NCBI GenBank assembly: GCA_963793595.1
Contig: CAWCBX010000176.1
Span: forward strand, 42-64,041
Length of the DNA stretch: 64,000 nt
Direction: 5' to 3'
DNA from: an uncultured Gammaproteobacteria bacterium
GTDB taxonomy: Bacteria > Pseudomonadota > Gammaproteobacteria > GCA-001735895
A model generated the notes under the pieces. It saw only the letters and a program-made list of their open reading frames with translations, had not been told where the DNA came from and ran no database searches. The position numbers were made by a program, and so were the translations under genes. Below are positions 1 through 64,000 of this stretch, in pieces; position 1 is the stretch's first letter, and each line of letters opens with the position of its first letter.

Positions 1-268
1 GTGGTGATGGCTGAAATACTCGATTCGGCGTCGCTGTTTCTCGACGCGATGCAGGGCTCGATGATGCCGGTAGTCGTCGCCCATGGTGAAGGCCGCGTCG
101 AAACCAGGGATTGCTCCGCGGCCGGCTTGCTCGAACGCCGGCTGGCCTGTCTGCGCTATGTCGATGCCGCCGGCGAGGCGAGCGAGATTTATCCGCTCAA
201 CCCGAACGGCTCTGATCTTGGACTGAACGGCTTTAGCAACGAAGACGGACGCTTCACCATCATGAGAA
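1..268 (+). CDS. purL: Phosphoribosylformylglycinamidine synthase (PurL) C-terminal glutaminase-domain segment. The 5' end is cut by the window start, and the frame is interrupted at 268/269 by a palindromic insertion (the ORF then runs into foreign sequence and stops at 312).
   Basis: Translation HGEGR...[49 protein letters not shown] matches the conserved PurL type-1 glutamine amidotransferase C-terminus. The same peptide recurs at 1967-2108, where it continues into MMPHPERVF... Confidence 0.7.
127..268. repeat. Direct repeat copy 1 (142 bp of purL, cttgctcgaacgccggctggcc...cgcttcaccatcatga); copy 2 at 1967-2108
   Basis: Read directly: 127-268 and 1967-2108 are identical or near-identical and flank the palindrome. 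Confidence 0.85.
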
Positions 269-1966
269 ATAGAAATTTTCTTATATTGCAGGTGGAGATA
301 CAACTGTCGTAAGAGAATACAACTGTAGAATGCATACATGCGTGTCGAAAGCGGATAGGATGCGTATGTGACTAAGGCTGTAGTGCATATCGCTCTAGAA
401 ATATCTCTACATGTAGTTCATGGTTGATTTATTTGTGAACATTAACAGTCAATGCGGAGCAGAAGCTGACTGGAACAAAGCGCCAGAAAAAGCTTCCAAG
501 CGCTGTGTTCCACCTGCAGTCGAGCAGCAGGGAGCAGCAGCAGGGAGCAGCAGCAGCAAACACCAAGTCCCCGAAAAGCCAATAGGGACATCCTGGAAAT
601 CTATATAAACTGGGTAATTTATTCAAAAATACGCCCACTGCGTCTGCATTGTGTGTCGGTTGCTGCTTGGCACCTCGCACCTCGCGCGAACATGGACGTC
701 AAACTTCATCCATCTGAGACTATGAAATAGCCGGATTGGTCAGTGTTCAGTGGCTCGTTGCTTGGGTCACGGTCTCGTAGACCACGTTGACGGCGAGCGG
801 GGTGATTCCGAAGGCCCAGACGGGTGCTGAAGATGGCCTGCTTCCTGTCCAGGACCGTATAATCCACGACGGGCGCCCCGTTCTTCTCCGCCGTCCGGCA
901 GCATCCAAGTCCATTGTGTTGTCAGCTTGGCGTCCATGTTCCCCGCCTTGGCCGCGGCCATGTACTTGAGCACTCCCTGCTCGTACTCGTCGGCGTTGGT
1001 AGTGCGCGTGATGAAAGGAACCGGGCCGTGCCTCAGCAGCGCGCCCACTGCGACGACGGGAAGTACCCGTACGACGCAGTGGGCGCGCTGCTGAGGCACG
1101 GCCCGGTTCCTTTTATTACGCGCATGACCAACGCTCGACGAGTACGAGCAGGGAGCGCTGAAGTACACGGCCGCGGCCAAGGTTTCGAGGTCGAGGCGTG
1201 GGGAACATGGACGCCAAGCCTCAACAACGCGATGGACTGGATGTACCAGAAGCAGGCGGAGAAGGACGGGGCGCCCGTTCGTGGACGTCATATGGTCCTG
1301 GACAGGAAGCAGGCCACTGACCACCGTCTGGCCTTCGGAATCAACCCGCTCGCTGTCAACGTCGTCGACGAGACCGTGACCCAAGCAATGATGCCACTGA
1401 ACACGACGAGTCCGGCTATTACATAGTATCAGATGAAGTAAACTGATGTCGACATGTTCGCGCGAGGTGCGAGGTGCGAAGCAGGGGTGACACGCAATGC
1501 GGACGCAGTGGGCGTATTTTTGAATAAATTACCCAGTTTATATAGATTTCCAGGATGTCCCTATTGGCTTTTCGGGGACTTGGTGTTTGCTGCTGCTGCT
1601 CCCTGCTGCTGCTCCCTGCTGCTCGACTGCAGGTGGAACACAGCGCTTGGAGAGTTTTTTTTCTGGCGCTTTGTCGATTCCAGTCAGCTTCTGCTCCGCA
1701 TTGACTGTTAATGTTCACAAATAAATCAACCATGAACTACATGTAGAGATATTTCTAGAGCGATATGCACTAGCCTTAGTCACATACGCATCCTATCCGC
1801 TTTCGACACGCATGTATGCATTCTACAGTTGTATTCTCTTACGACAGTTGTATATTCCCACCTGCAATCTGGGAAAACTTCTATTTCTCATGATGGTGAA
1901 GCGTCCGTCTTCGTTGCTAAAGCCGTTCAGTCCAAGATCAGAGCCGTTCGGGTTGAGCGGATAATC
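188..1966. repeat. Large imperfect palindrome, ~1.78 kb, with two ~890-bp inverted arms meeting near 1068. Outer 80 bp of each arm is purL sequence (188-268, and its reverse complement 1886-1966). The inner ~800 bp (269-1068 / 1068-1868) is non-purL sequence with a (gcagcagggagcagca)x2 microsatellite in each arm.
   Basis: Reverse complement of 1068-1966 aligns to 188-1068. Long perfectly identical tracts (e.g. 312-480 vs 1660-1828; 500-640 region) are interrupted by clusters of substitutions and indels. The centre is a perfect IR: ggaaccgggccgtgcctcagcagcgcgcccactgcg...cgcagtgggcgcgctgctgaggcacggcccggttcc. Confidence 0.8.
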
Positions 1967-2108
1967 TTGCTCGAACGCCGGCTGGCCTGTCTGCGCTATG
2001 TCGATGCCGCCGGCGAGGCGAGCGAGATTTATCCGCTCAACCCGAACGGCTCTGATCTTGGACTGAACGGCTTTAGCAACGAAGACGGACGCTTCACCAT
2101 CATGATGC
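1967..2108. repeat. Direct repeat copy 2 of the purL 127-268 segment
   Basis: Identical to 127-268 and continues into the authentic purL 3' end. Confidence 0.85.
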
Positions 2109-2227
2109 CGCATCCGGAACGTGTTTTTCGCAGTGTGCAGAATTCGTGGTCCACTCCGGAGTGGGGCGAATACGGCCCGTGGATGCGCATGTTCCGTAAT
2201 GCGCGTCGCTGGATCGACCAGGCGTGA
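1967..2227 (+). CDS. purL: PurL 3' terminal segment resuming after the insertion (…[46 protein letters not shown])
   Basis: Conserved PurL C-terminal motif MMPHPER and tail; stop TGA at 2225-2227 overlaps the start of the next gene. Confidence 0.75.
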
Positions 2228-3315
2228 CCATCAAGCCCAAACCGATAGTTGCCGCCATGGCAGCTTACGCACTGCCGGATATCAGTGCCGCCGAAGGTCT
2301 CGAACCGATTGTACTGGCGCAGAACGAACATGCCTGGCCGCCCTCGCAGCAAGTGCGGGACGCTGTCGGGGCGGCGCTCGACAGGGCGCAGCTTTACCCG
2401 GACGGCGAATGCAAGGAGCTGTGTGCGGCCATTGCCGATGTGCACAAGCTGAATCCCGACAACATTGTATGCGGCTCCGGCTCGATGGAACTGATGTCGG
2501 GCCTGATGCAGGCCTATATGTCGAACGGCGATCGCATGTTGATGTGCGAGTACGGTTACCTGTTTATGCGGACACTCGCTAAACTGGCCGGCGCCACTGT
2601 CGACGTCGCGGCGGAGCCCGCATACCGTGTCGATGTCGATACCTTGCTGGCAGAACTGAGACCGGAAACCAGGCTCGTCTTTGTCGTCAATCCGGGGAAC
2701 CCCTGTGGGAGCGTTATTCACAATGACGAAATCAGGCGCTTACGCGCAGGCCTGCCGGATGACGTGCTACTGCTGGTAGACGAAGCCTACGCTGAATTTG
2801 TCGACGAGGGCTTCCACCCGCCAATTTTTGACCTGGTTGATCTTGGCAACACGGTAGTCACGCGTACCTTTTCCAAGATCTACGGCCTCGCCGGGCTGCG
2901 CGTGGGTTGGGGTTACTTGCCGGATGATGTGCGCGATCAGCTGCGCAAGGTGTTGAACCCCGGCAGCGTTTCCGTGCTATCGCAGGTCGCCGCGCAGGCG
3001 GCGATGCAAGACCAGCAAACCGCACATATCGCGCGTCGGAAAATAGCCGAGCAGCGTGATTACCTGTCGGCACAAATCAGTCAACTGGGGCTAAACGTCG
3101 TACCCAGTCAAACCAATTTTATCCTGGTCGATTTTGTCACACAGGAAGCCGCGGTATCGGCATTTGAGTTTTTGCGCAACCACGCACTGGTGGTGAGGCC
3201 GATGGGTGGTTACGGTTTACCCACCTGCCTGCGGATTACGATTGGCACCGGCGAACAAATGCAAATGACGGCGCACACGCTGGCTGACTGGCGGCAGATT
3301 CATGCGCAGCTTTGA
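2224..3315 (+). CDS. Class I/II PLP aminotransferase, histidinol-phosphate aminotransferase (HisC) family
   Basis: 363 aa. Motif [19 protein letters not shown] (PLP-lysine region typical of HisC-like enzymes); N-terminal substrate-binding region. GTG start overlaps the purL stop. Confidence 0.75.
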
Positions 3316-4072
3316 GCTGGGCGACGTCACGCTGGCGGATACCCGCGCGCGGCGAATCGGCATGATCGTACCGGCATCGAACACGAATGCCGAACCGGAT
3401 TGTCTGCTACTGGCGCCGCCCGGTGTCACCATTCACACCACGCGCAGCGGCGGCTACGATGTCGCGGCAATCCCGGATTCCGATGAAATGCGCCGCTTTG
3501 CGCGCCAGGCGCTTGACCAGCAATTGCAATTACTGGTCGATGGGCGCGTCGAACTGATTGCCTATGCCTGTACTTCGGCCACGCTGGCAGACGGGCCTGG
3601 ATTTGATCAGGCGTTTTGCGACGAAATAACCAGCAAATCAGGGCTGCCGGCGGTGACGACGGCGGGTGCCCTGATCGAAGCGATGCGGGACCTTGGCGCA
3701 CAACGCGTCGCGTTTACTTCACCTTATGTGCAGCAACTGGCCGCCGAGGCGGTCGATTTTATCGAGCAATGCGGAATCGAGGTAGTCAATCAGCTTGGCT
3801 TCGACCAGGCACTTAGCAGCCTCGAGCAAAACGCGTTAACTCCGCAAGATGCTTACCAGATGGGATTAAAAGCGGATCATCCGCAAGCCGAACTGCTGCT
3901 TGTCTCATGCACCGATTACCGCGCCCTGGAAGCGGTTCCAGCGCTTGAACAGGCGCTGGGCAAACCAGTCGTTACGAGTAACTCGGCATTGATGTATGCC
4001 TGTCTCAAACGACTCGAGATCGATATGAGCAGTATCGAGGCCGGTGGCTTTCTGTTTACCCGCCGGAACTAG
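3302..4072 (+). CDS. Asp/Glu/hydantoin racemase superfamily protein (maleate cis-trans isomerase / arylmalonate decarboxylase-like)
   Basis: 256 aa. N-terminal IGMIVPASNTN...C and a second half-site pattern typical of this two-cysteine racemase/isomerase fold. Overlaps the upstream aminotransferase by 14 nt (operon). Confidence 0.6.
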   Translation: MRSFELGDVTLADTRARRIGMIVPASNTNAEPDCLLLAPPGVTIHTTRSGGYDVAAIPDSDEMRRFARQALDQQLQLLVDGRVELIAYACTSATLADGPGFDQAFCDEITSKSGLPAVTTAGALIEAMRDLGAQRVAFTSPYVQQLAAEAVDFIEQCGIEVVNQLGFDQALSSLEQNALTPQDAYQMGLKADHPQAELLLVSCTDYRALEAVPALEQALGKPVVTSNSALMYACLKRLEIDMSSIEAGGFLFTRRN

Positions 4073-4119
4073 TTGTGGATATCGGGGTCTAGGATTAATT
4101 CGAAATTTAAGGGCTGACG

Positions 4120-5061
4120 ATGATTAAAATCAAGAAAAGCTGGGAAATCCCGGAATCCGAGGTAACGCCTGAACCTTTATACCTGCGGCGTCGTGAATTT
4201 ATCAAGACGGGCGGGTTGATCGGCGGTGCACTGCTATTAAACCCGCTGGCGGCCGCGCAAGCCTCGATCGCGATTGGCGACTACCAGAAAGAAGCGGTAT
4301 CGCTGGACGAGGAAATTACCGAAGAAAATGACGCCACCAGCTATAACAACTTTTACGAATTCGGCACCGGCAAGGAAGATCCCAAGCAAAATTCAAAGCG
4401 CTTTCAAACCGATGACTGGAAAATAGTAGTCAGTGGCGAATGCGAGAAACCGGGTACCTACGGTCTCGAAGACCTGGTCAAACCATTCCCCATCGAGGAG
4501 CGTATTTATCGTTTGCGTTGTGTCGAAGCCTGGTCGATGGTAATTCCGTGGCTGGGCATCCCGTTGGGATCAATTTTGAGTAGCATGCAACCAACATCGA
4601 AAGCAAAGTACGTGGCCTTCAGAACCCTGCATGACCCGGTACGCATGCCCGGGCAGCAACGCTCGGTATTGAACTGGCCCTATCGCGAAGGCCTGACCAT
4701 TGCCGAGGCAATGCATCCACTGACGATTTTATCGGTTGGCATGTACGGCAAAACCATGCCCAACCAGAACGGAGCGCCGATTCGGCTGGTGGTGCCATGG
4801 AAGTATGGCTTCAAAAGCATCAAGTCGATTGTCGGTATCGAGTTTACCGAGCAACAGCCGCAGACCTCCTGGAATATGGCCTCTGCGCGAGAGTATGGTT
4901 TTTATTCAAACGTCAATCCCGAAGTCGACCATCCGCGCTGGTCGCAAAAACGCGAGCGCCGTATCGGCGAAATCTTCAAACGCGATACGCTCATGTTTAA
5001 TGGCTATGGGGAAGAAGTCGCCGCGCTCTACGACGACCTGGATCTGACCGCCAATTTCTAA
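4120..5061 (+). CDS. msrP: Protein-methionine-sulfoxide reductase catalytic subunit MsrP (YedY), Mo-cofactor, Tat signal
   Basis: Twin-arginine motif RRREFIK. Near-colinear similarity to E. coli MsrP (YNNFYEFG, ERIYRLRCVEAWSMVIPW, NGAPIRLVVPWKYGFKSIKSIV, DHPRWSQ). Confidence 0.85.
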   Translation: MIKIKKSWEIPESEVTPEPLYLRRREFIKTGGLIGGALLLNPLAAAQASIAIGDYQKEAVSLDEEITEENDATSYNNFYEFGTGKEDPKQNSKRFQTDDWKIVVSGECEKPGTYGLEDLVKPFPIEERIYRLRCVEAWSMVIPWLGIPLGSILSSMQPTSKAKYVAFRTLHDPVRMPGQQRSVLNWPYREGLTIAEAMHPLTILSVGMYGKTMPNQNGAPIRLVVPWKYGFKSIKSIVGIEFTEQQPQTSWNMASAREYGFYSNVNPEVDHPRWSQKRERRIGEIFKRDTLMFNGYGEEVAALYDDLDLTANF

Positions 5062-5062
5062 T

Positions 5063-5683
5063 ATGTCGGTCTCCGCGGCACTCAAGTCCGCCTATGCCAA
5101 ACCAGTTGCGCATCTGCTTTGCCTGCTGCCGTTGATGGTTCTGCTGTGGGCGGCGTTTGATGACGGCCTGGGCGCTAATCCGGTGGAAACACTGACCCAT
5201 GAGACCGGCGAATGGACGCTGCGATTCCTGCTGATTACGCTGAGTATGACCCCGCTACGGCAGTGGACCGGGCTGACATCATGGATACGTTTTCGCCGCC
5301 TGCTCGGGTTGTATGCATTTTTCTATGTCTGTTGCCATTTCATGATCTGGTTTATCGCCGACCATTCGCTCGATGTCGTCGCCATGGTCGAAGATATTAT
5401 CAAGCGTCCATATATAACCCTTGGCTTCAGCGCACTGCTGTTAATGCTGCCGTTGGCGATCACCTCCAATCAGGCGATGATCAGGCGTCTCGGCAAGAAA
5501 TGGAAAAGCCTGCATCAGCTGGTCTACCTGGTCCTGTCGCTTGGGGTGCTGCATTTCATGTGGTTGGTGAAGGCCGACTATCTCGAACCGATAATTTATG
5601 CGATTATCGCAGTTGTATTGTTGCTGCACCGGGCTGGCCCGATGAAGCGCTTCAGCCTGAGATCTTCCCCGGCCGCACGTTAA
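5063..5683 (+). CDS. msrQ: MsrQ (YedZ) heme-binding membrane subunit
   Basis: 206 aa polytopic membrane protein immediately downstream of msrP; matches YedZ pattern (RRLLGLYAFFY..., ITLGF..LLLMLPLAITSNQAM.RRLGKKW..LH.LVY). Confidence 0.8.
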   Translation: MSVSAALKSAYAKPVAHLLCLLPLMVLLWAAFDDGLGANPVETLTHETGEWTLRFLLITLSMTPLRQWTGLTSWIRFRRLLGLYAFFYVCCHFMIWFIADHSLDVVAMVEDIIKRPYITLGFSALLLMLPLAITSNQAMIRRLGKKWKSLHQLVYLVLSLGVLHFMWLVKADYLEPIIYAIIAVVLLLHRAGPMKRFSLRSSPAAR

Positions 5684-5722
5684 GCCGGTAAAAGATAGCT
5701 GGCATCAAACGACTGGAAGTAT

Positions 5723-6733
5723 ATGAAAGTACTGGTTACCGGGGCTGCGGGTTTTATTGGTCAGGCACTTACGCATAGCCTGTGCCAGCGTGGTGACGAG
5801 GTCGTCGGCATAGACAATCTGAATCATTACTACGATGTCGGTCTGAAACAGGCGCGCCTGCAGCAACTCGAAATCTTTACAAACTTCCGCTTCGTCAATA
5901 TGGATTTGGCGGACCAGGTTGCGCTGGATGGGTTGTTCAGGGAATCCCGTTTCGATCGCGTGCTAAATATGGCGGCGCAGGCCGGGGTGCGTTATTCACT
6001 CGAAAATCCGCGCGCATACATCGACAGCAACCTGGTCGGCTTCGGCAATCTGCTCGAGTGCTGCCGACACCATGATATCGAACACCTGGTCTACGCATCG
6101 TCGAGTTCGGTTTACGGTGCCAATCAGAGCATGCCGTTCAGCACCGCGGATAACGTCGATCACCCGATTTCGCTTTACGCGGCTACCAAGAAGGCTAACG
6201 AATTGATGGCTCACAGTTATAGCCATCTTTACCGGATACCAACTACCGGACTGCGTTTTTTCACCGTTTATGGACCCTGGGGACGGCCCGATATGTCGCC
6301 CATCCTGTTTGCCGACGCGATTACGCAGGGTAAGCCGATCCAGGTCTTTAACCAGGGGCGGCACAAACGGGATTTTACCTATATCGATGATATCGTCGAC
6401 GGGGTGATAAGATGCCTGGACAGGATTCCGGCAGGAAATCCGCAATGGTCTGGAATGAACCCGGACCCGGCAAGCAGCAATGCGCCCTGGCAGATTTATA
6501 ACATCGCTCGTGGTGAACCGGTCGAGCTTTTGCATTATATTGAATTAATGGAGCAGGCCCTGGGTAAGACAACCAGCAAGGAGTTACTGCCAGCCCAGCC
6601 CGGGGATGTCGAAGCAACCTATGCCGACATCGATACGCTGGTCGCCGACACCGGATATACCCCGAAAATTTCTATTCAACAGGGTTTAGATCAATTTGTC
6701 GGCTGGTATATGGATTATTACGCGAAAAAATAA
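5723..6733 (+). CDS. NAD-dependent sugar-nucleotide epimerase (UDP-glucuronate 4-epimerase-like, SDR extended family)
   Basis: N-terminal Rossmann VLVTGAAGFIGQ, catalytic YAATKKANE (YxxxK). Confidence 0.75.
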   Translation: MKVLVTGAAGFIGQALTHSLCQRGDEVVGIDNLNHYYDVGLKQARLQQLEIFTNFRFVNMDLADQVALDGLFRESRFDRVLNMAAQAGVRYSLENPRAYIDSNLVGFGNLLECCRHHDIEHLVYASSSSVYGANQSMPFSTADNVDHPISLYAATKKANELMAHSYSHLYRIPTTGLRFFTVYGPWGRPDMSPILFADAITQGKPIQVFNQGRHKRDFTYIDDIVDGVIRCLDRIPAGNPQWSGMNPDPASSNAPWQIYNIARGEPVELLHYIELMEQALGKTTSKELLPAQPGDVEATYADIDTLVADTGYTPKISIQQGLDQFVGWYMDYYAKK

Positions 6734-6814
6734 CATATAATCGAAATTAAAATGCCCGCCAGAGGCCTTTAACCGGGAGAGTTTCTCATCGTTGACAACA
6801 CGCAACAGTCAGCC

Positions 6815-8687
6815 TTGCTAGAGGTTAACAATCTTGCTGTAGACTTTTTACTGCAGGGTAGCCCAGTGCCGGCGTTAATCGATGTTTCCTTTGCCGTCAA
6901 ACCAGGTGAGACGGTGGCCCTGGTCGGTGAGTCGGGTTCTGGTAAGTCGGTCACTTCGCAGGCGATCATGGGAATCCTGCCAGCCAATGCAAAAATTCGT
7001 GCCGGCGAGATCTGGTTCAACAACCCTGAAAGTGGCCAGTTGCTTGATATCGCCGCGCTAGATCCCGATAGCGCGCAAATACGCCAGATACGTGGCGGCG
7101 CCATATCCATCATATTTCAGGAGCCAATGACTTCGTTGTCGCCGGTGCATACCATTGGTGATCAAATCAGCGAAGCGCTGTTCCTGCACCGCGACGCCAG
7201 CCGACAGGAAGGTCTGAAACTGACCGAGACAATGTTGCAACATGTCGGTTTTGCGAACCCCTGCCCGGGCCATGAACATGTATCCGTTCGAATTGTCCGG
7301 TGGATTGCGTCAGCGCGCGATGATTGCGATGGCGATGATTTGCCATCCATCGCTGATGATAGCCGATGAACCGACCACCGCGCTCGATGTAACTATCCAG
7401 GTACGCATCCTCAAATTGATCAGGGAATTGCAGGCTGAGCTCGGCATGGCGATGTTGTTGATTACACATGACCTCGGTGTCGTCGCCAATATGGCAGACC
7501 AGGTGGTGGTGATGTATCACGGCAGGGTTATGGAAGCAGGCCCGTTGCGGGAGCTGTTCAGTAATCCACAGCATGATTATCTCAAGGCGCTGATGCATGC
7601 GGTGCCCCGATTCGATCTGAAACCGGGTGAGCGGCTGGTCCCGGTACGCGAAATTCACTCCGAAACTGGCGCCTTGATCAGGAAAGCCCCACTCGATCAG
7701 GAGCTTGTTTCCAGCGAGCCTCTGTTGAAGGTGAGTGATCTCAGCAAAACCTATCGCCTGCATGGCGGTGGCTGGATCAAGTCTGAATCACAGGACTTGC
7801 TGGCGGTTGACAGCGTGTCGTTCGAGGTCGAGCGTGGTGAGTGTTTTGGCCTGGTCGGTGAGAGCGGTTGTGGCAAGACAACCCTGAGCAAGATCATCAT
7901 GCGCGCGATTACCCCGGACCAGGGTGAGATTACCTACCATGATGGTAGCCAGGCCATCGATGTGCGCGCGCTGCAGGGCGATGACCTGCTTGCTTTCAGG
8001 CGCAAGATGCAGTTTATTTTTCAGGATCCCTATAGCGCGTTGAATCCGCGCATGACGGTGTTTGACATCCTGCGCGAACCGCTAGTCGTGCACGACCTTG
8101 GTGACATGGATTATCAACGCGAAATGGCGACCGAACTGATGCGACTGGTCGGGCTCGACCCACGTTTTTTAAGCCGATATCCGCACAGTTTTTCCGGTGG
8201 CCAGCGCCAACGTATTGGCATCGCGCGCGCCCTTGCGCTGCAACCCGACCTGATTATCTGTGATGAGCCGGTATCGGCACTGGATGTATCGATCCAGGCC
8301 CAGGTGTTGAATCTGTTGAAGGATTTGCAGCAGGAACTCGGGCTTACAGTCGTTTTTATTTCCCATAATCTCGCGGTAATCCACTATATCGCTAATCGTA
8401 TAGCGGTTATGTGCGCAGGGCGTATCGTTGAACTCGCACCGCGCGATAAACTGTTCGAGAACCCGGTTCACCCTTATACCCAGGCACTGTTATCGGCGGT
8501 GCCACACCCGGAACTTTCGCAACCATTGAGTTTCGAGGCGATTACCGAGGGCGCCGCTTCCGATCCGTCCCGGTGGCAATTTCCGTTTACCATCGATGGT
8601 AGCGTGGCAACCGAATTAATGGGTCTCGGTGGTGGTCATTTCGTCAGGGTCACGGCGGGTTCCAGACCAGCCGATGTTGCGGCATGA
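6815..8687 (+). CDS. Fused two-domain ABC ATPase of a peptide/opine-type importer (YejF/DppDF-like). The first NBD is frameshifted (+1) near 7262-7272.
   Basis: ORFs 6815-7369 and 7242-8687 are two frames of one gene. Walker A GESGSGKS then, in the other frame, [12 protein letters not shown], Walker [13 protein letters not shown]. Second NBD has [28 protein letters not shown]. Deleting one base in aaccccTgcccgggcc restores [18 protein letters not shown]. Confidence 0.7.
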
Positions 8688-10591
8688 AAATGCCCTACAA
8701 GGCCATAGCGTTAGGCGCATTCCTGTTACAGATCAGTGCTGTAAATGCATTAGACGGGTTGGTTGAAACGCCTTCACTCACTGCCCAGGTTCAATCCGGT
8801 GAGCTACCGCCGGTTGAGAATAGACTCCCGCGGGAACCGCAACTGGCCCAGTTGCGTCCGGACCAAACTGCAGGCATGCACGGCGGCGAACTGCGCCTTT
8901 TGATGGGAAAACAAAAGGACATACGGCAAATCGTAATTTACGGTTATGCCCGGCTGGTGGGTTACACGCCCGAACTGGATCTCAAGGCAGATATCCTGGA
9001 AAGTTACGAAGCGTTCGAAAATCGAGTCTTTACGCTGCATTTGCGTGAGGGGCATAAATGGTCTGATGGCCACCCCTTCACCAGCGAGGATTTCCGCTAC
9101 TACTGGGAAGATATCGCCAATAACCCGGAACTGTCCAAGGGCGGGCCCGACAAACTATTCATCATCGATGGCGAATTACCGAAGGTCGAGTACCTCGATA
9201 AGTACACCGTAAGATACAGCTGGTCCAGGCCGAATCCGTATTTCCTGCCGGCGCTCGCTGGTGCGCGGCCACTGTATATTTACAAGCCGGCGCATTACCT
9301 GCGCCAGTTTCACGCACGTTATCAAAGCGAAGAAGTGTTGCAGCAGATGATGGATGAGGCTGGCAAACGCAAGTGGACAGGGGTTCATGTCAACAAGGAC
9401 CGTCCTTACAAGGCGACCAATCCGGATCTGCCAACGCTGCAACCCTGGGTCAATTCTACCTATCCGCCTGCGGAGAGATTTATCTTCAAGCGTAACCCTT
9501 TTTACCATCGCATGGACCAGAACGGTCGCCAGTTACCTTATATCGATTCGATTGCGATCAATATTGCATCGAGCAAGCTGGTGCCGGCCAAAACCGGAGC
9601 TTACGAGTCGGATCTGCAGGCGCGTTATTTGCGTATGGATAATTACACGTTTTTAAAATCCAGTGCGAAGCGAAATGATTTTGATGTGCGCCTGTGGCAG
9701 ACCGGCAAAGGTGCACATGTTGCCCTGTATCCGAATCTGAACACCAATGATCCCGCATACCGCGAGCTGATGCGTGATGTGCGCTTTCGGCGAGCGTTGT
9801 CGCTAGCGATCCACCGTTTTGAAATCAATCAGGTGGTTTATTTCCGGCTGGTTCAGGAGAGCAATAATACGGTTCTCGCTGAAGATAAGCTGTATAAGCC
9901 GGAGTACCAGTTTGACGGTATCGAATTCGATCTTGAGCATGCCAACCAGTTGCTCGATGAATTAGGCCTCACCCAACGCGATGATCGTGGTGTGCGCCTG
10001 TTGCCTGACGGGCGTCCGCTTGAAATTCTGATTCAGACTGCCGGTGAAAGCACCGAGCAGACCGATATACTGGAACTGATACACGATAGCTGGCTCGATG
10101 CCGGAATCAAGCTGTATAGCGTACCGTCGACGCGCGAAGTATTTCGTAACCGGATATTTTCCGGTGATGCCATCATGTCGATCTGGTCGGGACTGGAAAA
10201 CGGGATGCCGACCCCGGAGAACAGTCCCAGCGATCTGGCACCCACTACGAAGTACCAGTACCAGTGGCCGCAATGGGGCGCCTACTACGAATCGAGTGGA
10301 AAAAGCGGCGAGGCGCCGGAATTACCCGCGGCCCGGGAGCTTGTCGTTTTGAATGACCAATGGGCCCGTGCCAGAACGCGTGAAGAGCGCATTGCAATCT
10401 GGCATCAGATGCTCGATATCAACCGTGAACAGATGTTCACCATCGGTATCGTCAATCATGTACCGCATCCAGTGGTAGTCAGTAATCAATTGTACAACGT
10501 CCCGGCAAAAGGTTTTTACGATATTTCTCCGGGATCGTACTTTGGCATTTACAAGCCGGATACCTTCTGGTTCGACGAGACGAGGCGCTAA
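8684..10591 (+). CDS. ABC transporter substrate-binding protein, family 5 (oligopeptide/YejA-like)
   Basis: 635 aa with signal peptide; SBP_bac_5 length and pattern. Start overlaps the ATPase stop (ATGA). Confidence 0.8.
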
Positions 10592-11589
10592 TGCTGACCT
10601 ACATTCTGCGCCGGATTCTGACCATGATCCCAACATTGCTGGTGATCAGCATGCTGGTATTCGTCATTATCCAGTTGCCACCCGGGGATTATCTGGAAAG
10701 TCATATCGCCGAACTGCAAAGCCAGGGCGAGTCGGTCGACGAGAATAAAATTGCCTTTCTGCGCGAAGAGTACGGGCTCGACAAGCCGATGCTGCAACAA
10801 TACGGGCAATGGCTTTTCGGTATGCTGCAAGGTGATTTCGGTTATTCCTTCGAGTATGATCTGCCCGTCACCGAGGTGGTCGGAGATCGACTTTTCCTGA
10901 CCGTGATAATCTCGATTACCACTATCCTGTTCACCTGGATTATCGCTTTTCCAATCGGTATTTATTCGGCCACCCATCAATATAGCTGGGGCGACTACGG
11001 GTTATCGACACTGGGGTTTCTGGGGCTGGCGACGCCGAACTTCCTGCTCGCACTGGTGATGCTTTATTTCGCCAACGTCTATTTCGGTACCAGTATCGGT
11101 GGCTTGATGGATGCGGAATATATCGATGCGCCCTGGAGTACCGACAAGATAATCTCGATACTAGAGCATTTATGGATTCCGGTTGTCGTCATCGGTACAT
11201 CAGGTACCGCCGGTATGATCAGACGCCTGCGCGCCAATCTGCTGGATGAACTGCAAAAGCAGTATGTCACCACCGGAAGGGCCAAGGGGCTGCCGCCTGG
11301 AAAATTACTCAGAAAGTACCCACTACGGGTCGCGCTCAACTTTTTTGTCGCCGATATAGGCAACCTGTTGCCGACCGTTATTTCCGGTGCAGAGATAGTG
11401 GCCGTGGTCATGTCGCTGCCAACCACCGGGCCAATTTTGCTCAGCGCGCTGCAAAGCCAGGATATGTACCTGGCCGGGTCTTTTTTGATGTTTCTGGCAT
11501 TGCTAACCGTATTCGGTGTGCTGGTTTCCGATATTGCACTGGCCATGCTCGATCCGCGTATTCGACTCGGTGGAGGCGCCAACAAGTGA
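10591..11589 (+). CDS. ABC transporter permease (YejB/DppB-like)
   Basis: 332 aa, N-terminal [10 protein letters not shown]...LPPGDY typical of DppB/YejB permeases; overlaps neighbours. Confidence 0.8.
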   Translation: MLTYILRRILTMIPTLLVISMLVFVIIQLPPGDYLESHIAELQSQGESVDENKIAFLREEYGLDKPMLQQYGQWLFGMLQGDFGYSFEYDLPVTEVVGDRLFLTVIISITTILFTWIIAFPIGIYSATHQYSWGDYGLSTLGFLGLATPNFLLALVMLYFANVYFGTSIGGLMDAEYIDAPWSTDKIISILEHLWIPVVVIGTSGTAGMIRRLRANLLDELQKQYVTTGRAKGLPPGKLLRKYPLRVALNFFVADIGNLLPTVISGAEIVAVVMSLPTTGPILLSALQSQDMYLAGSFLMFLALLTVFGVLVSDIALAMLDPRIRLGGGANK

Positions 11590-12734
11590 CCACCACGCAC
11601 TTTGTTTCACGCGAACCCTTCGATCCTCATTCGATCGAAGCACTGACCCCGGCGCAGGAAAGGTACTACATGGCCTCGCAGTGGAAACTGATGTGGTGGA
11701 AACTGCGTCGGCACCGGCTGGCCGTTATCTGCGGGGTTATCCTGGCATTAAACTATGCCACGATCATGTTTAGCGAGGTGATCGCGCCCTACAACCTGCA
11801 TACACGCAATACCGAATTTATCTATTCGCCGCCCCAATCGATACATTTATTTCACGATGGCGAGTTTATCGGGCCGTTCGTCTACGGCAGGGATTACGAG
11901 CTCGACATGGATATCCTCAAACGCAACTACCCCGAGAACAGGAATATTGTGCAACCCCTGCGTTTCTTTTGCCAGGGTGACAGCTACCGTTTCTGGGGAC
12001 TGTTTGAGGCACGCTTTCATCTGGTTTGCCCGCCTGAGAATGGCACCTTCTTTTTACTCGGTACCGACCGCCTGGGGCGGGACATGTTTTCCCGCATTAC
12101 CTATGGTGCCCGCATATCGCTCACTATTGGCCTGGTCGGAATAATTATCAGCTTTACCTTTGGCATCCTGATCGGTGGACTCGCCGGTTACTATGGCGGC
12201 TGGGTCGATGCTTCCGTGCAAAGGCTGATCGAGGTAATTCGCTCATTTCCTGAACTACCGCTGTGGATGGCGCTATCCGCGGTATTACCGATAAACTGGA
12301 GCCCGATTCTGATATTTTTCGGGATTACCGTGATTCTGGCATTGCTCGACTGGACCGGGCTGGCACGTGCGGTGCGTTCGAAGTTGCTCTCGCTGCGCGA
12401 GGAAGACTATTGTTCCGCAGCTGAACTGATGGGGGCCAAACCCGGACGCATCATCGGGCGTCATCTTTTGCCCGGATTCATGAGTCATTTGATAGCCTCG
12501 GCGACGCTGTCGATACCGGCGATGATCCTGGGCGAAACTGCGCTCAGCTTTCTTGGCCTCGGCTTAAGGCCACCGGTCACCAGCTGGGGCGTGTTGTTAA
12601 ACGAAGCGCAAAACATCAACGTGGTGGCGCTATATCCGTGGCTGCTATTCCCGGTCGTACCGGTCGTGCTGATCATCCTTACCTTTAACTTCTTCGGCGA
12701 CGGATTGCGTGATGCGGCCGATCCCTACAAGTGA
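11586..12734 (+). CDS. ABC transporter permease (YejE/DppC-like)
   Basis: 382 aa with extended N-terminus before the BPD_transp_1 core; EAA-like loop region (…GAKPGRIIGRHLLP…). Confidence 0.8.
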   Translation: MTTTHFVSREPFDPHSIEALTPAQERYYMASQWKLMWWKLRRHRLAVICGVILALNYATIMFSEVIAPYNLHTRNTEFIYSPPQSIHLFHDGEFIGPFVYGRDYELDMDILKRNYPENRNIVQPLRFFCQGDSYRFWGLFEARFHLVCPPENGTFFLLGTDRLGRDMFSRITYGARISLTIGLVGIIISFTFGILIGGLAGYYGGWVDASVQRLIEVIRSFPELPLWMALSAVLPINWSPILIFFGITVILALLDWTGLARAVRSKLLSLREEDYCSAAELMGAKPGRIIGRHLLPGFMSHLIASATLSIPAMILGETALSFLGLGLRPPVTSWGVLLNEAQNINVVALYPWLLFPVVPVVLIILTFNFFGDGLRDAADPYK

Positions 12735-12737
12735 TCG

Positions 12738-13619
12738 ATGCCTGTCGGCTTTCAGCAACGTGACCGTTGCCCTCTGTGCGGTTCCAGCAGCAACAGGCTA
12801 CTGTGTGACATTCCGTACAGCGATCAACGGCTGGCGAATTTTGTCGAACAGTTTTACCGTGGCAGGGTAGCGTTACAAACGCTGCAATCCGCCAGCTATC
12901 GGGTGGTGCTGTGCGAAGAATGCGATTTTATCTACCAGGATTCGATTCTGGATGAAAAAGGTATGCAAACGCTGTACGAAGACTGGGTCGATCACGAGCA
13001 AAGTTTGCAGCGCAAACAAACCGCAAACAGTCAACGTTACCGCCAGTATGCTGGTCAGGTTCAGGCTCTGGTGGGCTTGCTGAATCAGCGGCCCGATCAA
13101 AGCCGAATTCTCGATTTTGGGATGGGCTGGGGTTACTGGAGCCGGATGGCACAGGCGTATGGCTTTGACGTCGTTGGGTTCGAGTTATCGAATCAACGCA
13201 GAGAATATGCCCGACAAATGGGCGTCAAAGTCATCGATACACTGCCGGCGAGCGTAGCGGATTTCGATTGTGTCTACGCTAACCAGGTATTTGAGCATTT
13301 ACCCGACCCGCTGCAGACCCTGGTAGATCTTTGTCAACAGTTGAAGCCCGGGGGAATAGTTTGTCTTCGCGTACCTGATGGCCGGGGCGTCGCCGCTCGG
13401 CTGGAACAACGAGGCTGGTCGCCTGAACTCGAAGCCGTTCATCCGCTCGAGCACATCAACTGTTTTACCCGAAAGACACTGATAAGCTTTGCGGCAAAAG
13501 CCGGATTAAAGCCTTTTAATCCACCGTTACGTTTAAGCTGGGGGAGTTTATGGGATGGAGTCAGGCGCGAGGTTGCGGATCGACTGCTAACCACACACCT
13601 TTTCCTGAGGCGTCAGTAA
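12738..13619 (+). CDS. Class I SAM-dependent methyltransferase with N-terminal CxxC...CxxC zinc-ribbon
   Basis: 293 aa. CPLCG...CEEC at N-terminus; glycine-rich SAM motif ILDFGMGWGY, acidic residue DVVGFE, motif NQVFEHLPDP, LKPGGIVCL. Starts 3 nt after the permease stop. Confidence 0.6.
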   Translation: MPVGFQQRDRCPLCGSSSNRLLCDIPYSDQRLANFVEQFYRGRVALQTLQSASYRVVLCEECDFIYQDSILDEKGMQTLYEDWVDHEQSLQRKQTANSQRYRQYAGQVQALVGLLNQRPDQSRILDFGMGWGYWSRMAQAYGFDVVGFELSNQRREYARQMGVKVIDTLPASVADFDCVYANQVFEHLPDPLQTLVDLCQQLKPGGIVCLRVPDGRGVAARLEQRGWSPELEAVHPLEHINCFTRKTLISFAAKAGLKPFNPPLRLSWGSLWDGVRREVADRLLTTHLFLRRQ

Positions 13620-13634
13620 CCTTTACCCAGGTAG

Positions 13635-16322
13635 TTACTCGGAGGTTAGCAAATGCTGAAAATGTGCACTGCTGGTTTGCATTTCTGCGAAAGGCCCCTG
13701 GTCGACGAGTTTGCCGCGTTCCATCACCATTACCGCATCGAACTGTTCCGCCAGCTGAACCCGTCCGAGCATCCAGAGGATGCCACGATTTTCCATCTTT
13801 TGCCTGACGTTGCCGATCAGACGACGTTCGCTGGCCGTATCCAGGCTCGATAAGGCTTCATTTACAATCAGCAAATCGGGAGCCTTCAGCAGGGCGCGCG
13901 CAAGCCCCAGTTTCTGGCGTTGAATCGAAGACAGGCGGCCACCGGCGACCCCCACTTCGTATCTAAGACCGGCTTCGATTATCTGGTTGCGCAAGCCAAG
14001 CGACTCGACTACATCAGCAATCAGGGAGTTGATTTTCTGTTGGGCATTGGCCTGGCCGTAGGCCAGTTTTCCGAACAGAATATTGTCCTGGATCGAGATG
14101 CGCGGATTGAAGCTGGACTCATCGAAAAATTCGATGCCTAGATCTTCGGTGGTCGCATGATCATGGATTTGCCGACGCGCGGCGAGTATGCGTTGCTGGA
14201 TAGACTCGGTCATCAATCCCAGTCGATGCCGAGCCACGATCAGCTTGAAAGGTAACGATATCAGGCGCCGGCGGTCGCTTTTCGGCAGGCTTTGCAGATC
14301 ATGCTGCCTGGTTTGTTGTAGCAGTTTGTTGAACTCTGGTAAATCGTCGGCCTGGATAAAGCTGAATTGTTCGAATAGCTCGCTATCGGGTTCGACGTCG
14401 GAGAAAAGGTCGAGCATGATTTCGGTTATCTTGACGCCGGCGTTGAGAAATTCATCGGTCAGGTCATTTTGCTTGAGCGCCTTTTGCATGGCCGGGTAGT
14501 CGATCAATTGTTCGACATCGATGGCGTCGTCGTAAACCGTGCCAAACAACAGGTTCTCCGATACCGTCATATTGAGATTATATTTTTCGTGGTCGAAAGG
14601 TTCGACCAGCCGGGCAATTTCGGGCTCCTTGAATTTGTCACGCAATTGCCGCCGTGCCTGCATAACTCCTGCAATGAGATCGGTATTCTCCGACTGATCC
14701 ACCAACGAGAGTAACCCGAACTGGTAAATTTCCTCATCCATTTCGACGGCTTTGAGAATATCAATAATAAACGCGGTCAGCTGCTCCCGGTTTTCCAGGC
14801 CAAGCGCCTGGAGGTCGATCCAGTCGTCGTCGTAGCGGTTGGGAGAGTTGCCTGCTCGCAGTGCGAGTGCTCGTTCAACTTCCTTGTCGTGGTCGTCAGC
14901 TTCACCAGGTATCGGGTGGTGCTTGAGCGCATAGCATAGATTGTCGTAAACCGTGCCGTTAAACATGAATGCCGCGGTTCCCACATAGCCGAGACGCCTG
15001 CCAGTGATCGATTCAGGCACATTCTCCATTTTCCAGTCACCAATGTTAATGCTGCCCGAACTGGGATTGACCAGTCTCGACATCAGTAAAGCGAGCTCTT
15101 CCTTACCGCTATTGCCCAGTCCCACCGCGGCACAGTGCTGATCTAATGGAAATTTGAAGCTGGTGCCGTCAATGCTGTAATAAAGTCCATCCTCAGTGTA
15201 GCGAATATTGTTAGCCTGAATTTCGCGACCCGGAAATTCGAGTGACTCGGGACGATTGTCGATGATGTCCATTTCGAGCATATTTTGCGGGTCAAACTGC
15301 TGGATGACCTGGCCGTACTTGACCTTTACGTCTTCCTTGCGCTGGTAGTAACGCAGCAGTTCCTTCCATGGACCGGAGAGATCCTTGTAGGCCACCAGCA
15401 CCGCGACCATCGAACCGATGGATAAATCGCCGCGTAACACGAAATAACCACCGACCGAGTAAAAGAAAAAAGGTGTCAGCTGGGCAATAAAATTATTCAG
15501 AAACTTGATGAAAAACTTGCGCTTGTAGATCGCGAAACGAATCAGGTAGATCTTGCCAAGCCGCTGGCTGATATGGGCGCGTTCGTAGTGACTGGTATCG
15601 TTGGCATGAATCTCGGTAATGCCGGAAACGGTTTCGCCGATGCGACCTGACATGTTACGCACCATCGCTACCCGTTCCTTTGAGAGGTTGTTGACGCGTT
15701 TTTGCAGGCGTGGAATCACGACAAGCTGAAACGGGTACAGCGAAATCGCGGCCAGGCCGAGAAACAGGTCCTGTTGAAAGATGAAAACCAGGTAAGTCAG
15801 CAGTATACCGCCCTGAAACACCGGCAGGGTGAAGGATTCGCCGATGAATTCGCCTAAAATTTCCGTCTCTGAAGTGATCATCGGGATCAGTTCATTCGAC
15901 GAAACTCGTTTGAAATGCGGCATTGGAAAGCGCAGGATACGTTCGTAAAGTTCGAACCTGAGTCTGCGCAGCACACGTTCGCCAAGTGCGCCACGGTATA
16001 CGTTTAATAGATACTTTAAACCTCCACTAACAAGCACCACCAGCAGGAAGGCAAAACTGAACAGCAACAGGAACTCGAGACGATCAAGCTCGTAGCCGAA
16101 AATCGCCTGCGGAACTTCCTGTCCTTCGAGCAGGTTGATTATTTTCTTGGGTAGTTCGAGGGTAACGTAAACCAGGGGAAGCGAAACCAGCGACAGTATA
16201 ATCAGGCCTATCTGGTCTTTCTTACTGTGATCAAGTATGTATCTGTAAAGCGATGGTTCCATATATTTCCAGTTTCTGATGCTTACCTGGCCGTCGGGTT
16301 CCAGACCTGGTGTTGCTAGCAC
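13635..16322 (-). CDS. ABC exporter-type protein (N-terminal 6-TM ABC_membrane domain plus C-terminal NBD) with degenerate ATPase motifs and a ~300-aa insertion inside the NBD
   Basis: 895 aa. TMD then NBD: Walker A-like GLGNSGKEEL (no S/T after GK), Q-loop-like YVGTAAF, signature LSSIQRQK (for LSGGQ), Walker B LLIVNEALSSLD (D to N), no H-loop histidine (ILWMLGRVQ). A likely true start is the internal Met (MEPSLYRY…) ~60 nt downstream of the ORF start. Confidence 0.7.
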   Translation of the reverse strand: MLATPGLEPDGQVSIRNWKYMEPSLYRYILDHSKKDQIGLIILSLVSLPLVYVTLELPKKIINLLEGQEVPQAIFGYELDRLEFLLLFSFAFLLVVLVSGGLKYLLNVYRGALGERVLRRLRFELYERILRFPMPHFKRVSSNELIPMITSETEILGEFIGESFTLPVFQGGILLTYLVFIFQQDLFLGLAAISLYPFQLVVIPRLQKRVNNLSKERVAMVRNMSGRIGETVSGITEIHANDTSHYERAHISQRLGKIYLIRFAIYKRKFFIKFLNNFIAQLTPFFFYSVGGYFVLRGDLSIGSMVAVLVAYKDLSGPWKELLRYYQRKEDVKVKYGQVIQQFDPQNMLEMDIIDNRPESLEFPGREIQANNIRYTEDGLYYSIDGTSFKFPLDQHCAAVGLGNSGKEELALLMSRLVNPSSGSINIGDWKMENVPESITGRRLGYVGTAAFMFNGTVYDNLCYALKHHPIPGEADDHDKEVERALALRAGNSPNRYDDDWIDLQALGLENREQLTAFIIDILKAVEMDEEIYQFGLLSLVDQSENTDLIAGVMQARRQLRDKFKEPEIARLVEPFDHEKYNLNMTVSENLLFGTVYDDAIDVEQLIDYPAMQKALKQNDLTDEFLNAGVKITEIMLDLFSDVEPDSELFEQFSFIQADDLPEFNKLLQQTRQHDLQSLPKSDRRRLISLPFKLIVARHRLGLMTESIQQRILAARRQIHDHATTEDLGIEFFDESSFNPRISIQDNILFGKLAYGQANAQQKINSLIADVVESLGLRNQIIEAGLRYEVGVAGGRLSSIQRQKLGLARALLKAPDLLIVNEALSSLDTASERRLIGNVRQKMENRGILWMLGRVQLAEQFDAVMVMERGKLVDQGPFAEMQTSSAHFQHLLTSE

Positions 16323-16378
16323 GACATGTCATGCCGGTGTACTATCGCGCATCGATCGATTTATATCAAATACAGGTT

Positions 16379-17626
16379 ATGCCACCCAGGCTGGCAATTG
16401 TTTTAAAAGGCTACCCACGCTTATCGGAAACTTTCATCGCGCAGGAAATCAGGGCGCTTGAGCTGCGTGGCTTCGAGCTCTGTATCTTTTCGCTGCGTCA
16501 CCCCTATGATCCGGCAACGCACCCGATTCATGCCGAAATTGAAGCGCCGGTTTATTATTTGCCCGAGTATGTACACGATGATATCCCCGCGGTGCTGCGT
16601 GCGTTTTTACGAGTATGCTGGAAACCCGGGTTCTGGCGAGCTCTGACGGCCTTTAGCCGGGATTTATGGCGCGATCCGACGCGTAACCGAATGCGCCGCT
16701 TTGCGCAGTCGATGGTTATGGCACACAAGATGCCTGCTACGGTGCAACACTACTATAACCATTTCATGCATACGCCTGCGTCGGTAACTTACTACGCCAG
16801 CAAAATCAATCAAACCCCCTGGAGCGTATCCGCGCATGCCAAGGATATCTGGACCATTCCCGAATGGGAACTGCGCGAAAAGCTGGCAAGTAGCCAATGG
16901 TTGGTTACCTGCACCCGCGCCAACGAAAAGTATCTCTCCAGCCTGGCTGACACTGAGGACAAGGTGACACTGCTTTATCACGGGCTGGACTTTGATCGGT
17001 TTGGTGAAAAACCGGAAACCGCGTCAAATCGGGACGGCAGCGATGCAGACAATGAAGTTCGTTTGATCAGTGTTGGTCGCGCAGTAGATAAAAAAGGATA
17101 CCAGACTCTGCTGACGGCATTGTCCGCTTTGCCGGCGACGCTGCATTGGCGATTTGTGCATATCGGCGGTGGTGAATTGCTCGAACAATTACAACAGCAG
17201 GCACGCGAATATGGCATCGACAGGCGCATAAAGTGGCTGGGCGCATTACCGCAAACGGAGGTTCTGGCGCAGTATCGTGACGCGGATTTATTTGTACTGC
17301 CGAGCCAGATATCGGCTGATGGCGATCGCGATGGATTGCCCAACGTGTTGATGGAAGCGCAAAGTCAGAACCTGGCCTGTTTATCGACCAACATATCAGG
17401 CATACCGGAACTGATCATTCATGCCGAAACCGGATGGCTGGTCGAACAAAAAAATCACCAGCAGCTGACCCAGGCGCTACAGAAAATGATCGCTGATCCG
17501 GAGTTGCGCAGCAGGCTGGCACAGGCAGGGTTCGATCGCGTGCGTCGCGAATTTTCGATGGATCGGGGAATCGATACCCTGGTTAGCAGGCTGCAGCAGT
17601 CAATGGGGGTCAATAATCAGTCATGA
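16379..17626 (+). CDS. Glycosyltransferase family 4 (GT-B, GT1 fold)
   Basis: Start chosen at MPPRLAIVLKGYPRLSETFIAQEI, typical of GT4. C-terminal EGLPNVLMEAQ-type motif (DGLPNVLMEAQSQNLACLST). Transcribed divergently from the ABC gene. Confidence 0.75.
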   Translation: MPPRLAIVLKGYPRLSETFIAQEIRALELRGFELCIFSLRHPYDPATHPIHAEIEAPVYYLPEYVHDDIPAVLRAFLRVCWKPGFWRALTAFSRDLWRDPTRNRMRRFAQSMVMAHKMPATVQHYYNHFMHTPASVTYYASKINQTPWSVSAHAKDIWTIPEWELREKLASSQWLVTCTRANEKYLSSLADTEDKVTLLYHGLDFDRFGEKPETASNRDGSDADNEVRLISVGRAVDKKGYQTLLTALSALPATLHWRFVHIGGGELLEQLQQQAREYGIDRRIKWLGALPQTEVLAQYRDADLFVLPSQISADGDRDGLPNVLMEAQSQNLACLSTNISGIPELIIHAETGWLVEQKNHQQLTQALQKMIADPELRSRLAQAGFDRVRREFSMDRGIDTLVSRLQQSMGVNNQS

Positions 17627-18210
17627 AACTCGCCTTGCTTCGACATGCCGTGACTGACTGGAATCTTGAAAAACGGGTCCAGGGCCGAATCGATCAACCC
17701 CTGTCCGCGAGCGGACGTCGGCAATTCCAGGATCTGCTGTTACCGCCGGAATTTACTGCCTGTCGTTGGTATTGCAGTCCCCTGCGTCGTGCCACGCAGA
17801 CGGCAGAATTACTGGGCTTGACTGCAATCGAGATAGAGGATGCGTTAATTGAAATGAGTTGGGGTGACTGGGAAGGCGAAATACTCAAACCCCTGCGCAA
17901 GCGGCTAGGCGACGAGATGCGGGATAACGAGCGTCGCGGGATCGACTTTTGCCCACCGGGCGGAGAAAGCCCACGCCAGGTCCAGGCCCGGCTGCAAACC
18001 TGGTTACGGCAAATTGGCGCGTTACGGCAGGATACTGCGGCGGTAGTGCACAAAGGCATAATTCGCTGTATTTATGCGCTCGCCTGCGACTGGGACATGT
18101 GCGGTGAATCGCCAGTCGATTTTGCCTGGGATTCGATCCACCAGTTCGAACTCCGCGCTGACGGCAAACTACTCGATAGTTACCAGTCCATCCCCCTCAT
18201 CAAATCCTGA
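17623..18210 (+). CDS. Histidine phosphatase family protein (phosphoglycerate mutase-like)
   Basis: N-terminal LLRHAVTDWN (RHG motif region). 195 aa. Overlaps the GT4 stop. Confidence 0.7.
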   Translation: MKLALLRHAVTDWNLEKRVQGRIDQPLSASGRRQFQDLLLPPEFTACRWYCSPLRRATQTAELLGLTAIEIEDALIEMSWGDWEGEILKPLRKRLGDEMRDNERRGIDFCPPGGESPRQVQARLQTWLRQIGALRQDTAAVVHKGIIRCIYALACDWDMCGESPVDFAWDSIHQFELRADGKLLDSYQSIPLIKS

Positions 18211-18215
18211 AAGTT

Positions 18216-18425
18216 ATGTCATCGGTGCTGACTGATAAGCTCAGTCCGTCAATCCATCCCACGGCTATCTCGAGGAAAAGCCCGCAAAAGTCGCTACCAA
18301 ACGGCAAAAAACGCCGTTTGGCACATCCCTGTGATCGCTTGGAACCCGAGGCGTCGGACCGACTCGGTCAGGCACGAGGGGCTTTACCGGTTTACCCTGG
18401 GGTTATTTTGAACCCGGGGGCGTGG
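18216..18425. repeat. Intergenic structured repeat element, copy B (MITE/REP-like), containing hairpin ccaaacggc-aaaaaac-gccgtttgg at 18297-18321 and core atcgcttggaacccgaggcgtcggaccg
   Basis: Shares an ~85-bp core with 55066-55150 and the 'cgtcggaccg' block with 26150-26165; the flanking ggctatctcgaggaaaagcccgcaaaag resembles 55049-55076. Confidence 0.55.
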
Positions 18426-18437
18426 TGGCGGAATTGG

Positions 18438-19211
18438 CTATTTCCAGATGGTGGCGGCGTCGAGCCAGTTGACAGCGGGGTGGTCGGACAGGAATTGCAG
18501 CAGGTCTTCGAGGAAGCGCCAGACCGCCTCGTTTTGCACCAGGTGATGGGTCAGGATGCCGGTAGGTTCTTCGATATCACGGTAGCCGGTGCGCCTGGCC
18601 TGCAGGTGCTGAATCAGAATCGCGATGGCGGGGTAGACACCGATAAAACCGCCCTGGTGACGCCAGTTTATCGGGTCGAGATGCGTGTTTACCTGGAGTA
18701 ATCCAGGCGCAGGATATGCTTTACGGCGCACCTTCATTGTCGAAATTCCGGCAAATCCGATTTCGTTTAAACGCGATACAACCTGGTCGTCAATTCGATT
18801 CCAGGGCGGCACCAATACCGGTTTGAAGCGATCGGCGAAATGCTGCTCGAGGATCTGGTAGCCCCGTTCCAGATCGGCAATAATCTGCTTACTGGCGTGG
18901 CTACCCCCGAGTTCGAGCTTGCGTTGCCCGCGGGCGGCGTGGTTTTCATGCGCATAGCCGTGTTGCAATACGGCTATCAGTGCCCGGTCCCGCAGAAAAT
19001 CGACCAGTTCAGGCTTGAGCCTGGACGGGATCACCGCCAGCGCCAACGGGGTATCCCGGTTGTAACTTAACCCAAGCAGTCGATCGAGTGCTCTACCGGG
19101 CCCGGTCGCGTCGTCGTCACGCCACCAGAAATCCACTGATTTGTCCATATCAGCCCATGCATCAAGCTCGCCACCAAGCCATAGCCAGGCCTTTGCAGAT
19201 AGAGTTCTCAT
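18438..19211 (-). CDS. Polysaccharide deacetylase family protein (NodB-like, divergent)
   Basis: 257 aa; WWRDDDA motif and His-rich downstream motifs characteristic of CE4-like deacetylases. Confidence 0.65.
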   Translation of the reverse strand: MRTLSAKAWLWLGGELDAWADMDKSVDFWWRDDDATGPGRALDRLLGLSYNRDTPLALAVIPSRLKPELVDFLRDRALIAVLQHGYAHENHAARGQRKLELGGSHASKQIIADLERGYQILEQHFADRFKPVLVPPWNRIDDQVVSRLNEIGFAGISTMKVRRKAYPAPGLLQVNTHLDPINWRHQGGFIGVYPAIAILIQHLQARRTGYRDIEEPTGILTHHLVQNEAVWRFLEDLLQFLSDHPAVNWLDAATIWK

Positions 19212-20374
19212 TTTCCCGCCATCGCGTTATTCAGCCATTGCGAGATCATAGTGGCGCTGTTACCGGCGCCGCCGAGGTTTACTTCAAGCGAGGGTTCTTG
19301 CCGGTCAGCCTGTTCGATTGCCGAGGCTAAAGTTGCTACCGATAATTCGTTTTGTTGCAGCATAACCAGTCGACCGAGGCGTTGCAGTTTTCGTGCGCGC
19401 ATGGTTTGTTCGATTTCATCGGCTTCGGCATAAGGGATTACGACCGCGGCGGCAGTGCTGTTCAGGATGTCGGTGATCGTGTTGTAACCTGCTTGCGAAA
19501 TTGACAGCCTGGCGCGCTTAACGAGTTCGCTAAAGTCGGGTCGGTTACGTTCGATAATGGTGCCTTCGCCGGCGAGCCGCTTGAGCTCTGCAAGATGTGA
19601 CTCATCGATTGAAGGGCTTACCAGTATTCTCCAGCGCAGGTCCTTGAGTATCGACATGGGTTTGGCCGCGATTGCAGCTGTCAGAATATCCAGCCCGGTG
19701 GAGCTGCCGCCGGCAGATACCAGTACTTCGTTAACGCCGTCACCGGGGACTGACACTGTCCCCCCGGAAGCGCAGATATAGCCACTATAAAAGACTTTGT
19801 CGCTTATTCGATCTGCCAGCGGAAAACTTTCCTCGAGTCCGACTATTTTCTGGTCTCCGTGCACCAGTACGTAATCGTAAAATTCGCTTACCAGGTCGCA
19901 AATTTCTTCATTGCGTCCCGCCCTGGATTTAGGCTGCAGAATATCTCGTATCGAAGCAATGACCTGGGTACAAGTGGAACTGGCCCTGGCAGCCTGAAGC
20001 AGCGGTATCAACTCAAAACGCATCATGCGCCTGCCAAATGGAAATGTTTCAGTTATCAAAACCTGCGGTGAGCAGGAGGCGAAGATTTCAAGCAATTGTT
20101 GTTTGCGTTGGTCGCACCAGTCGGCGTTTATCGGGTTGCCATCCTGATCCAGTAGACGGGTAAAACTACCATCGGGGCTGTACACCGGCGGTAGTTGCCG
20201 CAGTCGAACGCCTGTCGGCATGGTTAAGGCCTGTGCTCTACCACCGGATACCAGTTCAACCGCAAAATCATGTCTCGCCAGTTCGGCTGCCAGTTGCAGA
20301 GAACGCTGCAGGTGCCCGACACCCAGTAGATGCTGGACATAGATCATGGCGCGTAATGACGAACTGATCGACAA
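19208..20374 (-). CDS. MurG/PseG-like GT28-superfamily glycosyltransferase
   Basis: 388 aa; N-terminal YVQHLLGVGHLQR (GxGHxxR) as in PseG/MurG-like N-domains and a C-terminal GT28_C-like region. Paralogous to the next gene. Stop overlaps the deacetylase start. Confidence 0.6.
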   Translation of the reverse strand: MSISSSLRAMIYVQHLLGVGHLQRSLQLAAELARHDFAVELVSGGRAQALTMPTGVRLRQLPPVYSPDGSFTRLLDQDGNPINADWCDQRKQQLLEIFASCSPQVLITETFPFGRRMMRFELIPLLQAARASSTCTQVIASIRDILQPKSRAGRNEEICDLVSEFYDYVLVHGDQKIVGLEESFPLADRISDKVFYSGYICASGGTVSVPGDGVNEVLVSAGGSSTGLDILTAAIAAKPMSILKDLRWRILVSPSIDESHLAELKRLAGEGTIIERNRPDFSELVKRARLSISQAGYNTITDILNSTAAAVVIPYAEADEIEQTMRARKLQRLGRLVMLQQNELSVATLASAIEQADRQEPSLEVNLGGAGNSATMISQWLNNAMAGK

Positions 20375-20383
20375 CTCCGGGAT

Positions 20384-21589
20384 TTAGGCAGTTATACTTT
20401 CTTGTGCCGAAGGTTCGAAATATTCGCGTACCATTTCAGCGATGTTCTCGTGTCCTGCCAACAAGCCGGGAACATTTGCCAGGGAGGGTTTCGCCTGCTC
20501 TGGTAAAGCCCGTATTGCTGCGGCCATTTGCATAGGATCTCGTTCGCCGGCGGGATCGAGCATGCTCACCAGGTTCAGTTTTACCGCGCGCTCGGCGCGA
20601 ATCAATTGTTCCTGCCGGGGAACCGATCTGGGGATTATCAGGGCAGGTTTATCCAGGGTCAGAATTTCGCAAAAAGTGTTGTAACCACCCATCGCGACGA
20701 TAGCAATCGCTCTTTCCATGAGTAGTTCGATATGGCTGTCGAAGGTCAGAATTTCGACATTTGACAGCGCGTCGCAGCGTTCGTGAAATTCCTGCTGTTC
20801 GGCCGGGGGCATAAATGGTCCGGTTACAATAATCGCCCGGTATGGTTGTTGCTGATCAACCTCGTAGGCGCGGATCACCCAGTCGACCATTTCAACACCA
20901 TCGCCTCCACCGCCGGCGGTGACCAGGATAAATGGGTCGTCGTGACTGATCGGCGAGACCCAGTTGCGATCACTGGGGATTTCCCGCCCAAGGTAGCCGG
21001 TATACGAAATCTTGCTTGTGATCGAAGCGGGCAGATCCAGGCCTTCAACAGGGCTGCCCATCTCCTCCAAACCATAGACCCAGATATCGTGATACAGGTT
21101 CTCCAGCACTGGTGCCACCTGTTTACGTTCCCATTCGGCCTTTAATAGAATGGGATCGTCCATGACATCGCGTAATCCGAGCACGTTGATGGCGCCTTGC
21201 TGTTTGAGCATCTCGAGGGTAGTGGTTACTTCCCCCTGCAGGCCTGTGGGTTCTTTGTCGACGAGAAATATATCGGGCTTAAAAGTGGCTGCGGTGTGAT
21301 AGATGATGGATTCCCGCATCAGTAAGGTCTGTTCCAGATCGATATGAAGCCCTAATGATGTGTATTCGCCATCTCGCAGCTTGATAACCCCGGGGATGCG
21401 CACGAAATCAACCCGCGCTTTAAAGTCAAAACTGCCGATAATCGGAGAACCTGACAGAATGAGCACCGATAGCCCCTTGTATTGAGCTACCAGTGAGTGG
21501 GCGATCGAACGACAGCGTCGCAGGTGCCCAAGGCCAAAAGAGTCATGGCTATAGATAAGGATTCTGGATTGGTCCAGTCGCTCGGTCAT
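20384..21589 (-). CDS. MurG/PseG-like GT28-superfamily glycosyltransferase (paralogue)
   Basis: 401 aa; N-terminal IYSHDSFGLGHLRRCRSIA, and C-terminal VAMGGYNTFCEIL (GGxxT-like donor-binding segment). Confidence 0.6.
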   Translation of the reverse strand: MTERLDQSRILIYSHDSFGLGHLRRCRSIAHSLVAQYKGLSVLILSGSPIIGSFDFKARVDFVRIPGVIKLRDGEYTSLGLHIDLEQTLLMRESIIYHTAATFKPDIFLVDKEPTGLQGEVTTTLEMLKQQGAINVLGLRDVMDDPILLKAEWERKQVAPVLENLYHDIWVYGLEEMGSPVEGLDLPASITSKISYTGYLGREIPSDRNWVSPISHDDPFILVTAGGGGDGVEMVDWVIRAYEVDQQQPYRAIIVTGPFMPPAEQQEFHERCDALSNVEILTFDSHIELLMERAIAIVAMGGYNTFCEILTLDKPALIIPRSVPRQEQLIRAERAVKLNLVSMLDPAGERDPMQMAAAIRALPEQAKPSLANVPGLLAGHENIAEMVREYFEPSAQESITA

Positions 21590-21685
21590 TTCACCTGTAC
21601 CTGACTGAGTATTCGACGCAGACTACACTTAAATAGCGGCAAACGCACTGCCGTTTAGCTGATTTGTATGTAAGCATCTGAATTA

Positions 21686-23095
21686 TTGACAAGTAGTCCT
21701 GTCTTAGTCTCAGGTTGCAGAATACGCATGTTGGAGCAGGTATTGAACAAAAATCTGGTAAAAACTGGTTCCAAATCTCATTGGTCGTTGCTGGGTCGCG
21801 ATTTTCAGTACGAGGTTTTGCCGGAGCGGCTGCGTAAATCGATACAGGATCAGCAGGAACGCAGCGAAATTCTGATTAGCGTGATCCAGCTGGTTATCGT
21901 TTGCATATTCGGCTTCCTTTACGCGATAGCGCCAAAAACCTTTTCACAGGATGCTGATTTTGCACCGGTACCCTGGGTGCTGACTATCTATCTTGCGTTC
22001 AGCCTGCTGCGCCTTTACCTCGCTGTTAAGCGCAAGCTCCCGGACTGGATGTTGTATCTCTCCTCGGTCGTGGATATAGCGCTGTTGCTCGGCCTGATCT
22101 GGAGTTTTCACCTGCAGTACGAGCAGCCGCCATCTTTTTACCTGAAGGCACCGACTTTACTGTACCTGTTTATTTTTATTGCCATACGGGCGTTACACTT
22201 CGATCCTCGATTTGTCATTTCGACGGGTGTCAGTGCTGCCATCGGCTGGGTGATGATGGTTATCTATGTGCTGGTTATCGACCCCACCAATAACATGATT
22301 ACCCGCGATTACATCGAATACATGACTTCCAACAGCGTTTTGATCGGAGCCGAGTTTGACAAGATAGTATCGATATTAATGGTGACCGGCGTGCTGGCGC
22401 TTGCCTTGCACCGTGCCAGAAACCTGCTGGTCGAGTCGGTTATTGAAGGTAGCGCAGCGCGCGATTTGTCGCGTTTCGTGCCTGAAGAGATCGCGCAAAA
22501 GGTAACCCAGTCGGAAGAGGGCGCGATTACAGGTAAAGGTGAAGTCAGCGAGTGCACCATATTGTTTACCGATATCGAGGGCTTTACGGCTATCAGTGAG
22601 ACCCTGACGCCGGAAAAATTGATTGAGGCGTTGAATCGCTATTTCAGCCTGATAGCAGGACCGATTACCGAACATGGCGGTGTTATCAGTCAGTTTCAGG
22701 GAGATGCCGTGCTGGCAACCTTTAATGTCCCCAAACCCGATAGCGACCATGCCAGTAACGCGGTTAGAGCCGCGCTGGATATCCAGTCGGTGCTGGAGGG
22801 TGTTGAGTTTGGTGATGGCATTCATTTCAATACCCGGGTAGGCATCAATACCGGAGCGGTGGTTGGTGGGCTGGTTGGGTCTGGAGACCGGGTCGGTTAT
22901 ACCGTGCATGGTGACAATGTCAATTTGACGGCGCGCCTCGAGCAGCTCAACAAGGACTATGGCACCCGCATCATCGTTGCCGATAGTACGCTGGCAGAGA
23001 TCCCCGATGGCAGATTTGCATTCAGCGAACTGGGCGAGGTTTCGGTACGTGGGTTGAACCGGCCGGTCAGAATTTACACGGTGAAGGACCTTTAG
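21686..23095 (+). CDS. Membrane-anchored class III adenylate/guanylate cyclase
   Basis: N-terminal ~6 TM helices, then CHD catalytic domain: ILFTDIEGFTAISE, ...GDAVLATFNVP..., RVGINTGAVVGG. The start codon is uncertain (internal Met at ~21728 possible). Confidence 0.8.
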   Translation: MTSSPVLVSGCRIRMLEQVLNKNLVKTGSKSHWSLLGRDFQYEVLPERLRKSIQDQQERSEILISVIQLVIVCIFGFLYAIAPKTFSQDADFAPVPWVLTIYLAFSLLRLYLAVKRKLPDWMLYLSSVVDIALLLGLIWSFHLQYEQPPSFYLKAPTLLYLFIFIAIRALHFDPRFVISTGVSAAIGWVMMVIYVLVIDPTNNMITRDYIEYMTSNSVLIGAEFDKIVSILMVTGVLALALHRARNLLVESVIEGSAARDLSRFVPEEIAQKVTQSEEGAITGKGEVSECTILFTDIEGFTAISETLTPEKLIEALNRYFSLIAGPITEHGGVISQFQGDAVLATFNVPKPDSDHASNAVRAALDIQSVLEGVEFGDGIHFNTRVGINTGAVVGGLVGSGDRVGYTVHGDNVNLTARLEQLNKDYGTRIIVADSTLAEIPDGRFAFSELGEVSVRGLNRPVRIYTVKDL

Positions 23096-23778
23096 TTTAC
23101 TCGCTGCCGGATTCGGCCTATGGGAGTTTGCGCAGCTGATCGAAATATTTTGCCAGGTTGTCGCGAGCTTGCTGTTCGTAGCGTTGACGAAAGAAATCGG
23201 TTTGATAAAAGTGCGGCCTGGCAGCCAGGCAGGAGCGGAATTCTCCCTGTTTGTCGATTATAGTCAGCATCACTAAGCTGGGCGCTTTCCTCGCGCAGGT
23301 GAAGGCTGTCACGCAAAAAATCTTCCCAGGGAAGTCCGAAACTGGACAGGTCGATGTCGACCATGTAACCGGCGTCGCTATCATCTAGTGAGCACTGGTT
23401 GTGCAAGGTTGCCATAATCAGCTTGCCTACCAACGCGCGGAATTCGTCAGCATGGACCCCTGCGGAAAGCTCTGCGTAGAGTTCGGCACTGAGGGCTTCA
23501 TTGTCACTTTTTCCGGGTTCGAAGATGACATCGTGAAACCAGACCGCGATTTCCAGCGCGTCGGGATTGGTGGCGAGTGATTTACATTGATCGAACATCG
23601 ACAGGCAATGATCGATGTGGGCGAGAGTATGATAGCGACGTTGTGGCTCATTGTAGCCGTCAACCAGGCGTTGATGAATCGCGACACTAGCGTCGGCCGC
23701 ACCCTCGATCAGGCAGCGTTGCCATAATGACTGAAAACGGTTGAGCCCGCTGATCGCTTCCACCGCAGGCGACGTCAT
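23092..23778 (-). CDS. HD-domain (metal-dependent phosphohydrolase-like) protein
   Basis: 228 aa; RYHTLAHIDHC ... AVWFHDVIFEP matches the H...HD metal-binding pattern. Family assignment is tentative. Confidence 0.45.
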   Translation of the reverse strand: MTSPAVEAISGLNRFQSLWQRCLIEGAADASVAIHQRLVDGYNEPQRRYHTLAHIDHCLSMFDQCKSLATNPDALEIAVWFHDVIFEPGKSDNEALSAELYAELSAGVHADEFRALVGKLIMATLHNQCSLDDSDAGYMVDIDLSSFGLPWEDFLRDSLHLREESAQLSDADYNRQTGRIPLLPGCQAALLSNRFLSSTLRTASSRQPGKIFRSAAQTPIGRIRQRVN

Positions 23779-24245
23779 TAAGCCCCGTCCTGTTGATACA
23801 CCTGTTTCTGTAGGGTTTCTACCTGGGTATGCGAGCGAGTCAGTTTGTCACTGAGCATGCGTATTACATCAAGCGCAACTTCCGAATTTTCCCGCAGTAT
23901 GCGGAAAAACATTTCTGCGGTAATCTTCATTGCCTGAAGATCGCCATTAGCGATCAGGGTTGCGATCCTGGGGGTATTGTTTAGCAGGCCAAGTTCACCG
24001 ATGAGCTGATTTTGGCGCAGCGTATCGGTGACCACCGGGCCACTGTCGGTTTCAGTAATGATATCGACGGCGCCATCCATGATGACATAGGCGTAGTCGG
24101 CAGAGTCACCACTATTGAACACGATATCGCCATGCTGGAAAGAAACGATTTCGCTGGCGAAGGCCAGCAATTTCAGTCTCGAGGTTTCCATCTTGGCAAA
24201 CATCGGTATTTTACGGAGTAAATCTGTTTCTTCTGCAAGGTCCAA
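23778..24245 (-). CDS. Stand-alone cyclic-nucleotide-binding (CAP-effector) domain protein
   Basis: 155 aa; GDIVFNSGDSADYAYVIMDGAVDI...IGELGLLNNTPRIATLIA is a canonical cNMP-binding β-roll with phosphate-binding cassette. The stop overlaps the HD gene start. Confidence 0.75.
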   Translation of the reverse strand: MDLAEETDLLRKIPMFAKMETSRLKLLAFASEIVSFQHGDIVFNSGDSADYAYVIMDGAVDIITETDSGPVVTDTLRQNQLIGELGLLNNTPRIATLIANGDLQAMKITAEMFFRILRENSEVALDVIRMLSDKLTRSHTQVETLQKQVYQQDGA

Positions 24246-24615
24246 AGGACGTGCTCCAAACGCTCATCACGCGTCTACGGCGGTTAATTGCTAAAGATTG
24301 GCACGAGGCTGGCTACATTTCAAGCGCTTCAGCAAGGTATGGCCTGTCAGATTCTATCTTTTGCGGGCAATTTCACATCGGTGGATAGCTTATTTCTGGC
24401 GCAGACCCGGTAACCGGAGACCTGTAATTTACCAGGCGGATGGCTTTATTAAGCCTGTTTCCATCAATTTTGGTCTATTTTGAGGGCTGTTGTTTATGTA
24501 ATCACGAGCGTATTGATGAACTTGCGCGCAGATTATTCACATTAAATGGTTTTAGCTTTTATCAAATGAAATTTAGCGCTAATCTTGGCGCCAGCCAAAC
24601 AACAGGAATTTAACT

Positions 24616-26091
24616 ATGAAGCATTACCAGATGTACATCGATGGTGAATGGTGTGATGCCGCGGACGGTGCTCAGCTCGAGTCGATCAATCCCGCTAGCG
24701 GTGAAATCTGGGCGACCGCGGCGGTTGCCGGTGAAGTCGAAGTCAACCGGGCAGTTGCTGCTGCCAGCCGTGCCCTGAAATCGGGCCCCTGGGCTGAAAT
24801 GAATGCGACTCAGCGCGGCAAGTTATTGCACCGTCTCGGCGATTTGATCGCCGAGAATTCTCAAATGCTGGGTGAGATCGAGACTATCGATAGCGGCAAA
24901 CTGGCGAAAGAAACGCGCGCGCAAACCGGATACGTTGCAGACTACTATTACTACTTTGCCGGCCTGGCTGACAAGATCCAGGGTGCAACCCTGCCGATCG
25001 ACAAGCCCGACATGCATGTCTTCACCAAGCGCGAACCGATCGGCGTGGTCGCCGCGGTAGTTCCGTGGAACGCGCAAATGTTTCTCACCGCAACCAAGCT
25101 GGGACCGGCTTTGGCGGCAGGCAACACCGTTGTGTTGAAAGCTTCGGAGATGGCGCCGGCGCCAATGTTTGAATTTGCGCGCATTGTCGATGAAGCCGGC
25201 TTCCCGCCTGGGGTGGTTAACGTTATCACCGGTTATGGCGAACCCTGTGGGAGATTGTTGACCAGCCATCGGGACGTGGCCAGGGTCGCGTTTACCGGCG
25301 GACCGGAAACCGCACGGCATATCGTACGTAATACAGCCGAAAACTTTGCCGTGGTATCACTGGAACTGGGTGGCAAGTCGCCGATTCTGGTTTTCGAAGA
25401 TGCCGATCTGGAAGGTGCCGTGAATGGCATTATAGCGGGCAATTTTGGCGCTACCGGACAAAGCTGTGTGGCCGGATCGAGGGTATTCATCCAGTCGAGT
25501 ATTCGCGAGCAGCTACTCGAAAAACTGGTCGAACGCGCGAGCCAGATCTGTATCGGTGACCCGCTCGCCGACGATACCCAGGTTGGACCGCTGTGTACCA
25601 GGCAACAGCTCGATCATGTCAGTGAGTCGGTCGATGAAGCGGTCAGCGAGGGCGCCAAATTGCTGTTAGGTGGCAAACGCCCTGAAGGTTTTGATACCGG
25701 CTGGTACTACAGCCCTACGATTCTCGATTGCCCGCATCAGGATATCCGCACGGTACGTGAAGAAATGTTCGGCCCGATCCTGTCGGCGCTGAGCTTCGAC
25801 ACCGAGGCGGAGGCGATCGAGATGGCCAACAATTCCGATTTCGGGCTCGGTTCCGGTGTGTTTACGTCCAATGTTGCGCGTGCCTTGCGCGTCTCCGATG
25901 CAATTCATTCGGGTATCGTCTGGGTCAATACTTACCGCGTGATTTCACCGATTGCTCCTTTCGGTGGTTTCAAAAACAGCGGTCCAGGCCGGGAAAGCGG
26001 TATTGATACTATTTACGATTACACGCGTACCAAAACGGTGTGGATCAATACCTCGACTGAACCAATGGCAAACCCGTTCATCATGCGTTGA
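24616..26091 (+). CDS. NAD(P)-dependent aldehyde dehydrogenase
   Basis: 491 aa; ALDH family: catalytic Cys region GQSCVAGSR, LELGGKSP, FTGG..T, EEMFGPIL. Confidence 0.85.
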   Translation: MKHYQMYIDGEWCDAADGAQLESINPASGEIWATAAVAGEVEVNRAVAAASRALKSGPWAEMNATQRGKLLHRLGDLIAENSQMLGEIETIDSGKLAKETRAQTGYVADYYYYFAGLADKIQGATLPIDKPDMHVFTKREPIGVVAAVVPWNAQMFLTATKLGPALAAGNTVVLKASEMAPAPMFEFARIVDEAGFPPGVVNVITGYGEPCGRLLTSHRDVARVAFTGGPETARHIVRNTAENFAVVSLELGGKSPILVFEDADLEGAVNGIIAGNFGATGQSCVAGSRVFIQSSIREQLLEKLVERASQICIGDPLADDTQVGPLCTRQQLDHVSESVDEAVSEGAKLLLGGKRPEGFDTGWYYSPTILDCPHQDIRTVREEMFGPILSALSFDTEAEAIEMANNSDFGLGSGVFTSNVARALRVSDAIHSGIVWVNTYRVISPIAPFGGFKNSGPGRESGIDTIYDYTRTKTVWINTSTEPMANPFIMR

Positions 26092-26144
26092 TAACGTGGC
26101 TGACGTCATCCCCGGTTGCGCGAACATCGTCCCGCGCCTCCCCA

Positions 26145-26380
26145 CCGTCATCCCGATACGTCGGACCGCTGCGAAAGCGTATTACTGTCCGGAACAAACA
26201 ACTGGTCGTAGATTCACTGGTTTCCCCGTGGGCTGTTATCCAAATTTAAATCTATATGATGCGAAACAGAGGCATGGCGTTGATTCTTATGGCGTGCCTC
26301 CGAGCACGGACATTTCATTTCGGACAGTGGTGTGCGAAAGCGGCCCCCCAGCGTACGCTGGGTTGACGTATCGGGGTGAC
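26145..26380. repeat. Intergenic structured repeat element, copy C (nested inverted repeats; shares the 'gatacgtcggaccgc' and 'ctgtccggaacaaacaactggtcgtagattcactgg' modules with the 54995-55307 element)
   Basis: IR pairs ccgtcatcccgatacgtc / gacgtatcggggtgac and ctgtccggaacaaa / tttcatttcggacag. Module similarity to 55001-55040 and 55118-55150. Confidence 0.45.
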
Positions 26381-27219
26381 TACTGCAGGCTTTCCCAGTA
26401 GGCGGCGAACTGTACCGCGATGCGACCACTGCGCGACCCGCGCTGGGTGGCAAAGCGCAGGGCTTCGGTACGCGCCGCGTCGGTCATTGCCAGATTTCGC
26501 GCCACCAGGGTTTGCTCGACCACCGCCAGGTACTGGTCCTGGGTGAAGGGGTGAAACGACAGCCACAGCCCGAATCGATCGGACAGCGAGATTTTCTCCT
26601 CGATGCTGTCGCTGGGGTGTAGCTGGCCGTCGACCATGGTGCTGTCGAGGTTATCCTGCATCGATTCGGGCATCAGGTGACGTCGATTCGAAGTCGCATA
26701 GATGATTACGTTATCGGGTTGCGGTTGCAACGAACCCTCGAGACAGGCCTTCAGCGCCTTGTAGGAGTCGTCGTTGGCTTCAAAGGACAAGTCATCCAGG
26801 TAAACGATAAATTTACGACCGTCGCTGGCCAGGGTGCGGATGATTTCGAATAGTTCACCGGTGGCCAGTTTGGGAATTTCGACGATACACAGCCCCTGGT
26901 CCTGGAATTCGCTCAACTGCGCCTTGATCAGCGAAGACTTGCCGGTACCACGTGCACCCCACAACAGTGCGTTGTTGGCAATCTTGCCGTTTAGAAACTG
27001 GCTAGTATTGCGAAACAACAGGTTTTGTTGCCGTTCAAGGTGTAATAATTCAGCCTTGTCGACTCGATCAAACTGTGAAATTCCTTCCAGGCCATGGGCG
27101 GTCCAGCGATAGGCGGAATAGCCGGGTTCGGTTCTGATTTCGCTTTGTCCGGGAAGTATTTTCTCAACCCGGTCGAGCAGAAGATCGAGGCGTTTAAATA
27201 GTTTTTCGGTATCGGACAT
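26380..27219 (-). CDS. DUF815-family P-loop ATPase
   Basis: 279 aa; Walker A LWGARGTGKSS, Walker B-like FIVYLDDLSF. Its start overlaps the ettA stop. Confidence 0.55.
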   Translation of the reverse strand: MSDTEKLFKRLDLLLDRVEKILPGQSEIRTEPGYSAYRWTAHGLEGISQFDRVDKAELLHLERQQNLLFRNTSQFLNGKIANNALLWGARGTGKSSLIKAQLSEFQDQGLCIVEIPKLATGELFEIIRTLASDGRKFIVYLDDLSFEANDDSYKALKACLEGSLQPQPDNVIIYATSNRRHLMPESMQDNLDSTMVDGQLHPSDSIEEKISLSDRFGLWLSFHPFTQDQYLAVVEQTLVARNLAMTDAARTEALRFATQRGSRSGRIAVQFAAYWESLQ

Positions 27220-28892
27220 CAGACTTCAAGCTTTTTGTATTTGATTCGGTGCGGCTGATCGGCATCATGTCCCATGCGTTGTTTGCGATGCATTTCGTAC
27301 TCGGAGTAATTACCTTCGTAAGTGTAGACTTCGCTGTTGCCTTCAAAGGCGATGATATGGGTCGCGATGCGGTCGAGAAACCAGCGATCGTGCGAAATGA
27401 CTACCACGCTACCCGGGAAATCGAGAATTGCCTCTTCCAGTGCGCGCAGGGTTTCGACGTCGAGGTCGTTAGTCGGTTCGTCCAGTAATAACAGGTTACC
27501 GCCACTCTTGAGTAACTTGGCCAGGTGCAGGCGGTTGCGTTCACCACCTGATAAATCCTTGACAAATTTTTGCTGCGCCGCACCGCGGAAATTAAAACGC
27601 GATACGTAGGCGCGCGAGGGAACTTCGTAATTACCGACCACGATATTGTCGAGTCCATCGGACAATTCCTCCCAGACGGTCTTGCTTCCGTCGAGATCGT
27701 CGCGCGACTGATCGACGTAAGCGATCTTTACCGTGTCCCCGATTTTGATCGATCCCTCGTCCAGCGTTTCCTGGCCGACCATGATGCGAAACAACGTGGT
27801 TTTACCTGCGCCATTGGGTCCGATGATACCGACGATACCGCCGCGTGGAAGTTTGAATTCCAGATTCTGATATAGCAGTTTGTCGCCATAGGATTTTTTA
27901 CCCCCTTCGATTTCGACGACCACGTCACCGAGACGCGGCCCGGGCGGAATGTAAAGCTCCTGGGTCTCGGATCGCTTCTGGTATTCCTGCGAAGATAATT
28001 CTTCGAATCTTTTCAGGCGGGCCTTGCTTTTCGACTGGCGACCCTTGGGGTTGGCGTGCACCCATTCGAGTTCGGCCTGCATGGATTTCTGACGGGCCTT
28101 TTCAGAGCGTTCTTCATGCTGCAGCCGTTTTTGCTTTTGCTCGAGCCAGGAAGAATAGTTGCCTTCCCAGGGAATCCCGTGTCCGCGATCGAGCTCGAGA
28201 ATCCAGCCGGCAACATTGTCGAGAAAGTAGCGATCGTGGGTAACCGCGACCACGGTGCCGGGATAGTCCTGTAAAAATCGCTCCAGCCAGGCTACCGATT
28301 CGGCGTCCAGATGGTTGGTCGGTTCATCCAGAATCAGCATATCGGGATTTGACAGCAACAGACGGCAAAGCGCCACGCGCCGCTTTTCACCACCGGATAA
28401 TTGTTCGACTGGCGCGTCCCAGGGGGGCAGGCGCAGGGCGTCTGCGGCAACATCCAGCTTGCGCTCAAGGTCCCAGGCGCCGGCCGCGTCGATCTTTTCC
28501 TGCAGTTCGGCCTGCTGTGCGAGCAAGTCATTCATTTCATCGTCAGACATGGGTTCGGCAAACTTCATGTTGATCTCGTTGAACTGATCGAGTAACGATT
28601 TGCTCTCCGCGACCCCCAGTTCAACGTTGCCGCGCACGTCGAGACTGTCATCAAGCGCGGGTTCCTGGGCCAGGTAGCCAATCTTGATGCCCGTCTGCGG
28701 GCGCGCTTCCCCGGTGTGCTCGGTGTCGACACCCGCCATGATACGCAGCAGGGTTGACTTGCCTGCACCGTTATAGCCAAGTACCCCGATCTTCGCTCCC
28801 GGGAAAAAGTTGAGTGAAATATTCTTCAGAATTTCTACTTGCGGGGGCACCACTTTGCCCACTCCGCTCATGGTATAAATATATTGCGCCAT
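27219..28892 (-). CDS. ettA: ABC-F translational throttle protein EttA (YjjK)
   Basis: 557 aa; two NBDs with linker. N-terminus [17 protein letters not shown]...[19 protein letters not shown] is near-identical in pattern to EttA. Confidence 0.85.
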
Positions 28893-29117
28893 GCGGTCAG
28901 TCCAGATTGAGTTGTGCGTATTCTAACAGCGCTTACGGAATTGAAAACAGCTTCATTTAACCTGGAATCAGGACAGCTATCGATATTGATAATTGTGCAG
29001 TTTCTTGGTTGCGTGAGTTGATAAAATTATTTGCTTAATAATATTCGAACTTCGGCTATCATGTAGCAAATAACAAGCGCTAAACCGATCGAAAAATCAG
29101 CCAGCAGGTAAGCAGCC

Positions 29118-31943
29118 ATGAGCATGAAAAAAATGCAGCAACAGAGTTATCTGAATGGGGGTAATGCTGCATTCATCGAGGAACTCTACTCAAGATACCT
29201 GAAAGATGAGAATGAGGTTGATGAAAACTGGCGAAGCTGGTTTGCCGAACTAAGAAACGGCGAACTGACTGCGGACCAGGATCATCTCGAAATTCAGGCG
29301 CAAATGAAATCTGCGGTGCGCCACAAAAAGGCTGGTAACGGTGTAAGCAGCAGTGAATTACACCAGCATGATGCCAAGCAAGTCAGAATACTGCAGTTGA
29401 TCAACGCTTACCGCGTCAAGGGCCATCAGAGGGCGCGGCTCGACCCGCTCGTGCTGAACCCGCTATCCGAGGTCAAGGAGATGACCCTTGCCGGGAATGA
29501 CCTTAGCGAAGCCGATCTGGACACCGTGTTTAACACCGGCTCATTGTTCGGGGTTGAGGATGCGCCACTGCGGGAAATTATCGAACGCCTGGAAAAAACC
29601 TATTGCGGAGCGATTGGTTCGGAATACATGCACATCGAGGATCGTTCGCAAAAACGCTGGATCCAGGTGCAGATCGAAACCTCGCTGGCGACTCCCAATT
29701 TCCGCGAAGGCCGGCGCAATCGGATTCTCGATCGCATCATCGCGGCAGAGAACCTGGAGAAGTACCTGCACACGCGTTATATCGGGCAAAAACGTTTTTC
29801 ACTGGAAGGTGGTGAGTCTTTGATACCGATTGTCGATCGCGTCGTGCAACAGGCCGGTGTTACCAATACCCATGAAGTCGTTATAGGTATGGCGCATCGC
29901 GGGCGTTTGAATGTACTCACCAATATCTTCGGTAAAATGCCTAGCGACCTGTTCGACGAGTTCGAAGGTAATGTCGATCTTGATGAGCGCTATAACCACG
30001 ATGTCAAATATCACCAGGGTTTCTCGTCGGATATATATACCGACTCCGGACCCATGCACCTGGCGTTGGCGTTTAACCCGTCGCATCTGGAGATTGTGGA
30101 TCCTGTGGTAGAAGGTTCGGTGCGAGCACGTCAACGCCGTTTGACCGACCGCACCACCAACGATGTATTGCCGGTCCTGATCCATGGCGATTCGGCGTTC
30201 GCTGGCCAGGGCGTGGTGATGGAAACCTTCAATATGTGCAAGACACGGGGATACAAGACCGGCGGCACGATCCACATCATTGTCAATAATCAGATCGGCT
30301 TCACTACCAGTAATCCGCGTGATATGCGTTCATCGCTCTACTGCACCGAGGTTGCCCGCATGGTGCAGGCGCCGATTTTTCACGTCAATGGCGATGATCC
30401 CGAAGCCTGTGTGTTTATTGCTGAAATTGCGGTCAAGTATCGGGAGACTTTCAATCAGGACGTGGTCATCGACATGATTTGCTATCGTCGTTACGGACAC
30501 AACGAAGCCGATGAGCCCGCGGTTACACAGCCATTGATGTACGAAGCGATTCGAAAACATCCGCGCCTGGCCGAGCTGCACGCGCAGCGATTGATCGACG
30601 AAGGTTTTACGACGCGGGAAAAAGTCGATGAAATGATCGCCGACTATCGTCGCGCGCTGGACGAAGGCGGAGCGGTTGCATTGAATGTCATTTCTGGTCT
30701 TGAGCCAACTACGGCACGTGACTGGGCCGGTTTGCAGGACGGTGACGTCAATGAAACTTCCGGGACCGGGGTTGCAGCTAAAAAGATTAAACAGCTCGGT
30801 CAAAGTATTCTAAACCTGCCGCAAGGCTTCGCGCTGCACCCTCGGGTCGCAAAAATCATGGAGAATCGCAGGCAGATGATCGATGGCAAGCTCCCGGGAG
30901 ACTGGGGTTTTGCGGAAAATCTGGCCTATGCCACGATACTGGACGATGGCTACTCGATCCGCCTGTCGGGCCAGGATAGTGAGCGTGGCACCTTTTTTCA
31001 TCGCCACGCGGCCCTGCATGATCAAAAAACCGGCGAGATTTACAAGCCGCTAAAGTATCTGTCCGAGAACCAGCCTCGTTTCGAGGTCATCAATTCGTTT
31101 TTATCCGAAGAAGCAGTGCTGGGCTTCGAGTACGGCTACTCTTCGACCGACCCGAAGACCCTGGTTATCTGGGAAGCCCAGTTCGGTGATTTCGCCAACG
31201 GTGCGCAGGTGGTTATCGACCAGTTTATCAGTTCGGGCGAAATGAAATGGGGGCGGCTAAGTGGCCTGGTCATGCTGTTGCCACATGGCTATGAAGGGCA
31301 GGGGCCGGAACACTCGTCGGCCCGTATCGAACGTTATCTGGAGCTTTGCGCGCAGCATAACATGCGGGTTGTACAACCCACTCTGCCGGCCCAGATTTTC
31401 CACCTGTTACGCAGCCAGATGAACTGCAGTTTCCGCAAGCCGCTGATAGTGATGAGCCCCAAGAGCCTGCTGCGTCACGAGCTGGCCGTTTCACCTCTTA
31501 GCGCCTATAGCGACGGCGAATTCATGAAGGTAATTCCGGAAATTGACGATATCGACGATGCCAAAGTAACACGACTGATCTTATGCAGCGGGAAAATTTA
31601 CTACAAGCTGTACCAAACCCGTGAACAGCAATATGATCACGGCACCGCAATCGTCAGGGTAGAGCAGTTGTATCCTTTTCCGAAGCTTGATCTGAATGCG
31701 ATACATGCGCGTTACCCGGCGTTGAAAAATGTTGTCTGGTGCCAGGACGAGCCGCGTAACCAGGGTATGTTCCGCGAATTCAAGAGTCGATTGAACGAAA
31801 TATTTGCACCGTTGCAGGTACAATACTCGGGTCGGATCTCGGCCGCTTCACCCGCGGTTGGTTATATGGCCCTGCACCAGAAACAGGAAGCCCAGCTGGT
31901 CAAGGAAGCATTCGAAGCCGGTTACTCGGACAAACTCGATTAA
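29118..31943 (+). CDS. sucA: 2-oxoglutarate dehydrogenase E1 component
   Basis: 941 aa; ThDP-dependent E1o, colinear with SucA (MHIED..., GQDSERGTF..HRHA, etc.). Confidence 0.9.
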   Translation: MSMKKMQQQSYLNGGNAAFIEELYSRYLKDENEVDENWRSWFAELRNGELTADQDHLEIQAQMKSAVRHKKAGNGVSSSELHQHDAKQVRILQLINAYRVKGHQRARLDPLVLNPLSEVKEMTLAGNDLSEADLDTVFNTGSLFGVEDAPLREIIERLEKTYCGAIGSEYMHIEDRSQKRWIQVQIETSLATPNFREGRRNRILDRIIAAENLEKYLHTRYIGQKRFSLEGGESLIPIVDRVVQQAGVTNTHEVVIGMAHRGRLNVLTNIFGKMPSDLFDEFEGNVDLDERYNHDVKYHQGFSSDIYTDSGPMHLALAFNPSHLEIVDPVVEGSVRARQRRLTDRTTNDVLPVLIHGDSAFAGQGVVMETFNMCKTRGYKTGGTIHIIVNNQIGFTTSNPRDMRSSLYCTEVARMVQAPIFHVNGDDPEACVFIAEIAVKYRETFNQDVVIDMICYRRYGHNEADEPAVTQPLMYEAIRKHPRLAELHAQRLIDEGFTTREKVDEMIADYRRALDEGGAVALNVISGLEPTTARDWAGLQDGDVNETSGTGVAAKKIKQLGQSILNLPQGFALHPRVAKIMENRRQMIDGKLPGDWGFAENLAYATILDDGYSIRLSGQDSERGTFFHRHAALHDQKTGEIYKPLKYLSENQPRFEVINSFLSEEAVLGFEYGYSSTDPKTLVIWEAQFGDFANGAQVVIDQFISSGEMKWGRLSGLVMLLPHGYEGQGPEHSSARIERYLELCAQHNMRVVQPTLPAQIFHLLRSQMNCSFRKPLIVMSPKSLLRHELAVSPLSAYSDGEFMKVIPEIDDIDDAKVTRLILCSGKIYYKLYQTREQQYDHGTAIVRVEQLYPFPKLDLNAIHARYPALKNVVWCQDEPRNQGMFREFKSRLNEIFAPLQVQYSGRISAASPAVGYMALHQKQEAQLVKEAFEAGYSDKLD

Positions 31944-31973
31944 TTTAAAAAATAGAAAACACTGGAGCAGACA

Positions 31974-33188
31974 ATGCAGGTAGAAATCAAGGTACCCGTA
32001 TTACCCGAGTCGGTAAGCGAAGGGACTCTGGGTGACTGGCACAAACAGGTGGGAGACAGTGTTGCAGTCGACGAAAACATCGTCGATCTGGAAACCGACA
32101 AGGTTGTACTCGAGATCGTCGCGCAGAAAGCCGGCGTGATTGAATCCATCGCATTTGCTTCCGGCGACACGGTCAAGGATGGTGAGGTACTTGGTGTAAT
32201 CAATACCGAGGCGGCCGCGACCGGAGCCACTGACGCGGCACCCGCCGAAGATTCCGTGGCGGCAAACCGGGCGAGCCCGGCGGTGCGTAAATTGCTCAAT
32301 GAAAATGATCTCAGTGGTGACGAAATTCAGGGGACTGGCAAGAAAGGCGCGATATTAAAGAAGGATATCGAGCTCTATCTGCAACAGCAGGCTGCGCCTG
32401 CTAAAACGGAAGCGCCGCGTGCTGAAGATTCGCCCGTACCGACCCCGGCCGCAGCAGTCCCGGCCGCAGCAGCAATCCCTGTTGCCGGTCGTAACGATCG
32501 CAGAGTGCCGATGAGCCGCTTACGCGCAAAAATTGCCGAGCGCCTCAAGCAGGCGCAAAACACCGCGGCGCTGTTGACGACGTTTAACGAAGTCAATCTA
32601 AAGCCGATGATGGATGCGCGCACTCAATACAGGGATATGTTCGAAAAAGCACATGGCGTCAAACTCGGTATGATGTCTTTCTTCACCAGTGCCGCGGTCG
32701 AAGCATTGAAACGCTTTCCAGCGGTTAACGCGTCGATCGACGGTGATGACATCGTCTATCACGACTATTTCGACATCGGCATCGCCGTCAGTTCCGATCG
32801 TGGACTGGTGGTTCCGATCTTGCGTGACGCCGACCAGATGAGTTATGCCGACATCGAAAGCTCAATTCGGGACATGGGAGCGCGGGCACAAGCCGGCAAG
32901 CTTGGTATCGAAGAGTTAACCGGGGGTACCTTTAGCATTACCAATGGTGGAATCTTTGGTTCGATGCTTTCAACTCCGATTTTGAATCCACCTCAGTCAG
33001 CGATCCTCGGCATGCATTCAATACAGCAACGAGCGGTGGTAATCGACGGTGAAATAGTGGTGCGCCCGATGATGTACCTGGCTTTGACCTACGATCATCG
33101 CATTATCGATGGCAAGGAAGCGGTGCAGTTCCTGGTGACTATCAAGAATGTCCTGGAAGATCCGGCGAGACTGCTGCTTGGCGTATAG
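31974..33188 (+). CDS. sucB: Dihydrolipoyllysine-residue succinyltransferase E2
   Basis: 404 aa; N-terminal lipoyl domain ([11 protein letters not shown]), Ala/Pro linker, peripheral subunit-binding domain, catalytic DHRIIDG. Confidence 0.9.
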
Positions 33189-33201
33189 GTGGGGTTTCGA
33201 C

Positions 33202-35196
33202 CTATAAAGATTTCATAAAGCTGAAGCGGGTCTTTTCGGAGTCTGTCGTAGCTGTATCAATCAGGGATACGTCACCCGATTCGAACTGTTCCGCCAGTTT
33301 AGGCGCATCGACTTCGCAAATCCGCTTGCCGTCGCGATCGACGAAAATAAACAGGCTGGCATCTTCCGATTTCCAGGCTACTTTAGCCATCAGTTTTTGT
33401 CCATCCTGTACCATATTGACCCATTCACCGAGCGCAAGCGCATCTACCTGGTTGATCTTCTTGGGCTTTTCGGGTTTTACCGAATTGAACGCTTCGAGCA
33501 TATCTGTTGGAATCTGAAATACACCCGTTTGCATCATTTCATCAAACTCGGTGCTGTCTTCCATCGTATCGAAGGATTGCGCTGATAACGAGCGGGTTTT
33601 GCGCTTCGCGTCGATGATATTGTGAGCTGTTTTCTCGACCACGTCTTGCTGTTCGAGCTTTAGATAATCACGTAAGGATTGCTGCAAAGATTCGGCCAGT
33701 TTGAGACTGCGCATCGCGCGATGTAACGAGTGGGCGACATTCGGCAATGCTACTTGCAGTTCCTGCTGCTCTTCTATGGTCGATTTGGGGATTAGCGACC
33801 AGACCTGTTTCTGTACCATCGCAATAGTTTTGTGCCAGGGGTCAGAGTCCATCCCCTGCTGCAGTGCGATTTGTACCATTAACGGCAGCCAGACTTTTTC
33901 GAACAGGATCAGTGGAGTCCCCTGGATTCTCAGGGGTTGCGCGATCTCGGAAAGCCTGGATTTGACCAGGGGCAATACTTTTCTGGTTGCTTCCAGTTTG
34001 CGCGCTTTGCGGATTGCGATTTCATGTTCCTTTAAATGGCTCTTGTAGTCTTCAAGCATCCCGGCATAGCTATCGACAGTAATAAATCCGCGGCTCGTAA
34101 GGTCGTCGATATGTTCACGAATAAACTGAATTCCGGAGAATTCCGGATCGCTACCTTTTGCGATTTCGACTTCGCTGCTGATGATGCCATCCAACAGGCG
34201 TCGCGCCGGATTGCTGGAACGGCGCAGGAAACCATCTTCCTGGATGGCGGTAATAAAAATATAAATCTGTAGCCGCGCCAGTTGCTGTTTGACAGGCAAG
34301 GGCAGATCTTCATCTTCAAAAATCAGCTTGAACATCAGGTTGAGTTGATCGATGTGTTCGTCGTACTCATCCAGCCCAAAGCCGGCAAACTGCTGTTTCA
34401 GTTCCGGGAACAGGTTTTTGTACTGGCTGGACTGGGTGCGCGATTTTTCCTTGTAACGCTGTAACAATATTAGCTGGCAGGCAGTTTGATCCAGTTTGAT
34501 CGTCGGTGGAGGGTTTGACTCACTCAAACCGTCGCTGCTACGCAGGTGGATACTGGCAGTCGGAATCTCCGTGAGCATGCCATGGTCGATCAATGCCCGG
34601 TCGATACGACGATACAGCGGGCCTAGCGATTCGATAAAACGGTCGGAGAACAGGTTGTAGAGGGCAATTTTGTAGTTAACTTCGAGGTTGAGACTGTCGA
34701 TCGCATATTGGAAAGACTCGCATAGTCTTTTTACCTGCAACGGGTTTTCATAAATACTCGCACGAGGTCGTTTTATGCAGGCCTGCAGCCGTTTGAGGAT
34801 GGTTTTATCAAATTCCTTAAAAGCATCACTGTAACGGGTCGTAATTCCCTGCAACATATCGGTTTCAGCCGTTCCGTTCGCACCCAGGCCCAACATCTGC
34901 CAGTCGCGCGCGCCTTTTTCCCGCGACATGGATTCATTGTCAGATTTGAATGCGGCGAAATACTTATTGAGCTGAAATGAAAAGGATGAACAGATGATGC
35001 GTTGCTTGTGCTTGACCAGCTTGATCATGCGCACGCCGTCTTGATCGGAGAGGCTCCAGCTGTGATAATCGTCGGCGCTCTCGATCATTCGCACCAGCAT
35101 TTCAGTGATCAATTTTTTACTGAGACTGGTGATTTCCGCAAAGACGTCTTCACCGGATATCGTGTCAGGGTTCTGGTTTTGCACTGGGCGTGTCAT
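33202..35196 (-). CDS. Large hypothetical protein, DUF1631-like, with a possible C-terminal PilZ-like segment
   Basis: 664 aa, no catalytic motifs recognised. The C-terminal LALGEWVNMVQDGQKLMAKVAWKSEDASLFIFVDRDGKRI resembles PilZ-type β-barrel signatures. Weak assignment. Confidence 0.3.
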   Translation of the reverse strand: MTRPVQNQNPDTISGEDVFAEITSLSKKLITEMLVRMIESADDYHSWSLSDQDGVRMIKLVKHKQRIICSSFSFQLNKYFAAFKSDNESMSREKGARDWQMLGLGANGTAETDMLQGITTRYSDAFKEFDKTILKRLQACIKRPRASIYENPLQVKRLCESFQYAIDSLNLEVNYKIALYNLFSDRFIESLGPLYRRIDRALIDHGMLTEIPTASIHLRSSDGLSESNPPPTIKLDQTACQLILLQRYKEKSRTQSSQYKNLFPELKQQFAGFGLDEYDEHIDQLNLMFKLIFEDEDLPLPVKQQLARLQIYIFITAIQEDGFLRRSSNPARRLLDGIISSEVEIAKGSDPEFSGIQFIREHIDDLTSRGFITVDSYAGMLEDYKSHLKEHEIAIRKARKLEATRKVLPLVKSRLSEIAQPLRIQGTPLILFEKVWLPLMVQIALQQGMDSDPWHKTIAMVQKQVWSLIPKSTIEEQQELQVALPNVAHSLHRAMRSLKLAESLQQSLRDYLKLEQQDVVEKTAHNIIDAKRKTRSLSAQSFDTMEDSTEFDEMMQTGVFQIPTDMLEAFNSVKPEKPKKINQVDALALGEWVNMVQDGQKLMAKVAWKSEDASLFIFVDRDGKRICEVDAPKLAEQFESGDVSLIDTATTDSEKTRFSFMKSL

Positions 35197-35342
35197 TACG
35201 AACGACTTTTAAGGATTTAACAGAATATAGGCGAAAACTTCACCAATTTCCTGCGACAATTTTCATATAAATCCGTTTTTCGACAGTTTTCTGACAGAAG
35301 GCGTAAGATTGAACCCTGGCGGCACCCTCAAAACTACGGTCA

Positions 35343-37523
35343 ATGCAAAATCTCAAGTTATTCATCACTGGTCATAAGGGCTTCGAAACCCTTTTGTTTC
35401 ATGAACTGCGCGACATTCTGGGTTCATCCGGCGCTACGTTGGAAAAAAAGTATGGCGGAGTCGAGATCAGGGCAGGTATTGATTCCGTATATCGCGTGTG
35501 TCTGCATTCCCGACTTGCGAATCGGGTTTTTTGCGAACTGGGTCGGGCGCAGGTCGAGGACGAAAACCAGTTATACCAGGCAGTTTATCAAATTGACTGG
35601 GGTGCCCACCTAAACGCGCGCGACAGTATTGCAGTCTCGGCGACTTTATCGCGTTCCAGGCTGGATCATACCCATTTTGTAGCGCTCAAGGCCAAGGACG
35701 CGATTGTCGATCAGTTTCGCGAAAACTGCGGCAGCCGGCCCGTGGTTGAAAAAAAGCAGCCGGATTTTCAGGTACATATCAATATTCATAATAACCAGGC
35801 GAGCATCAGCCTGGATTTATCGGGTGATAGCCTGCATCGACGTGGTTACCGTCTGCAACATTCAGGCGCACCACTAAAAGAGCATCTTGCGGCAGCGTTA
35901 TTGGTGCAGGCAGGCTGGGAGCCACGCAAGGAATCTGCGAGGCGCCTGGTCGATCCGATGTGTGGCTCAGGTACCTTTGCCATCGAGGCCGCGATGATGG
36001 CGGCCAATATTGCTCCCGGGTTGCAGCGTAGCTACTTCGGGTTCAACAAATGGCGACTGCATCAGCCGGAATTGTGGCAAGCCTGTGTCGATCAGGCGCG
36101 GCAGGCGATCGAGCTCCAGCCAGAGGTCATTGTTTACGCCAGTGATTACGACGCGGGCGCGCTGGAAATCGCGCGGGCCAATGCAGAGCGTGCCCAGGTC
36201 GAGCATATGATTGAATTTTCTCATCAGCAGGTTGGCGAGCTGGAATTACCACCGGCACAGACCGACACCCTGGTTATTTGCAACCCACCCTGGGGGCGGC
36301 GTCTGCAGGGTGAACAGGATCTGGGCAGGATCTATGCTGATCTGGGTAGTGCAGTACAGCGTCTGGCCCCAGCCAGATTAGCGATAATTTCAGCGAATCC
36401 GGATTTGTTGCATCGCCTGAAGTTGAAACGAATCAGTCGCAAGGAGGTCAGGAATGGCCCGCTCGAATGCCTGTTTGCAATATTCGCGACGGTGGGCGAT
36501 AAGGAAGCGGCGAGTGTTACCCCGGCGGTCAGTGTTATAAGCGATGAAATTGCTTTGCCATTACGCAATCGGCTCGCGAAAAATGCCCGGCACCTGCAAC
36601 GCTGGGCCAGGCGCAATGACATCAGTTGTTACCGGATTTACGATGCGGATTTACCCGAGTTCGCCTTTGCACTGGATCGTTACCAGAGCGAGATCGCGCC
36701 CGAGGTCGAATGGTACCACCTGCAGGAGTACCAGGCCCCGGCGACAATAGACGCTGATACCGCCGAGTATCGAATCGGCGTCGCGACGGAGGTTGTCAGG
36801 GAGCTGTTCTCGATTCCCGATGACCGGTTGTTCTGTAAAACCCGGAGTCGTCAACGTGGCCCCAGCCAGTATCAGAAACAGGGCAGCAGGAACGAGTTTT
36901 ACCAGGTACGAGAAGGCGAGGCCTCATTGCTGATCAACCTTAGCGATTATCTTGATTCGGGGCTGTTCCTGGACCATCGCATTACGCGTGAATTGGTTTA
37001 CCAGCGCTCAGCCGGGAAAACAGTGCTCAATCTGTTCTGTTACACCGGTGCCGTCGGAGTGCAGGCGGGCCTGGGAGGTGCCAGCTCGATTCTTAATGTC
37101 GACCTGTCGGCCACCTATCTGAAGTGGGCGCGTGAGAATCATTTACTGAACGGGCTGGATGACGAGACGCGCTACCAGTTTTTACGCGCCGATATCGTCG
37201 AGCTGCTGAATAAACCTGAACGGTTTGCATTGCGGCAAGCCTATGATTTGATATTCTTCGATCCACCGTCATTTTCCAATTCGAGCAAAATGCAGCAAAC
37301 CCTCGATATCCAGCGTGATCACGAAGACCTGATCAAGCAGGCGATGAACCTGTTGGCGCGGGATGGATTACTGCTGTTTTCAACCAACCGGCGCGGTTTC
37401 AAGCTCGCTGACGCGACCCGGCAATCCTATGTCACGCTTGACATAACCCACTCGACTATTGCGGAAGACTTCAAGCGAAACCCCAAAATTCACCGCTGCT
37501 GGGAAATCAGGCATCGGATCTAA
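35343..37523 (+). CDS. rlmL: Bifunctional 23S rRNA (m2G2445/m7G2069) methyltransferase RlmKL
   Basis: 726 aa; THUMP plus two Rossmann MTase domains; N-terminus MQNLKLFITGHKGFETLL typical of RlmL. Confidence 0.85.
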   Translation: MQNLKLFITGHKGFETLLFHELRDILGSSGATLEKKYGGVEIRAGIDSVYRVCLHSRLANRVFCELGRAQVEDENQLYQAVYQIDWGAHLNARDSIAVSATLSRSRLDHTHFVALKAKDAIVDQFRENCGSRPVVEKKQPDFQVHINIHNNQASISLDLSGDSLHRRGYRLQHSGAPLKEHLAAALLVQAGWEPRKESARRLVDPMCGSGTFAIEAAMMAANIAPGLQRSYFGFNKWRLHQPELWQACVDQARQAIELQPEVIVYASDYDAGALEIARANAERAQVEHMIEFSHQQVGELELPPAQTDTLVICNPPWGRRLQGEQDLGRIYADLGSAVQRLAPARLAIISANPDLLHRLKLKRISRKEVRNGPLECLFAIFATVGDKEAASVTPAVSVISDEIALPLRNRLAKNARHLQRWARRNDISCYRIYDADLPEFAFALDRYQSEIAPEVEWYHLQEYQAPATIDADTAEYRIGVATEVVRELFSIPDDRLFCKTRSRQRGPSQYQKQGSRNEFYQVREGEASLLINLSDYLDSGLFLDHRITRELVYQRSAGKTVLNLFCYTGAVGVQAGLGGASSILNVDLSATYLKWARENHLLNGLDDETRYQFLRADIVELLNKPERFALRQAYDLIFFDPPSFSNSSKMQQTLDIQRDHEDLIKQAMNLLARDGLLLFSTNRRGFKLADATRQSYVTLDITHSTIAEDFKRNPKIHRCWEIRHRI

Positions 37524-37539
37524 CGCCGGTATTTCTTCA

Positions 37540-38643
37540 ATGATACGTGAGAATAGCAGTGACTACCGGCAGCTTTTTTTGCAGGATCTGCCGTTAATGG
37601 ATGTGCGTGCACCAGTCGAATTCAGCAACGGATCTTTTCCGACTGCCACCAATATTCCATTGCTTGACGACCGGCAACGAGAACAGATTGGTACCCGTTA
37701 CAAGGATGCGGGTCAGGATGAAGCGATTCGCCTCGGACTTGAATTGGCCACCCCCGAAATTCGCGCACAGCGTTTACAGGCCTGGCTGGATTACTGTGAA
37801 AAAAACCCGCAGGGCTTTCTGTACTGTTTTCGCGGCGGCCTGCGCTCTCGAACTACCCAGCAATGGTTGCGCGAGCAGGGAGTTGACTATCCACTGGTAC
37901 AGGGCGGTTACAAGGCGATGCGGCGTTTTTTGATTGAGGAGCTGGAACAGTCCGCCAGGGAAGTGCCGTTAGTTTGTGTCAGTGGCCTGACCGGGGTTGG
38001 CAAAACCCGGCTACTACGAAAAATTCGCCATCATATCGATTTCGAAGGCATCGCCAATCATCGTGGTTCAGCTTTTGGTCGCGATGCCCTGGATCTGCAA
38101 CCCACGGTAATTGACTGGGAGAACAAGGTCTCAATCGAGTTTATCAAACACCGTGACAGCTTCCCGGGGAAGCCGGTATTTGTCGAAGATGAAGGCCGCC
38201 GGATCGGACGGGTAAATATGCCTGACTATCTGTTCTCGGCTTTATTGAAAGCGCCTCGCGCTATCCTGCAGGTTGCTACCGAGACGCGCATAAGGGTCAT
38301 CAGCGAAGACTATATATTACGCAGTTGGCCAGCCTACCAGCAAGCCTACGGCGAAACTGCCGAGCGCGAGTTCAGCTTTTTTGTTCTCGACAACCTGGGG
38401 CGAATAAAAAAGCGTTTGGGCGGGGAACTTTACCAACAGGTAAGGCAGTGTTTCGAGAACGCCTTGAAAGTATTTTTCAGGGATGGCAGTGTCGCCGAAT
38501 TCAATGACGGCATTAAAATACTACTCGAACAATATTACGATCCGATGTACCGTTATCAGATCGAAAATAAAAAGCCCGAAATAATCTTTGAAGGTCCGGA
38601 AATGGAGTTCATGCAATGGGCCGAAGAATATTGCGCAGGCTGA
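37540..38643 (+). CDS. mnmH: tRNA 2-selenouridine/geranyl-2-thiouridine synthase MnmH (SelU/YbbB)
   Basis: Rhodanese domain with active-site CFRGGLRSR followed by P-loop GLTGVGKT. The ORF in the track starts earlier (37459); ATG at 37540 gives an N-terminus colinear with E. coli MnmH. Confidence 0.8.
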   Translation: MIRENSSDYRQLFLQDLPLMDVRAPVEFSNGSFPTATNIPLLDDRQREQIGTRYKDAGQDEAIRLGLELATPEIRAQRLQAWLDYCEKNPQGFLYCFRGGLRSRTTQQWLREQGVDYPLVQGGYKAMRRFLIEELEQSAREVPLVCVSGLTGVGKTRLLRKIRHHIDFEGIANHRGSAFGRDALDLQPTVIDWENKVSIEFIKHRDSFPGKPVFVEDEGRRIGRVNMPDYLFSALLKAPRAILQVATETRIRVISEDYILRSWPAYQQAYGETAEREFSFFVLDNLGRIKKRLGGELYQQVRQCFENALKVFFRDGSVAEFNDGIKILLEQYYDPMYRYQIENKKPEIIFEGPEMEFMQWAEEYCAG

Positions 38644-38696
38644 ACCAATAATCAATAACAACGTCATATGTGACTAGATATAGCGGAACCTGGTAG

Positions 38697-40829
38697 ATGA
38701 AAAAGATAATCCTGCTCGGGTTGTTGGGCGTCATCGTGCTGATTTTTTTCCACTTCAATCTGGATCAATATCTAACCCTCGAGTACGTCAAAAACCAGCA
38801 GCAAATCATTGACGAGTACTATGCCGAAAACCGTGCGCTTACGCTGATTGGTTTTTTTGTATTGTATGTCGTGATCACCGGCGTTTCGCTGCCGGGGGCG
38901 ACGGTGCTGACACTGGCTGGTGGCGCGATATTCGGCCTGGTCACAGGATTAATTCTGATTTCTTTTGCCAGCACGATAGGCGCATCGATTGCATTCCTGG
39001 TGTCGCGTTACCTGTTCAGGGATGCGGTGCAAACTCGATTTGGGGCCTCGCTAAAGGCAATTAATGATGGCATCGATAAAGATGGACCGTTTTACCTGTT
39101 TGCCTTACGCCTGGTACCCGCATTCCCGTTTTTCGTGATCAATCTGGTGATGGGCCTGACCACGCTGCGTTTATGGACATTTTTCTGGGTCAGCCAGCTG
39201 GGCATGTTTGCCGGCACCGTGGTCTACATCAATGCCGGTACCCAGTTAGCACAGATCGAATCAGCCAGCGGTATTTTCAGTAGCGAAATTCTGCTGTCGT
39301 TTCTACTGCTGGCAATGCTGCCTTTTATCGGTAGAAAAATCATCGCGTTGATTGCGCACCGAAAAGCACTACAAGGTTTCGTCAAGCCGGACCAGTTCGA
39401 CACTAATCTGGTAGTCATCGGCGGTGGCTCGGCCGGGCTGGTGACTGCCTATATCGCAGCTGCAGTCAAAGCCAGGGTTACATTGATCGAGAAACACAAG
39501 CTCGGTGGCGACTGCCTCAACTACGGTTGCGTCCCCTCCAAGGCGATAATACGCTCGGCGAAATTCCTCTCGCATATCGCGCGTAGCCGGGAATTCGGTA
39601 TCAAGCAGGCCAATGCCGAGTTTGATTTTGCCGAGGTGATGGAACGCGTGCAAAGGGTTATCAGGCAAATTGAACCGCATGATTCGATCGAGCGTTACAA
39701 TGGACTTGGCGTCGATGTTGTTATCGGCGAAGCGCGTATCACCTCGCCGTGGACCGTGGAAGTCAACGGGAACATTATCCGTACCCGTAACATCGTGGTT
39801 GCAACCGGTGGGCAGCCGTTCGTGCCACCGATCGAAGGCATCGACCAGGTCGACTACTATACATCGGATAATCTCTGGGACCTGCGTGACAAGCCGTCCA
39901 GGCTCGTGGTGCTGGGCGGTGGGCCGATCGGATCGGAATTAACCCAGGCCTTTGCGCGCCTCGGCGTTGCGGTTACGCAGATCGAAATGTTGCCACGTAT
40001 ATTGTTACGCGAAGACCCGGAAATTTCAGAGATGGTGCAACAGAAATTTAGCGCCGAAGGGGTAAGGGTTTTAACCGGTCATACGGCAAAGCGATTTATC
40101 AAACGTCAGGGTAAGGATTATCTGGTTGCAGAGAGTGAAAATGCGGAGGTCGAAGTTGAGTTCGACGCGCTCATAGTCGCGGTAGGCAGATCACCGCGGA
40201 GCAGCGGCTTTGGACTCGAGGAGATCGGGGTGCGCCTTAACCCGAATCGCACGATTGAAGTTAACGAGTATCTGCAGACCAGTATACCGACGATATATGC
40301 CTGCGGGGATGTCGCCGGGCCCTATCAATTTACCCATGTTGCCGCCCACCAGGCCTGGTATACCTCGGTGAACTCGCTGTTCGGCATGGTCAAACGTTTC
40401 AAGGTAGATTACTCGGTTATTCCCTGGGCTACTTTTACCGAGCCTGAAATCGCGCGGGTAGGTCTGAATGAAACCGAGGCTCGGGAGCAGGGTATCGAAT
40501 ATGAGGTGACCCGGTATGGCATCGATGATCTCGATCGTGCGATCGCGGACAGCGAGGCGCATGGTTTCGTCAAGGTGTTAACTATCCCGGGCAAGGACCG
40601 AATTCTCGGAGTTACCATCGTCGGCGAGCATGCCGGTGACTTGATCGCCGAGTACGTACTGGCGATGCGACATGGTCTTGGGCTGAACAAGATTCTTGGC
40701 ACCATCCATATTTATCCGACTCTGGCCGAAGCCAACAAGTACGCGGCGGGTGAATGGAAACGTGCCCATGTGCCTGAACGCCTGCTTGCATGGGTTGCCA
40801 GGTTTCATAATTGGCGACGTAAGGCCTGA
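38697..40829 (+). CDS. Fusion protein: N-terminal DedA/TVP38 membrane domain plus C-terminal FAD-dependent pyridine nucleotide-disulfide oxidoreductase (lipoamide dehydrogenase/mercuric reductase class)
   Basis: 710 aa. DedA region ~1-220 (TM helices, LTLAGGAIFG). FAD Rossmann VVIGGGSAGL, redox-active disulfide GGDCLNYGCVPSK, NAD site VVLGGGPIGSE, and a dimerisation domain at the C-terminus. Confidence 0.7.
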   Translation: MKKIILLGLLGVIVLIFFHFNLDQYLTLEYVKNQQQIIDEYYAENRALTLIGFFVLYVVITGVSLPGATVLTLAGGAIFGLVTGLILISFASTIGASIAFLVSRYLFRDAVQTRFGASLKAINDGIDKDGPFYLFALRLVPAFPFFVINLVMGLTTLRLWTFFWVSQLGMFAGTVVYINAGTQLAQIESASGIFSSEILLSFLLLAMLPFIGRKIIALIAHRKALQGFVKPDQFDTNLVVIGGGSAGLVTAYIAAAVKARVTLIEKHKLGGDCLNYGCVPSKAIIRSAKFLSHIARSREFGIKQANAEFDFAEVMERVQRVIRQIEPHDSIERYNGLGVDVVIGEARITSPWTVEVNGNIIRTRNIVVATGGQPFVPPIEGIDQVDYYTSDNLWDLRDKPSRLVVLGGGPIGSELTQAFARLGVAVTQIEMLPRILLREDPEISEMVQQKFSAEGVRVLTGHTAKRFIKRQGKDYLVAESENAEVEVEFDALIVAVGRSPRSSGFGLEEIGVRLNPNRTIEVNEYLQTSIPTIYACGDVAGPYQFTHVAAHQAWYTSVNSLFGMVKRFKVDYSVIPWATFTEPEIARVGLNETEAREQGIEYEVTRYGIDDLDRAIADSEAHGFVKVLTIPGKDRILGVTIVGEHAGDLIAEYVLAMRHGLGLNKILGTIHIYPTLAEANKYAAGEWKRAHVPERLLAWVARFHNWRRKA

Positions 40830-40956
40830 TTTGATATCTTGCCACCGGGTCTGCAGGCAAAACGACAATTCATCTGTAATCTGTTTTTTATTGCGCACAG
40901 TAGCGCAAGCTATCGGTAATGGCCCGATGCTGAAAATTCCGTGTAGAGTCGCGCAG

Positions 40957-42067
40957 TTACTGTTCAGTGAAAATCGAATTGAATTGCTGGCTGGTCTTGA
41001 CGAAGGTGGTACATTTACTCAGCCACTTCAGTTTCTTGGCACCGGCGTAAGTGCAGGTGCTGCGCACTCCACCAAGCAAGTCCTGGATTGTGTTTTCGAT
41101 TTTGCCGCGATAAGGCACCTGGATTTCTCTACCTTCAGATGAACGATATTCCTTGAGGCCACCAAAGTGCTTCTCATTGGCCGCCTTTGAACTCATTCCA
41201 TAAAAGTTTACAAACTTGCGTTCTTCGACCAGGTCTTCGAGACCGGCATCGGTTTTGATGACTTCACCGCTTTTAAAGTAACGGGTAATAATTTCACCGC
41301 CACCCTCGTCGTGTCCGGCGAGCATGCCGCCGAGCATGACAAAATCGGCACCAGCCGCAAATGCCTTGGCCAGGTCCCCCGGACAGGTGCAGCCGCCATC
41401 GGCGATGATATGTCCGCCAAGGCCATGTGCTGAATCAGCACACTCGATGACTGCGGAGAGCTGCGGAAATCCTACCCCGGTCTGGAGTCGGGTGGTGCAG
41501 ACACTGCCGGGACCAATACCGACCTTGACGATATCAGCGCCGCTCAGTATCAGTTCTTCGGTCATTTCCCCGGTGACGACATTACCGGCGATAATGACGA
41601 TGCCGGGATAGGCATCGCGTAATTGCTTGATAAAGTCAGAAAAACGCTCGGAGTAGCCGTTGGCCACGTCGACACAAACGTATTTCAGGCCGGCGCCGGT
41701 TTGTTTGTAAACAGCTTCAAATTTAGCAAAATCCTGGCTGGTGATACCGGTTGAATAGGCGACGTTTTCTCGTCGCCCGGAATTGTCTCGCTGCAAAAAA
41801 TTCGATCAGCTCGGCGGATTCGTAATTCTTCACCAGGCAGGTGAACAAACCCAGGCCTGCGAGGCTGTCTGCCATCTCGAAAGTACCGACACCGTCCATA
41901 TTTGAAGCCATGATCGGGATGCCGCGATAGTGCTCTTCGTCAGACTGGTAGTTGCGAAAGGTGAATTCACGTTCGAGTTCCACATCCTTGCGGCTACCCA
42001 GGGTACTGCGCTTGGGGCGGATCAGTACGTCCTTATAGTCAAGTTTGCTGTCGTCTTCGATTCTCAT
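40957..42067 (-). CDS. guaC: GMP reductase, interrupted by a frameshift at the A6/T6 run around 41795-41800
   Basis: ORFs 41723-42067 ([23 protein letters not shown]…) and 40957-41796 (…[11 protein letters not shown]…) are colinear with GuaC N- and C-terminal parts. Adding one T in gaattttttgcagcg restores …[11 protein letters not shown]…. Confidence 0.8.
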
Positions 42068-42273
42068 GGATAAACGGGCCTGGTAATAATCAGACAGCTG
42101 CGGACCTTAGCATGAATTCCGAGTACGGAACAGGTTACGAAAATGAGCGTCCAGTCATGGAACATGAGCGGGATCGCCAGCTTGATTTAGCCTGATAACT
42201 GCGTATTCTGATGTGCAACTCATGACTATAATTCGTTGTTGATCGTCTGCTTCAGGGGTAATGCGTTGCATGT

Positions 42274-43098
42274 TTGAGAGTCATGTCCGATAGCAGGAAC
42301 ATCCATAACGCGCTGCTGATTGACCTGGATGGCGTCATTTACCAGGGCGACCGCCTGGTTGATGGCGCGCTTGATAGCCTCGACTGGCTAAGACGATGCA
42401 AAATTCCTCACCTGTATGTCACTAATACCACGTCGCGCTCCCGTGCTGCATTGCTGGAAAAGTTCATCGGGCTGGGGTTTGAGGCTCAACTTCAAGAGCT
42501 GATGACCCCGATAGTCGCTGCCAACCAGTGGCTGGAGGAGTGGCAAATGCGCAAGATTGCAGCATTTGTGACACCGAGTGCGCTCGCTGATTTCAGCGGA
42601 GTTGAAATCATCTCGCCGGAGGGTGGCGAAGCGGTAGACGCGGTTGTCATTGGCGATCTTGGTGACGCCTGGGATTATCAGTTATTGAACCAGGCTTTCA
42701 GGTTGCTCATGCAGGATCCCCAGCCGCAGTTGATCGCATTGGGCATGACGCGCTATTGGCGCAGCCATGATGGCCTGCGCCTCGATGTTGCACCGTTTAT
42801 CAAGGCGCTGGAGCATGCGGCCTCATGCGAAGCCCGCGTTGTCGGCAAGCCTGCCGTGGCTTTTTTTGCGGCATCGCTGGCCTTGCTGCACAGCTCTGCA
42901 CAACAGGCATTTATGATTGGCGATGATATCGTCGGAGACATAGATGCCGCGCAGGCTTGCGGAATCCGCGGCATCCAGGTCAGAACCGGCAAGTTCCGCG
43001 AGGCTGACTTAAGCGGCGAAATAAAGCCTTTTGCCGTGCTCGATTCGATCGCCGACCTGCCTGCCTGGTGGCAGCAAACAGTGGCTAGCAATCCATAA
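42274..43098 (+). CDS. HAD-superfamily hydrolase, subfamily IIA (NagD-like)
   Basis: DxD motif LIDLDGVIY, motif II YVTNTTS, C-terminal GDD motif MIGDDIVGDIDAA. Confidence 0.65.
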   Translation: MRVMSDSRNIHNALLIDLDGVIYQGDRLVDGALDSLDWLRRCKIPHLYVTNTTSRSRAALLEKFIGLGFEAQLQELMTPIVAANQWLEEWQMRKIAAFVTPSALADFSGVEIISPEGGEAVDAVVIGDLGDAWDYQLLNQAFRLLMQDPQPQLIALGMTRYWRSHDGLRLDVAPFIKALEHAASCEARVVGKPAVAFFAASLALLHSSAQQAFMIGDDIVGDIDAAQACGIRGIQVRTGKFREADLSGEIKPFAVLDSIADLPAWWQQTVASNP

Positions 43099-43138
43099 AC
43101 AGTTTCAGATCACCGCGCGTTGCTGTTTAAGTATCAGC

Positions 43139-43570
43139 CTAGCGGGTGCGCGGGCAGACACCATCGCTGCCGAAAAAGAATTCGATTTCCGCGCTGGCAG
43201 TATCAGTCCCATCGGAACCATGCACCGCATTTTCATCGACGGTTTGCGCAAAGTCCGCACGGATCGTACCCGGAGCGGCGTCAGCCGGATTGGTGGCACC
43301 CATGACTTCGCGGTTTTTTGCTATCGCGTCCTCGCCTTCCAGTACCTGCACCATTACCGGCCCTGAGGTCATAAACTCGACCAGATCGTTATAAAAGGGG
43401 CGTTCCTTGTGCACGGCATAAAATTCGCCTGCTTTTTGCGCGCTTAAATGTTCCATGCGAGCAGCAACAATACGCAGACCGGCTTTTTCAAAGCGACTGT
43501 AAATCTCGCCAAGCACATTTTTGGCAACTGCATCGGGTTTAATGATCGAAAGAGTACGTTCGACTGCCAT
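43139..43570 (-). CDS. ndk: Nucleoside diphosphate kinase
   Basis: 143 aa; [10 protein letters not shown], active-site NAVHGSD, highly conserved throughout. Confidence 0.9.
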
Positions 43571-43652
43571 CTGGGAAATCTCCTGAGCTTAAAAATGCTG
43601 CGAATGATACTCCTTAGGGTACACTTATGCGACCCATTTTCAGGCTCGTACA

Positions 43653-46268
43653 ATGAAAACCGATAAGCACTTACGCAAGCATCTAAAGGATTACCAGCCG
43701 CCCAGTTTCGGCATCTCGAAAACGCAGTTGATCTTCCATCTCGACGCAAGCCGCAGCCGCGTTATCAGCTTGTTGCAAATGCATCGAATGACGGCAGATG
43801 AAGATGCCGAACTTGTTCTTGACGGAATCGAGCTAAAGCTTATCGAGCTGCGCCTGGACGGCAAAGTGCTGTCAGCCGATGACTACAGCCTGACCCCGGA
43901 AACCCTGACCATCAAGTCGGTTCCTGACCGGTTCGAGTTAAGTTGTGAAGTTGAAATCGATGCTGCGGCCAATACCCGACTCGAAGGTCTTTACCTGTCA
44001 AACGGAAATTTTTGCACCCAGTGTGAAGCCGAGGGCTTTCGCTACATTACCTATTACCTCGATCGCCCCGACGTCATGTCGGTATTCAGCACGGAGATTC
44101 ATGCCAGTAAAAAAGCCTGTCCACTGTTGTTGTCAAACGGTAATCGGATAGATAGCGGCGAAGATGGCTCGCAACACTGGGTTAGTTGGCATGATCCGTA
44201 TCCCAAGCCAGCGTATTTGTTCGCACTGGTTGCCGGAGATCTTGCCTGTGTCGAGGATAACTTTGTCACCCGCTCCGGGCGCGATGTTCAGCTACAGATA
44301 TTTACCGAGCATCATAATCGTGACAAATGTGATCACGCCCTGCGGTCGCTGCAAAAAGCGATGCGCTGGGATGAAGAGGTCTACGGGCTCGAGTACGATC
44401 TCGATCTTTACATGGTAGTCGCCGTGGATGACTTTAATATGGGTGCGATGGAAAACAAGGGGCTGAATGTTTTCAATACCAAGTATGTTCTCGCCAATAC
44501 GCACACTGCAACCGATGACGATTACCTGGCTATTGAAGGCGTAATCGCGCATGAGTATTTTCATAACTGGACCGGAAACCGGGTCACCTGTCGCGACTGG
44601 TTTCAGCTAAGCCTGAAAGAAGGACTAACCGTTTTTCGCGACCAGGAATTCAGTGCGGACATGTTTTCACGCGCTATTCAGCGCATCAGTGATGTACGTG
44701 TATTGCGCAATCATCAGTTTAGTGAAGACGCCGGTCCGATGGCGCACCCGGTGCGACCCGCTTCTTACCAGGAGATCAACAATTTCTATACCGCGACAGT
44801 TTATAACAAGGGTGCAGAAGTGGTGCGCATGATGCACTGCCTGCTGGGTGTGGAAAACTTTCGTAAAGGCATGGATTTGTATTTTCAGCGTCACGACGGG
44901 CAGGCGGTAACCACCGATGATTTTCGAGCGGCGATGCAGGATGCCTCGGGGATTAACCTGGATCGATTTCAACGTTGGTACGAGCAATCCGGTACGCCGC
45001 GCATCGATATAAAACGTGATTACGACACTGCAACTGGCAGCTTGTCGCTGACCGTGACCCAGCGTCCGGGTACTACCCGTGGCGAACTCAACCGGGCATT
45101 CCACATGCCCATGCGCCTGGCCCTGTTTGATCAGCAGGGCGAGCCACTGGTAATGGATTCCAGCGGCAACTTTGAGCAGATAGTTGATATCAAAGAACTG
45201 GAAACAGTGCTGCATTATGCCGATATGCCGGAGCAGGTAATGATGTCCGCGTTTCGTGGCTTTTCAGCGCCGATAATTCTGCGCACCGATCTAAGCGACA
45301 CGGAACTTGCCAGCTTAATGGTTTGTGATAGCGATCAATTTAACCGCTGGGAAGCAAGCCAGCAATTGGCCAGTCGAACCATGCTGGCGATGCTGGAGCA
45401 GGACAGGGCGCAATGGGATCAAATTCAGCAACCGTTGCTAGCCGCGTTTCACGACCTGTTGGCGCGGTCGCCGCTGGATGTGGCGCTGGTTGCCGAAATG
45501 ATGGTGCTGCCTGGAGAAAAATACATTGCCGAAATGCTGGACCAGGTCGATGTGCAAAAGCTCAGGGAGGTGCGGGAAACGCTGAAATTCGAGATTGCAT
45601 CGGGTAACGAGAGCCAGCTGCTGGAACACTACGAGAATTCTATCGATAGTGGTGAGTATCAATTGCATCCAGATGCAATTGCGCGGCGTCACCTGAAGAA
45701 TATTTGCCTGGCTTACCTGCTGCATCTCGAACAGCCGGGCTATTTCGAACTCTGTGAAAAACAGTTTGACCAGGCCGACAATATGACAGACCAGATAGCC
45801 TGTCTGCGGATGGTGGTCCATTATCGTCATGCCTTGCGCGACCGGATTGTGTCCCGCTTTTACGAACAATGGAAAGATACCGCACTGGTAGTGGATAAAT
45901 GGTTCAGCGCGCTGGGCTCAAGCGGCGCGGACAATGCGATTGAAGAAATCAGGCCATTGTTCGATCATCCGGCGTACACGCTGAACAACCCTAACCGGGC
46001 GCGTTCCCTGCTTGGCGCCATGGTTTCCAATTCGACTGTCTTTCATCAGCAAGATGGTGCGGGTTATGCGTTTGCCGCGCAAAAAATTCTCGAACTGGAT
46101 GCGATCAACCCGCAGGTGGCGGCTCGACTCGCCAATCCTTTCGTGCACTGGCGCAAACTGGTCGCGCAGCAGAGGCAGTTAATGAAGTCACAGGTAGAAA
46201 ACATGCTCACCCATAGCGAAATATCCAATGACCTGAATGAGTTGCTAAACACGAGTCTCAAGGATTAG
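43653..46268 (+). CDS. pepN: Aminopeptidase N (M1 family)
   Basis: 871 aa; GAMEN motif, zinc site HEYFHNWTGNRVT...E; colinear with PepN. Confidence 0.9.
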   Translation: MKTDKHLRKHLKDYQPPSFGISKTQLIFHLDASRSRVISLLQMHRMTADEDAELVLDGIELKLIELRLDGKVLSADDYSLTPETLTIKSVPDRFELSCEVEIDAAANTRLEGLYLSNGNFCTQCEAEGFRYITYYLDRPDVMSVFSTEIHASKKACPLLLSNGNRIDSGEDGSQHWVSWHDPYPKPAYLFALVAGDLACVEDNFVTRSGRDVQLQIFTEHHNRDKCDHALRSLQKAMRWDEEVYGLEYDLDLYMVVAVDDFNMGAMENKGLNVFNTKYVLANTHTATDDDYLAIEGVIAHEYFHNWTGNRVTCRDWFQLSLKEGLTVFRDQEFSADMFSRAIQRISDVRVLRNHQFSEDAGPMAHPVRPASYQEINNFYTATVYNKGAEVVRMMHCLLGVENFRKGMDLYFQRHDGQAVTTDDFRAAMQDASGINLDRFQRWYEQSGTPRIDIKRDYDTATGSLSLTVTQRPGTTRGELNRAFHMPMRLALFDQQGEPLVMDSSGNFEQIVDIKELETVLHYADMPEQVMMSAFRGFSAPIILRTDLSDTELASLMVCDSDQFNRWEASQQLASRTMLAMLEQDRAQWDQIQQPLLAAFHDLLARSPLDVALVAEMMVLPGEKYIAEMLDQVDVQKLREVRETLKFEIASGNESQLLEHYENSIDSGEYQLHPDAIARRHLKNICLAYLLHLEQPGYFELCEKQFDQADNMTDQIACLRMVVHYRHALRDRIVSRFYEQWKDTALVVDKWFSALGSSGADNAIEEIRPLFDHPAYTLNNPNRARSLLGAMVSNSTVFHQQDGAGYAFAAQKILELDAINPQVAARLANPFVHWRKLVAQQRQLMKSQVENMLTHSEISNDLNELLNTSLKD

Positions 46269-46277
46269 TGCGCCCCG

Positions 46278-47309
46278 ATGACCAGAACAGTGCAAATAGT
46301 CCTGCCCGGGCTATTCGATTTGCCGCTGCATGAGCTCGAGCCGCAACTGCTTCAGCAAAAATTACCGTATCTAAATCGATTTCTGCGCCTGGCAACCATA
46401 AAACCCAACCAGGCCTATACGATTGATGCGATCCTGGGTGATGTATTGGCAGGGCATGATTCGGTGCAGGCTCCGTATCCTGGACTACCAATGGCGCAGG
46501 CTTTTGCCGCTTCCGAAGGGGCTGAAGCCGAACGCCTGCTGCTGTGCCAGGCGATTCATCTACGGCCCGACATGCACAGTGCGGTTGTCGTGCCGATAAA
46601 TGTTGACCAGGAGAATCTTCATGATATAAATATAATAATCAATGATTTAGGAGATTTATTTAAAGTAGATTATGATATTGATGCAGTCGGCGATGGGCTC
46701 TTTCTGCTGCATCTGAAGCAGTTCGAAGCGCCAACTTACTACCCGCATATTCTCTCGGTGCTGGGGAAAACCGCCAATCCGTTTATCGAGCAATCGCGTC
46801 AGAATCTGCCGTGGTACAAGCTGCTCAACGAAATCCAGATGTTCATGCATCAGCACGAAGTCAACCAGAGACGGATCCAACGCGGCCTGGTACCGATAAA
46901 TAGCCTCTGGTTCTGGGGGGGCGGGCACCGTCTGCCTACCCCCGACTCAAACCTGGCATGGTTTTGTGATGATCCATTACTCAACCGTTTTGCCCGCAGC
47001 CTGGGGTTGACGCCACAATCCTGCACTGAGATCGATAATATCGTTTACCCCGTGGATACTCTTGTTACCGATTTACGTTTGCTTGAGTTACTGAAGACGG
47101 AACGCACCGTTCCATTAGATCAACTGTTGCTTGATATTGACCATAGGCTGCTGAAACCGCTGTTGGCGATGGTTCACAAGGGGCGTACGCAATTAGTGTT
47201 GCGCGCGGGCTACGAGTTTGATTTTGTCCTGCACCCGTCAGCGCTGATGAAATTCTGGCGGCCGCAGAAGAATCTTTCGAGCTGGGTCACTGCTGGCGAT
47301 GGCCTTTGA
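46278..47309 (+). CDS. Hypothetical protein (no confident family assignment)
   Basis: 343-aa ORF with good coding look, tightly following pepN; no diagnostic motifs recognised. Confidence 0.4.
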   Translation: MTRTVQIVLPGLFDLPLHELEPQLLQQKLPYLNRFLRLATIKPNQAYTIDAILGDVLAGHDSVQAPYPGLPMAQAFAASEGAEAERLLLCQAIHLRPDMHSAVVVPINVDQENLHDINIIINDLGDLFKVDYDIDAVGDGLFLLHLKQFEAPTYYPHILSVLGKTANPFIEQSRQNLPWYKLLNEIQMFMHQHEVNQRRIQRGLVPINSLWFWGGGHRLPTPDSNLAWFCDDPLLNRFARSLGLTPQSCTEIDNIVYPVDTLVTDLRLLELLKTERTVPLDQLLLDIDHRLLKPLLAMVHKGRTQLVLRAGYEFDFVLHPSALMKFWRPQKNLSSWVTAGDGL

Positions 47310-47357
47310 TGGTAGATATTCTTTGGCGCAAGACTGTGCGAAAATGCGCGCAACTAC

Positions 47358-48530
47358 GTGAGTAAATCAATGTCAACCAAAAATCAAATGCCTCACTTCG
47401 CCACCGTCGAGGATGTCGTCGAAGAGTTAAGTCCCGGCTACCCGGTTTATTGCCTGCGTCCGGCCGAATTAAAACGCCAGGCGAATTACTTCCTCGATAC
47501 TTTTCCGGGCCGGGTCATGTACGCGGTTAAATGCAATCCTCATCTGGCGGTTTTACAGGCCTTGTATGAAGCAGGTATCCGGCATTTTGATACGGCTTCG
47601 CTCGCCGAAATCGCGTTGGTGCGGGAGCATTTACCGCAGGCCGACTGTTATTTCATGCACCCGGTCAAGCCCCGCGCGGCGATTATGACCGCCCACCAGG
47701 TATATGGTGTCGATCACTTTGTTATCGATCACGAAAAAGAACTTGATAAGATCATCGACGTCACCGGTGGTGGCGACGGCAAGGTGGTGCTGGTGCGCAT
47801 TGTAACCCCGGTCCATGATGCGCAGTACCAGCTCTCGGATAAATTCGGTATTGCCGCGGAGGACGCCCCGGCACTCTTGCAAAAAGTGCATGACGCGAAT
47901 TTTCAAACCGGGGTTGCCTTCCATGTCGGTTCGCAATGTCGCACTCCGCAGGCCTTTGTCGACGGAATCAACACTGCGATCGAGGTGATTGAGACTGCCA
48001 ATGTGCCGGTGCATTACCTGGATGTGGGTGGCGGTTTCCCTGCGCTTTACGAGGACGATCGTCCGCCCGCGCTTGAGGCTTACTTTGACGCGATCAAGCA
48101 GGCTTTCGACCAGTCGCGTATCAGGCGTGACTGTGTGCTGATGTGCGAACCGGGTCGCGGGCTGGTCGCGAGCGGCTGTACCCTGCTGACCCAGATCCAG
48201 CTGCGCAAGGACAATAAGCTCTATATCAACGATGGTGTTTATCAAAGTCTTTCAGAAACCCTGACGGGTAAGATGAAGCTGCCGGCACGGTTGATTAATC
48301 CAGCGCGAACCCCGGCAACCGAGTTCCAGGATTTCACTATTCTGGGTCCGACCTGCGATAACCTCGATATCCTGCCGTCTCCCTTTTTACCTGCCGGTGG
48401 ATGCCGAGGAGGGTGACTGGATCGAAATCGGCCAGACCGGGGCCTACAGCAACTCTGCGGCAACTCGTTTCAATGGTTTTTTTCCTGAAGCCTTTGTCAC
48501 GGTGGAGGCGCCACCGTTGTTGCCGACTTA
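47358..48530 (+). CDS. PLP-dependent ornithine/lysine/diaminopimelate-type decarboxylase (fold III, eukaryotic-ODC-like). The C-terminus is displaced by a 1-nt frameshift at the T5 run 48384-48388.
   Basis: PLP-lysine region YAVKCNP, GGGFP, and CEPGR. After ...GPTCDNLDILPSPF the frame breaks; removing one T gives ...PFYLPVDAEEGDWIEIGQTGAYSNSAATRFNGFF, the conserved ODC C-terminus, which ends ~48530. Confidence 0.75.
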
Positions 48531-48568
48531 GCCAGGGACCCGTCACTTGCAGGTAAATTGATCGATCG

Positions 48569-51403
48569 ATGTCGCGGTTAGAAATTTCCAGGGTTTTCAA
48601 ATACCCAACAGCTGTTGTTGCCATATGCGGAGGCTTCGCGCTGATTTCGATCGCTGTGCTTGCGCAAAGCATCAACTTCGGTTTCGCTAATATTACCCCG
48701 CTCAGCCTGGCGATACCTTTCCTGGTCGGCGTCTGTATCACGTTAGTTGTCGCACACTTGCTGCAGAAACGGCTGGATAGCTTGCGCAGGGAGCTGCAAG
48801 GCCAGTTCGACAGGCGTACCAGTGAGTTAAGGAATGTCGAGGATCGTTTTTATCATTATGCGAACTCGTCCTCCGACTGGTTCTGGGAAACCGATAAGGA
48901 AAATCGCTTCGTGTTCTTTTCTTCGCATTTGTTCAAGTCCTCCGGCGTTTCGATCGACGAGGTATTTGGTGTGCGACGTGAAGATTTTCGCCTCGCTTCC
49001 AGCGACCCCGCCGAAAACGAGGGCTGGGAAAACTATCTTCGCTGTATTGAGCAACGCCTGCCATTCAAGGATTTTCAGTACCGTGCCCGGCTGCCGAATG
49101 ACAAGGAGTTGTTAGTTCGCTCGAGCGGGAATCCATTTTTTGATGATAATGGTGATTTCCTGGGCTACCGGGGCTCGGCTTACGATGCCACCGAGACGAT
49201 GGCTGAACAACGCCGGCAACAGTATTACCAGGAACTGATTTTCAACGCGACTGCCGTATTGGATGAAGGCTTCTATCTATTCGATGTCGACGATCGGCTG
49301 ATATTCTGTAATCCACAGCTGAAGAAACTTTACAACAATATAACCGCTCAACTGGAACCCGGAACGCACTACGATGAAATGTTAGATGCCGCGGTCGAAA
49401 AGCAAATGCAATTCAAAGATGACGAGGAGAAACAGGCCTGGTCCGACCGGCGTCGGTGGCGCTCGGAAAATGAGGTTGGTAGTCCGATAGATCTTTGTTT
49501 GAAAGATGGCGTTTATCTGCGCCTGGTCGAGCAGTATCTTCCCGGCGGTGAACTGGTGGGTCTGATTAGCGATGTGACCGAATTCAGGAATATTGAGGCA
49601 GAGCTCGACGAGGCGCAACGGCTGGCTGGCATCGGCAGTTTTCGCTGGGACGTGGAACACGATCGGATAATTTCCTGGTCAAGGGAATTCGCCAGGTCAT
49701 TTGCGTCGGCTGAGGCTCTGCAGCAGTCACCCTGGATCGAATACGCGAAAACGATTGAGCCGGATGACCAGGAGAAAGTGAGGCTGGCTTACGAGCGAAG
49801 CGAAACTAGTAGTGATGTGATCGAGGTCGAGTACCGCATGCTGTCCCCCAGCGGTGAGCGCAGGCATGTCATCGAACGCCTGGAGCCGTCGTTATGGCGC
49901 GATGGTAAGCTGGTCGAACAGATCGGGACGATGCAGGATGTCACCGAATCGAGGCGTATCGAAATCGAACTGGAAGAGGCGCAACGAATTGCCAAAGTTG
50001 GTAATTTACGCTGGAGTTTGATCGATGAGCGCATAATTTTCTGTTCCGAGGAATGCGCGCGATTATACGGTTACTCAGTCGATGAGCTTTATGCAATGAA
50101 CAAAGAGGAACATCATAAACTGTTTCATCCCGAAGATCTGGAGCACGCGCTGGAGGTTTTCAAACAGGCGCAACACTCAAAAGACGTCACCGAAGTCGAG
50201 TATCGAATTATGCGTCCCAGTGGTGAAATTCGATATGTGATCGATCGCCTCAGGCCGGTCTTGGGAAGAGACGGTACCTGTATCGAGTACCTGGCAACTT
50301 TGCAGGATGTAACCGAACGCAGGAATGCCGAACTGGATAAATCTTCTACCGACGATATGTTCGAAGCGGCGCTAGAAAACGTTCCCGGTGGAGTTCTCGT
50401 TGTCAACGCAGATGGCTACATCGAACGTTTTAATCGTAAGTTTTTTGATTTGTACCCTCAACAGCAGTTCTTTATCAATGAAGGCGTTCCATTTGAACGG
50501 TTTTTGCAATACGGCGTTGATCTGGGAGTTTACCAGGACGCGCTGGAGGATCCCGAGGACTGGCTCCAGCGCCGGAAAACCCTTCACCAGTCGGACAGTT
50601 TCGAGTCTCTCGATAACCTGAGCGATGGTCGCAGTATCCAGGTCGCATTACGCCGTTTGCCGAATGGAACCCGGGTGGGTATCTATATCGATGTTACCGA
50701 GTTACAGCAGGCCCGCGGAGCAGCCGAACGGGCGAACGAGGCCAAGTCCGAATTTCTCGCCTCGATGAGTCACGAACTGCGTACGCCGATGCATGGCATC
50801 CTCAGCTTTGCCGAGCTTGGGCTCAAGCGCCTGGATACTTTAAGCCAGGAAAAGTTGCGTCAGTACCTGGAAAATATACAGGTAAGTGGCATCCGTTTGC
50901 TTTACCTGTTAAACGACCTGCTCGATCTTTCCAAGCTCGAGGCGGGCAAGATGCATCTCGATATGACATCGGTCAATCTGGCGGAGCTGATCACTGCATG
51001 CCTCAGGGAGCAGAATCTGCGCATGCGCGAAAAGAATCTGTCCAGCAAATTCAGCCCCGGCCCGGCGGATGCATTATGTGTTTGCGACCGTAACCGGATA
51101 CTCCAGGTGATGACGAATATAATCGCCAACGCGATCAAGTTCAGCCCCGAGGCCGGGGAAATCCGCGTCGATCTCGAACCTGTTGACAGCGGCTACCTGA
51201 TTCGAGTGTCTGATCAGGGTGTCGGCATCCCGGGCGAGGAGCTAGATCAGGTGTTCGACAAGTTCTATCAAAGTGTTCGTAACCGCAACCAGTCGGGGAG
51301 TACCGGGCTGGGGCTGGCAGTTTGCCGTGAAATTATCAGCTTGCATCATGGCCGCATCTGGGCCGAAAGCAACCCGCGAAAAGAGTACCAGTATTCTGTT
51401 TGA
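48569..51403 (+). CDS. Multi-PAS sensor histidine kinase (two N-terminal TM helices, ≥4 PAS/PAC modules, HisKA plus HATPase_c; no receiver domain)
   Basis: 944 aa; H-box FLASMSHELRTPMHGI; N/G boxes (NAIKFS, DQGVGIP, GSTGLGLAVCREII); repeated PAS/PAC (…VEYRM/IL/MRPSGE…RHVI…). Confidence 0.75.
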   Translation: MSRLEISRVFKYPTAVVAICGGFALISIAVLAQSINFGFANITPLSLAIPFLVGVCITLVVAHLLQKRLDSLRRELQGQFDRRTSELRNVEDRFYHYANSSSDWFWETDKENRFVFFSSHLFKSSGVSIDEVFGVRREDFRLASSDPAENEGWENYLRCIEQRLPFKDFQYRARLPNDKELLVRSSGNPFFDDNGDFLGYRGSAYDATETMAEQRRQQYYQELIFNATAVLDEGFYLFDVDDRLIFCNPQLKKLYNNITAQLEPGTHYDEMLDAAVEKQMQFKDDEEKQAWSDRRRWRSENEVGSPIDLCLKDGVYLRLVEQYLPGGELVGLISDVTEFRNIEAELDEAQRLAGIGSFRWDVEHDRIISWSREFARSFASAEALQQSPWIEYAKTIEPDDQEKVRLAYERSETSSDVIEVEYRMLSPSGERRHVIERLEPSLWRDGKLVEQIGTMQDVTESRRIEIELEEAQRIAKVGNLRWSLIDERIIFCSEECARLYGYSVDELYAMNKEEHHKLFHPEDLEHALEVFKQAQHSKDVTEVEYRIMRPSGEIRYVIDRLRPVLGRDGTCIEYLATLQDVTERRNAELDKSSTDDMFEAALENVPGGVLVVNADGYIERFNRKFFDLYPQQQFFINEGVPFERFLQYGVDLGVYQDALEDPEDWLQRRKTLHQSDSFESLDNLSDGRSIQVALRRLPNGTRVGIYIDVTELQQARGAAERANEAKSEFLASMSHELRTPMHGILSFAELGLKRLDTLSQEKLRQYLENIQVSGIRLLYLLNDLLDLSKLEAGKMHLDMTSVNLAELITACLREQNLRMREKNLSSKFSPGPADALCVCDRNRILQVMTNIIANAIKFSPEAGEIRVDLEPVDSGYLIRVSDQGVGIPGEELDQVFDKFYQSVRNRNQSGSTGLGLAVCREIISLHHGRIWAESNPRKEYQYSV

Positions 51404-51441
51404 AATTCCGCTGCAGCCGCCGCCGAGTTAAGCGCCAGCAT

Positions 51442-52179
51442 TTATTTTTCGGCCAGCGCCTGTTCCAGGACCTCAAACGCGGTGATATCGAATGGCGGCA
51501 GCTTGAGCTGATCCTTTTTCTTGTCGCTCAACTTTTTGATCGTGGTCTCGGCCTGCTGACAGGTTTCATGCATGACCTTGATTTGTTCGAGTAGCGTGGC
51601 GGCGTTTTCGAGGGCCGGTTTCAGGGCTTCGAGCTCTGCTTCCAGTTTGGATTTCTCCTTGCGCATCGACTGTATCCTGGATTCTGCCTGACTGCGCAAC
51701 TTGGCTTCGTCCATCTTCTGCTTTTTCAAAGTTTTCAGTTTGCGCACGACGTTTTCCGGGGTGTCGGCCAGCGCCTTGGAGATTGCCTTGAGCTTGTTCT
51801 GCTTATCGGCGACCTCGGCCCGGGCCTTTTTCAATGCTTCGGCATTGTCCGCCTTGCCATTGGCCAGCTGGCGTTCCGCCTGCTCCCGCGCGTTGACTGA
51901 TTCTTCTACTTTGGCTTCGGCTTCGCTACGAGCCTGCTCGGCGGTTTCTGCGCGCTGTTTGAATTCAGCGATTTGCTGATCCGCGTGGCTGCGGGTTTCC
52001 GTGATCTGGATGTCGGCGTCACGAGCGCGTTGGATCGCCTGGTTCAAAGCGGTTTTGAGCTCGTCAGTACTGCATTCCGAGTCCAGTCCGAGCGCGTCGG
52101 CGGCGGCGCCCATCAGTATTTGCTTGCTGATTGCGAGGTCTTTCCAGACCTGCAATTGGATATCAACGTCGTGTGACAC
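51442..52179 (-). CDS. Coiled-coil hypothetical protein
   Basis: 245 aa, strongly heptad-like, rich in A/E/K/Q; convergent with the kinase gene. Confidence 0.4.
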   Translation of the reverse strand: MSHDVDIQLQVWKDLAISKQILMGAAADALGLDSECSTDELKTALNQAIQRARDADIQITETRSHADQQIAEFKQRAETAEQARSEAEAKVEESVNAREQAERQLANGKADNAEALKKARAEVADKQNKLKAISKALADTPENVVRKLKTLKKQKMDEAKLRSQAESRIQSMRKEKSKLEAELEALKPALENAATLLEQIKVMHETCQQAETTIKKLSDKKKDQLKLPPFDITAFEVLEQALAEK

Positions 52180-52311
52180 TAGTTACCTCAAAGTGAAAAA
52201 AATCGGCGGCACATTCTAGCGCATGAAGCCACGGAAAAATAGAGCAAAGCGGGTGATATTATCGTCCTGGATCGGGTAGAATGCGCGTTTTTTCAAACAT
52301 GAGCAAATACC

Positions 52312-53407
52312 GTGGAGATAAATCATATTTTCCAGCAGATCGATGACCTGAAATCCCGGGTTGATTTGCTCCGGGGGTATCTTTGACTACGACCAGAAAC
52401 GCGAACAGCTGGAAGAGGTCATGCTTGAACTGGAAAATCCGGATGTCTGGAGTAATCCGGAGCGTGCCCAACAGCTCGGCAAGGAAAAAGCCGGCCTCGA
52501 GGCCGTAGTCTCAGGGCTCGATCACGGGTTACAGGCGCTACATGACGCTACCGAATTACTCGAGCTGGCAGCCGGTGAAGAAGACGAGGCTACCGCGACC
52601 GAAGTAGAATCTGATCTCCAGGCCGTCGAAAAAACCGTGGCTGAACTCGAGTTCAGGCGCATGTTTTCCGGTGAAATGGATGCCAACAATGCATTTCTGG
52701 ATATTCAGTCTGGCGCCGGCGGGACCGAAGCGCAGGACTGGGCCGAAATGCTGTTACGCATGTACCTGCGCTGGGGTGAGGCCAAGGGTTTCAAGACCGA
52801 GTTGATCGAGGTCTCCGACGGTGACGTGGCGGGCATCAAAAGTGCCACCATACGCTTCGAAGGCGACTATGCCTTTGGCTGGCTACGCACTGAAACCGGG
52901 GTTCATCGGCTGGTACGAAAATCTCCGTTTGATTCGGGTAATCGTCGCCATACCTCGTTTGCGTCTGCCTTTGTTTCGCCGGAAATCGAAGATGATATCG
53001 ATATCGATATCGATCCGTCGGACCTGCGCATCGACGTTTACCGCGCCAGCGGCGCCGGTGGTCAGCACGTCAATCGTACCGAATCGGCGGTGCGTATCAC
53101 GCACTTGCCCACCAATGTGGTGGTACAGTGCCAGAACGATCGCTCGCAGCACAAGAACAAGGCGACCGCGATGAAGCAACTCAAGGCCAAGTTGTATGAA
53201 CTCGAGGTGCAGATGCGCAATGCCAAGGCACAAAGCATCGAGGATTTGAAGTCAGATATCGGCTGGGGCAGCCAGATTCGCTCCTATGTTCTCGATCAAT
53301 CCCGGATCAAGGATTTACGCACCGGGGTAGAGACTGGTAACACCCAGGCGGTACTGGATGGTGATCTCGATCAGTTTATTGAAGCCAGTCTGAAGAGTGG
53401 CGCCTAA
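52312..53407 (+). CDS. prfB: Peptide chain release factor 2, expressed via programmed +1 ribosomal frameshift
   Basis: GTG start gives [24 protein letters not shown] then in-frame TGA within CTT TGA C (52381-52387). The +1 frame continues [11 protein letters not shown]…; GGQ motif [19 protein letters not shown] and SPF tripeptide KSPFDSG are present. Confidence 0.9.
52381..52387 (+). promoter_or_regulatory. prfB: prfB autoregulatory +1 frameshift site (CUU UGA C), preceded by an internal Shine-Dalgarno-like GGGGGU
   Basis: Sequence ccgggggtatctttgac read directly; the canonical RF2 recoding cassette. Confidence 0.85.
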
Positions 53408-53433
53408 CCAACATAACGGCAACAGGTATTGAA

Positions 53434-54954
53434 ATGAACCAGCACAGCGACGCTGAGCAAAGTAAAGCAGACCCACAGCAGGATGAGAACCGCTATATCG
53501 CGCAACGGCGCGAAAAGCTGGCCCAGCTGCGTACACAGGGGCAGGCCTACCCGAATCAGTTTTCGCGCGCGCATTTTGCCGCGGTACTGCTGGAGCAGTA
53601 TGCGCAACTCTCGCGCGAAGATCTCGAGGCACAGCCCGTCGAGGTCAGTCTGGCCGGGCGCATGATGTTCCAGCGTGTGATGGGTAAAGCCAGTTTCGCG
53701 CAACTGCGGGATATGAGCGGCACCATACAGATCTTCGTGCAGCGCGATGCGATCGGCGAGGAAGCTTACGAGGCTTTCAAACATAGCGATATCGGTGACA
53801 TTTACGGTGTTAGCGGGGTGTTGTTTCAGACCAAAACCAATGAGCTGACGATCAAGGTCAAGGCTTTGCAATTGCTGACCAAGGCGCTGCGCCCGCTGCC
53901 GGAAAAATTTCACGGGCTCTCCGACCAGGAGCAGAAGTACCGCCAGCGCTATGTCGACCTGATCATGAATGAAGACTCGCGGCGGGTATTCGCAATGCGC
54001 AGCCAGGCAGTTAATTTTATTCGTAATTACATGATCGAGGCCGGTTTCGTCGAGGTGGAAACCCCGATGATGCAGGTGATTCCGGGGGGTGCTACCGCAC
54101 GCCCCTTTATCACGCATCACAATGCCCTCGATATGGAGCTCTACCTGCGCGTCGCGCCCGAGCTTTACCTGAAGCGCCTGGTGGTCGGTGGTATCGAACA
54201 GGTATTCGAAATCAATCGCAATTTTCGTAACGAGGGCCTGTCGACCAGGCATAACCCGGAGTTTACGATGCTGGAGTTTTACCAGGCCTACGCGGACTAC
54301 GAAGACTTCATGAACCTGACCGAAGACATGATGCGGTCGCTGGCGCAGGCCGTACTAGGTTCGCAGAAGATAGCCTACCAGGGACAGGAGTTTGACCTGG
54401 AGCAGCCGTTTGCGCGCCTGAGCGTTGCGGATTCGATTATCCAGTTCAACCCGGACCTCGATGCGAGCCGACTGGAAGACCTTGAATACTGCCGCAAGGT
54501 GGCTGCCGACCTGGGTATCAAGCCCGAACCAGGCTGGGGTGCCGGCAAGCTGCAAATCGAAATCTTTGAAAAGACGGTCGAAGACCAGTTACTGCAGCCG
54601 ACCTTCATTACCGCTTACCCAACCGAAGTATCGCCGCTGTCGCGCGCTAACGATGACAACCCGTTCGTTACCGATCGTTTCGAGTTTTTCATCGGTGGAC
54701 GTGAACTCGCCAACGGTTTCTCGGAGCTTAATGATCCGGAAGATCAGGCGGCGAGATTCCAGCGCCAGGTCGAGGAAAAAGAGGCGGGTGATGAAGAAGC
54801 GATGCACTACGATGCCGACTACGTGCGCGCGCTGGAATATGGCATGCCGCCGACAGCGGGCGAGGGCATTGGTATCGATCGGCTGGTGATGCTACTTACC
54901 GATTCGCCAAGCATTCGGGATGTCATCCTGTTTCCGCACATGCGCCCCGAGTAA
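53434..54954 (+). CDS. lysS: Lysyl-tRNA synthetase (class II)
   Basis: 506 aa, colinear with LysS: OB anticodon-binding domain, class II motifs (FRNEG, GGIDR at C-terminus); classic prfB-lysS operon arrangement. Confidence 0.9.
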
Positions 54955-54994
54955 TTTCATTTAATCCGCCGCTAACTATGTCATTCCGGCCTTA

Positions 54995-55307
54995 GAGCCC
55001 ACTACTGCCCGGAGTAAACAACTGATCACAGATTCACCGGCGTCCTAAGGCTACCTCGGGGGTCAGTCCGCAAAAGCCGCTCCCAAACGGCAAAAAACGC
55101 CGTTTGGTCCATCCATGGAATCGCTTGGAGCCCGATGCGTCGGACCGCGCCGTCCCTGCCTCGCTACACTTTTGCGGACTGACCCCCGAGGTAGCCACCC
55201 ACTTTAAGGGGAAACCGGTGAAGCCCCTCGCACCGTAAAGGCCGGGTGTTGATTTTTATAACCTACCTGTGCACAGGGGCATTTTATTCCGGAAAGTAGT
55301 GGGCTCT
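54995..55307. repeat. Intergenic structured repeat element, copy A (MITE-like compound palindrome): outer IR 54995-55019 / 55283-55307, inner IR 55049-55076 / 55169-55196, central hairpin 55083-55107 (ccaaacggc-aaaaaac-gccgtttgg)
   Basis: Inverted repeats read directly (agagcccactactgcccggagtaaa vs tttattccggaaagtagtgggctct; ggctacctcgggggtcagtccgcaaaag vs its exact reverse complement). The core is shared with the 18216-18425 element. Confidence 0.6.
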
Positions 55308-55398
55308 GGAGCCGGGATATTGAAAAGGTGGCGCGCTCCAGCATTCTCGTTTGCACTGGAGTAACCCCGAAGTTCCGCTTGGTGCTAAACTCCTGTCT

Positions 55399-57238
55399 CA
55401 TGAATTCTATAGCGCTCGTTCCCGAGTTTCATGCCTATGTTGTGATGGCATTGGTAGTGCTGGCATTGGTGCTTTTTGCCAGTGAGCGGATCCCGCTGGC
55501 ATCGTCTAGCCTGCTCATCCTGGTACTACTCTCCCTGCTGTTCGAGGTCTTTCCGTATAGCGGCAGTCATGGACCGGTCAACGCCGGCGATTTATTTCTC
55601 GGTTTCGGGCACCAGGCGCTGGTCGCGGTGTGTGCGTTGATGATCGCCGGCCAGGCCCTGGTGCGCACCGGCGCCCTGGAGCCAATTGGACGTCAATTGG
55701 CACGCTGGTGGGGTGTCTTTCCGAAGACCACATTTCTGATCACCCTGGTCATCGCCGCAATCCTCAGCGCATTTATTAATAACACCCCGGTGGTGATTCT
55801 GTTGCTGCCGATCCTGATCAGCGTGTCGCTCAAGACTTCGACGCCGGCCTCTGACCTGTTAATGCCCCTGGGACTGGCTACCTCCGTTGGTGGTATGGCG
55901 ACCAGTATTGGCACCTCCACCAACCTGCTCGTTGTGGCCGTGGCTACAGACCTGGGATTGCGTAAGCTGGGTATGTTTGATTTTGTTTTTCCCGCGATGC
56001 TTGCCGGCAGCGCGGGTATTCTATACCTGTGGTTTGTGGCGCCGAAACTGTTACCTGCACGCGAGGCGCGTCTGCCCACCACGTCGCCGCGGATGTTCAC
56101 CGCGCAACTGCGTATCCACGACGACAGTGTCGCTAACCAGAGACAGCTGTCGGAGGTGATCGATCTGGCGGGTGGTAACCTCGAAGTGGTGCATATTCTG
56201 CGCGGCGAGAAGAATAACCGGCTGGTGGCAATACCCGATATGGTGTTACGCAGCGGCGATCGCATCATGGTCAGGAGCACGCCAGACCGTCTGAAGGAGC
56301 TCGAAACCGTGCTCGGCGCGAGCCTTTTTTCAGGCGACGAGCGCGTCGACGATGAGCACCCGCTGGTAGATACGACACAACAAATTGCAGAAGTGGTGGT
56401 GGTACCCGGATCGACCCTCGACGGCAGAACCCTGGCCAATGTGCGCTTTCGTGAGCGCTACCAGTTGATGGTGCTGGCATTGTTTCGCAGCAATAAATGG
56501 GTCAGCAAGCAGGGCACCGAGCACACCGAGGAAACGCGCCTGCATTCCGGCGATGTATTACTGGTGCAGGGCTCGATCAGCAATATCAATCGGCTTAAAT
56601 CGAGTCGCAACCTGCTGGTGCTCGACGCAAAGTCGGCCTTGCCGATTTCTTCGCGCGCGCCAGTGGCGATGTTGATTATGCTGGGGGTTATCCTGATGGC
56701 CGCGTTCGGCTTGTTGCCGATCGCAATCAGCGCGCTCTGTGGCGTGGTGTTATTGCTGTTCAGCGGGTGTATCAAGTGGTTCGATGCCACGCGCGCGCTT
56801 AGCGCTCCGGTGATACTGATCATCGTCACCAGTCTGGCGATGGGTACCGCGATGGTAGAAACGGGCGGTGCCGACATGATTGCCAGCGCCTACGTGGCAA
56901 TGACCGCCGGTGCATCACCAACGCTGATTCTTAGCGGCTTGCTGGCGATGATGGCGCTATTAACCAACGTGGTCTCCAATAATGCCGCTGCGGTCATCGG
57001 TACACCCATTGCCATCGGCATCGCGCATCAACTGGGCCAGCCCGCCGAACCTTTCGTACTCGCGGTACTGTTTGGCGCCAATATGAGTTTTGCTACACCG
57101 ATGGCCTATCAGACCAACCTGCTGGTTATGAATGCGGGTAACTACAGTTTTACGGATTTCGTGCGCGTGGGCCTGCCACTGGTGGTGTTGATGTGGGCAA
57201 TACTCAGCTTTTTACTGCCGTGGCTATACGGTATGTAA
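55399..57238 (+). CDS. SLC13/DASS-type anion permease with two central TrkA-C (RCK_C) domains
   Basis: Two membrane halves flank two cytoplasmic RCK_C-like repeats (…GDRIMVRS…, …GDVLLVQG…). The track ORF begins at 55328; the likely start is MNSIALVPEF (55399). Confidence 0.7.
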
Positions 57239-57260
57239 CCAGTTCGGTAAACTGCCTTTT

Positions 57261-57890
57261 TTGCCGAAACCAAATACGATGAAGTCCCAACTATTGATAA
57301 TGCTGGAGATGCAGGATGCGATGAACTCCCGGGTCAACCCGGCCTGGCGTCAGGCCGATAACGCCTGGTACCGTGCGATCTGGACCGAATGTGCGGAAAT
57401 GCTCGACCATTACGGCTGGAAATGGTGGAAGCACCAGCAGCCGGACCTGGAGCAGGTGCAGCTTGAGCTGGTGGATATCATGCATTTCGCCATGAGTGAC
57501 TATCTGCTGCAGGACGCCGATAACGCCGCGGTAGCCGCGCGTATCGAAGCCGAACTGAGTGACCCGCGTCAATGCCAGGACATTCGTGTGGCAATTGAAG
57601 CCATGGCACAAACCACGATCGCACAGCAGTCGATGCATTTTTCGGATTTCGCCAACATCATGACCTTGATCAAAATGGATTTCGACCAGCTGTATCGTAT
57701 GTATGTGGGCAAAAACGTGCTCAATTTCTTCCGCCAGGATCACGGTTACAAGGATGGTAGTTACATCAAGATCTGGGATAGCAGGGAAGATAATGAACAT
57801 CTTGTCGAAGTGCTTGCCAGCCTCGATAGTGGTAACGCCAACTTTCGCGAAGATGTCTATCGCGGGCTCCAGCAGCGCTATCCCGGCTGA
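57261..57890 (+). CDS. Dimeric (all-alpha) dUTPase-like NTP pyrophosphatase
   Basis: 209 aa; N-terminal MLEMQDAMNSRVNPAW...WYRAIWTECAEMLDHYGWKWW resembles the dUTPase_2 family. Tentative. Confidence 0.5.
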   Translation: MPKPNTMKSQLLIMLEMQDAMNSRVNPAWRQADNAWYRAIWTECAEMLDHYGWKWWKHQQPDLEQVQLELVDIMHFAMSDYLLQDADNAAVAARIEAELSDPRQCQDIRVAIEAMAQTTIAQQSMHFSDFANIMTLIKMDFDQLYRMYVGKNVLNFFRQDHGYKDGSYIKIWDSREDNEHLVEVLASLDSGNANFREDVYRGLQQRYPG

Positions 57891-57969
57891 TCGATTCGCG
57901 CCGGGTAATTATAAGCTCAAGCTGATAATGCGGCTTTGCAAGACAGGCATAAATGACTATGCTGCCGGG

Positions 57970-58617
57970 ATGCGTGTAATTCTAACCAGGCACTACCAGA
58001 CAATATCGAATGCAGAGGGCCGAATTTTGGGCTGGGGCAATTCGCCACCCTGCCCGGGCTGGAAGGCCGATGTCGATTTCATCGATAACCGATTGCGGGA
58101 ATGTGGTGTCAGCTTCGACGCTGTATATTCAAGTGACCTGGAACGCGCCCGAGAAACTGCGAAGACCTATGCCGGGTCATTTGGAATCGCTGATGTCGTC
58201 GCTATACCGGAGCTTAAGGAAATCAATTACGGTAAGCTGCAAACCAGGAAAAAAAGCTGGGTAACCGAGCATTACCCCCAACACAAGAAAAATCCGGGGC
58301 TGGTGTATCCTGACGGTGAAAGTTTTCAACAAATGCAGCAGCGTAGTGTTCAATTCCTGTCTTCTCTCGCGCTAGCTCATCCTGAGCTGACGGTTCTCAT
58401 CGTTTCTCATGCGGGGGTAATCCGCGGAATCGTTAGCCATTTTCTAGGCCTGGAGTATGCGTCAAGTCTCAAACACTGGATACCGTTCCGCTATATCGGA
58501 GATTTCCTGTTCGAAGGGGAGAACTGCGTGCGCTACGACGAACTCGGCAAATCTTCCGGGTTCGTGCGAGATGCTGCCATCGAGATACCCTTTACCGTGA
58601 ACCGCGCGGGAAGCTGA
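57970..58617 (+). CDS. Histidine phosphatase family protein (phosphoglycerate mutase-like)
   Basis: Start taken at MRVILTRHYQT (RHG-type motif RHYQT); the C-terminal His region VSHAGVIRG. Confidence 0.65.
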   Translation: MRVILTRHYQTISNAEGRILGWGNSPPCPGWKADVDFIDNRLRECGVSFDAVYSSDLERARETAKTYAGSFGIADVVAIPELKEINYGKLQTRKKSWVTEHYPQHKKNPGLVYPDGESFQQMQQRSVQFLSSLALAHPELTVLIVSHAGVIRGIVSHFLGLEYASSLKHWIPFRYIGDFLFEGENCVRYDELGKSSGFVRDAAIEIPFTVNRAGS

Positions 58618-58691
58618 CGATTCGAGCGTGACCTGCGAGCCCGAATTCGGTTCGGCCAGCAGGGATTATCCAGACTGCGCCGCTACTCCGG

Positions 58692-59908
58692 TCAATCCAG
58701 GTCGTCCACGAAAGCTTTTGCGCCGAAAACTTTTTCCGGCGTACTATCAAAGTTCTCCGCCAGGGTAGCGATGGTAAATCGCATAATCTCGGAAAAAACC
58801 TTGTCCCGGCTCTCGTTTACCGCAATGTGGATATTCGCCCCGTCAGCTTCAGAAAGAAGGTAGGATTGCAGGCGCCAGATTTCATCAAAGTATTGCAGGT
58901 AATGCTCTGCGCCCCGGTCCGGTACGTTGGTGCTGCGCAACTTGATTCTTTGCTGCAGGTGCTTGCGCTTTAACAGGCCCAGCATAATCGGTATTACCAC
59001 GGCATCGGTCTCGGACTGGAATTTTTCCATCAGAGCGGGGTGCATGTGCACGCCTTCGAGCACCAGCGATACGTGTTCGCGCGTCGCGCGCTTTAACACG
59101 GCCTCGATGGCCAGCGACAGCATATCCGCCTGACTTCGGTAACCCTGCACCAATAGCGCCTCGGAGATCTCGTTCTTTGCCGGAAGGATGACCTGGTAAC
59201 CCTTTCCAGGCAGTAAAGGACGACTGGTGCAGCACCGGCATCAGCTGTTCCGGAATCATGGTGCGCATGACCTCGCGCAGCATGTCGGTGGACTGGGTAC
59301 GTACTATTTCCAGACGACTGGCCAGCGTGTTTGCCGTGGAACTCTTGCCGCAGCCGGCGGTACCGCCAATGCAGAAAGATTAGTGCGCGGCCGCTATTGA
59401 TGAAATCGTGCCAGACCAGCCAGCGATGCGCGACGGCTGGACCAAGTTTGCTGGATTGACGCAGGTAGCGGTAGATCAGCATCGCCAGGTTCCTGGATTT
59501 TATGACTTTAATCGACTTGTTGGTCAGGTGCTCCTGCAACATCTGCACCACGTCTTCCGATTCCCTGGATTTGAGCCCTATGGTTTCGAGACTATGCCTG
59601 AATTTAAGGCGTGAAAACGGATTTACTCGTCCGCACTGTTGTTCAACCTCGATCGTTAGCGGAACATTGCGATTCTCGTAACGGTAGACAATATTATCTT
59701 TGCCCAGCGATTTTAGTTGTCCAAGCACCAGCCGATTGAGATCGACCGTGGAAATCAGTGCGGTTTCGGCGAGTTCGTTGCGTATTTCAGACGCAATTTG
59801 AGAGGCTTCCTCAAACTCCAGCCCCGCGTCCTGCAGGCTGCGAATCAGGATGCCCCTCAGAAACGGAATCCGGGTTTCCTCAAGATCTTCTACGAATGTT
59901 TTAGACAA
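58692..59908 (-). pseudogene. ATP-cone plus P-loop 2-phosphoglycerate-kinase-like gene (COG2074-type), broken by at least two frameshifts
   Basis: The N-terminal ATP-cone (MSKTFVEDLEETRIPFLRGIL…) is in one frame. The P-loop IGGTAGCGKSSTANTLASRLEIVRTQSTDMLREVMR is in a second frame, preceded by an in-frame TAA. The C-terminus (…LVQGYRSQADMLSLAIEAVLKRATREHVSLVLEGVHMHP…) is in a third frame. Breaks are near 59366-59380 and at the GGG run 59201-59203. Confidence 0.55.
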
Positions 59909-60046
59909 TTGACTCCCGTGTACGGCAAGGCAGGGTAAATGATGTTGTAACTCTCTATTTTAGTGCTGGAATGCTTGATATGCAAATAAAGAAATGCCGC
60001 GAAATAGTTACACCTGCAGCTGGTGATAGCGGCATAAAAAGAGCGA

Positions 60047-60865
60047 TTAGCCGTAGCGCCCTTCAATATAGTCCGCCGTTTCCTGATGGGCGGGTGTGAC
60101 GAACATGTCGGCGGTATCGGTATGTTCGATGACTTTACCCATCAGCATAAAGATACACTCTTCGCTGGCGCGGCGGGCCTGGGCCATGTTATGCGTCACG
60201 ATCAGGATCGAGTATTTGCCGCGCAGCTCCCAGATCAATTCCTCCACCGCGGCGGTTCCCTTGGGGTCGAGTGCGGAACAGGGCTCATCCATTAACAGGA
60301 CGCTGGGCTTGACCGGCAGCAGGCGGGCGATGCAGAGTTTTTGCTGCTCTTCCAGGGAAAGCTCCGTCGCCTTGCGTTTCAGGTAATCCTTGACCTTGTC
60401 CCACAGCAATACCTGCTGCAAAGCCTGCTCAACAATTTCATCCTCGTCGTCGCGGCTGTATTTCCTGTCCCGGTTGTGTAACTTGTGGCCGAAGAGGATA
60501 TTTTCACGGATCGATGTGGGCAGCGGATTGGGTCGCTGAAACACCATGCCGACCTGTTTACGGACCTGCACCAGCTCCACTTCGGGCGCATAAATGTTAT
60601 TGCCGAACACGTCGATTGAACCGTCGATGCGCACATAACCAAGGCGTTCATTGATCCGGTTTATGCTGCGTAAAAAAGTGGATTTACCGCAACCCGAGGG
60701 TCCGATCAGCGAGGTCACCCGACCTTGCTTGATATCCAGGTTGACATCGAACAAGGCCTGGAATGTGCCGTACCAGAGATTCAGTGCCGAGGTACTGATC
60801 GCCAGTTCGGTGTTCACATCGGGTTCTGACTGGCTCGTATTCATATCGATTCCCGACTCCATCAC
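60047..60865 (-). CDS. pstB: Phosphate ABC transporter ATP-binding protein PstB (canonical copy)
   Basis: GPSGCGKST, LSGGQQQRL-type signature (…LSLEEQQKLCIAR), LLMDEPCSALD, H-loop VTHNMAQA; colinear with E. coli PstB. Confidence 0.85.
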   Translation of the reverse strand: MMESGIDMNTSQSEPDVNTELAISTSALNLWYGTFQALFDVNLDIKQGRVTSLIGPSGCGKSTFLRSINRINERLGYVRIDGSIDVFGNNIYAPEVELVQVRKQVGMVFQRPNPLPTSIRENILFGHKLHNRDRKYSRDDEDEIVEQALQQVLLWDKVKDYLKRKATELSLEEQQKLCIARLLPVKPSVLLMDEPCSALDPKGTAAVEELIWELRGKYSILIVTHNMAQARRASEECIFMLMGKVIEHTDTADMFVTPAHQETADYIEGRYG

Positions 60866-61665
60866 CCGAAGCGCCCTTCGATATAATCGGTGGTGCGCGA
60901 GTCCTTGACCTGGCCACTAAACAGGTCTTCGGTTTCGCCAATTTCCACGCATTCTCCATCGAGAAAGAAGGCCGTGCGATCGGCAAGGCGGCGCGCCTGC
61001 TGTACCAGGTTGGTGACCAGGATGATGCTCATCTCCGGTTTGAGTTCCTTCAGCACGTCCTCGATGCGCATCGTGGTCACCGGGTCCACCGCGATCGAGA
61101 ACTCGTCCAGCATCAGCAGTTCCGGTTCCTGCGACAGTGCCCTCGCGATCGTCAGACGTTGCTGCTGGCCACCGGATAACAGGCTGCCAAGAGAATCCAG
61201 TCGGTCCTTGACCTCGTCCCACAAGGCCGAGCGGGTCAGGCAACGTTCGACGATGACGTCGAGTTCAGCCTTGTCATTGATACCGCGCAAGCGCGGCACG
61301 AACGCCACGTTTTCATAGACGGTGAGCGGCAGCCCCACGGGTAGCGGGAATACGACGCCGATCCGATTACGCAACGCATACACGTTGCGCACGTCGCGGA
61401 TATTAGTGCCTTCAAACAGGATTTCGCCATCGACCGACATGTCCGTGTTGAAATCATTCATCCGGTTCAGGGCTTTGAGGAAAGACGTCTTGCCAGCGTT
61501 GGCCGGCCCGATGATACCGAAGATTTCGTTTTCTCTGACGTCGAGATTAATCCCCGAAATCGCCGTGTCCGAACCGTAGCGGATAGCGACGTCACGCACC
61601 TCGAGCTTGACTGTCGAGTCCGAGGTGCTGGCAACGTTTGCCATGTCTTCAGCCGTGCTTACCAT
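60862..61665 (-). CDS. Second PstB paralogue with H-loop His replaced by Asn
   Basis: GPANAGKTS, LSGGQQQRLTIAR, LLMLDEFSIAVD, but H-loop reads ILVTNLVQQA (N for H). Overlaps pstB and pstA. Confidence 0.75.
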   Translation of the reverse strand: MVSTAEDMANVASTSDSTVKLEVRDVAIRYGSDTAISGINLDVRENEIFGIIGPANAGKTSFLKALNRMNDFNTDMSVDGEILFEGTNIRDVRNVYALRNRIGVVFPLPVGLPLTVYENVAFVPRLRGINDKAELDVIVERCLTRSALWDEVKDRLDSLGSLLSGGQQQRLTIARALSQEPELLMLDEFSIAVDPVTTMRIEDVLKELKPEMSIILVTNLVQQARRLADRTAFFLDGECVEIGETEDLFSGQVKDSRTTDYIEGRFG

Positions 61666-62555
61666 TTCTTTTTCCCGCGCAGGTGCATGCGCAATGCAAT
61701 CGAAGCACTGTTCATTATCAGTACCATGGAAATCAGGACCAGTGCGACGCCGTAGGGCAGGGCGTCGGGAACGTTAGGTACCTGGGTCGCAACCACGAAC
61801 AGATGCAGTGACATGGCCATGGTCTGATCGAAGACGCTCTCCGGCAGGACTGGGATGAAAAACGCCGCGCCGGTGAACATGATCGGTGCGGTCTCGCCGG
61901 TGGTGCGCGAAACCTCGAGAATGACGCCGGTCAGAATGCCGCTGACCGAATTGGGTAATACCACGCGCCGAATCGTTTGCCAGCGCGTGGCGCCCATGTT
62001 CCAGCAGGCTTCCCTGAAGGCATGAGGCACGGCCTGCAGCGATTCACGGGTTGCCACGATGACCACCGGCAGGGTCATGACGGCGAGTGTCATGCTCGCG
62101 GCCAGGATACTGGTGCCGAAACCAAAAAATATGACGAAGGCGCCCACGCCGAATAGTGCGTGCACGATAGAAGGTACGCCCGCCAGGTTGATGATGGCGA
62201 GGTTGATGGCGCGCGTGAACCAGTTATCGGGCGCATACTCACTCAGGTAAACGGCCGCCGCGACGCCGACCGGAACCGAAATTATCAGTGCCACGCCCAC
62301 CAGCCAGACGGTTCCCAGCAGGGCGGGGAAGATGCCGCCTGCGGTCATGCCGTCGGTGGGGTTGCTGAATAGAAAATCGAAGGAAATCATGCTGCTCCCC
62401 TTCACGATCAGGGTTGTCAATATGATTAGCACCGGCAGTATCAGCAGGCCGGCCATCAGCATGAACAGGATCCGAAACAGATTTTCGGTCCGCTTGGCGC
62501 TGACGTTAAGCTCGGTTTCGATGAACTGGTTTTCGACAATACCTGTGCTCGCCAT
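61659..62555 (-). CDS. pstA: Phosphate ABC transporter permease PstA
   Basis: 298 aa, 6 TM, EAA-like loop; position and size as for PstA. Confidence 0.85.
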   Translation of the reverse strand: MASTGIVENQFIETELNVSAKRTENLFRILFMLMAGLLILPVLIILTTLIVKGSSMISFDFLFSNPTDGMTAGGIFPALLGTVWLVGVALIISVPVGVAAAVYLSEYAPDNWFTRAINLAIINLAGVPSIVHALFGVGAFVIFFGFGTSILAASMTLAVMTLPVVIVATRESLQAVPHAFREACWNMGATRWQTIRRVVLPNSVSGILTGVILEVSRTTGETAPIMFTGAAFFIPVLPESVFDQTMAMSLHLFVVATQVPNVPDALPYGVALVLISMVLIMNSASIALRMHLRGKKKW

Positions 62556-62563
62556 GACTTATC

Positions 62564-63517
62564 CTAACTCTTGCGTATACCGCGGACGATCAGGTCAGCG
62601 GTCAGGTTAATAATGAAAGTGATCAGGAAAAGGAAAATTCCGATCGTGAATAATGCCTGGTAATGTGGAGATCCGACTGCTGTTTCGCCCAGTTCAGCAG
62701 CGATGGTCGCGGTTAGCGCGCGCACCGAATCGAATACGCTGCCGGGCATGTTAATCGCGTGTCCGGTCGCCATCAGCACCGCCATGGTCTCGCCGAAACC
62801 CCGGCCGACACCGAGCAGCACGCCGCCCAGCAAGCCATTCTTGGCTGCCGGCAGCACGGTTTTGTAAATCACCTGCCAGCGGGTTCCGCCGAGTGCCTCT
62901 GCCGCCTCGCGATATCGATCCGGCACGGCCTTGAGCGCATCTTCGCTGATCGATGTCATGATCGGAGCAGCCATTAAGCCGAGTATTATTCCGGCGTTGA
63001 GGATATTCAGTCCTACCGGAACGTCGAAGATATCGATGATCAATGGATTCATGATCGACAGCCCGATGAATCCCCAGACCACCGAGGGAATAGCAGCCAG
63101 CAGTTCGATCAGTACCTTCAGGAATTCACGCGTCTTGCCGGTTGCAAACTCGGCAATGTAAATGGCGCTGCCCAGTGAAAACGGGATCGCCACCAGCATT
63201 GCCAGGCCGGTGACACTGGCGGTGCCGGCGATCAGCGCGAGGATGCCGTAAGTTGGTTCATCGTCGTCCGTCGGTTCCCACCACTGTGACAGGAAAAACT
63301 CTTTGAAACTGAAATCTTCGAGCAGGAAACCGAAGCCCTCGACGGTAACGAAAATAAAGATACCGACGATCAGAACGATGGCGGAGATACCGCTCAGGAA
63401 GACCAGGTACTGGACAATCTTATCGATGTACCAGTCGGCATTGCGCTGGTTGATATCCGGCATGTTGCCAGTATTTTGCCTGGGTACCTGGCTCACCTCA
63501 CACGGCCTCGTCGCCAC
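62564..63517 (-). CDS. pstC: Phosphate ABC transporter permease PstC
   Basis: 317 aa; LIELLAAIPSVVWGFIGL matches the PstC conserved segment (IAIELLAAIPSIVYG). Confidence 0.85.
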   Translation of the reverse strand: MATRPCEVSQVPRQNTGNMPDINQRNADWYIDKIVQYLVFLSGISAIVLIVGIFIFVTVEGFGFLLEDFSFKEFFLSQWWEPTDDDEPTYGILALIAGTASVTGLAMLVAIPFSLGSAIYIAEFATGKTREFLKVLIELLAAIPSVVWGFIGLSIMNPLIIDIFDVPVGLNILNAGIILGLMAAPIMTSISEDALKAVPDRYREAAEALGGTRWQVIYKTVLPAAKNGLLGGVLLGVGRGFGETMAVLMATGHAINMPGSVFDSVRALTATIAAELGETAVGSPHYQALFTIGIFLFLITFIINLTADLIVRGIRKS

Positions 63518-64000
63518 GCAACAATGTTAGTAGTTCCCTGATATGCAGCGCCAGGGTTTTGTGTAGCGCTTCCCAGGCCTCCGCATCATCCGTTGGCGGA
63601 ACTTTCACATCTTTCCAGTTCAGGGCCGAGGTCCGAAAGGGGATCTTGACCACCGCCTTGAGGACTTTTTTGTGCAGCCCGACAATGACGTGGTAATGAG
63701 CCAGCGACTCTCGGCTCGTATCGAGTTTTCGGGGGACCAGGCCGGATAAGTTGAAGCCTCGTTCCTCCATAAATGAGACCATGTCCGCATTCAGACTGTC
63801 AGCCGGATGAACTCCGGTGCTCGAATACTCGCCGGCGTGAGGATAAATATTGCGTGCAATCAATTCTGCCATCGGGCCGAGGCAGCTATTGTCTTCGTCG
63901 AGAAACAGAATCCGGTAGACTTTCGGCGTCTTGCTCTCACCGGTTTCAATAAATATGGTTTGCTCTGCGAGGTTCTTGGCCTGGTCGGCAACCCGCTTCA
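63498..64000 (-). CDS. Low-molecular-weight phosphatase (LMW-PTP/ArsC-fold)-like protein; the N-terminus runs off the window end
   Basis: The frame stays open upstream of the annotated Met to the window end (…KVYRILFLDEDNSCLGPMAELIARNIY…). The LMW-PTP-like layout has a variant P-loop (CLGPMAE instead of CxGNxCRS). Confidence 0.45.
   Translation of the reverse strand, partial: KRVADQAKNLAEQTIFIETGESKTPKVYRILFLDEDNSCLGPMAELIARNIYPHAGEYSSTGVHPADSLNADMVSFMEERGFNLSGLVPRKLDTSRESLAHYHVIVGLHKKVLKAVVKIPFRTSALNWKDVKVPPTDDAEAWEALHKTLALHIRELLTLLRGDEAV

Follow-up and report, generated by a model that had tools for sequence, protein, structure and literature searches.

A palindrome interrupting purL near the end of a gammaproteobacterial contig is very probably a chimeric fold-back artifact carrying eukaryotic DNA

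Close to one end of the 64,000-nucleotide stretch of DNA analyzed here (hereafter the window), which was assembled from an uncultured gammaproteobacterium, the purine-biosynthesis gene purL is interrupted by a 1.8-kb palindrome whose arms consist largely of DNA unrelated to purL (referred to as X). Does this structure belong to the genome of the bacterium, and where does X come from? The first-pass annotation of this DNA considered the disruption of purL suspicious in itself and proposed three candidate explanations: a novel fold-back or hairpin mobile element, template switching that captured foreign DNA, or a chimeric assembly artifact. The comparisons described below lead us to the last of these: we regard the palindrome as very probably a chimeric long-read or assembly artifact with eukaryotic contamination, and not a real genomic feature.

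Chance cannot give an architecture of this kind, and the structure is truly present in the sequence (Table 1). According to Pfam, the flanking gene encodes a GATase_5 domain, located at the C-terminus of a large purL of the single-chain type, and beyond the resumed purL the window is ordinary, collinear bacterial genome. The first-pass annotation had described the layout of the palindrome within purL correctly, with coordinates that are off by 1-3 nt. The direct duplication of purL is present as two identical copies, but its spans are those of Table 1 and not 127-268 and 1967-2108; likewise, the piece of purL that is additionally present once in inverted orientation is fully complementary, but is 77 nt long (189-265) and does not span 188-268. 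The two arms of X were said to be non-identical, with perfect tracts and a most divergent inner part, and this is the case: they share 86.6% identity, with 66 substitution and 44 indel columns, the outer parts hold perfect tracts of 82, 95 and ~170 nt, and the inner coding part is the most divergent. A perfect inverted repeat does occupy the center, around the 22-nt spacer, its longest form being 39 bp (1014-1052 and 1075-1113) and not 36 bp. The microsatellite in X and the mirror-image open reading frames (ORFs) at 767-1384 (-) and 914-1426 (+) are also present as described. No repeat comparable to the palindrome exists elsewhere within the 64-kb window.

Table 1. Features of the palindrome and of the flanking purL gene, in window coordinates. 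L082 is a conspecific bacterial contig and L001 a eukaryotic contig (see text).
Feature	Position	Strand	Evidence or remark
purL C-terminal (GATase_5) coding sequence, first pass	1-265	+	Pfam GATase_5, E=2e-20; collinear with L082 7722-7986, 99.2% identity
Copy 1 of the 140-nt purL direct duplication	126-265	+	100% identical to 1966-2105; single-copy in L082 (7847-7986)
Left arm of X, antisense eukaryotic DNA	266-1052	-	L001 10979 down to ~10181; blastn 89.7%, 13 gap openings
Left-arm part downstream of the P0002-like gene	266-746		Within left arm
13-nt-unit GCAGCAGGGAGCA-type repeat in X	523-558	+	Mirrored at 1588-1623
Left-arm frameshifted remnant of the P0002-like gene	747-1052	-	Translation needs three frames
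Turn of fold-back 1, 22-nt spacer ACGACGGGAAGTACCCGTACGA	1053-1074	+	Present once only, in gene sense; identical to L001 ~10158-10179
Right arm of X, sense	1075-1887	+	L001 ~10180-10979; blastn 93.1%, 14 gap openings
End of right-arm gene remnant, true stop	1398-1400	+	Downstream region follows
Inverted copy of purL 265 to 189	1888-1964	-	Mirror image of the purL/X junction; 100% complementary to 189-265
Fold-back 2 junction, T + CTTGCTCG	1965-1973	+	Read directly from the sequence; the T at 1965 is extra
purL resumption from its nt 126: copy 2 (1966-2105), then unique 3' end, stop 2225-2227	1966-2227	+	Pfam GATase_5, E=8e-30

Conspecific assemblies were found by look-up of the 313-aa molybdopterin oxidoreductase encoded in the window, the look-ups that found matching contigs being those with ORFs 4120-5061 and 5063-5683; exact look-ups with ORFs 2224-3315 and 5723-6733 and with the protein P0001 (see below) returned no contig. 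One of these contigs, L082 (ENA ERZ27251236, 40 kb), has the same gene neighborhood and ~99% nucleotide identity to the window. In L082, an independent assembly of the same organism from a different sample, the palindrome is absent and purL is uninterrupted, encoding 1291 aa with all domains present. Window position 265 corresponds to L082 position 7986 and window position 1966 to L082 position 7847; therefore, excising 266-2105 restores the conspecific sequence exactly, and the purL protein obtained after excision aligns without gaps to those of related gammaproteobacterial metagenome-assembled genomes (MAGs), at up to 87% identity. Hence purL is most likely intact in the real organism, and the suspicion raised by its disruption as assembled was justified, given that an artifact would explain it. 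Absence from one conspecific assembly is nevertheless compatible with a strain-specific or rare real variant.

The location of the palindrome on its contig is also informative. The contig to which the window belongs is public and 64,980 bp long, leaving at most 980 nt to the left of the window, whereas in L082 a further 3,489 nt of purL precede the point that matches window position 1. Therefore, the contig ends within purL, no more than ~1.2 kb away from the palindrome. Unresolved overhangs of chimeric reads are usually found at such breaks.

The bacterial population itself, defined by ~99% nucleotide identity and the same gene order (L082-L086), recurs across independent public datasets, namely ENA ERZ27251236, JGI 3300032262 and the Logan assemblies SRR9045819, ERR11443741 and ERR12040029. 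The purL of the nearest GTDB representative shares only 87% amino-acid identity (MAG 21_Jan_SF_Bin30). At its 3' end, the purL stop codon overlaps the GTG start codon of a downstream class I/II aminotransferase gene (GTGA, 4 nt; window 2224-2227), an ordinary case of translational coupling that is also seen in L082 (8105-8108).

X had been thought to lack a conserved reading frame, which proved to be wrong. The inner, GC-rich third of each arm encodes a recognizable protein when translated piecewise across all three frames, and the stitched translation matches a family of 160-200-aa proteins represented in MMETSP marine-protist transcriptomes, JGI datasets and ENA/Logan assemblies; no Pfam family was matched by the X protein. 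One member of this family, P0002 (167 aa, intact, with a signal-peptide-like N-terminus), is encoded on L001, a 112-kb ENA metagenome contig. Neighbors of the P0002 gene include zf-MYND/RING and GH72 genes, indicating that L001 is a eukaryotic nuclear contig. Using blastn, both arms of X match L001 at 10155-10979, the left arm running from 10979 to 10161 and the right arm from 10155 to 10979. The database search of X that had been recommended thereby returned both a protist protein family and a matching DNA locus. X comprises residues ~53-167 of a 167-aa P0002-like gene, which is approximately two thirds of the gene, together with 475 nt of downstream DNA, and on the strength of these sequence matches its source is a marine microbial eukaryote (a marine protist). 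The sole coding content of X is this truncated, frameshifted gene, and the earlier statement that X is without a transposase was accurate. The inner end of X lies mid-gene, at ~residue 53 of 167, and the outer end lies at an arbitrary point within a segmental duplication of L001. We considered whether the outer end could coincide with a natural repeat or element boundary in L001 and rejected this, as the duplication continues for at least 420 nt past the end of X. The 132-aa protein P0001, recorded at NCBI and ENA, corresponds to a frameshifted right-arm ORF (window 1028-1426, +), and is a spurious bacterial protein derived from noisy eukaryotic DNA. Its record gives a contig of 64,980 bp, and this match is what identifies the window's contig as public and sets its length.

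The eukaryotic locus has features of its own. The segmental duplication of L001 (10650-11400 versus 5175-5934; ~89% identity over at least 750 nt) takes in DNA lying downstream of the P0002 gene as well as a portion of the neighboring convergent ORF. The protist protein family (L001 10001-10504; homologs P0002-P0031) is characterized by the motifs DDGKYPYDAVG, YEQGxLKY and NNAMDWxYQK and by a signal-peptide-like N-terminus, and its members carry neither a Pfam domain nor an annotation.

With L001 as an independent reference for X, we aligned it with the right arm and with the reverse complement of the left arm to assess how the arms differ. The three sequences agree in 692 columns. The left arm alone departs from the other two in 64 columns, including 27 indels, and the right arm alone in 40, including 13 indels; in 6 columns all three differ. 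The two arms agree against L001 in only 20 columns, 13 of which represent a single extra microsatellite unit; being common to both arms, this additional GCAGCAGGGAGCA-type unit is a feature of the template and not noise. Where the arms differ, one of them is almost always identical to L001. Given that most differences are private to one arm and few are shared, both arms derive from one template that is ~99% identical to L001, relative to which each shows 5-8% of changes of its own, many of which disrupt the reading frame. Some of the arm indels fall at homopolymers (T8 read as T5), and both arms are frameshifted, differently in each. In contrast to the 13.4% difference between the arms of X, the duplicated purL segments show no differences in 217 nt, for which the probability under a uniform rate is ~3e-14. 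The bacterial remainder of the window (62 kb) is similarly clean: window 1966-14000 aligns to L082 at 98.95% identity, with only one gap in 12,035 nt, and 93% of the window is occupied by long ORFs, whose median length is 320 aa. Consensus quality thus falls to read-level error at the arms, with their many indel columns and frameshifts, while the flanks are clean. The simplest reading of this pattern is that the arm differences are sequencing-type noise as opposed to shared evolutionary divergence. The suggestion that the arms are old or gene-converted copies was not supported, since the differences are private to single arms relative to L001. Private differences in each arm would, however, also be expected from real divergence after a real duplication. 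Furthermore, the arm errors are clustered and not uniform, and for this reason interpreting the palindrome as an artifact needs the auxiliary assumption of partial polishing. We also considered whether the variants private to the left arm could originate from the paralogous copy on L001; this was rejected, as inspection by eye of about eight positions near the outer end showed agreement at only one.

The junctions provide information on how the structure was put together. At the purL/X junction (265/266), purL is joined to L001 position 10979 with ~0 nt of overlap, and the same junction is found in mirror image at 1887/1888. Therefore, the template that was copied into the second arm already contained it. 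At fold-back 1, the antisense arm runs as far as L001 ~10181 and the sense arm takes over from ~10158, a jump of ~23 nt with a 3-nt overlap (GCG), and the spacer between the arms is present in the sense orientation only. At fold-back 2, purL in inverted orientation breaks off at ~nt 187-189 and is taken up again in forward orientation from nt 126, a jump of ~60 nt. This second fold-back sits exactly at a 7/8 inverted quasi-repeat in purL, formed by CTTGCTCG at 126-133 and CGAGCGAG at 179-186, with an overlap of 7/8 nt between CTTGCTCG and the reverse complement CTCGCTCG. No adapter or other extra sequence was found at the center or at the junctions. Neighboring segments map to opposite strands of one source locus, both for the X arms on L001 and for purL 189-265 versus 1888-1964. 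Inverted rearrangements primed at 2-21 complementary nt made up more than 85% of the chimeras reported by Lasken & Stockwell 2007 (PMC1855051), and according to a review, chimera overlaps peak at 5-8 nt with favored distances of tens to hundreds of nt (PMC9984789). The overlaps and jumps at both fold-backs are of the short-microhomology, short-distance kind that marks such inverted chimeras (PMC1855051; PMC9984789).

Taking these observations together, window 1-2105 would represent the tail of a single chimeric long read, or of a very small number of them, which the assembler attached to the end of an otherwise correct marine gammaproteobacterium contig; both the single-read support and the sequencing platform are what we infer. 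Formation of the chimera would have begun with a blunt join between purL, after nt 265, and an arbitrary point in the nuclear DNA of a co-occurring eukaryote (L001 10979). A strand switch inside the eukaryotic gene would then have caused the chimeric strand to be copied back through the purL/X junction into reversed purL, before a second strand switch at the 8-nt inverted quasi-repeat in purL returned synthesis or reading to the forward direction from purL nt 126. The bacterial parts may be perfect because they were polished by many genuine bacterial reads, and the eukaryotic arms could have stayed near raw-read quality because almost nothing else covers them. Candidate in vitro sources include switching of the phi29 multiple displacement amplification (MDA) type, fold-back synthesis during repair or library preparation, and ligation followed by read-through.

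Several known systems resemble this structure. In common with inverted chimeras from phi29 MDA (PMC1855051; PMC9984789; Pacasus, PMC6218980), the palindrome is built from opposite-strand segments with more than one inversion per molecule, and has short complementary junctions (here 3 nt and 7/8 nt) spanning short distances (here ~23 and ~60 nt). Reads of this kind likewise enter long-read assemblies as inverted duplications, as documented for palindromic reads (PMC6218980; PMC13265396; PMC13141652). However, published inverted chimeras are mostly intramolecular (PMC1855051; PMC9984789), whereas here the purL/X junction joins two genomes without overlap. Being intermolecular with ~0 nt of overlap, it belongs to a rarer class for MDA chimeras, which counts against an artifact. 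Nanopore ligation libraries yield both inverted-repeat and cross chimeras without amplification (PMC13141652), and PacBio reads in which a SMRTbell adapter was missed likewise run through a sequence and then through its reverse complement, both halves showing errors at read level (PMC6218980), as in the arms of X; cross chimeras of unrelated fragments also occur in both types of library (PMC13141652; PMC6218980). Unlike such reads, the palindrome shows no adapter or signal gap at its center, and its turn is asymmetric, with a 22-nt single-copy spacer, and is not a blunt mirror. Moreover, the second fold-back, 60 nt away in purL, is unexplained by simple template-then-complement read-through. 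The asymmetric spacer and the second fold-back therefore fit polymerase switching better than simple read-through. Finally, quasi-palindrome and template-switch rearrangements in vivo share the geometry of a nascent strand switching at a short inverted repeat to give an inverted duplication, but differ from the structure described here, which contains foreign eukaryotic DNA and noisy arms, is absent from conspecifics and lies at a contig end. Of the three initial candidates, a chimeric assembly artifact is thus the one supported by the noise pattern, the intact purL of L082, the contig end and the junctions. Template switching that captured foreign DNA stands as far as the anatomy is concerned, with two fold-backs at short inverted homologies and one foreign junction, but not as an event in the cell, the switching having most likely taken place in the test tube or the sequencer.

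Could the same anatomy have arisen in a living cell? A eukaryotic fragment might have been captured in purL by illegitimate recombination and replication template switching, leaving a palindromic insertion with a 140-bp target duplication in one lineage or cell that was then sampled by a low-coverage read. Fork switching would be expected to leave junctions at short inverted homologies as its signature, and the structure does return to purL on the correct strand and in register. Against this, the insertion would inactivate a purine-biosynthesis gene that the conspecific population keeps intact, and its noise of ~5-8% per arm, rich in indels, sits beside perfect co-duplicated purL segments. A young event should have left clean arms and an old one diverged purL copies. 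In addition, the palindrome lies at a contig end, and long perfect palindromes are unstable in bacteria. We consider such a rare in vivo variant very unlikely. That the structure is real in a minority of cells, two template switches in succession having captured protist nuclear DNA where a fork had stalled in purL, is a version to which we attach only a slight probability. Were the structure real, it would document bacterial capture of eukaryotic DNA via template switching, and if confined to a minority of cells it would show cross-domain DNA acquisition in progress, through illegitimate recombination based on replication. Horizontal gene transfer from a eukaryote to the bacterium was also considered and rejected: X is absent from the conspecific L082, is ~99% identical to the eukaryotic contig once noise is discounted, and carries a gene that is truncated and differently frameshifted in each arm.

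An error could instead have arisen purely in the computer, separate bacterial and eukaryotic reads having been stitched through spurious overlaps with no chimeric molecule involved. DNA of both kinds evidently co-occurs in such samples, and the structure is found at a contig end. Yet there is essentially no shared sequence at 265/266 that could have served as an overlap, the junction is found a second time as its own mirror image, and both fold-backs involve short jumps at short inverted homologies, all of which favor one folded-back molecule or read over graph errors. This makes a purely computational misjoin improbable. Least credible, and in our estimate close to impossible, is a mobile element, whether a non-autonomous one of the fold-back or hairpin type or an insertion derived from an insertion sequence (IS). 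The long inverted arms and the flanking direct duplication are reminiscent of one; however, each arm includes 77 nt of host purL, the duplication measures 140 bp as opposed to the short target-site duplications of about 2-14 bp, and X, which has no transposase, consists of the 3' portion of a eukaryotic gene and the DNA that follows it, with arbitrary endpoints. The first-pass annotation had already recognized that this is not a simple insertion with a short target duplication. Its suggestion of a novel mobile element was not substantiated, X being a random piece of a eukaryotic nuclear locus, and neither did a copy of X attached to a transposase come to light: no other copy of X or of the junction is present in the 64-kb window, an exact 43-mer of X had no match in GTDB genomes or JGI metagenomes, and an exact 28-mer of the junction had none in JGI metagenomes, these being weak scans with one 43-mer and one 28-mer of collections that may lack the sample. 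With no element-like ends, host DNA in the arms and no other copies, a mobile element is effectively refuted.

The value of interpreting the palindrome as an artifact lies mainly in quality control, as it would mean that a public MAG contig contains ~1.6 kb of eukaryotic contamination in a terminal fold-back chimera. A naive annotation would read purL as disrupted and lead to a prediction of purine auxotrophy, and the chimera has already given rise to the spurious protein record P0001 at NCBI and ENA. The locus also serves as a worked example of signs by which an artifact may be recognized from the letters alone, namely noisy arms beside perfect host duplicates, fold-backs at microhomologies and position at a contig end, to which can be added differences that are private to one arm relative to an independent reference.

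Elsewhere, no tRNA genes and no Rfam families at the gathering threshold were detected in window 1-64000. A separate 105-nt direct repeat with 84% identity is located at window 18257-18361 and 55043-55147, and did not match Rfam. Both copies contain a conserved hairpin, CCAAACGGC-AAAAAA-CGCCGTTTGG. One copy falls in a 161-aa ORF without a Pfam match, and the other is intergenic, between lysyl-tRNA synthetase-like and CitMHS transporter genes. The repeat may represent a small REP/MITE-like element or act as a terminator module.

Follow-up and report, generated by a model that had tools for sequence, protein, structure and literature searches.

An ABC exporter-fold protein with degenerate catalytic motifs, a triplicated helical module and a cyclic-nucleotide-binding partner in a proteobacterial glycosyltransferase cluster

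An exporter-type half-transporter off consensus at its catalytic motifs

In the window, a 64-kb stretch of DNA from an uncultured gammaproteobacterium, we identified a half-transporter, named ABCx here, which combines a conserved type-IV exporter transmembrane domain (TMD) with a nucleotide-binding domain (NBD) that is stripped of its catalytic motifs. Judged by gene adjacency and gene fusion, a cyclic-nucleotide-binding (CNB) domain is a consistent partner of the ABCx family. We propose that ABCx is a homodimeric translocator which works independently of ATP hydrolysis, is switched by the CNB partner and moves a glycoconjugate made by the RedA and RedB enzymes. This reading is plausible, and we hold it with slightly less than even confidence.

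The sequence-only reading of the window had described an open reading frame of 895 aa at 13635-16322 on the minus strand. The frame is present when counted from the GTG at 16322, but its start probably lies 20 codons further downstream. Because the homologues are mostly 875-877 aa long and begin with MEPSLY, translation most likely begins at the ATG at 16262 (M21 of the 895-aa frame). The coding sequence would then cover 13635..16262 on the minus strand (875 aa plus stop) and comprises Pfam ABC_membrane and a split ABC_tran domain. The TMD (residues 1-325 in 875-aa numbering; 15288..16262, minus strand) consists of six long helices in the type-IV exporter fold, as indicated by Pfam, the helices of the AF2 model and Foldseek. 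ABC_membrane spans residues 85-311 (E=6e-21, 75.7 bits against a cut-off of 28). ABC_tran is matched in two stretches (46.5 bits against a cut-off of 25), the second of which begins at residue 709 of the 895-aa numbering. In Foldseek the model matches TmrAB, MsbA and P-gp with a probability of 1.00. The TMD is normal, as had been read for what was then called a type-I exporter (now termed type-IV), and Pfam provides the domain limits.

The NBD is divided into two cores. The N-terminal core (residues 340-446; 14925..15245, minus strand) has GNSGKEE as its degenerate Walker A and lacks Gln in the Q-loop (VGTAAF). The C-terminal core (residues 771-875; 13638..13952, minus strand) holds the signature LSSIQ, the Walker B LLIVNE, the D-loop SSLD and a Gly at the H-loop position. 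Query residues 60-498 align with BmrA 40-469 and residues 788-886 with BmrA 470-568, so that both NBD halves are matched. Since the alignment resumes at BmrA 470 after the insertion, the motif register is right and about 290 residues are additional; mis-registered motifs were looked for, and no canonical ones appeared. In the BmrA alignment the Walker A Lys is kept and the following Ser/Thr is changed to Glu, while Thr takes the place of the Q-loop Gln, also according to the family motif counts. The signature deviates from LSGGQ, the Walker B Glu is kept with Asp changed to Asn, and the H-loop His is replaced. ABCx is off consensus at all five catalytic motifs. The altered Walker A, Walker B and signature and the missing H-loop His had already been described correctly from the sequence, and the loss of the Q-loop Gln is added here.

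Degeneracy of the ATP motifs is family-wide in the 62 homologous sequences compared. The Walker A Lys is present in 30/62 and is followed by Ser in 14/62, whereas only four of the 62 have Gln in the Q-loop. At the Walker B Asp position, Asn (38/62) is more frequent than Asp (17/62), and the Glu position is occupied by Glu in 23/62. The signature follows the consensus L-[STP]-x-x-Q, and His is absent from the residues listed at the H-loop position in these 62 sequences. Since the same features recur across hundreds of homologues, the motif deviations and the insertion are, at the sequence level, not a product of chance. The sequence of ABCx argues against ATP hydrolysis driving transport, and the earlier view that conventional hydrolysis is unlikely is supported by the family-wide loss. 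Nucleotide binding or slow hydrolysis may persist in some members, because the Walker A Lys is present in about half of them, among them the window ABCx, which also has the Walker B Glu.

The insertion as a triplicated helical module

The additional residues fall within the helical subdomain, after the Q-loop region and ahead of the signature motif. They form an acidic insertion (pI 4.64; D+E 18%), which in the predicted models is mostly helical and confidently folded (pLDDT 86.5 and 83.5). An acidic, helix-rich insertion of about 300 aa had been noted before. Its size, acidity and helicity were borne out by the alignment and the models, but it appears to be more than a helix-rich linker. Profile-profile comparison shows that the Q-loop/helical-subdomain module has been triplicated and a unique helical segment added. 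Copies B and C match each other in hhalign with a probability of 99.4% (E=2.3e-21), copies A and C with 90% and copies A and B with 83%. Only this comparison exposed the triplication; self-BLASTP found no internal repeats in the NBD region.

The rest of copy A follows the N-terminal core (residues 447-529; 14676..14924, minus strand) and has a conserved GNS...W.D pattern with a W481 that is nearly invariant in the family. Copy B (residues 530-612; 14427..14675, minus strand) reads LVEPFD...YN.N..V.ENLLFG and contains the invariant N570. The unique segment (residues 613-689; 14196..14426, minus strand), with the pattern ELFsDlPPGH..FE.FSFI...RHRLGL and nearly invariant H679 and R680, is conserved and confidently folded in the models. 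Copy C (residues 690-770; 13953..14195, minus strand; IEFFD...N....S.QDNILFG) has N727 and G731 as invariant residues and continues into the signature motif. The limits of all three copies are based on hhalign. The segment after copy B was also considered as a decayed signature/Walker B region, which was rejected (hhalign probability 1.9%). It is treated as unique because hhalign gave no support for such a decayed region, and no significant match to the region following copy C was obtained. When the insertion by itself was compared with solved structures in Foldseek, no meaningful match was obtained (best E=0.8, TM about 0.12-0.14).

Extent and conservation of the ABCx family

The family comprises 574 representative clusters and is present in at least 530 species genomes of Alpha-, Beta- and Gammaproteobacteria. 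Membership in a well-characterised family, for example that of the glucan exporters, was also considered. ABCx remains far below every curated family cut-off: the MsbA models TIGR02203 and NF008381 give 178.3 bits against 602 and 107.7 against 867, and the NdvA/ChvA glucan exporter models NF010178 and TIGR01192 give 120.6 against 733 and 85.7 against 585. The sources checked give no specific family name for proteins of this type. Searches of the literature on CNB and ABC proteins, degenerate NBDs and helical-subdomain insertions yielded no account of the architecture.

The TMD is the best-conserved part of ABCx, with a mean column identity of 0.46, compared to 0.26-0.34 in the insertion and 0.28-0.29 in the NBD core, so that the conservation pattern is inverted. 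Within the TMD, a Lys, an Arg and an Asn in TM5 are conserved, as are residues of the coupling helices. A second exporter-type half-transporter is encoded neither in the 64-kb window nor in any of the 86 related loci, which extends the earlier observation that no partner lies adjacent; a partner encoded by an adjacent gene was rejected. Because of this absence (0/86 loci), both sites of the presumed ABCx homodimer would be degenerate.

This bears on the possibility that ABCx is after all an ATP-driven exporter, which either uses unusual catalytic residues or gains one active site from an unlinked canonical half-transporter in the manner of TM287/288 and TmrAB. We regard this as very unlikely. 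In the window protein the Walker A Lys and the Walker B Glu are still in place, and a single degenerate site is common among exporters (PMC7756269). However, a second exporter-type protein is missing from all 86 loci, and the two genes of a heterodimeric exporter normally lie side by side. With its degenerate Walker A and signature, ABCx would impair both composite sites of a heterodimer. Moreover, the Walker A Lys, the Q-loop Gln, the Walker B Asp and the H-loop His are unconserved across the family, and the orthologue pRL110047, which is functional in Rhizobium, has lost the Walker A Lys as well as the catalytic Glu (GSGAEAF, FIFNRP).

The glycosyltransferase cluster and the rhizobial red/opt locus

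ABCx belongs to a gene cluster for glycan synthesis. The assignment of its neighbours as a GT4 enzyme, a histidine phosphatase, a deacetylase and two MurG-like glycosyltransferases agrees with Pfam, the deacetylase match being weak. The GT4 glycosyltransferase (16310..17626, plus strand; Glycos_transf_1) is divergent from ABCx and found in 61/84 loci. It is followed by a histidine phosphatase of branch 1 (17623..18210, plus strand; His_Phos_1, E=1.7e-37; 50/84 loci). The deacetylase-like protein (18438..19211, minus strand; 46/84 loci) matches Polysacc_deac_1 (E=0.002) and DUF2334 (E=0.006) below the curated cut-offs of both, and a search against PDB sequences gave no match. The two MurG-like proteins, each with a Glyco_tran_28_C domain, are GT28a (19208..20374, minus strand; 60/84 loci) and GT28b (20384..21589, minus strand; 58/84 loci). 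GT28b is the best-conserved enzyme of the cluster, with 54-76% identity across its loci, and its sole match among PDB sequences is CalG2 (E=0.0065). The glycosyltransferases occur in most of the 84 loci and the cluster persists at 41-47% ABC identity in the three proteobacterial classes, in line with the earlier association of ABCx with glycan synthesis. Most loci lack any other candidate exporter or flippase. A class I SAM methyltransferase (12738..13619, plus strand; Methyltransf_23) is restricted to 5/84 loci, the window's own lineage.

The conserved cluster also includes a Yej/Opp-like (Opt) ABC importer upstream of ABCx (6815..12734, plus strand), which was absent from the earlier description. 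It consists of a fused double ATPase, an SBP_bac_5 binding protein and two permeases; the binding protein is found in 41/84 loci, and in the window the ATPase gene is frameshifted at about 7257-7264.

By sequence and gene order, the window cluster is the orthologue of the rhizobial red/opt locus (the opt-redA-redB operon in R. etli). GT28b shows 51% identity to redA (pRL110050), GT4 52% to redB (pRL110049) and GT28a 36% to redAh (pRL110048), while the importer shares 50-70% with optA-D. The gene order matches as well. In R. etli CFN42 and R. johnstonii 3841, the ABCx and CNB genes lie directly downstream of opt/red. In Rhizobium, optA-D are co-directional with red, ABCx and CNB, and so is the cyclase gene cyaA (pRL110055). 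The Rhizobium cluster has no histidine phosphatase; compared with R. etli, the window lineage adds the phosphatase, the deacetylase-like gene and the methyltransferase. The red/opt gene names are taken from the Rhizobium INSeq table. A 2007 study by Vos and colleagues in Environ Microbiol reportedly dealt with the importer and the red genes of R. etli. The S. meliloti Clr regulon was considered as a source on the ABCx locus and set aside, as it concerns a different cluster, from nodP2 to smb21248.

The pathway had been called uncharacterised, which does not wholly apply, since mutant phenotypes of the orthologous red/opt locus have been published. In INSeq, pRL110047 is classified as 'nodule-general'. 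The CNB gene pRL110046 and redB show the same nodule-defective pattern, and pRL110046 has an additional root-attachment phenotype. cyaA is neutral, and optA and optD are advantaged in rhizosphere and root. Because pRL110047 has neither Lys nor Glu and nevertheless shares its phenotype with the CNB gene and redB, ABCx may function without catalysis.

These phenotypes are also relevant for a different reading, in which ABCx is an importer driven by the proton motive force in the manner of SbmA/BacA and takes up peptides or glycopeptides alongside the Opt importer. SbmA/BacA shows that the exporter fold can work without an NBD, ABCx adjoins a PepT-family importer, and like bacA it is required in nodules. 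The TMD, however, is a Pfam ABC_membrane domain with no SbmA_BacA match, and a simple carrier of this kind would have no need for the large, conserved, remodelled NBD and the CNB partner which ABCx has kept. Furthermore, the nodule defect of ABCx differs from the advantage of optA and optD in rhizosphere and root, and the tightest linkage of ABCx is to the glycosyltransferases. Such an importer therefore seems improbable to us.

The cyclic-nucleotide-binding partner and the cyclase

Two further genes, missing from the sequence-only reading, encode a stand-alone CNB protein (23778..24245, minus strand; 155 aa) and a class III cyclase. The CNB protein, the putative partner of ABCx, matches Pfam cNMP_binding (PF00027) with E=1.6e-17 and 63.7 bits against a cut-off of 27.5, and weakly TIGR03896. 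It keeps the phosphate-binding cassette (Gly-Glu...Arg), GELGLLNNTPRIATL aligning with GELALMYNSPRAATV of a PKA regulatory subunit. In the window its gene is not adjacent to ABCx and lies about 7.5 kb away. Across the 86 loci, CNB adjoins ABCx in 59, is fused to it in 3 and is found within 10 kb in 11. The fusion is present in 19/61 distant representatives, with the CNB domain located C-terminally and aligning over nearly the full length of the CNB protein from the window. Adjacency and fusion establish that the two are functionally linked, but not by what mechanism.

The cyclase is membrane-anchored (21686..23095, plus strand) and was assigned by Pfam Guanylate_cyc (E=2.6e-28) and PDB matches; its base-specifying residues are non-canonical. 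A cyclase occurs within 10 kb of ABCx in only 16/86 loci. Between the cyclase and the CNB gene, a 228-aa protein is encoded (23092..23778, minus strand) which co-occurs with both in gamma- and betaproteobacterial lineages (8 loci) and has no Pfam, NCBIfam or PDB match. Its H..H...HD-like pattern suggested an HD-type phosphodiesterase, but no family match backs this candidate.

In a few family members (P0176, P0181), the CNB domain is followed by a GGDEF domain, an arrangement equally compatible with signalling and with gating. ABCx and CNB could accordingly form a membrane sensor or scaffold that transports nothing, comparable to SUR or the ABC 'sensors' of Bacillus, and which controls or recruits the Red glycosyltransferases or feeds nucleotide signalling. 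The NBD is dead throughout the family, the GGDEF domains would serve as output, the two extra coupling-helix grooves of the insertion could bind partner proteins, and the root-attachment phenotype of pRL110046 is in agreement with such a role. On the other hand, the TMD with its TM5 Lys, Arg and Asn and its coupling-helix residues is the best-conserved part, as predicted for a substrate pathway, although a ligand-sensing TMD would be conserved as well. In most loci, moreover, the cluster would be left without an exporter or flippase. We consider a sensor or scaffold rather unlikely, if still a serious candidate. Exporter or flippase against regulatory or scaffold protein, as proposed at the outset, is still the right pair of options.

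Proposed mechanism

In the translocator model which we favour, the ABCx homodimer would act as a flippase, an exporter or a gated conduit for a glycolipid or oligosaccharide, which the RedA and RedB enzymes would build on the cytoplasmic side of the inner membrane. Opening and closing of the remodelled NBDs would not be driven by ATP binding and hydrolysis. Instead, the CNB partner, on binding its ligand, may dock on or be released from the acidic insertion and thereby move the NBDs. The ligand would most likely be cAMP or cGMP from the neighbouring cyclase; CNB domains can bind other ligands, as the HetC domain, which binds ppGpp and not cAMP (PMC10986499). The NBD change would be relayed to the TMD by the coupling helices, which are conserved, and by the repeated ENLLFG grooves. 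On balance, the substrate would move downhill or be pulled by a sink, without ATP power.

More broadly, the family may possibly represent a new class of ABC-fold translocator, in which ligand binding by CNB on the triplicated platform replaces ATP as the switch, and which would be a second-messenger-gated flippase or exporter of an envelope glycoconjugate needed by rhizobia in nodules; we put this forward with some doubt. If CNB gates translocation, it would directly link bacterial cAMP/cGMP signalling to envelope glycan export, and the family would offer a natural experiment on NBD motion without ATP. The question is testable, since orthologues are present in rhizobia that are amenable to genetics, in which the ABC, CNB and redB genes have the nodule-defective phenotype in common, and a confident model is available. 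Outside the INSeq tables, the downstream ABC and CNB genes are labelled only 'permease of ABC exporter' and 'FNR/CRP regulator'. pRL110046, so far regarded as an FNR/CRP transcription factor, has only a CNB domain in Pfam and could be re-annotated as a transporter partner.

Comparison with known systems

The homodimeric type-IV exporters MsbA, BmrA, NdvA/ChvA and PglK share the TMD fold and the half-transporter layout with ABCx and are its best sequence and fold matches. MsbA, PglK and NdvA are, like ABCx, tied genomically to glycoconjugate synthesis. ABCx differs from these exporters by its five deviating motifs, the triplicated insertion of about 290 aa, the inverted conservation and the CNB partner.

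Coupling of an ABC exporter to a CNB fold is also found in HetC and in the TIGR03896 CNB proteins, which occur with bacteriocin-type exporters. In HetC, a PCAT of Nostoc PCC 7120, the CNB-fold domain is essential for exporter function (PMC10986499). HetC, however, has an N-terminal CNB domain with ppGpp as ligand, a C39 peptidase domain and a canonical, essential ATPase (E970), and it lacks the insertion. In ABCx, CNB is provided in trans or C-terminally, the peptidase domain is missing (Pfam finds only ABC_membrane and ABC_tran) and the ATPase is degenerate.

Non-consensus Walker B, signature and H-loop residues as in ABCx are known from TM287/288, TmrAB, TAP, CFTR and MsRv1273c/72c. In such exporters the degenerate site has a structural or regulatory role (PMC7756269). 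Exporters of the TM287/288 type always keep one consensus site, through a partner subunit or a second half, whereas a partner of ABCx is encoded in none of the 86 loci.

CFTR and SUR are exporter folds that work as a gated conduit or switch under second-messenger control, which is a conceptual analogy to ABCx from general knowledge, with no homology beyond the ABC fold. Both bind ATP and CFTR hydrolyses it, and the control by cAMP is indirect, via phosphorylation of the R domain by PKA. SbmA/BacA and Rv1819c show that the exporter fold can act without or apart from ATP-driven export, and bacA is needed in nodules. SbmA/BacA has no NBD and belongs to a different Pfam family, whereas ABCx keeps and elaborates its NBD. 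ABC exporters are textbook ATP pumps, and the known exceptions have either retained a single active site (CFTR, TAP, TmrAB) or dispensed with the NBD (SbmA/BacA). The ABCx family, in contrast, retains and elaborates the NBD, yet has lost catalysis in presumably both sites of the homodimer and has exchanged the usual genomic solitude for a CNB partner.

Gene start and motif register

The open reading frame that the sequence-only reading had placed at 13635-16322(-) exists. Most homologues are 875-877 aa long and begin with MEPSLY, which makes the ATG at 16262 the most likely start and would give an ABC exporter-like protein of 875 aa (ABCx; 13635-16262(-)). Residues are numbered on this form, 20 lower than in the 895-aa frame, unless the latter is named. 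Pfam finds an ABC_membrane domain and a split ABC_tran domain. In an alignment with BmrA (895-aa numbering), residues 60-498 fall on BmrA 40-469 and residues 788-886 on BmrA 470-568. The motif register is therefore fixed, and about 290 extra residues lie within the helical subdomain, directly ahead of the signature motif. The degenerate motifs assigned earlier are correct: Walker A reads GNSGKEE, the signature LSSIQ and Walker B LLIVNE, and the H-loop His is replaced by Gly. In addition, Thr replaces the Q-loop Gln. The insertion is acidic (pI 4.64, 18% Asp+Glu) and mainly helical, as had been described; the neighbouring genes also agree with the earlier description, and no other exporter-type half-transporter was found within the window. 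ABCx fails every catalytic-motif criterion and is a member of the ABC superfamily by fold. Its scores for MsbA, NdvA, HepA, CydDC and the other tested families fall well short of the curated cut-offs.

The insertion as a triplicated module

Self-BLAST revealed no internal repeats in the nucleotide-binding domain (NBD) of ABCx. By profile-profile comparison, residues 530-620 are homologous to residues 690-775 (hhalign probability 99.4%, E=2.3e-21), and both are related to the canonical Q-loop segment 413-526 (hhalign probability 83% and 90%, respectively). Since the three segments are mutually related, the helical-subdomain module is present three times. Each copy is laid out as a helix, a short strand, the pattern F/Y-D...YN...S/T-x-x-(D/E)-N-(I/L)-L-F-G and two helices ending in G-L. 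The repeated stretch corresponds to the part of a normal NBD that starts with the strand ahead of the Q-loop and includes the helical subdomain. Copies B and C are separated by a unique segment (ELFsDlPPGH..FE.FSFI...RHRLGL, about 75 residues), and copy C directly precedes the signature motif. AlphaFold2 models were confident for the whole protein (mean pLDDT 86.5, pTM 0.83) and for the insertion alone (pLDDT 83.5, pTM 0.77). The whole-protein model matches TmrAB, MsbA, PCAT1 and P-gp, with targets that cover only about 575 residues (TMt ~0.65, TMq ~0.45). The isolated insertion had no match among PDB structures at E ≤ 0.001 (TM ~0.12-0.14).

Family size and conservation

The insertion alone (470-790 in 895-aa numbering, 450-770 in 875-aa numbering) was searched against 1.84 billion representative proteins. 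The search gave 897 matches, 574 of them at E ≤ 1e-10 and 221 at E ≤ 1e-30, and in full-length matches the insertion lies at about 460-780. Among GTDB species, each represented by one genome, relatives were found in at least 530 genomes, including cultured Azospirillum, Nisaea, Sneathiella and Inquilinus as well as beta- and gammaproteobacterial lineages. They also occur in plasmid or chromid records of Rhizobium (144), Sinorhizobium (80), Ensifer and others. Public sources name ABCx only as "ABC transporter ATP-binding protein" or "ABC transporter transmembrane domain-containing protein", and no published description of its architecture was found in the searchable literature. The family is widespread and internally consistent, and it can be tested directly in model rhizobia.

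Plasmid proteins of Roseobacter, Phaeobacter, Sulfitobacter, Pseudosulfitobacter and Leisingera (matches H59-H72) are also annotated "ABC transporter transmembrane domain-containing protein". They match only the transmembrane domain (TMD; residues 1-323, ~40% identity) and may be relatives without an NBD or with another tail.

Motif counts and conservation were taken from an alignment of 62 family sequences, in which the ATPase motifs are poorly conserved. The Walker A Lys position holds Lys in 30/62, Arg in 16/62 and Ala in 10/62. Gln is found at the Q-loop position in 4/62, the Walker B position is Asp in 17/62 and Asn in 38/62, and the catalytic Glu is retained in 23/62; no His is among the residues listed for the H-loop position. 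Within the insertion, N570, N727 and G731 are invariant and W481, H679 and R680 nearly so. Mean column identity is 0.46 in the TMD, 0.26-0.34 in parts of the insertion and 0.28-0.29 in the NBD core. Ordinary ABC exporters usually show the opposite pattern, with the NBD as their best-conserved part. Judged by this alignment, it is the membrane domain and the new module, rather than catalysis, that are under selection.

The cyclic-nucleotide-binding partner

Among 61 full-length distant representatives, 19 are 1010-1206 aa long, and all 19 carry a C-terminal cNMP_binding domain; two of them also contain GGDEF. In these two, P0176 (1156 aa) and P0181 (1206 aa), GGDEF follows the C-terminal cyclic-nucleotide-binding (CNB) domain, which could reflect either a signalling output or cross-talk with c-di-GMP signalling. 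The window encodes a stand-alone CNB protein of 155 aa (23778-24245(-)). It aligns with the fused domains over nearly its full length (26-39% identity, E down to 4e-31), and its phosphate-binding cassette retains Gly-Glu and Arg. Across 86 related loci the CNB gene directly follows the ABC gene at 59, is fused to it at 3 and elsewhere within 10 kb at 11; it is missing at 13, most of which are truncated contigs. This is a classic gene-fusion link between the CNB protein and ABCx, reinforced by conserved adjacency.

At five beta- or alphaproteobacterial loci (L031, L042, L051, L083, L068) the open frame of the ABC gene runs far beyond 900 aa (1198-1425 aa stop to stop). Only that of L068 is explained, as a CNB fusion; the others may contain further fused domains or just long upstream open frames.

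The R. leguminosarum CNB protein pRL110046 (L086 16818-17285, 155 aa) has been labelled and discussed as an FNR/CRP-family transcriptional regulator. Pfam finds cNMP_binding as the sole domain in the similar-sized orthologues of the window and of Nisaea (151 aa); the label is probably wrong.

A class III cyclase lies within 10 kb at 16/86 loci. In the window it is located at 21686-23095(+), close to the CNB gene, and its closest relative is Synechocystis Cya2. Its base-specifying positions are Gln and Thr ("YTVHG"); the Gln position is Lys in adenylate cyclases and Glu in Cya2. This pair matches neither that of canonical adenylate cyclases nor that of canonical guanylate cyclases, which leaves the product nucleotide uncertain. 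An ORF of 228 aa (23092-23778(-)) sits between the cyclase and CNB genes and overlaps both with its ends. It is conserved alongside these two genes in gamma and beta lineages (8 loci), had no match in Pfam, NCBIfam or PDB, and could be a phosphohydrolase from its H..H...HD-like pattern.

The red/opt gene cluster

The same cluster genes recur across Alpha-, Beta- and Gammaproteobacteria at only 41-47% ABC identity. Matches were found at 61/84 loci for the glycosyltransferase GT4, at 60/84 for GT28a, at 58/84 for GT28b, at 50/84 for the His-phosphatase, at 46/84 for the deacetylase-like gene and at 41/84 for the Yej/Opp-like binding protein. GT28b, GT4 and GT28a match redA (51% identity), redB (52%) and redAh (36%), which identifies the window cluster as the red/opt locus that Vos et al. 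2007 (PMID 17564602) investigated in R. etli. Old locus tags and red/opt gene names of the rhizobial cluster were taken from the INSeq table. The opt mutants of the R. etli study reportedly fixed less nitrogen and were less osmotolerant, with increased bacitracin resistance and increased ampicillin sensitivity.

In R. johnstonii 3841 and R. etli CFN42 the cyclase, four importer genes, three glycosyltransferases, ABCx and the CNB gene follow one another in this order and are all co-directional. In Nisaea the cluster genes are organised as translationally coupled operons that diverge from the ABCx-CNB pair. Alphaproteobacterial versions, as in Nisaea nitritireducens (L016), contain a second GT4 gene between GT4 and the His-phosphatase (6104-7231(-), 375 aa) and a Methyltransf_17 gene directly after the CNB gene (13129-13617(+)). 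Neither gene is matched in the window; a lineage-specific Methyltransf_23 gene (12738-13619) is found there instead. The double-ATPase gene of the window importer (6815-8687(+)) consists of two overlapping ORFs, with a frameshift at about 7257-7264 directly ahead of the first signature motif. The YejF/OptD homologue is a single protein of 622-623 aa in relatives; in the window, residues 1-147 are in frame 2 and 145-622 in frame 3, a split that may reflect an assembly error or mark a real pseudogene. A nucleotide-sugar dehydrogenase gene, annotated as UDP-GlcNAc 6-dehydrogenase, lies divergently upstream of the rhizobial cluster (L086 852-2189 = pRL110056; L087 1-1034). A nodule-defective INSeq phenotype was scored for pRL110056 as well, possibly a clue to which sugar takes part.

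Mutant phenotypes and proposed function

The Rhizobium orthologue pRL110047 has the full architecture and is more degenerate than the window protein. Walker A reads GSGAEAF, without Lys, Walker B is FIFNRP and lacks both Asp and Glu, the signature is LTMVQ and the H-loop His is absent. By INSeq it was "nodule-general", that is, required in nodules, and neutral in earlier conditions; pRL110046 and redB were also essential in the last two conditions (bioRxiv 10.1101/2020.05.07.082560). In the same data redA and redAh were each neutral, which would fit paralogue redundancy, optA and optD mutants were advantaged in rhizosphere and root, and cyaA was neutral. Root attachment at pH 6.5 and 7.5 likewise requires pRL110046 (bioRxiv 10.1101/2022.11.21.517457). 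The nodule phenotype common to the ABCx, CNB and redB mutants supports their action in a single pathway.

With a mutant phenotype yet no catalytic residues, pRL110047 makes the strongest case against a mechanism based on ATP hydrolysis in this family. A second exporter-type protein was found at 0/86 loci, so a homodimer with two degenerate sites is the most parsimonious assembly. That ABCx is a conventional exporter, or that it pairs with a heterodimer partner encoded at an unlinked site, we regard as very improbable.

GT-B enzymes of the GT4 and GT28 types, such as MurG, PimA and glycosyl-diacylglycerol synthases, typically use lipid or small acceptors at the cytoplasmic side of the membrane. 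ABCx, with its exporter fold, and the Yej/Opp-like Opt importer are the only membrane transporters that the cluster consistently contains. We therefore favour the reading that ABCx would translocate a glycolipid or oligosaccharide made by RedA/RedB. A proton-motive-force-driven importer like SbmA/BacA seems rather improbable.

Conservation is among the highest in the coupling-helix region (E132, E134) and in the ENLLFG/DNILFG modules. The equivalent region of a normal NBD forms the lining of the groove into which a coupling helix fits, so communication between NBD and TMD seems to be preserved. ABCx might instead be a non-transporting sensor or scaffold, in keeping with its lost ATPase motifs; we consider this unlikely, if less so than an importer. 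For the favoured translocation, the ligand-bound CNB partner may dock on, or release, the acidic insertion and so set the NBD arrangement in place of ATP. We propose this CNB-gated mechanism tentatively, and its caveats are substantial: the Walker A Lys is kept in about half of the members, the window cyclase has the Gln and Thr pair, and the ligand of the HetC CNB domain is ppGpp, not cAMP (PMC10986499).

Comparison with known systems

Each of the nearest precedents differs from the ABCx system in a defining feature. HetC likewise has a CNB domain but a live ATPase. In one-site-degenerate heterodimers a partner subunit is present, unlike in ABCx. CFTR and SUR are regulated ABC proteins that retain ATP binding, and SbmA/BacA, in contrast to ABCx, lack the NBD entirely.
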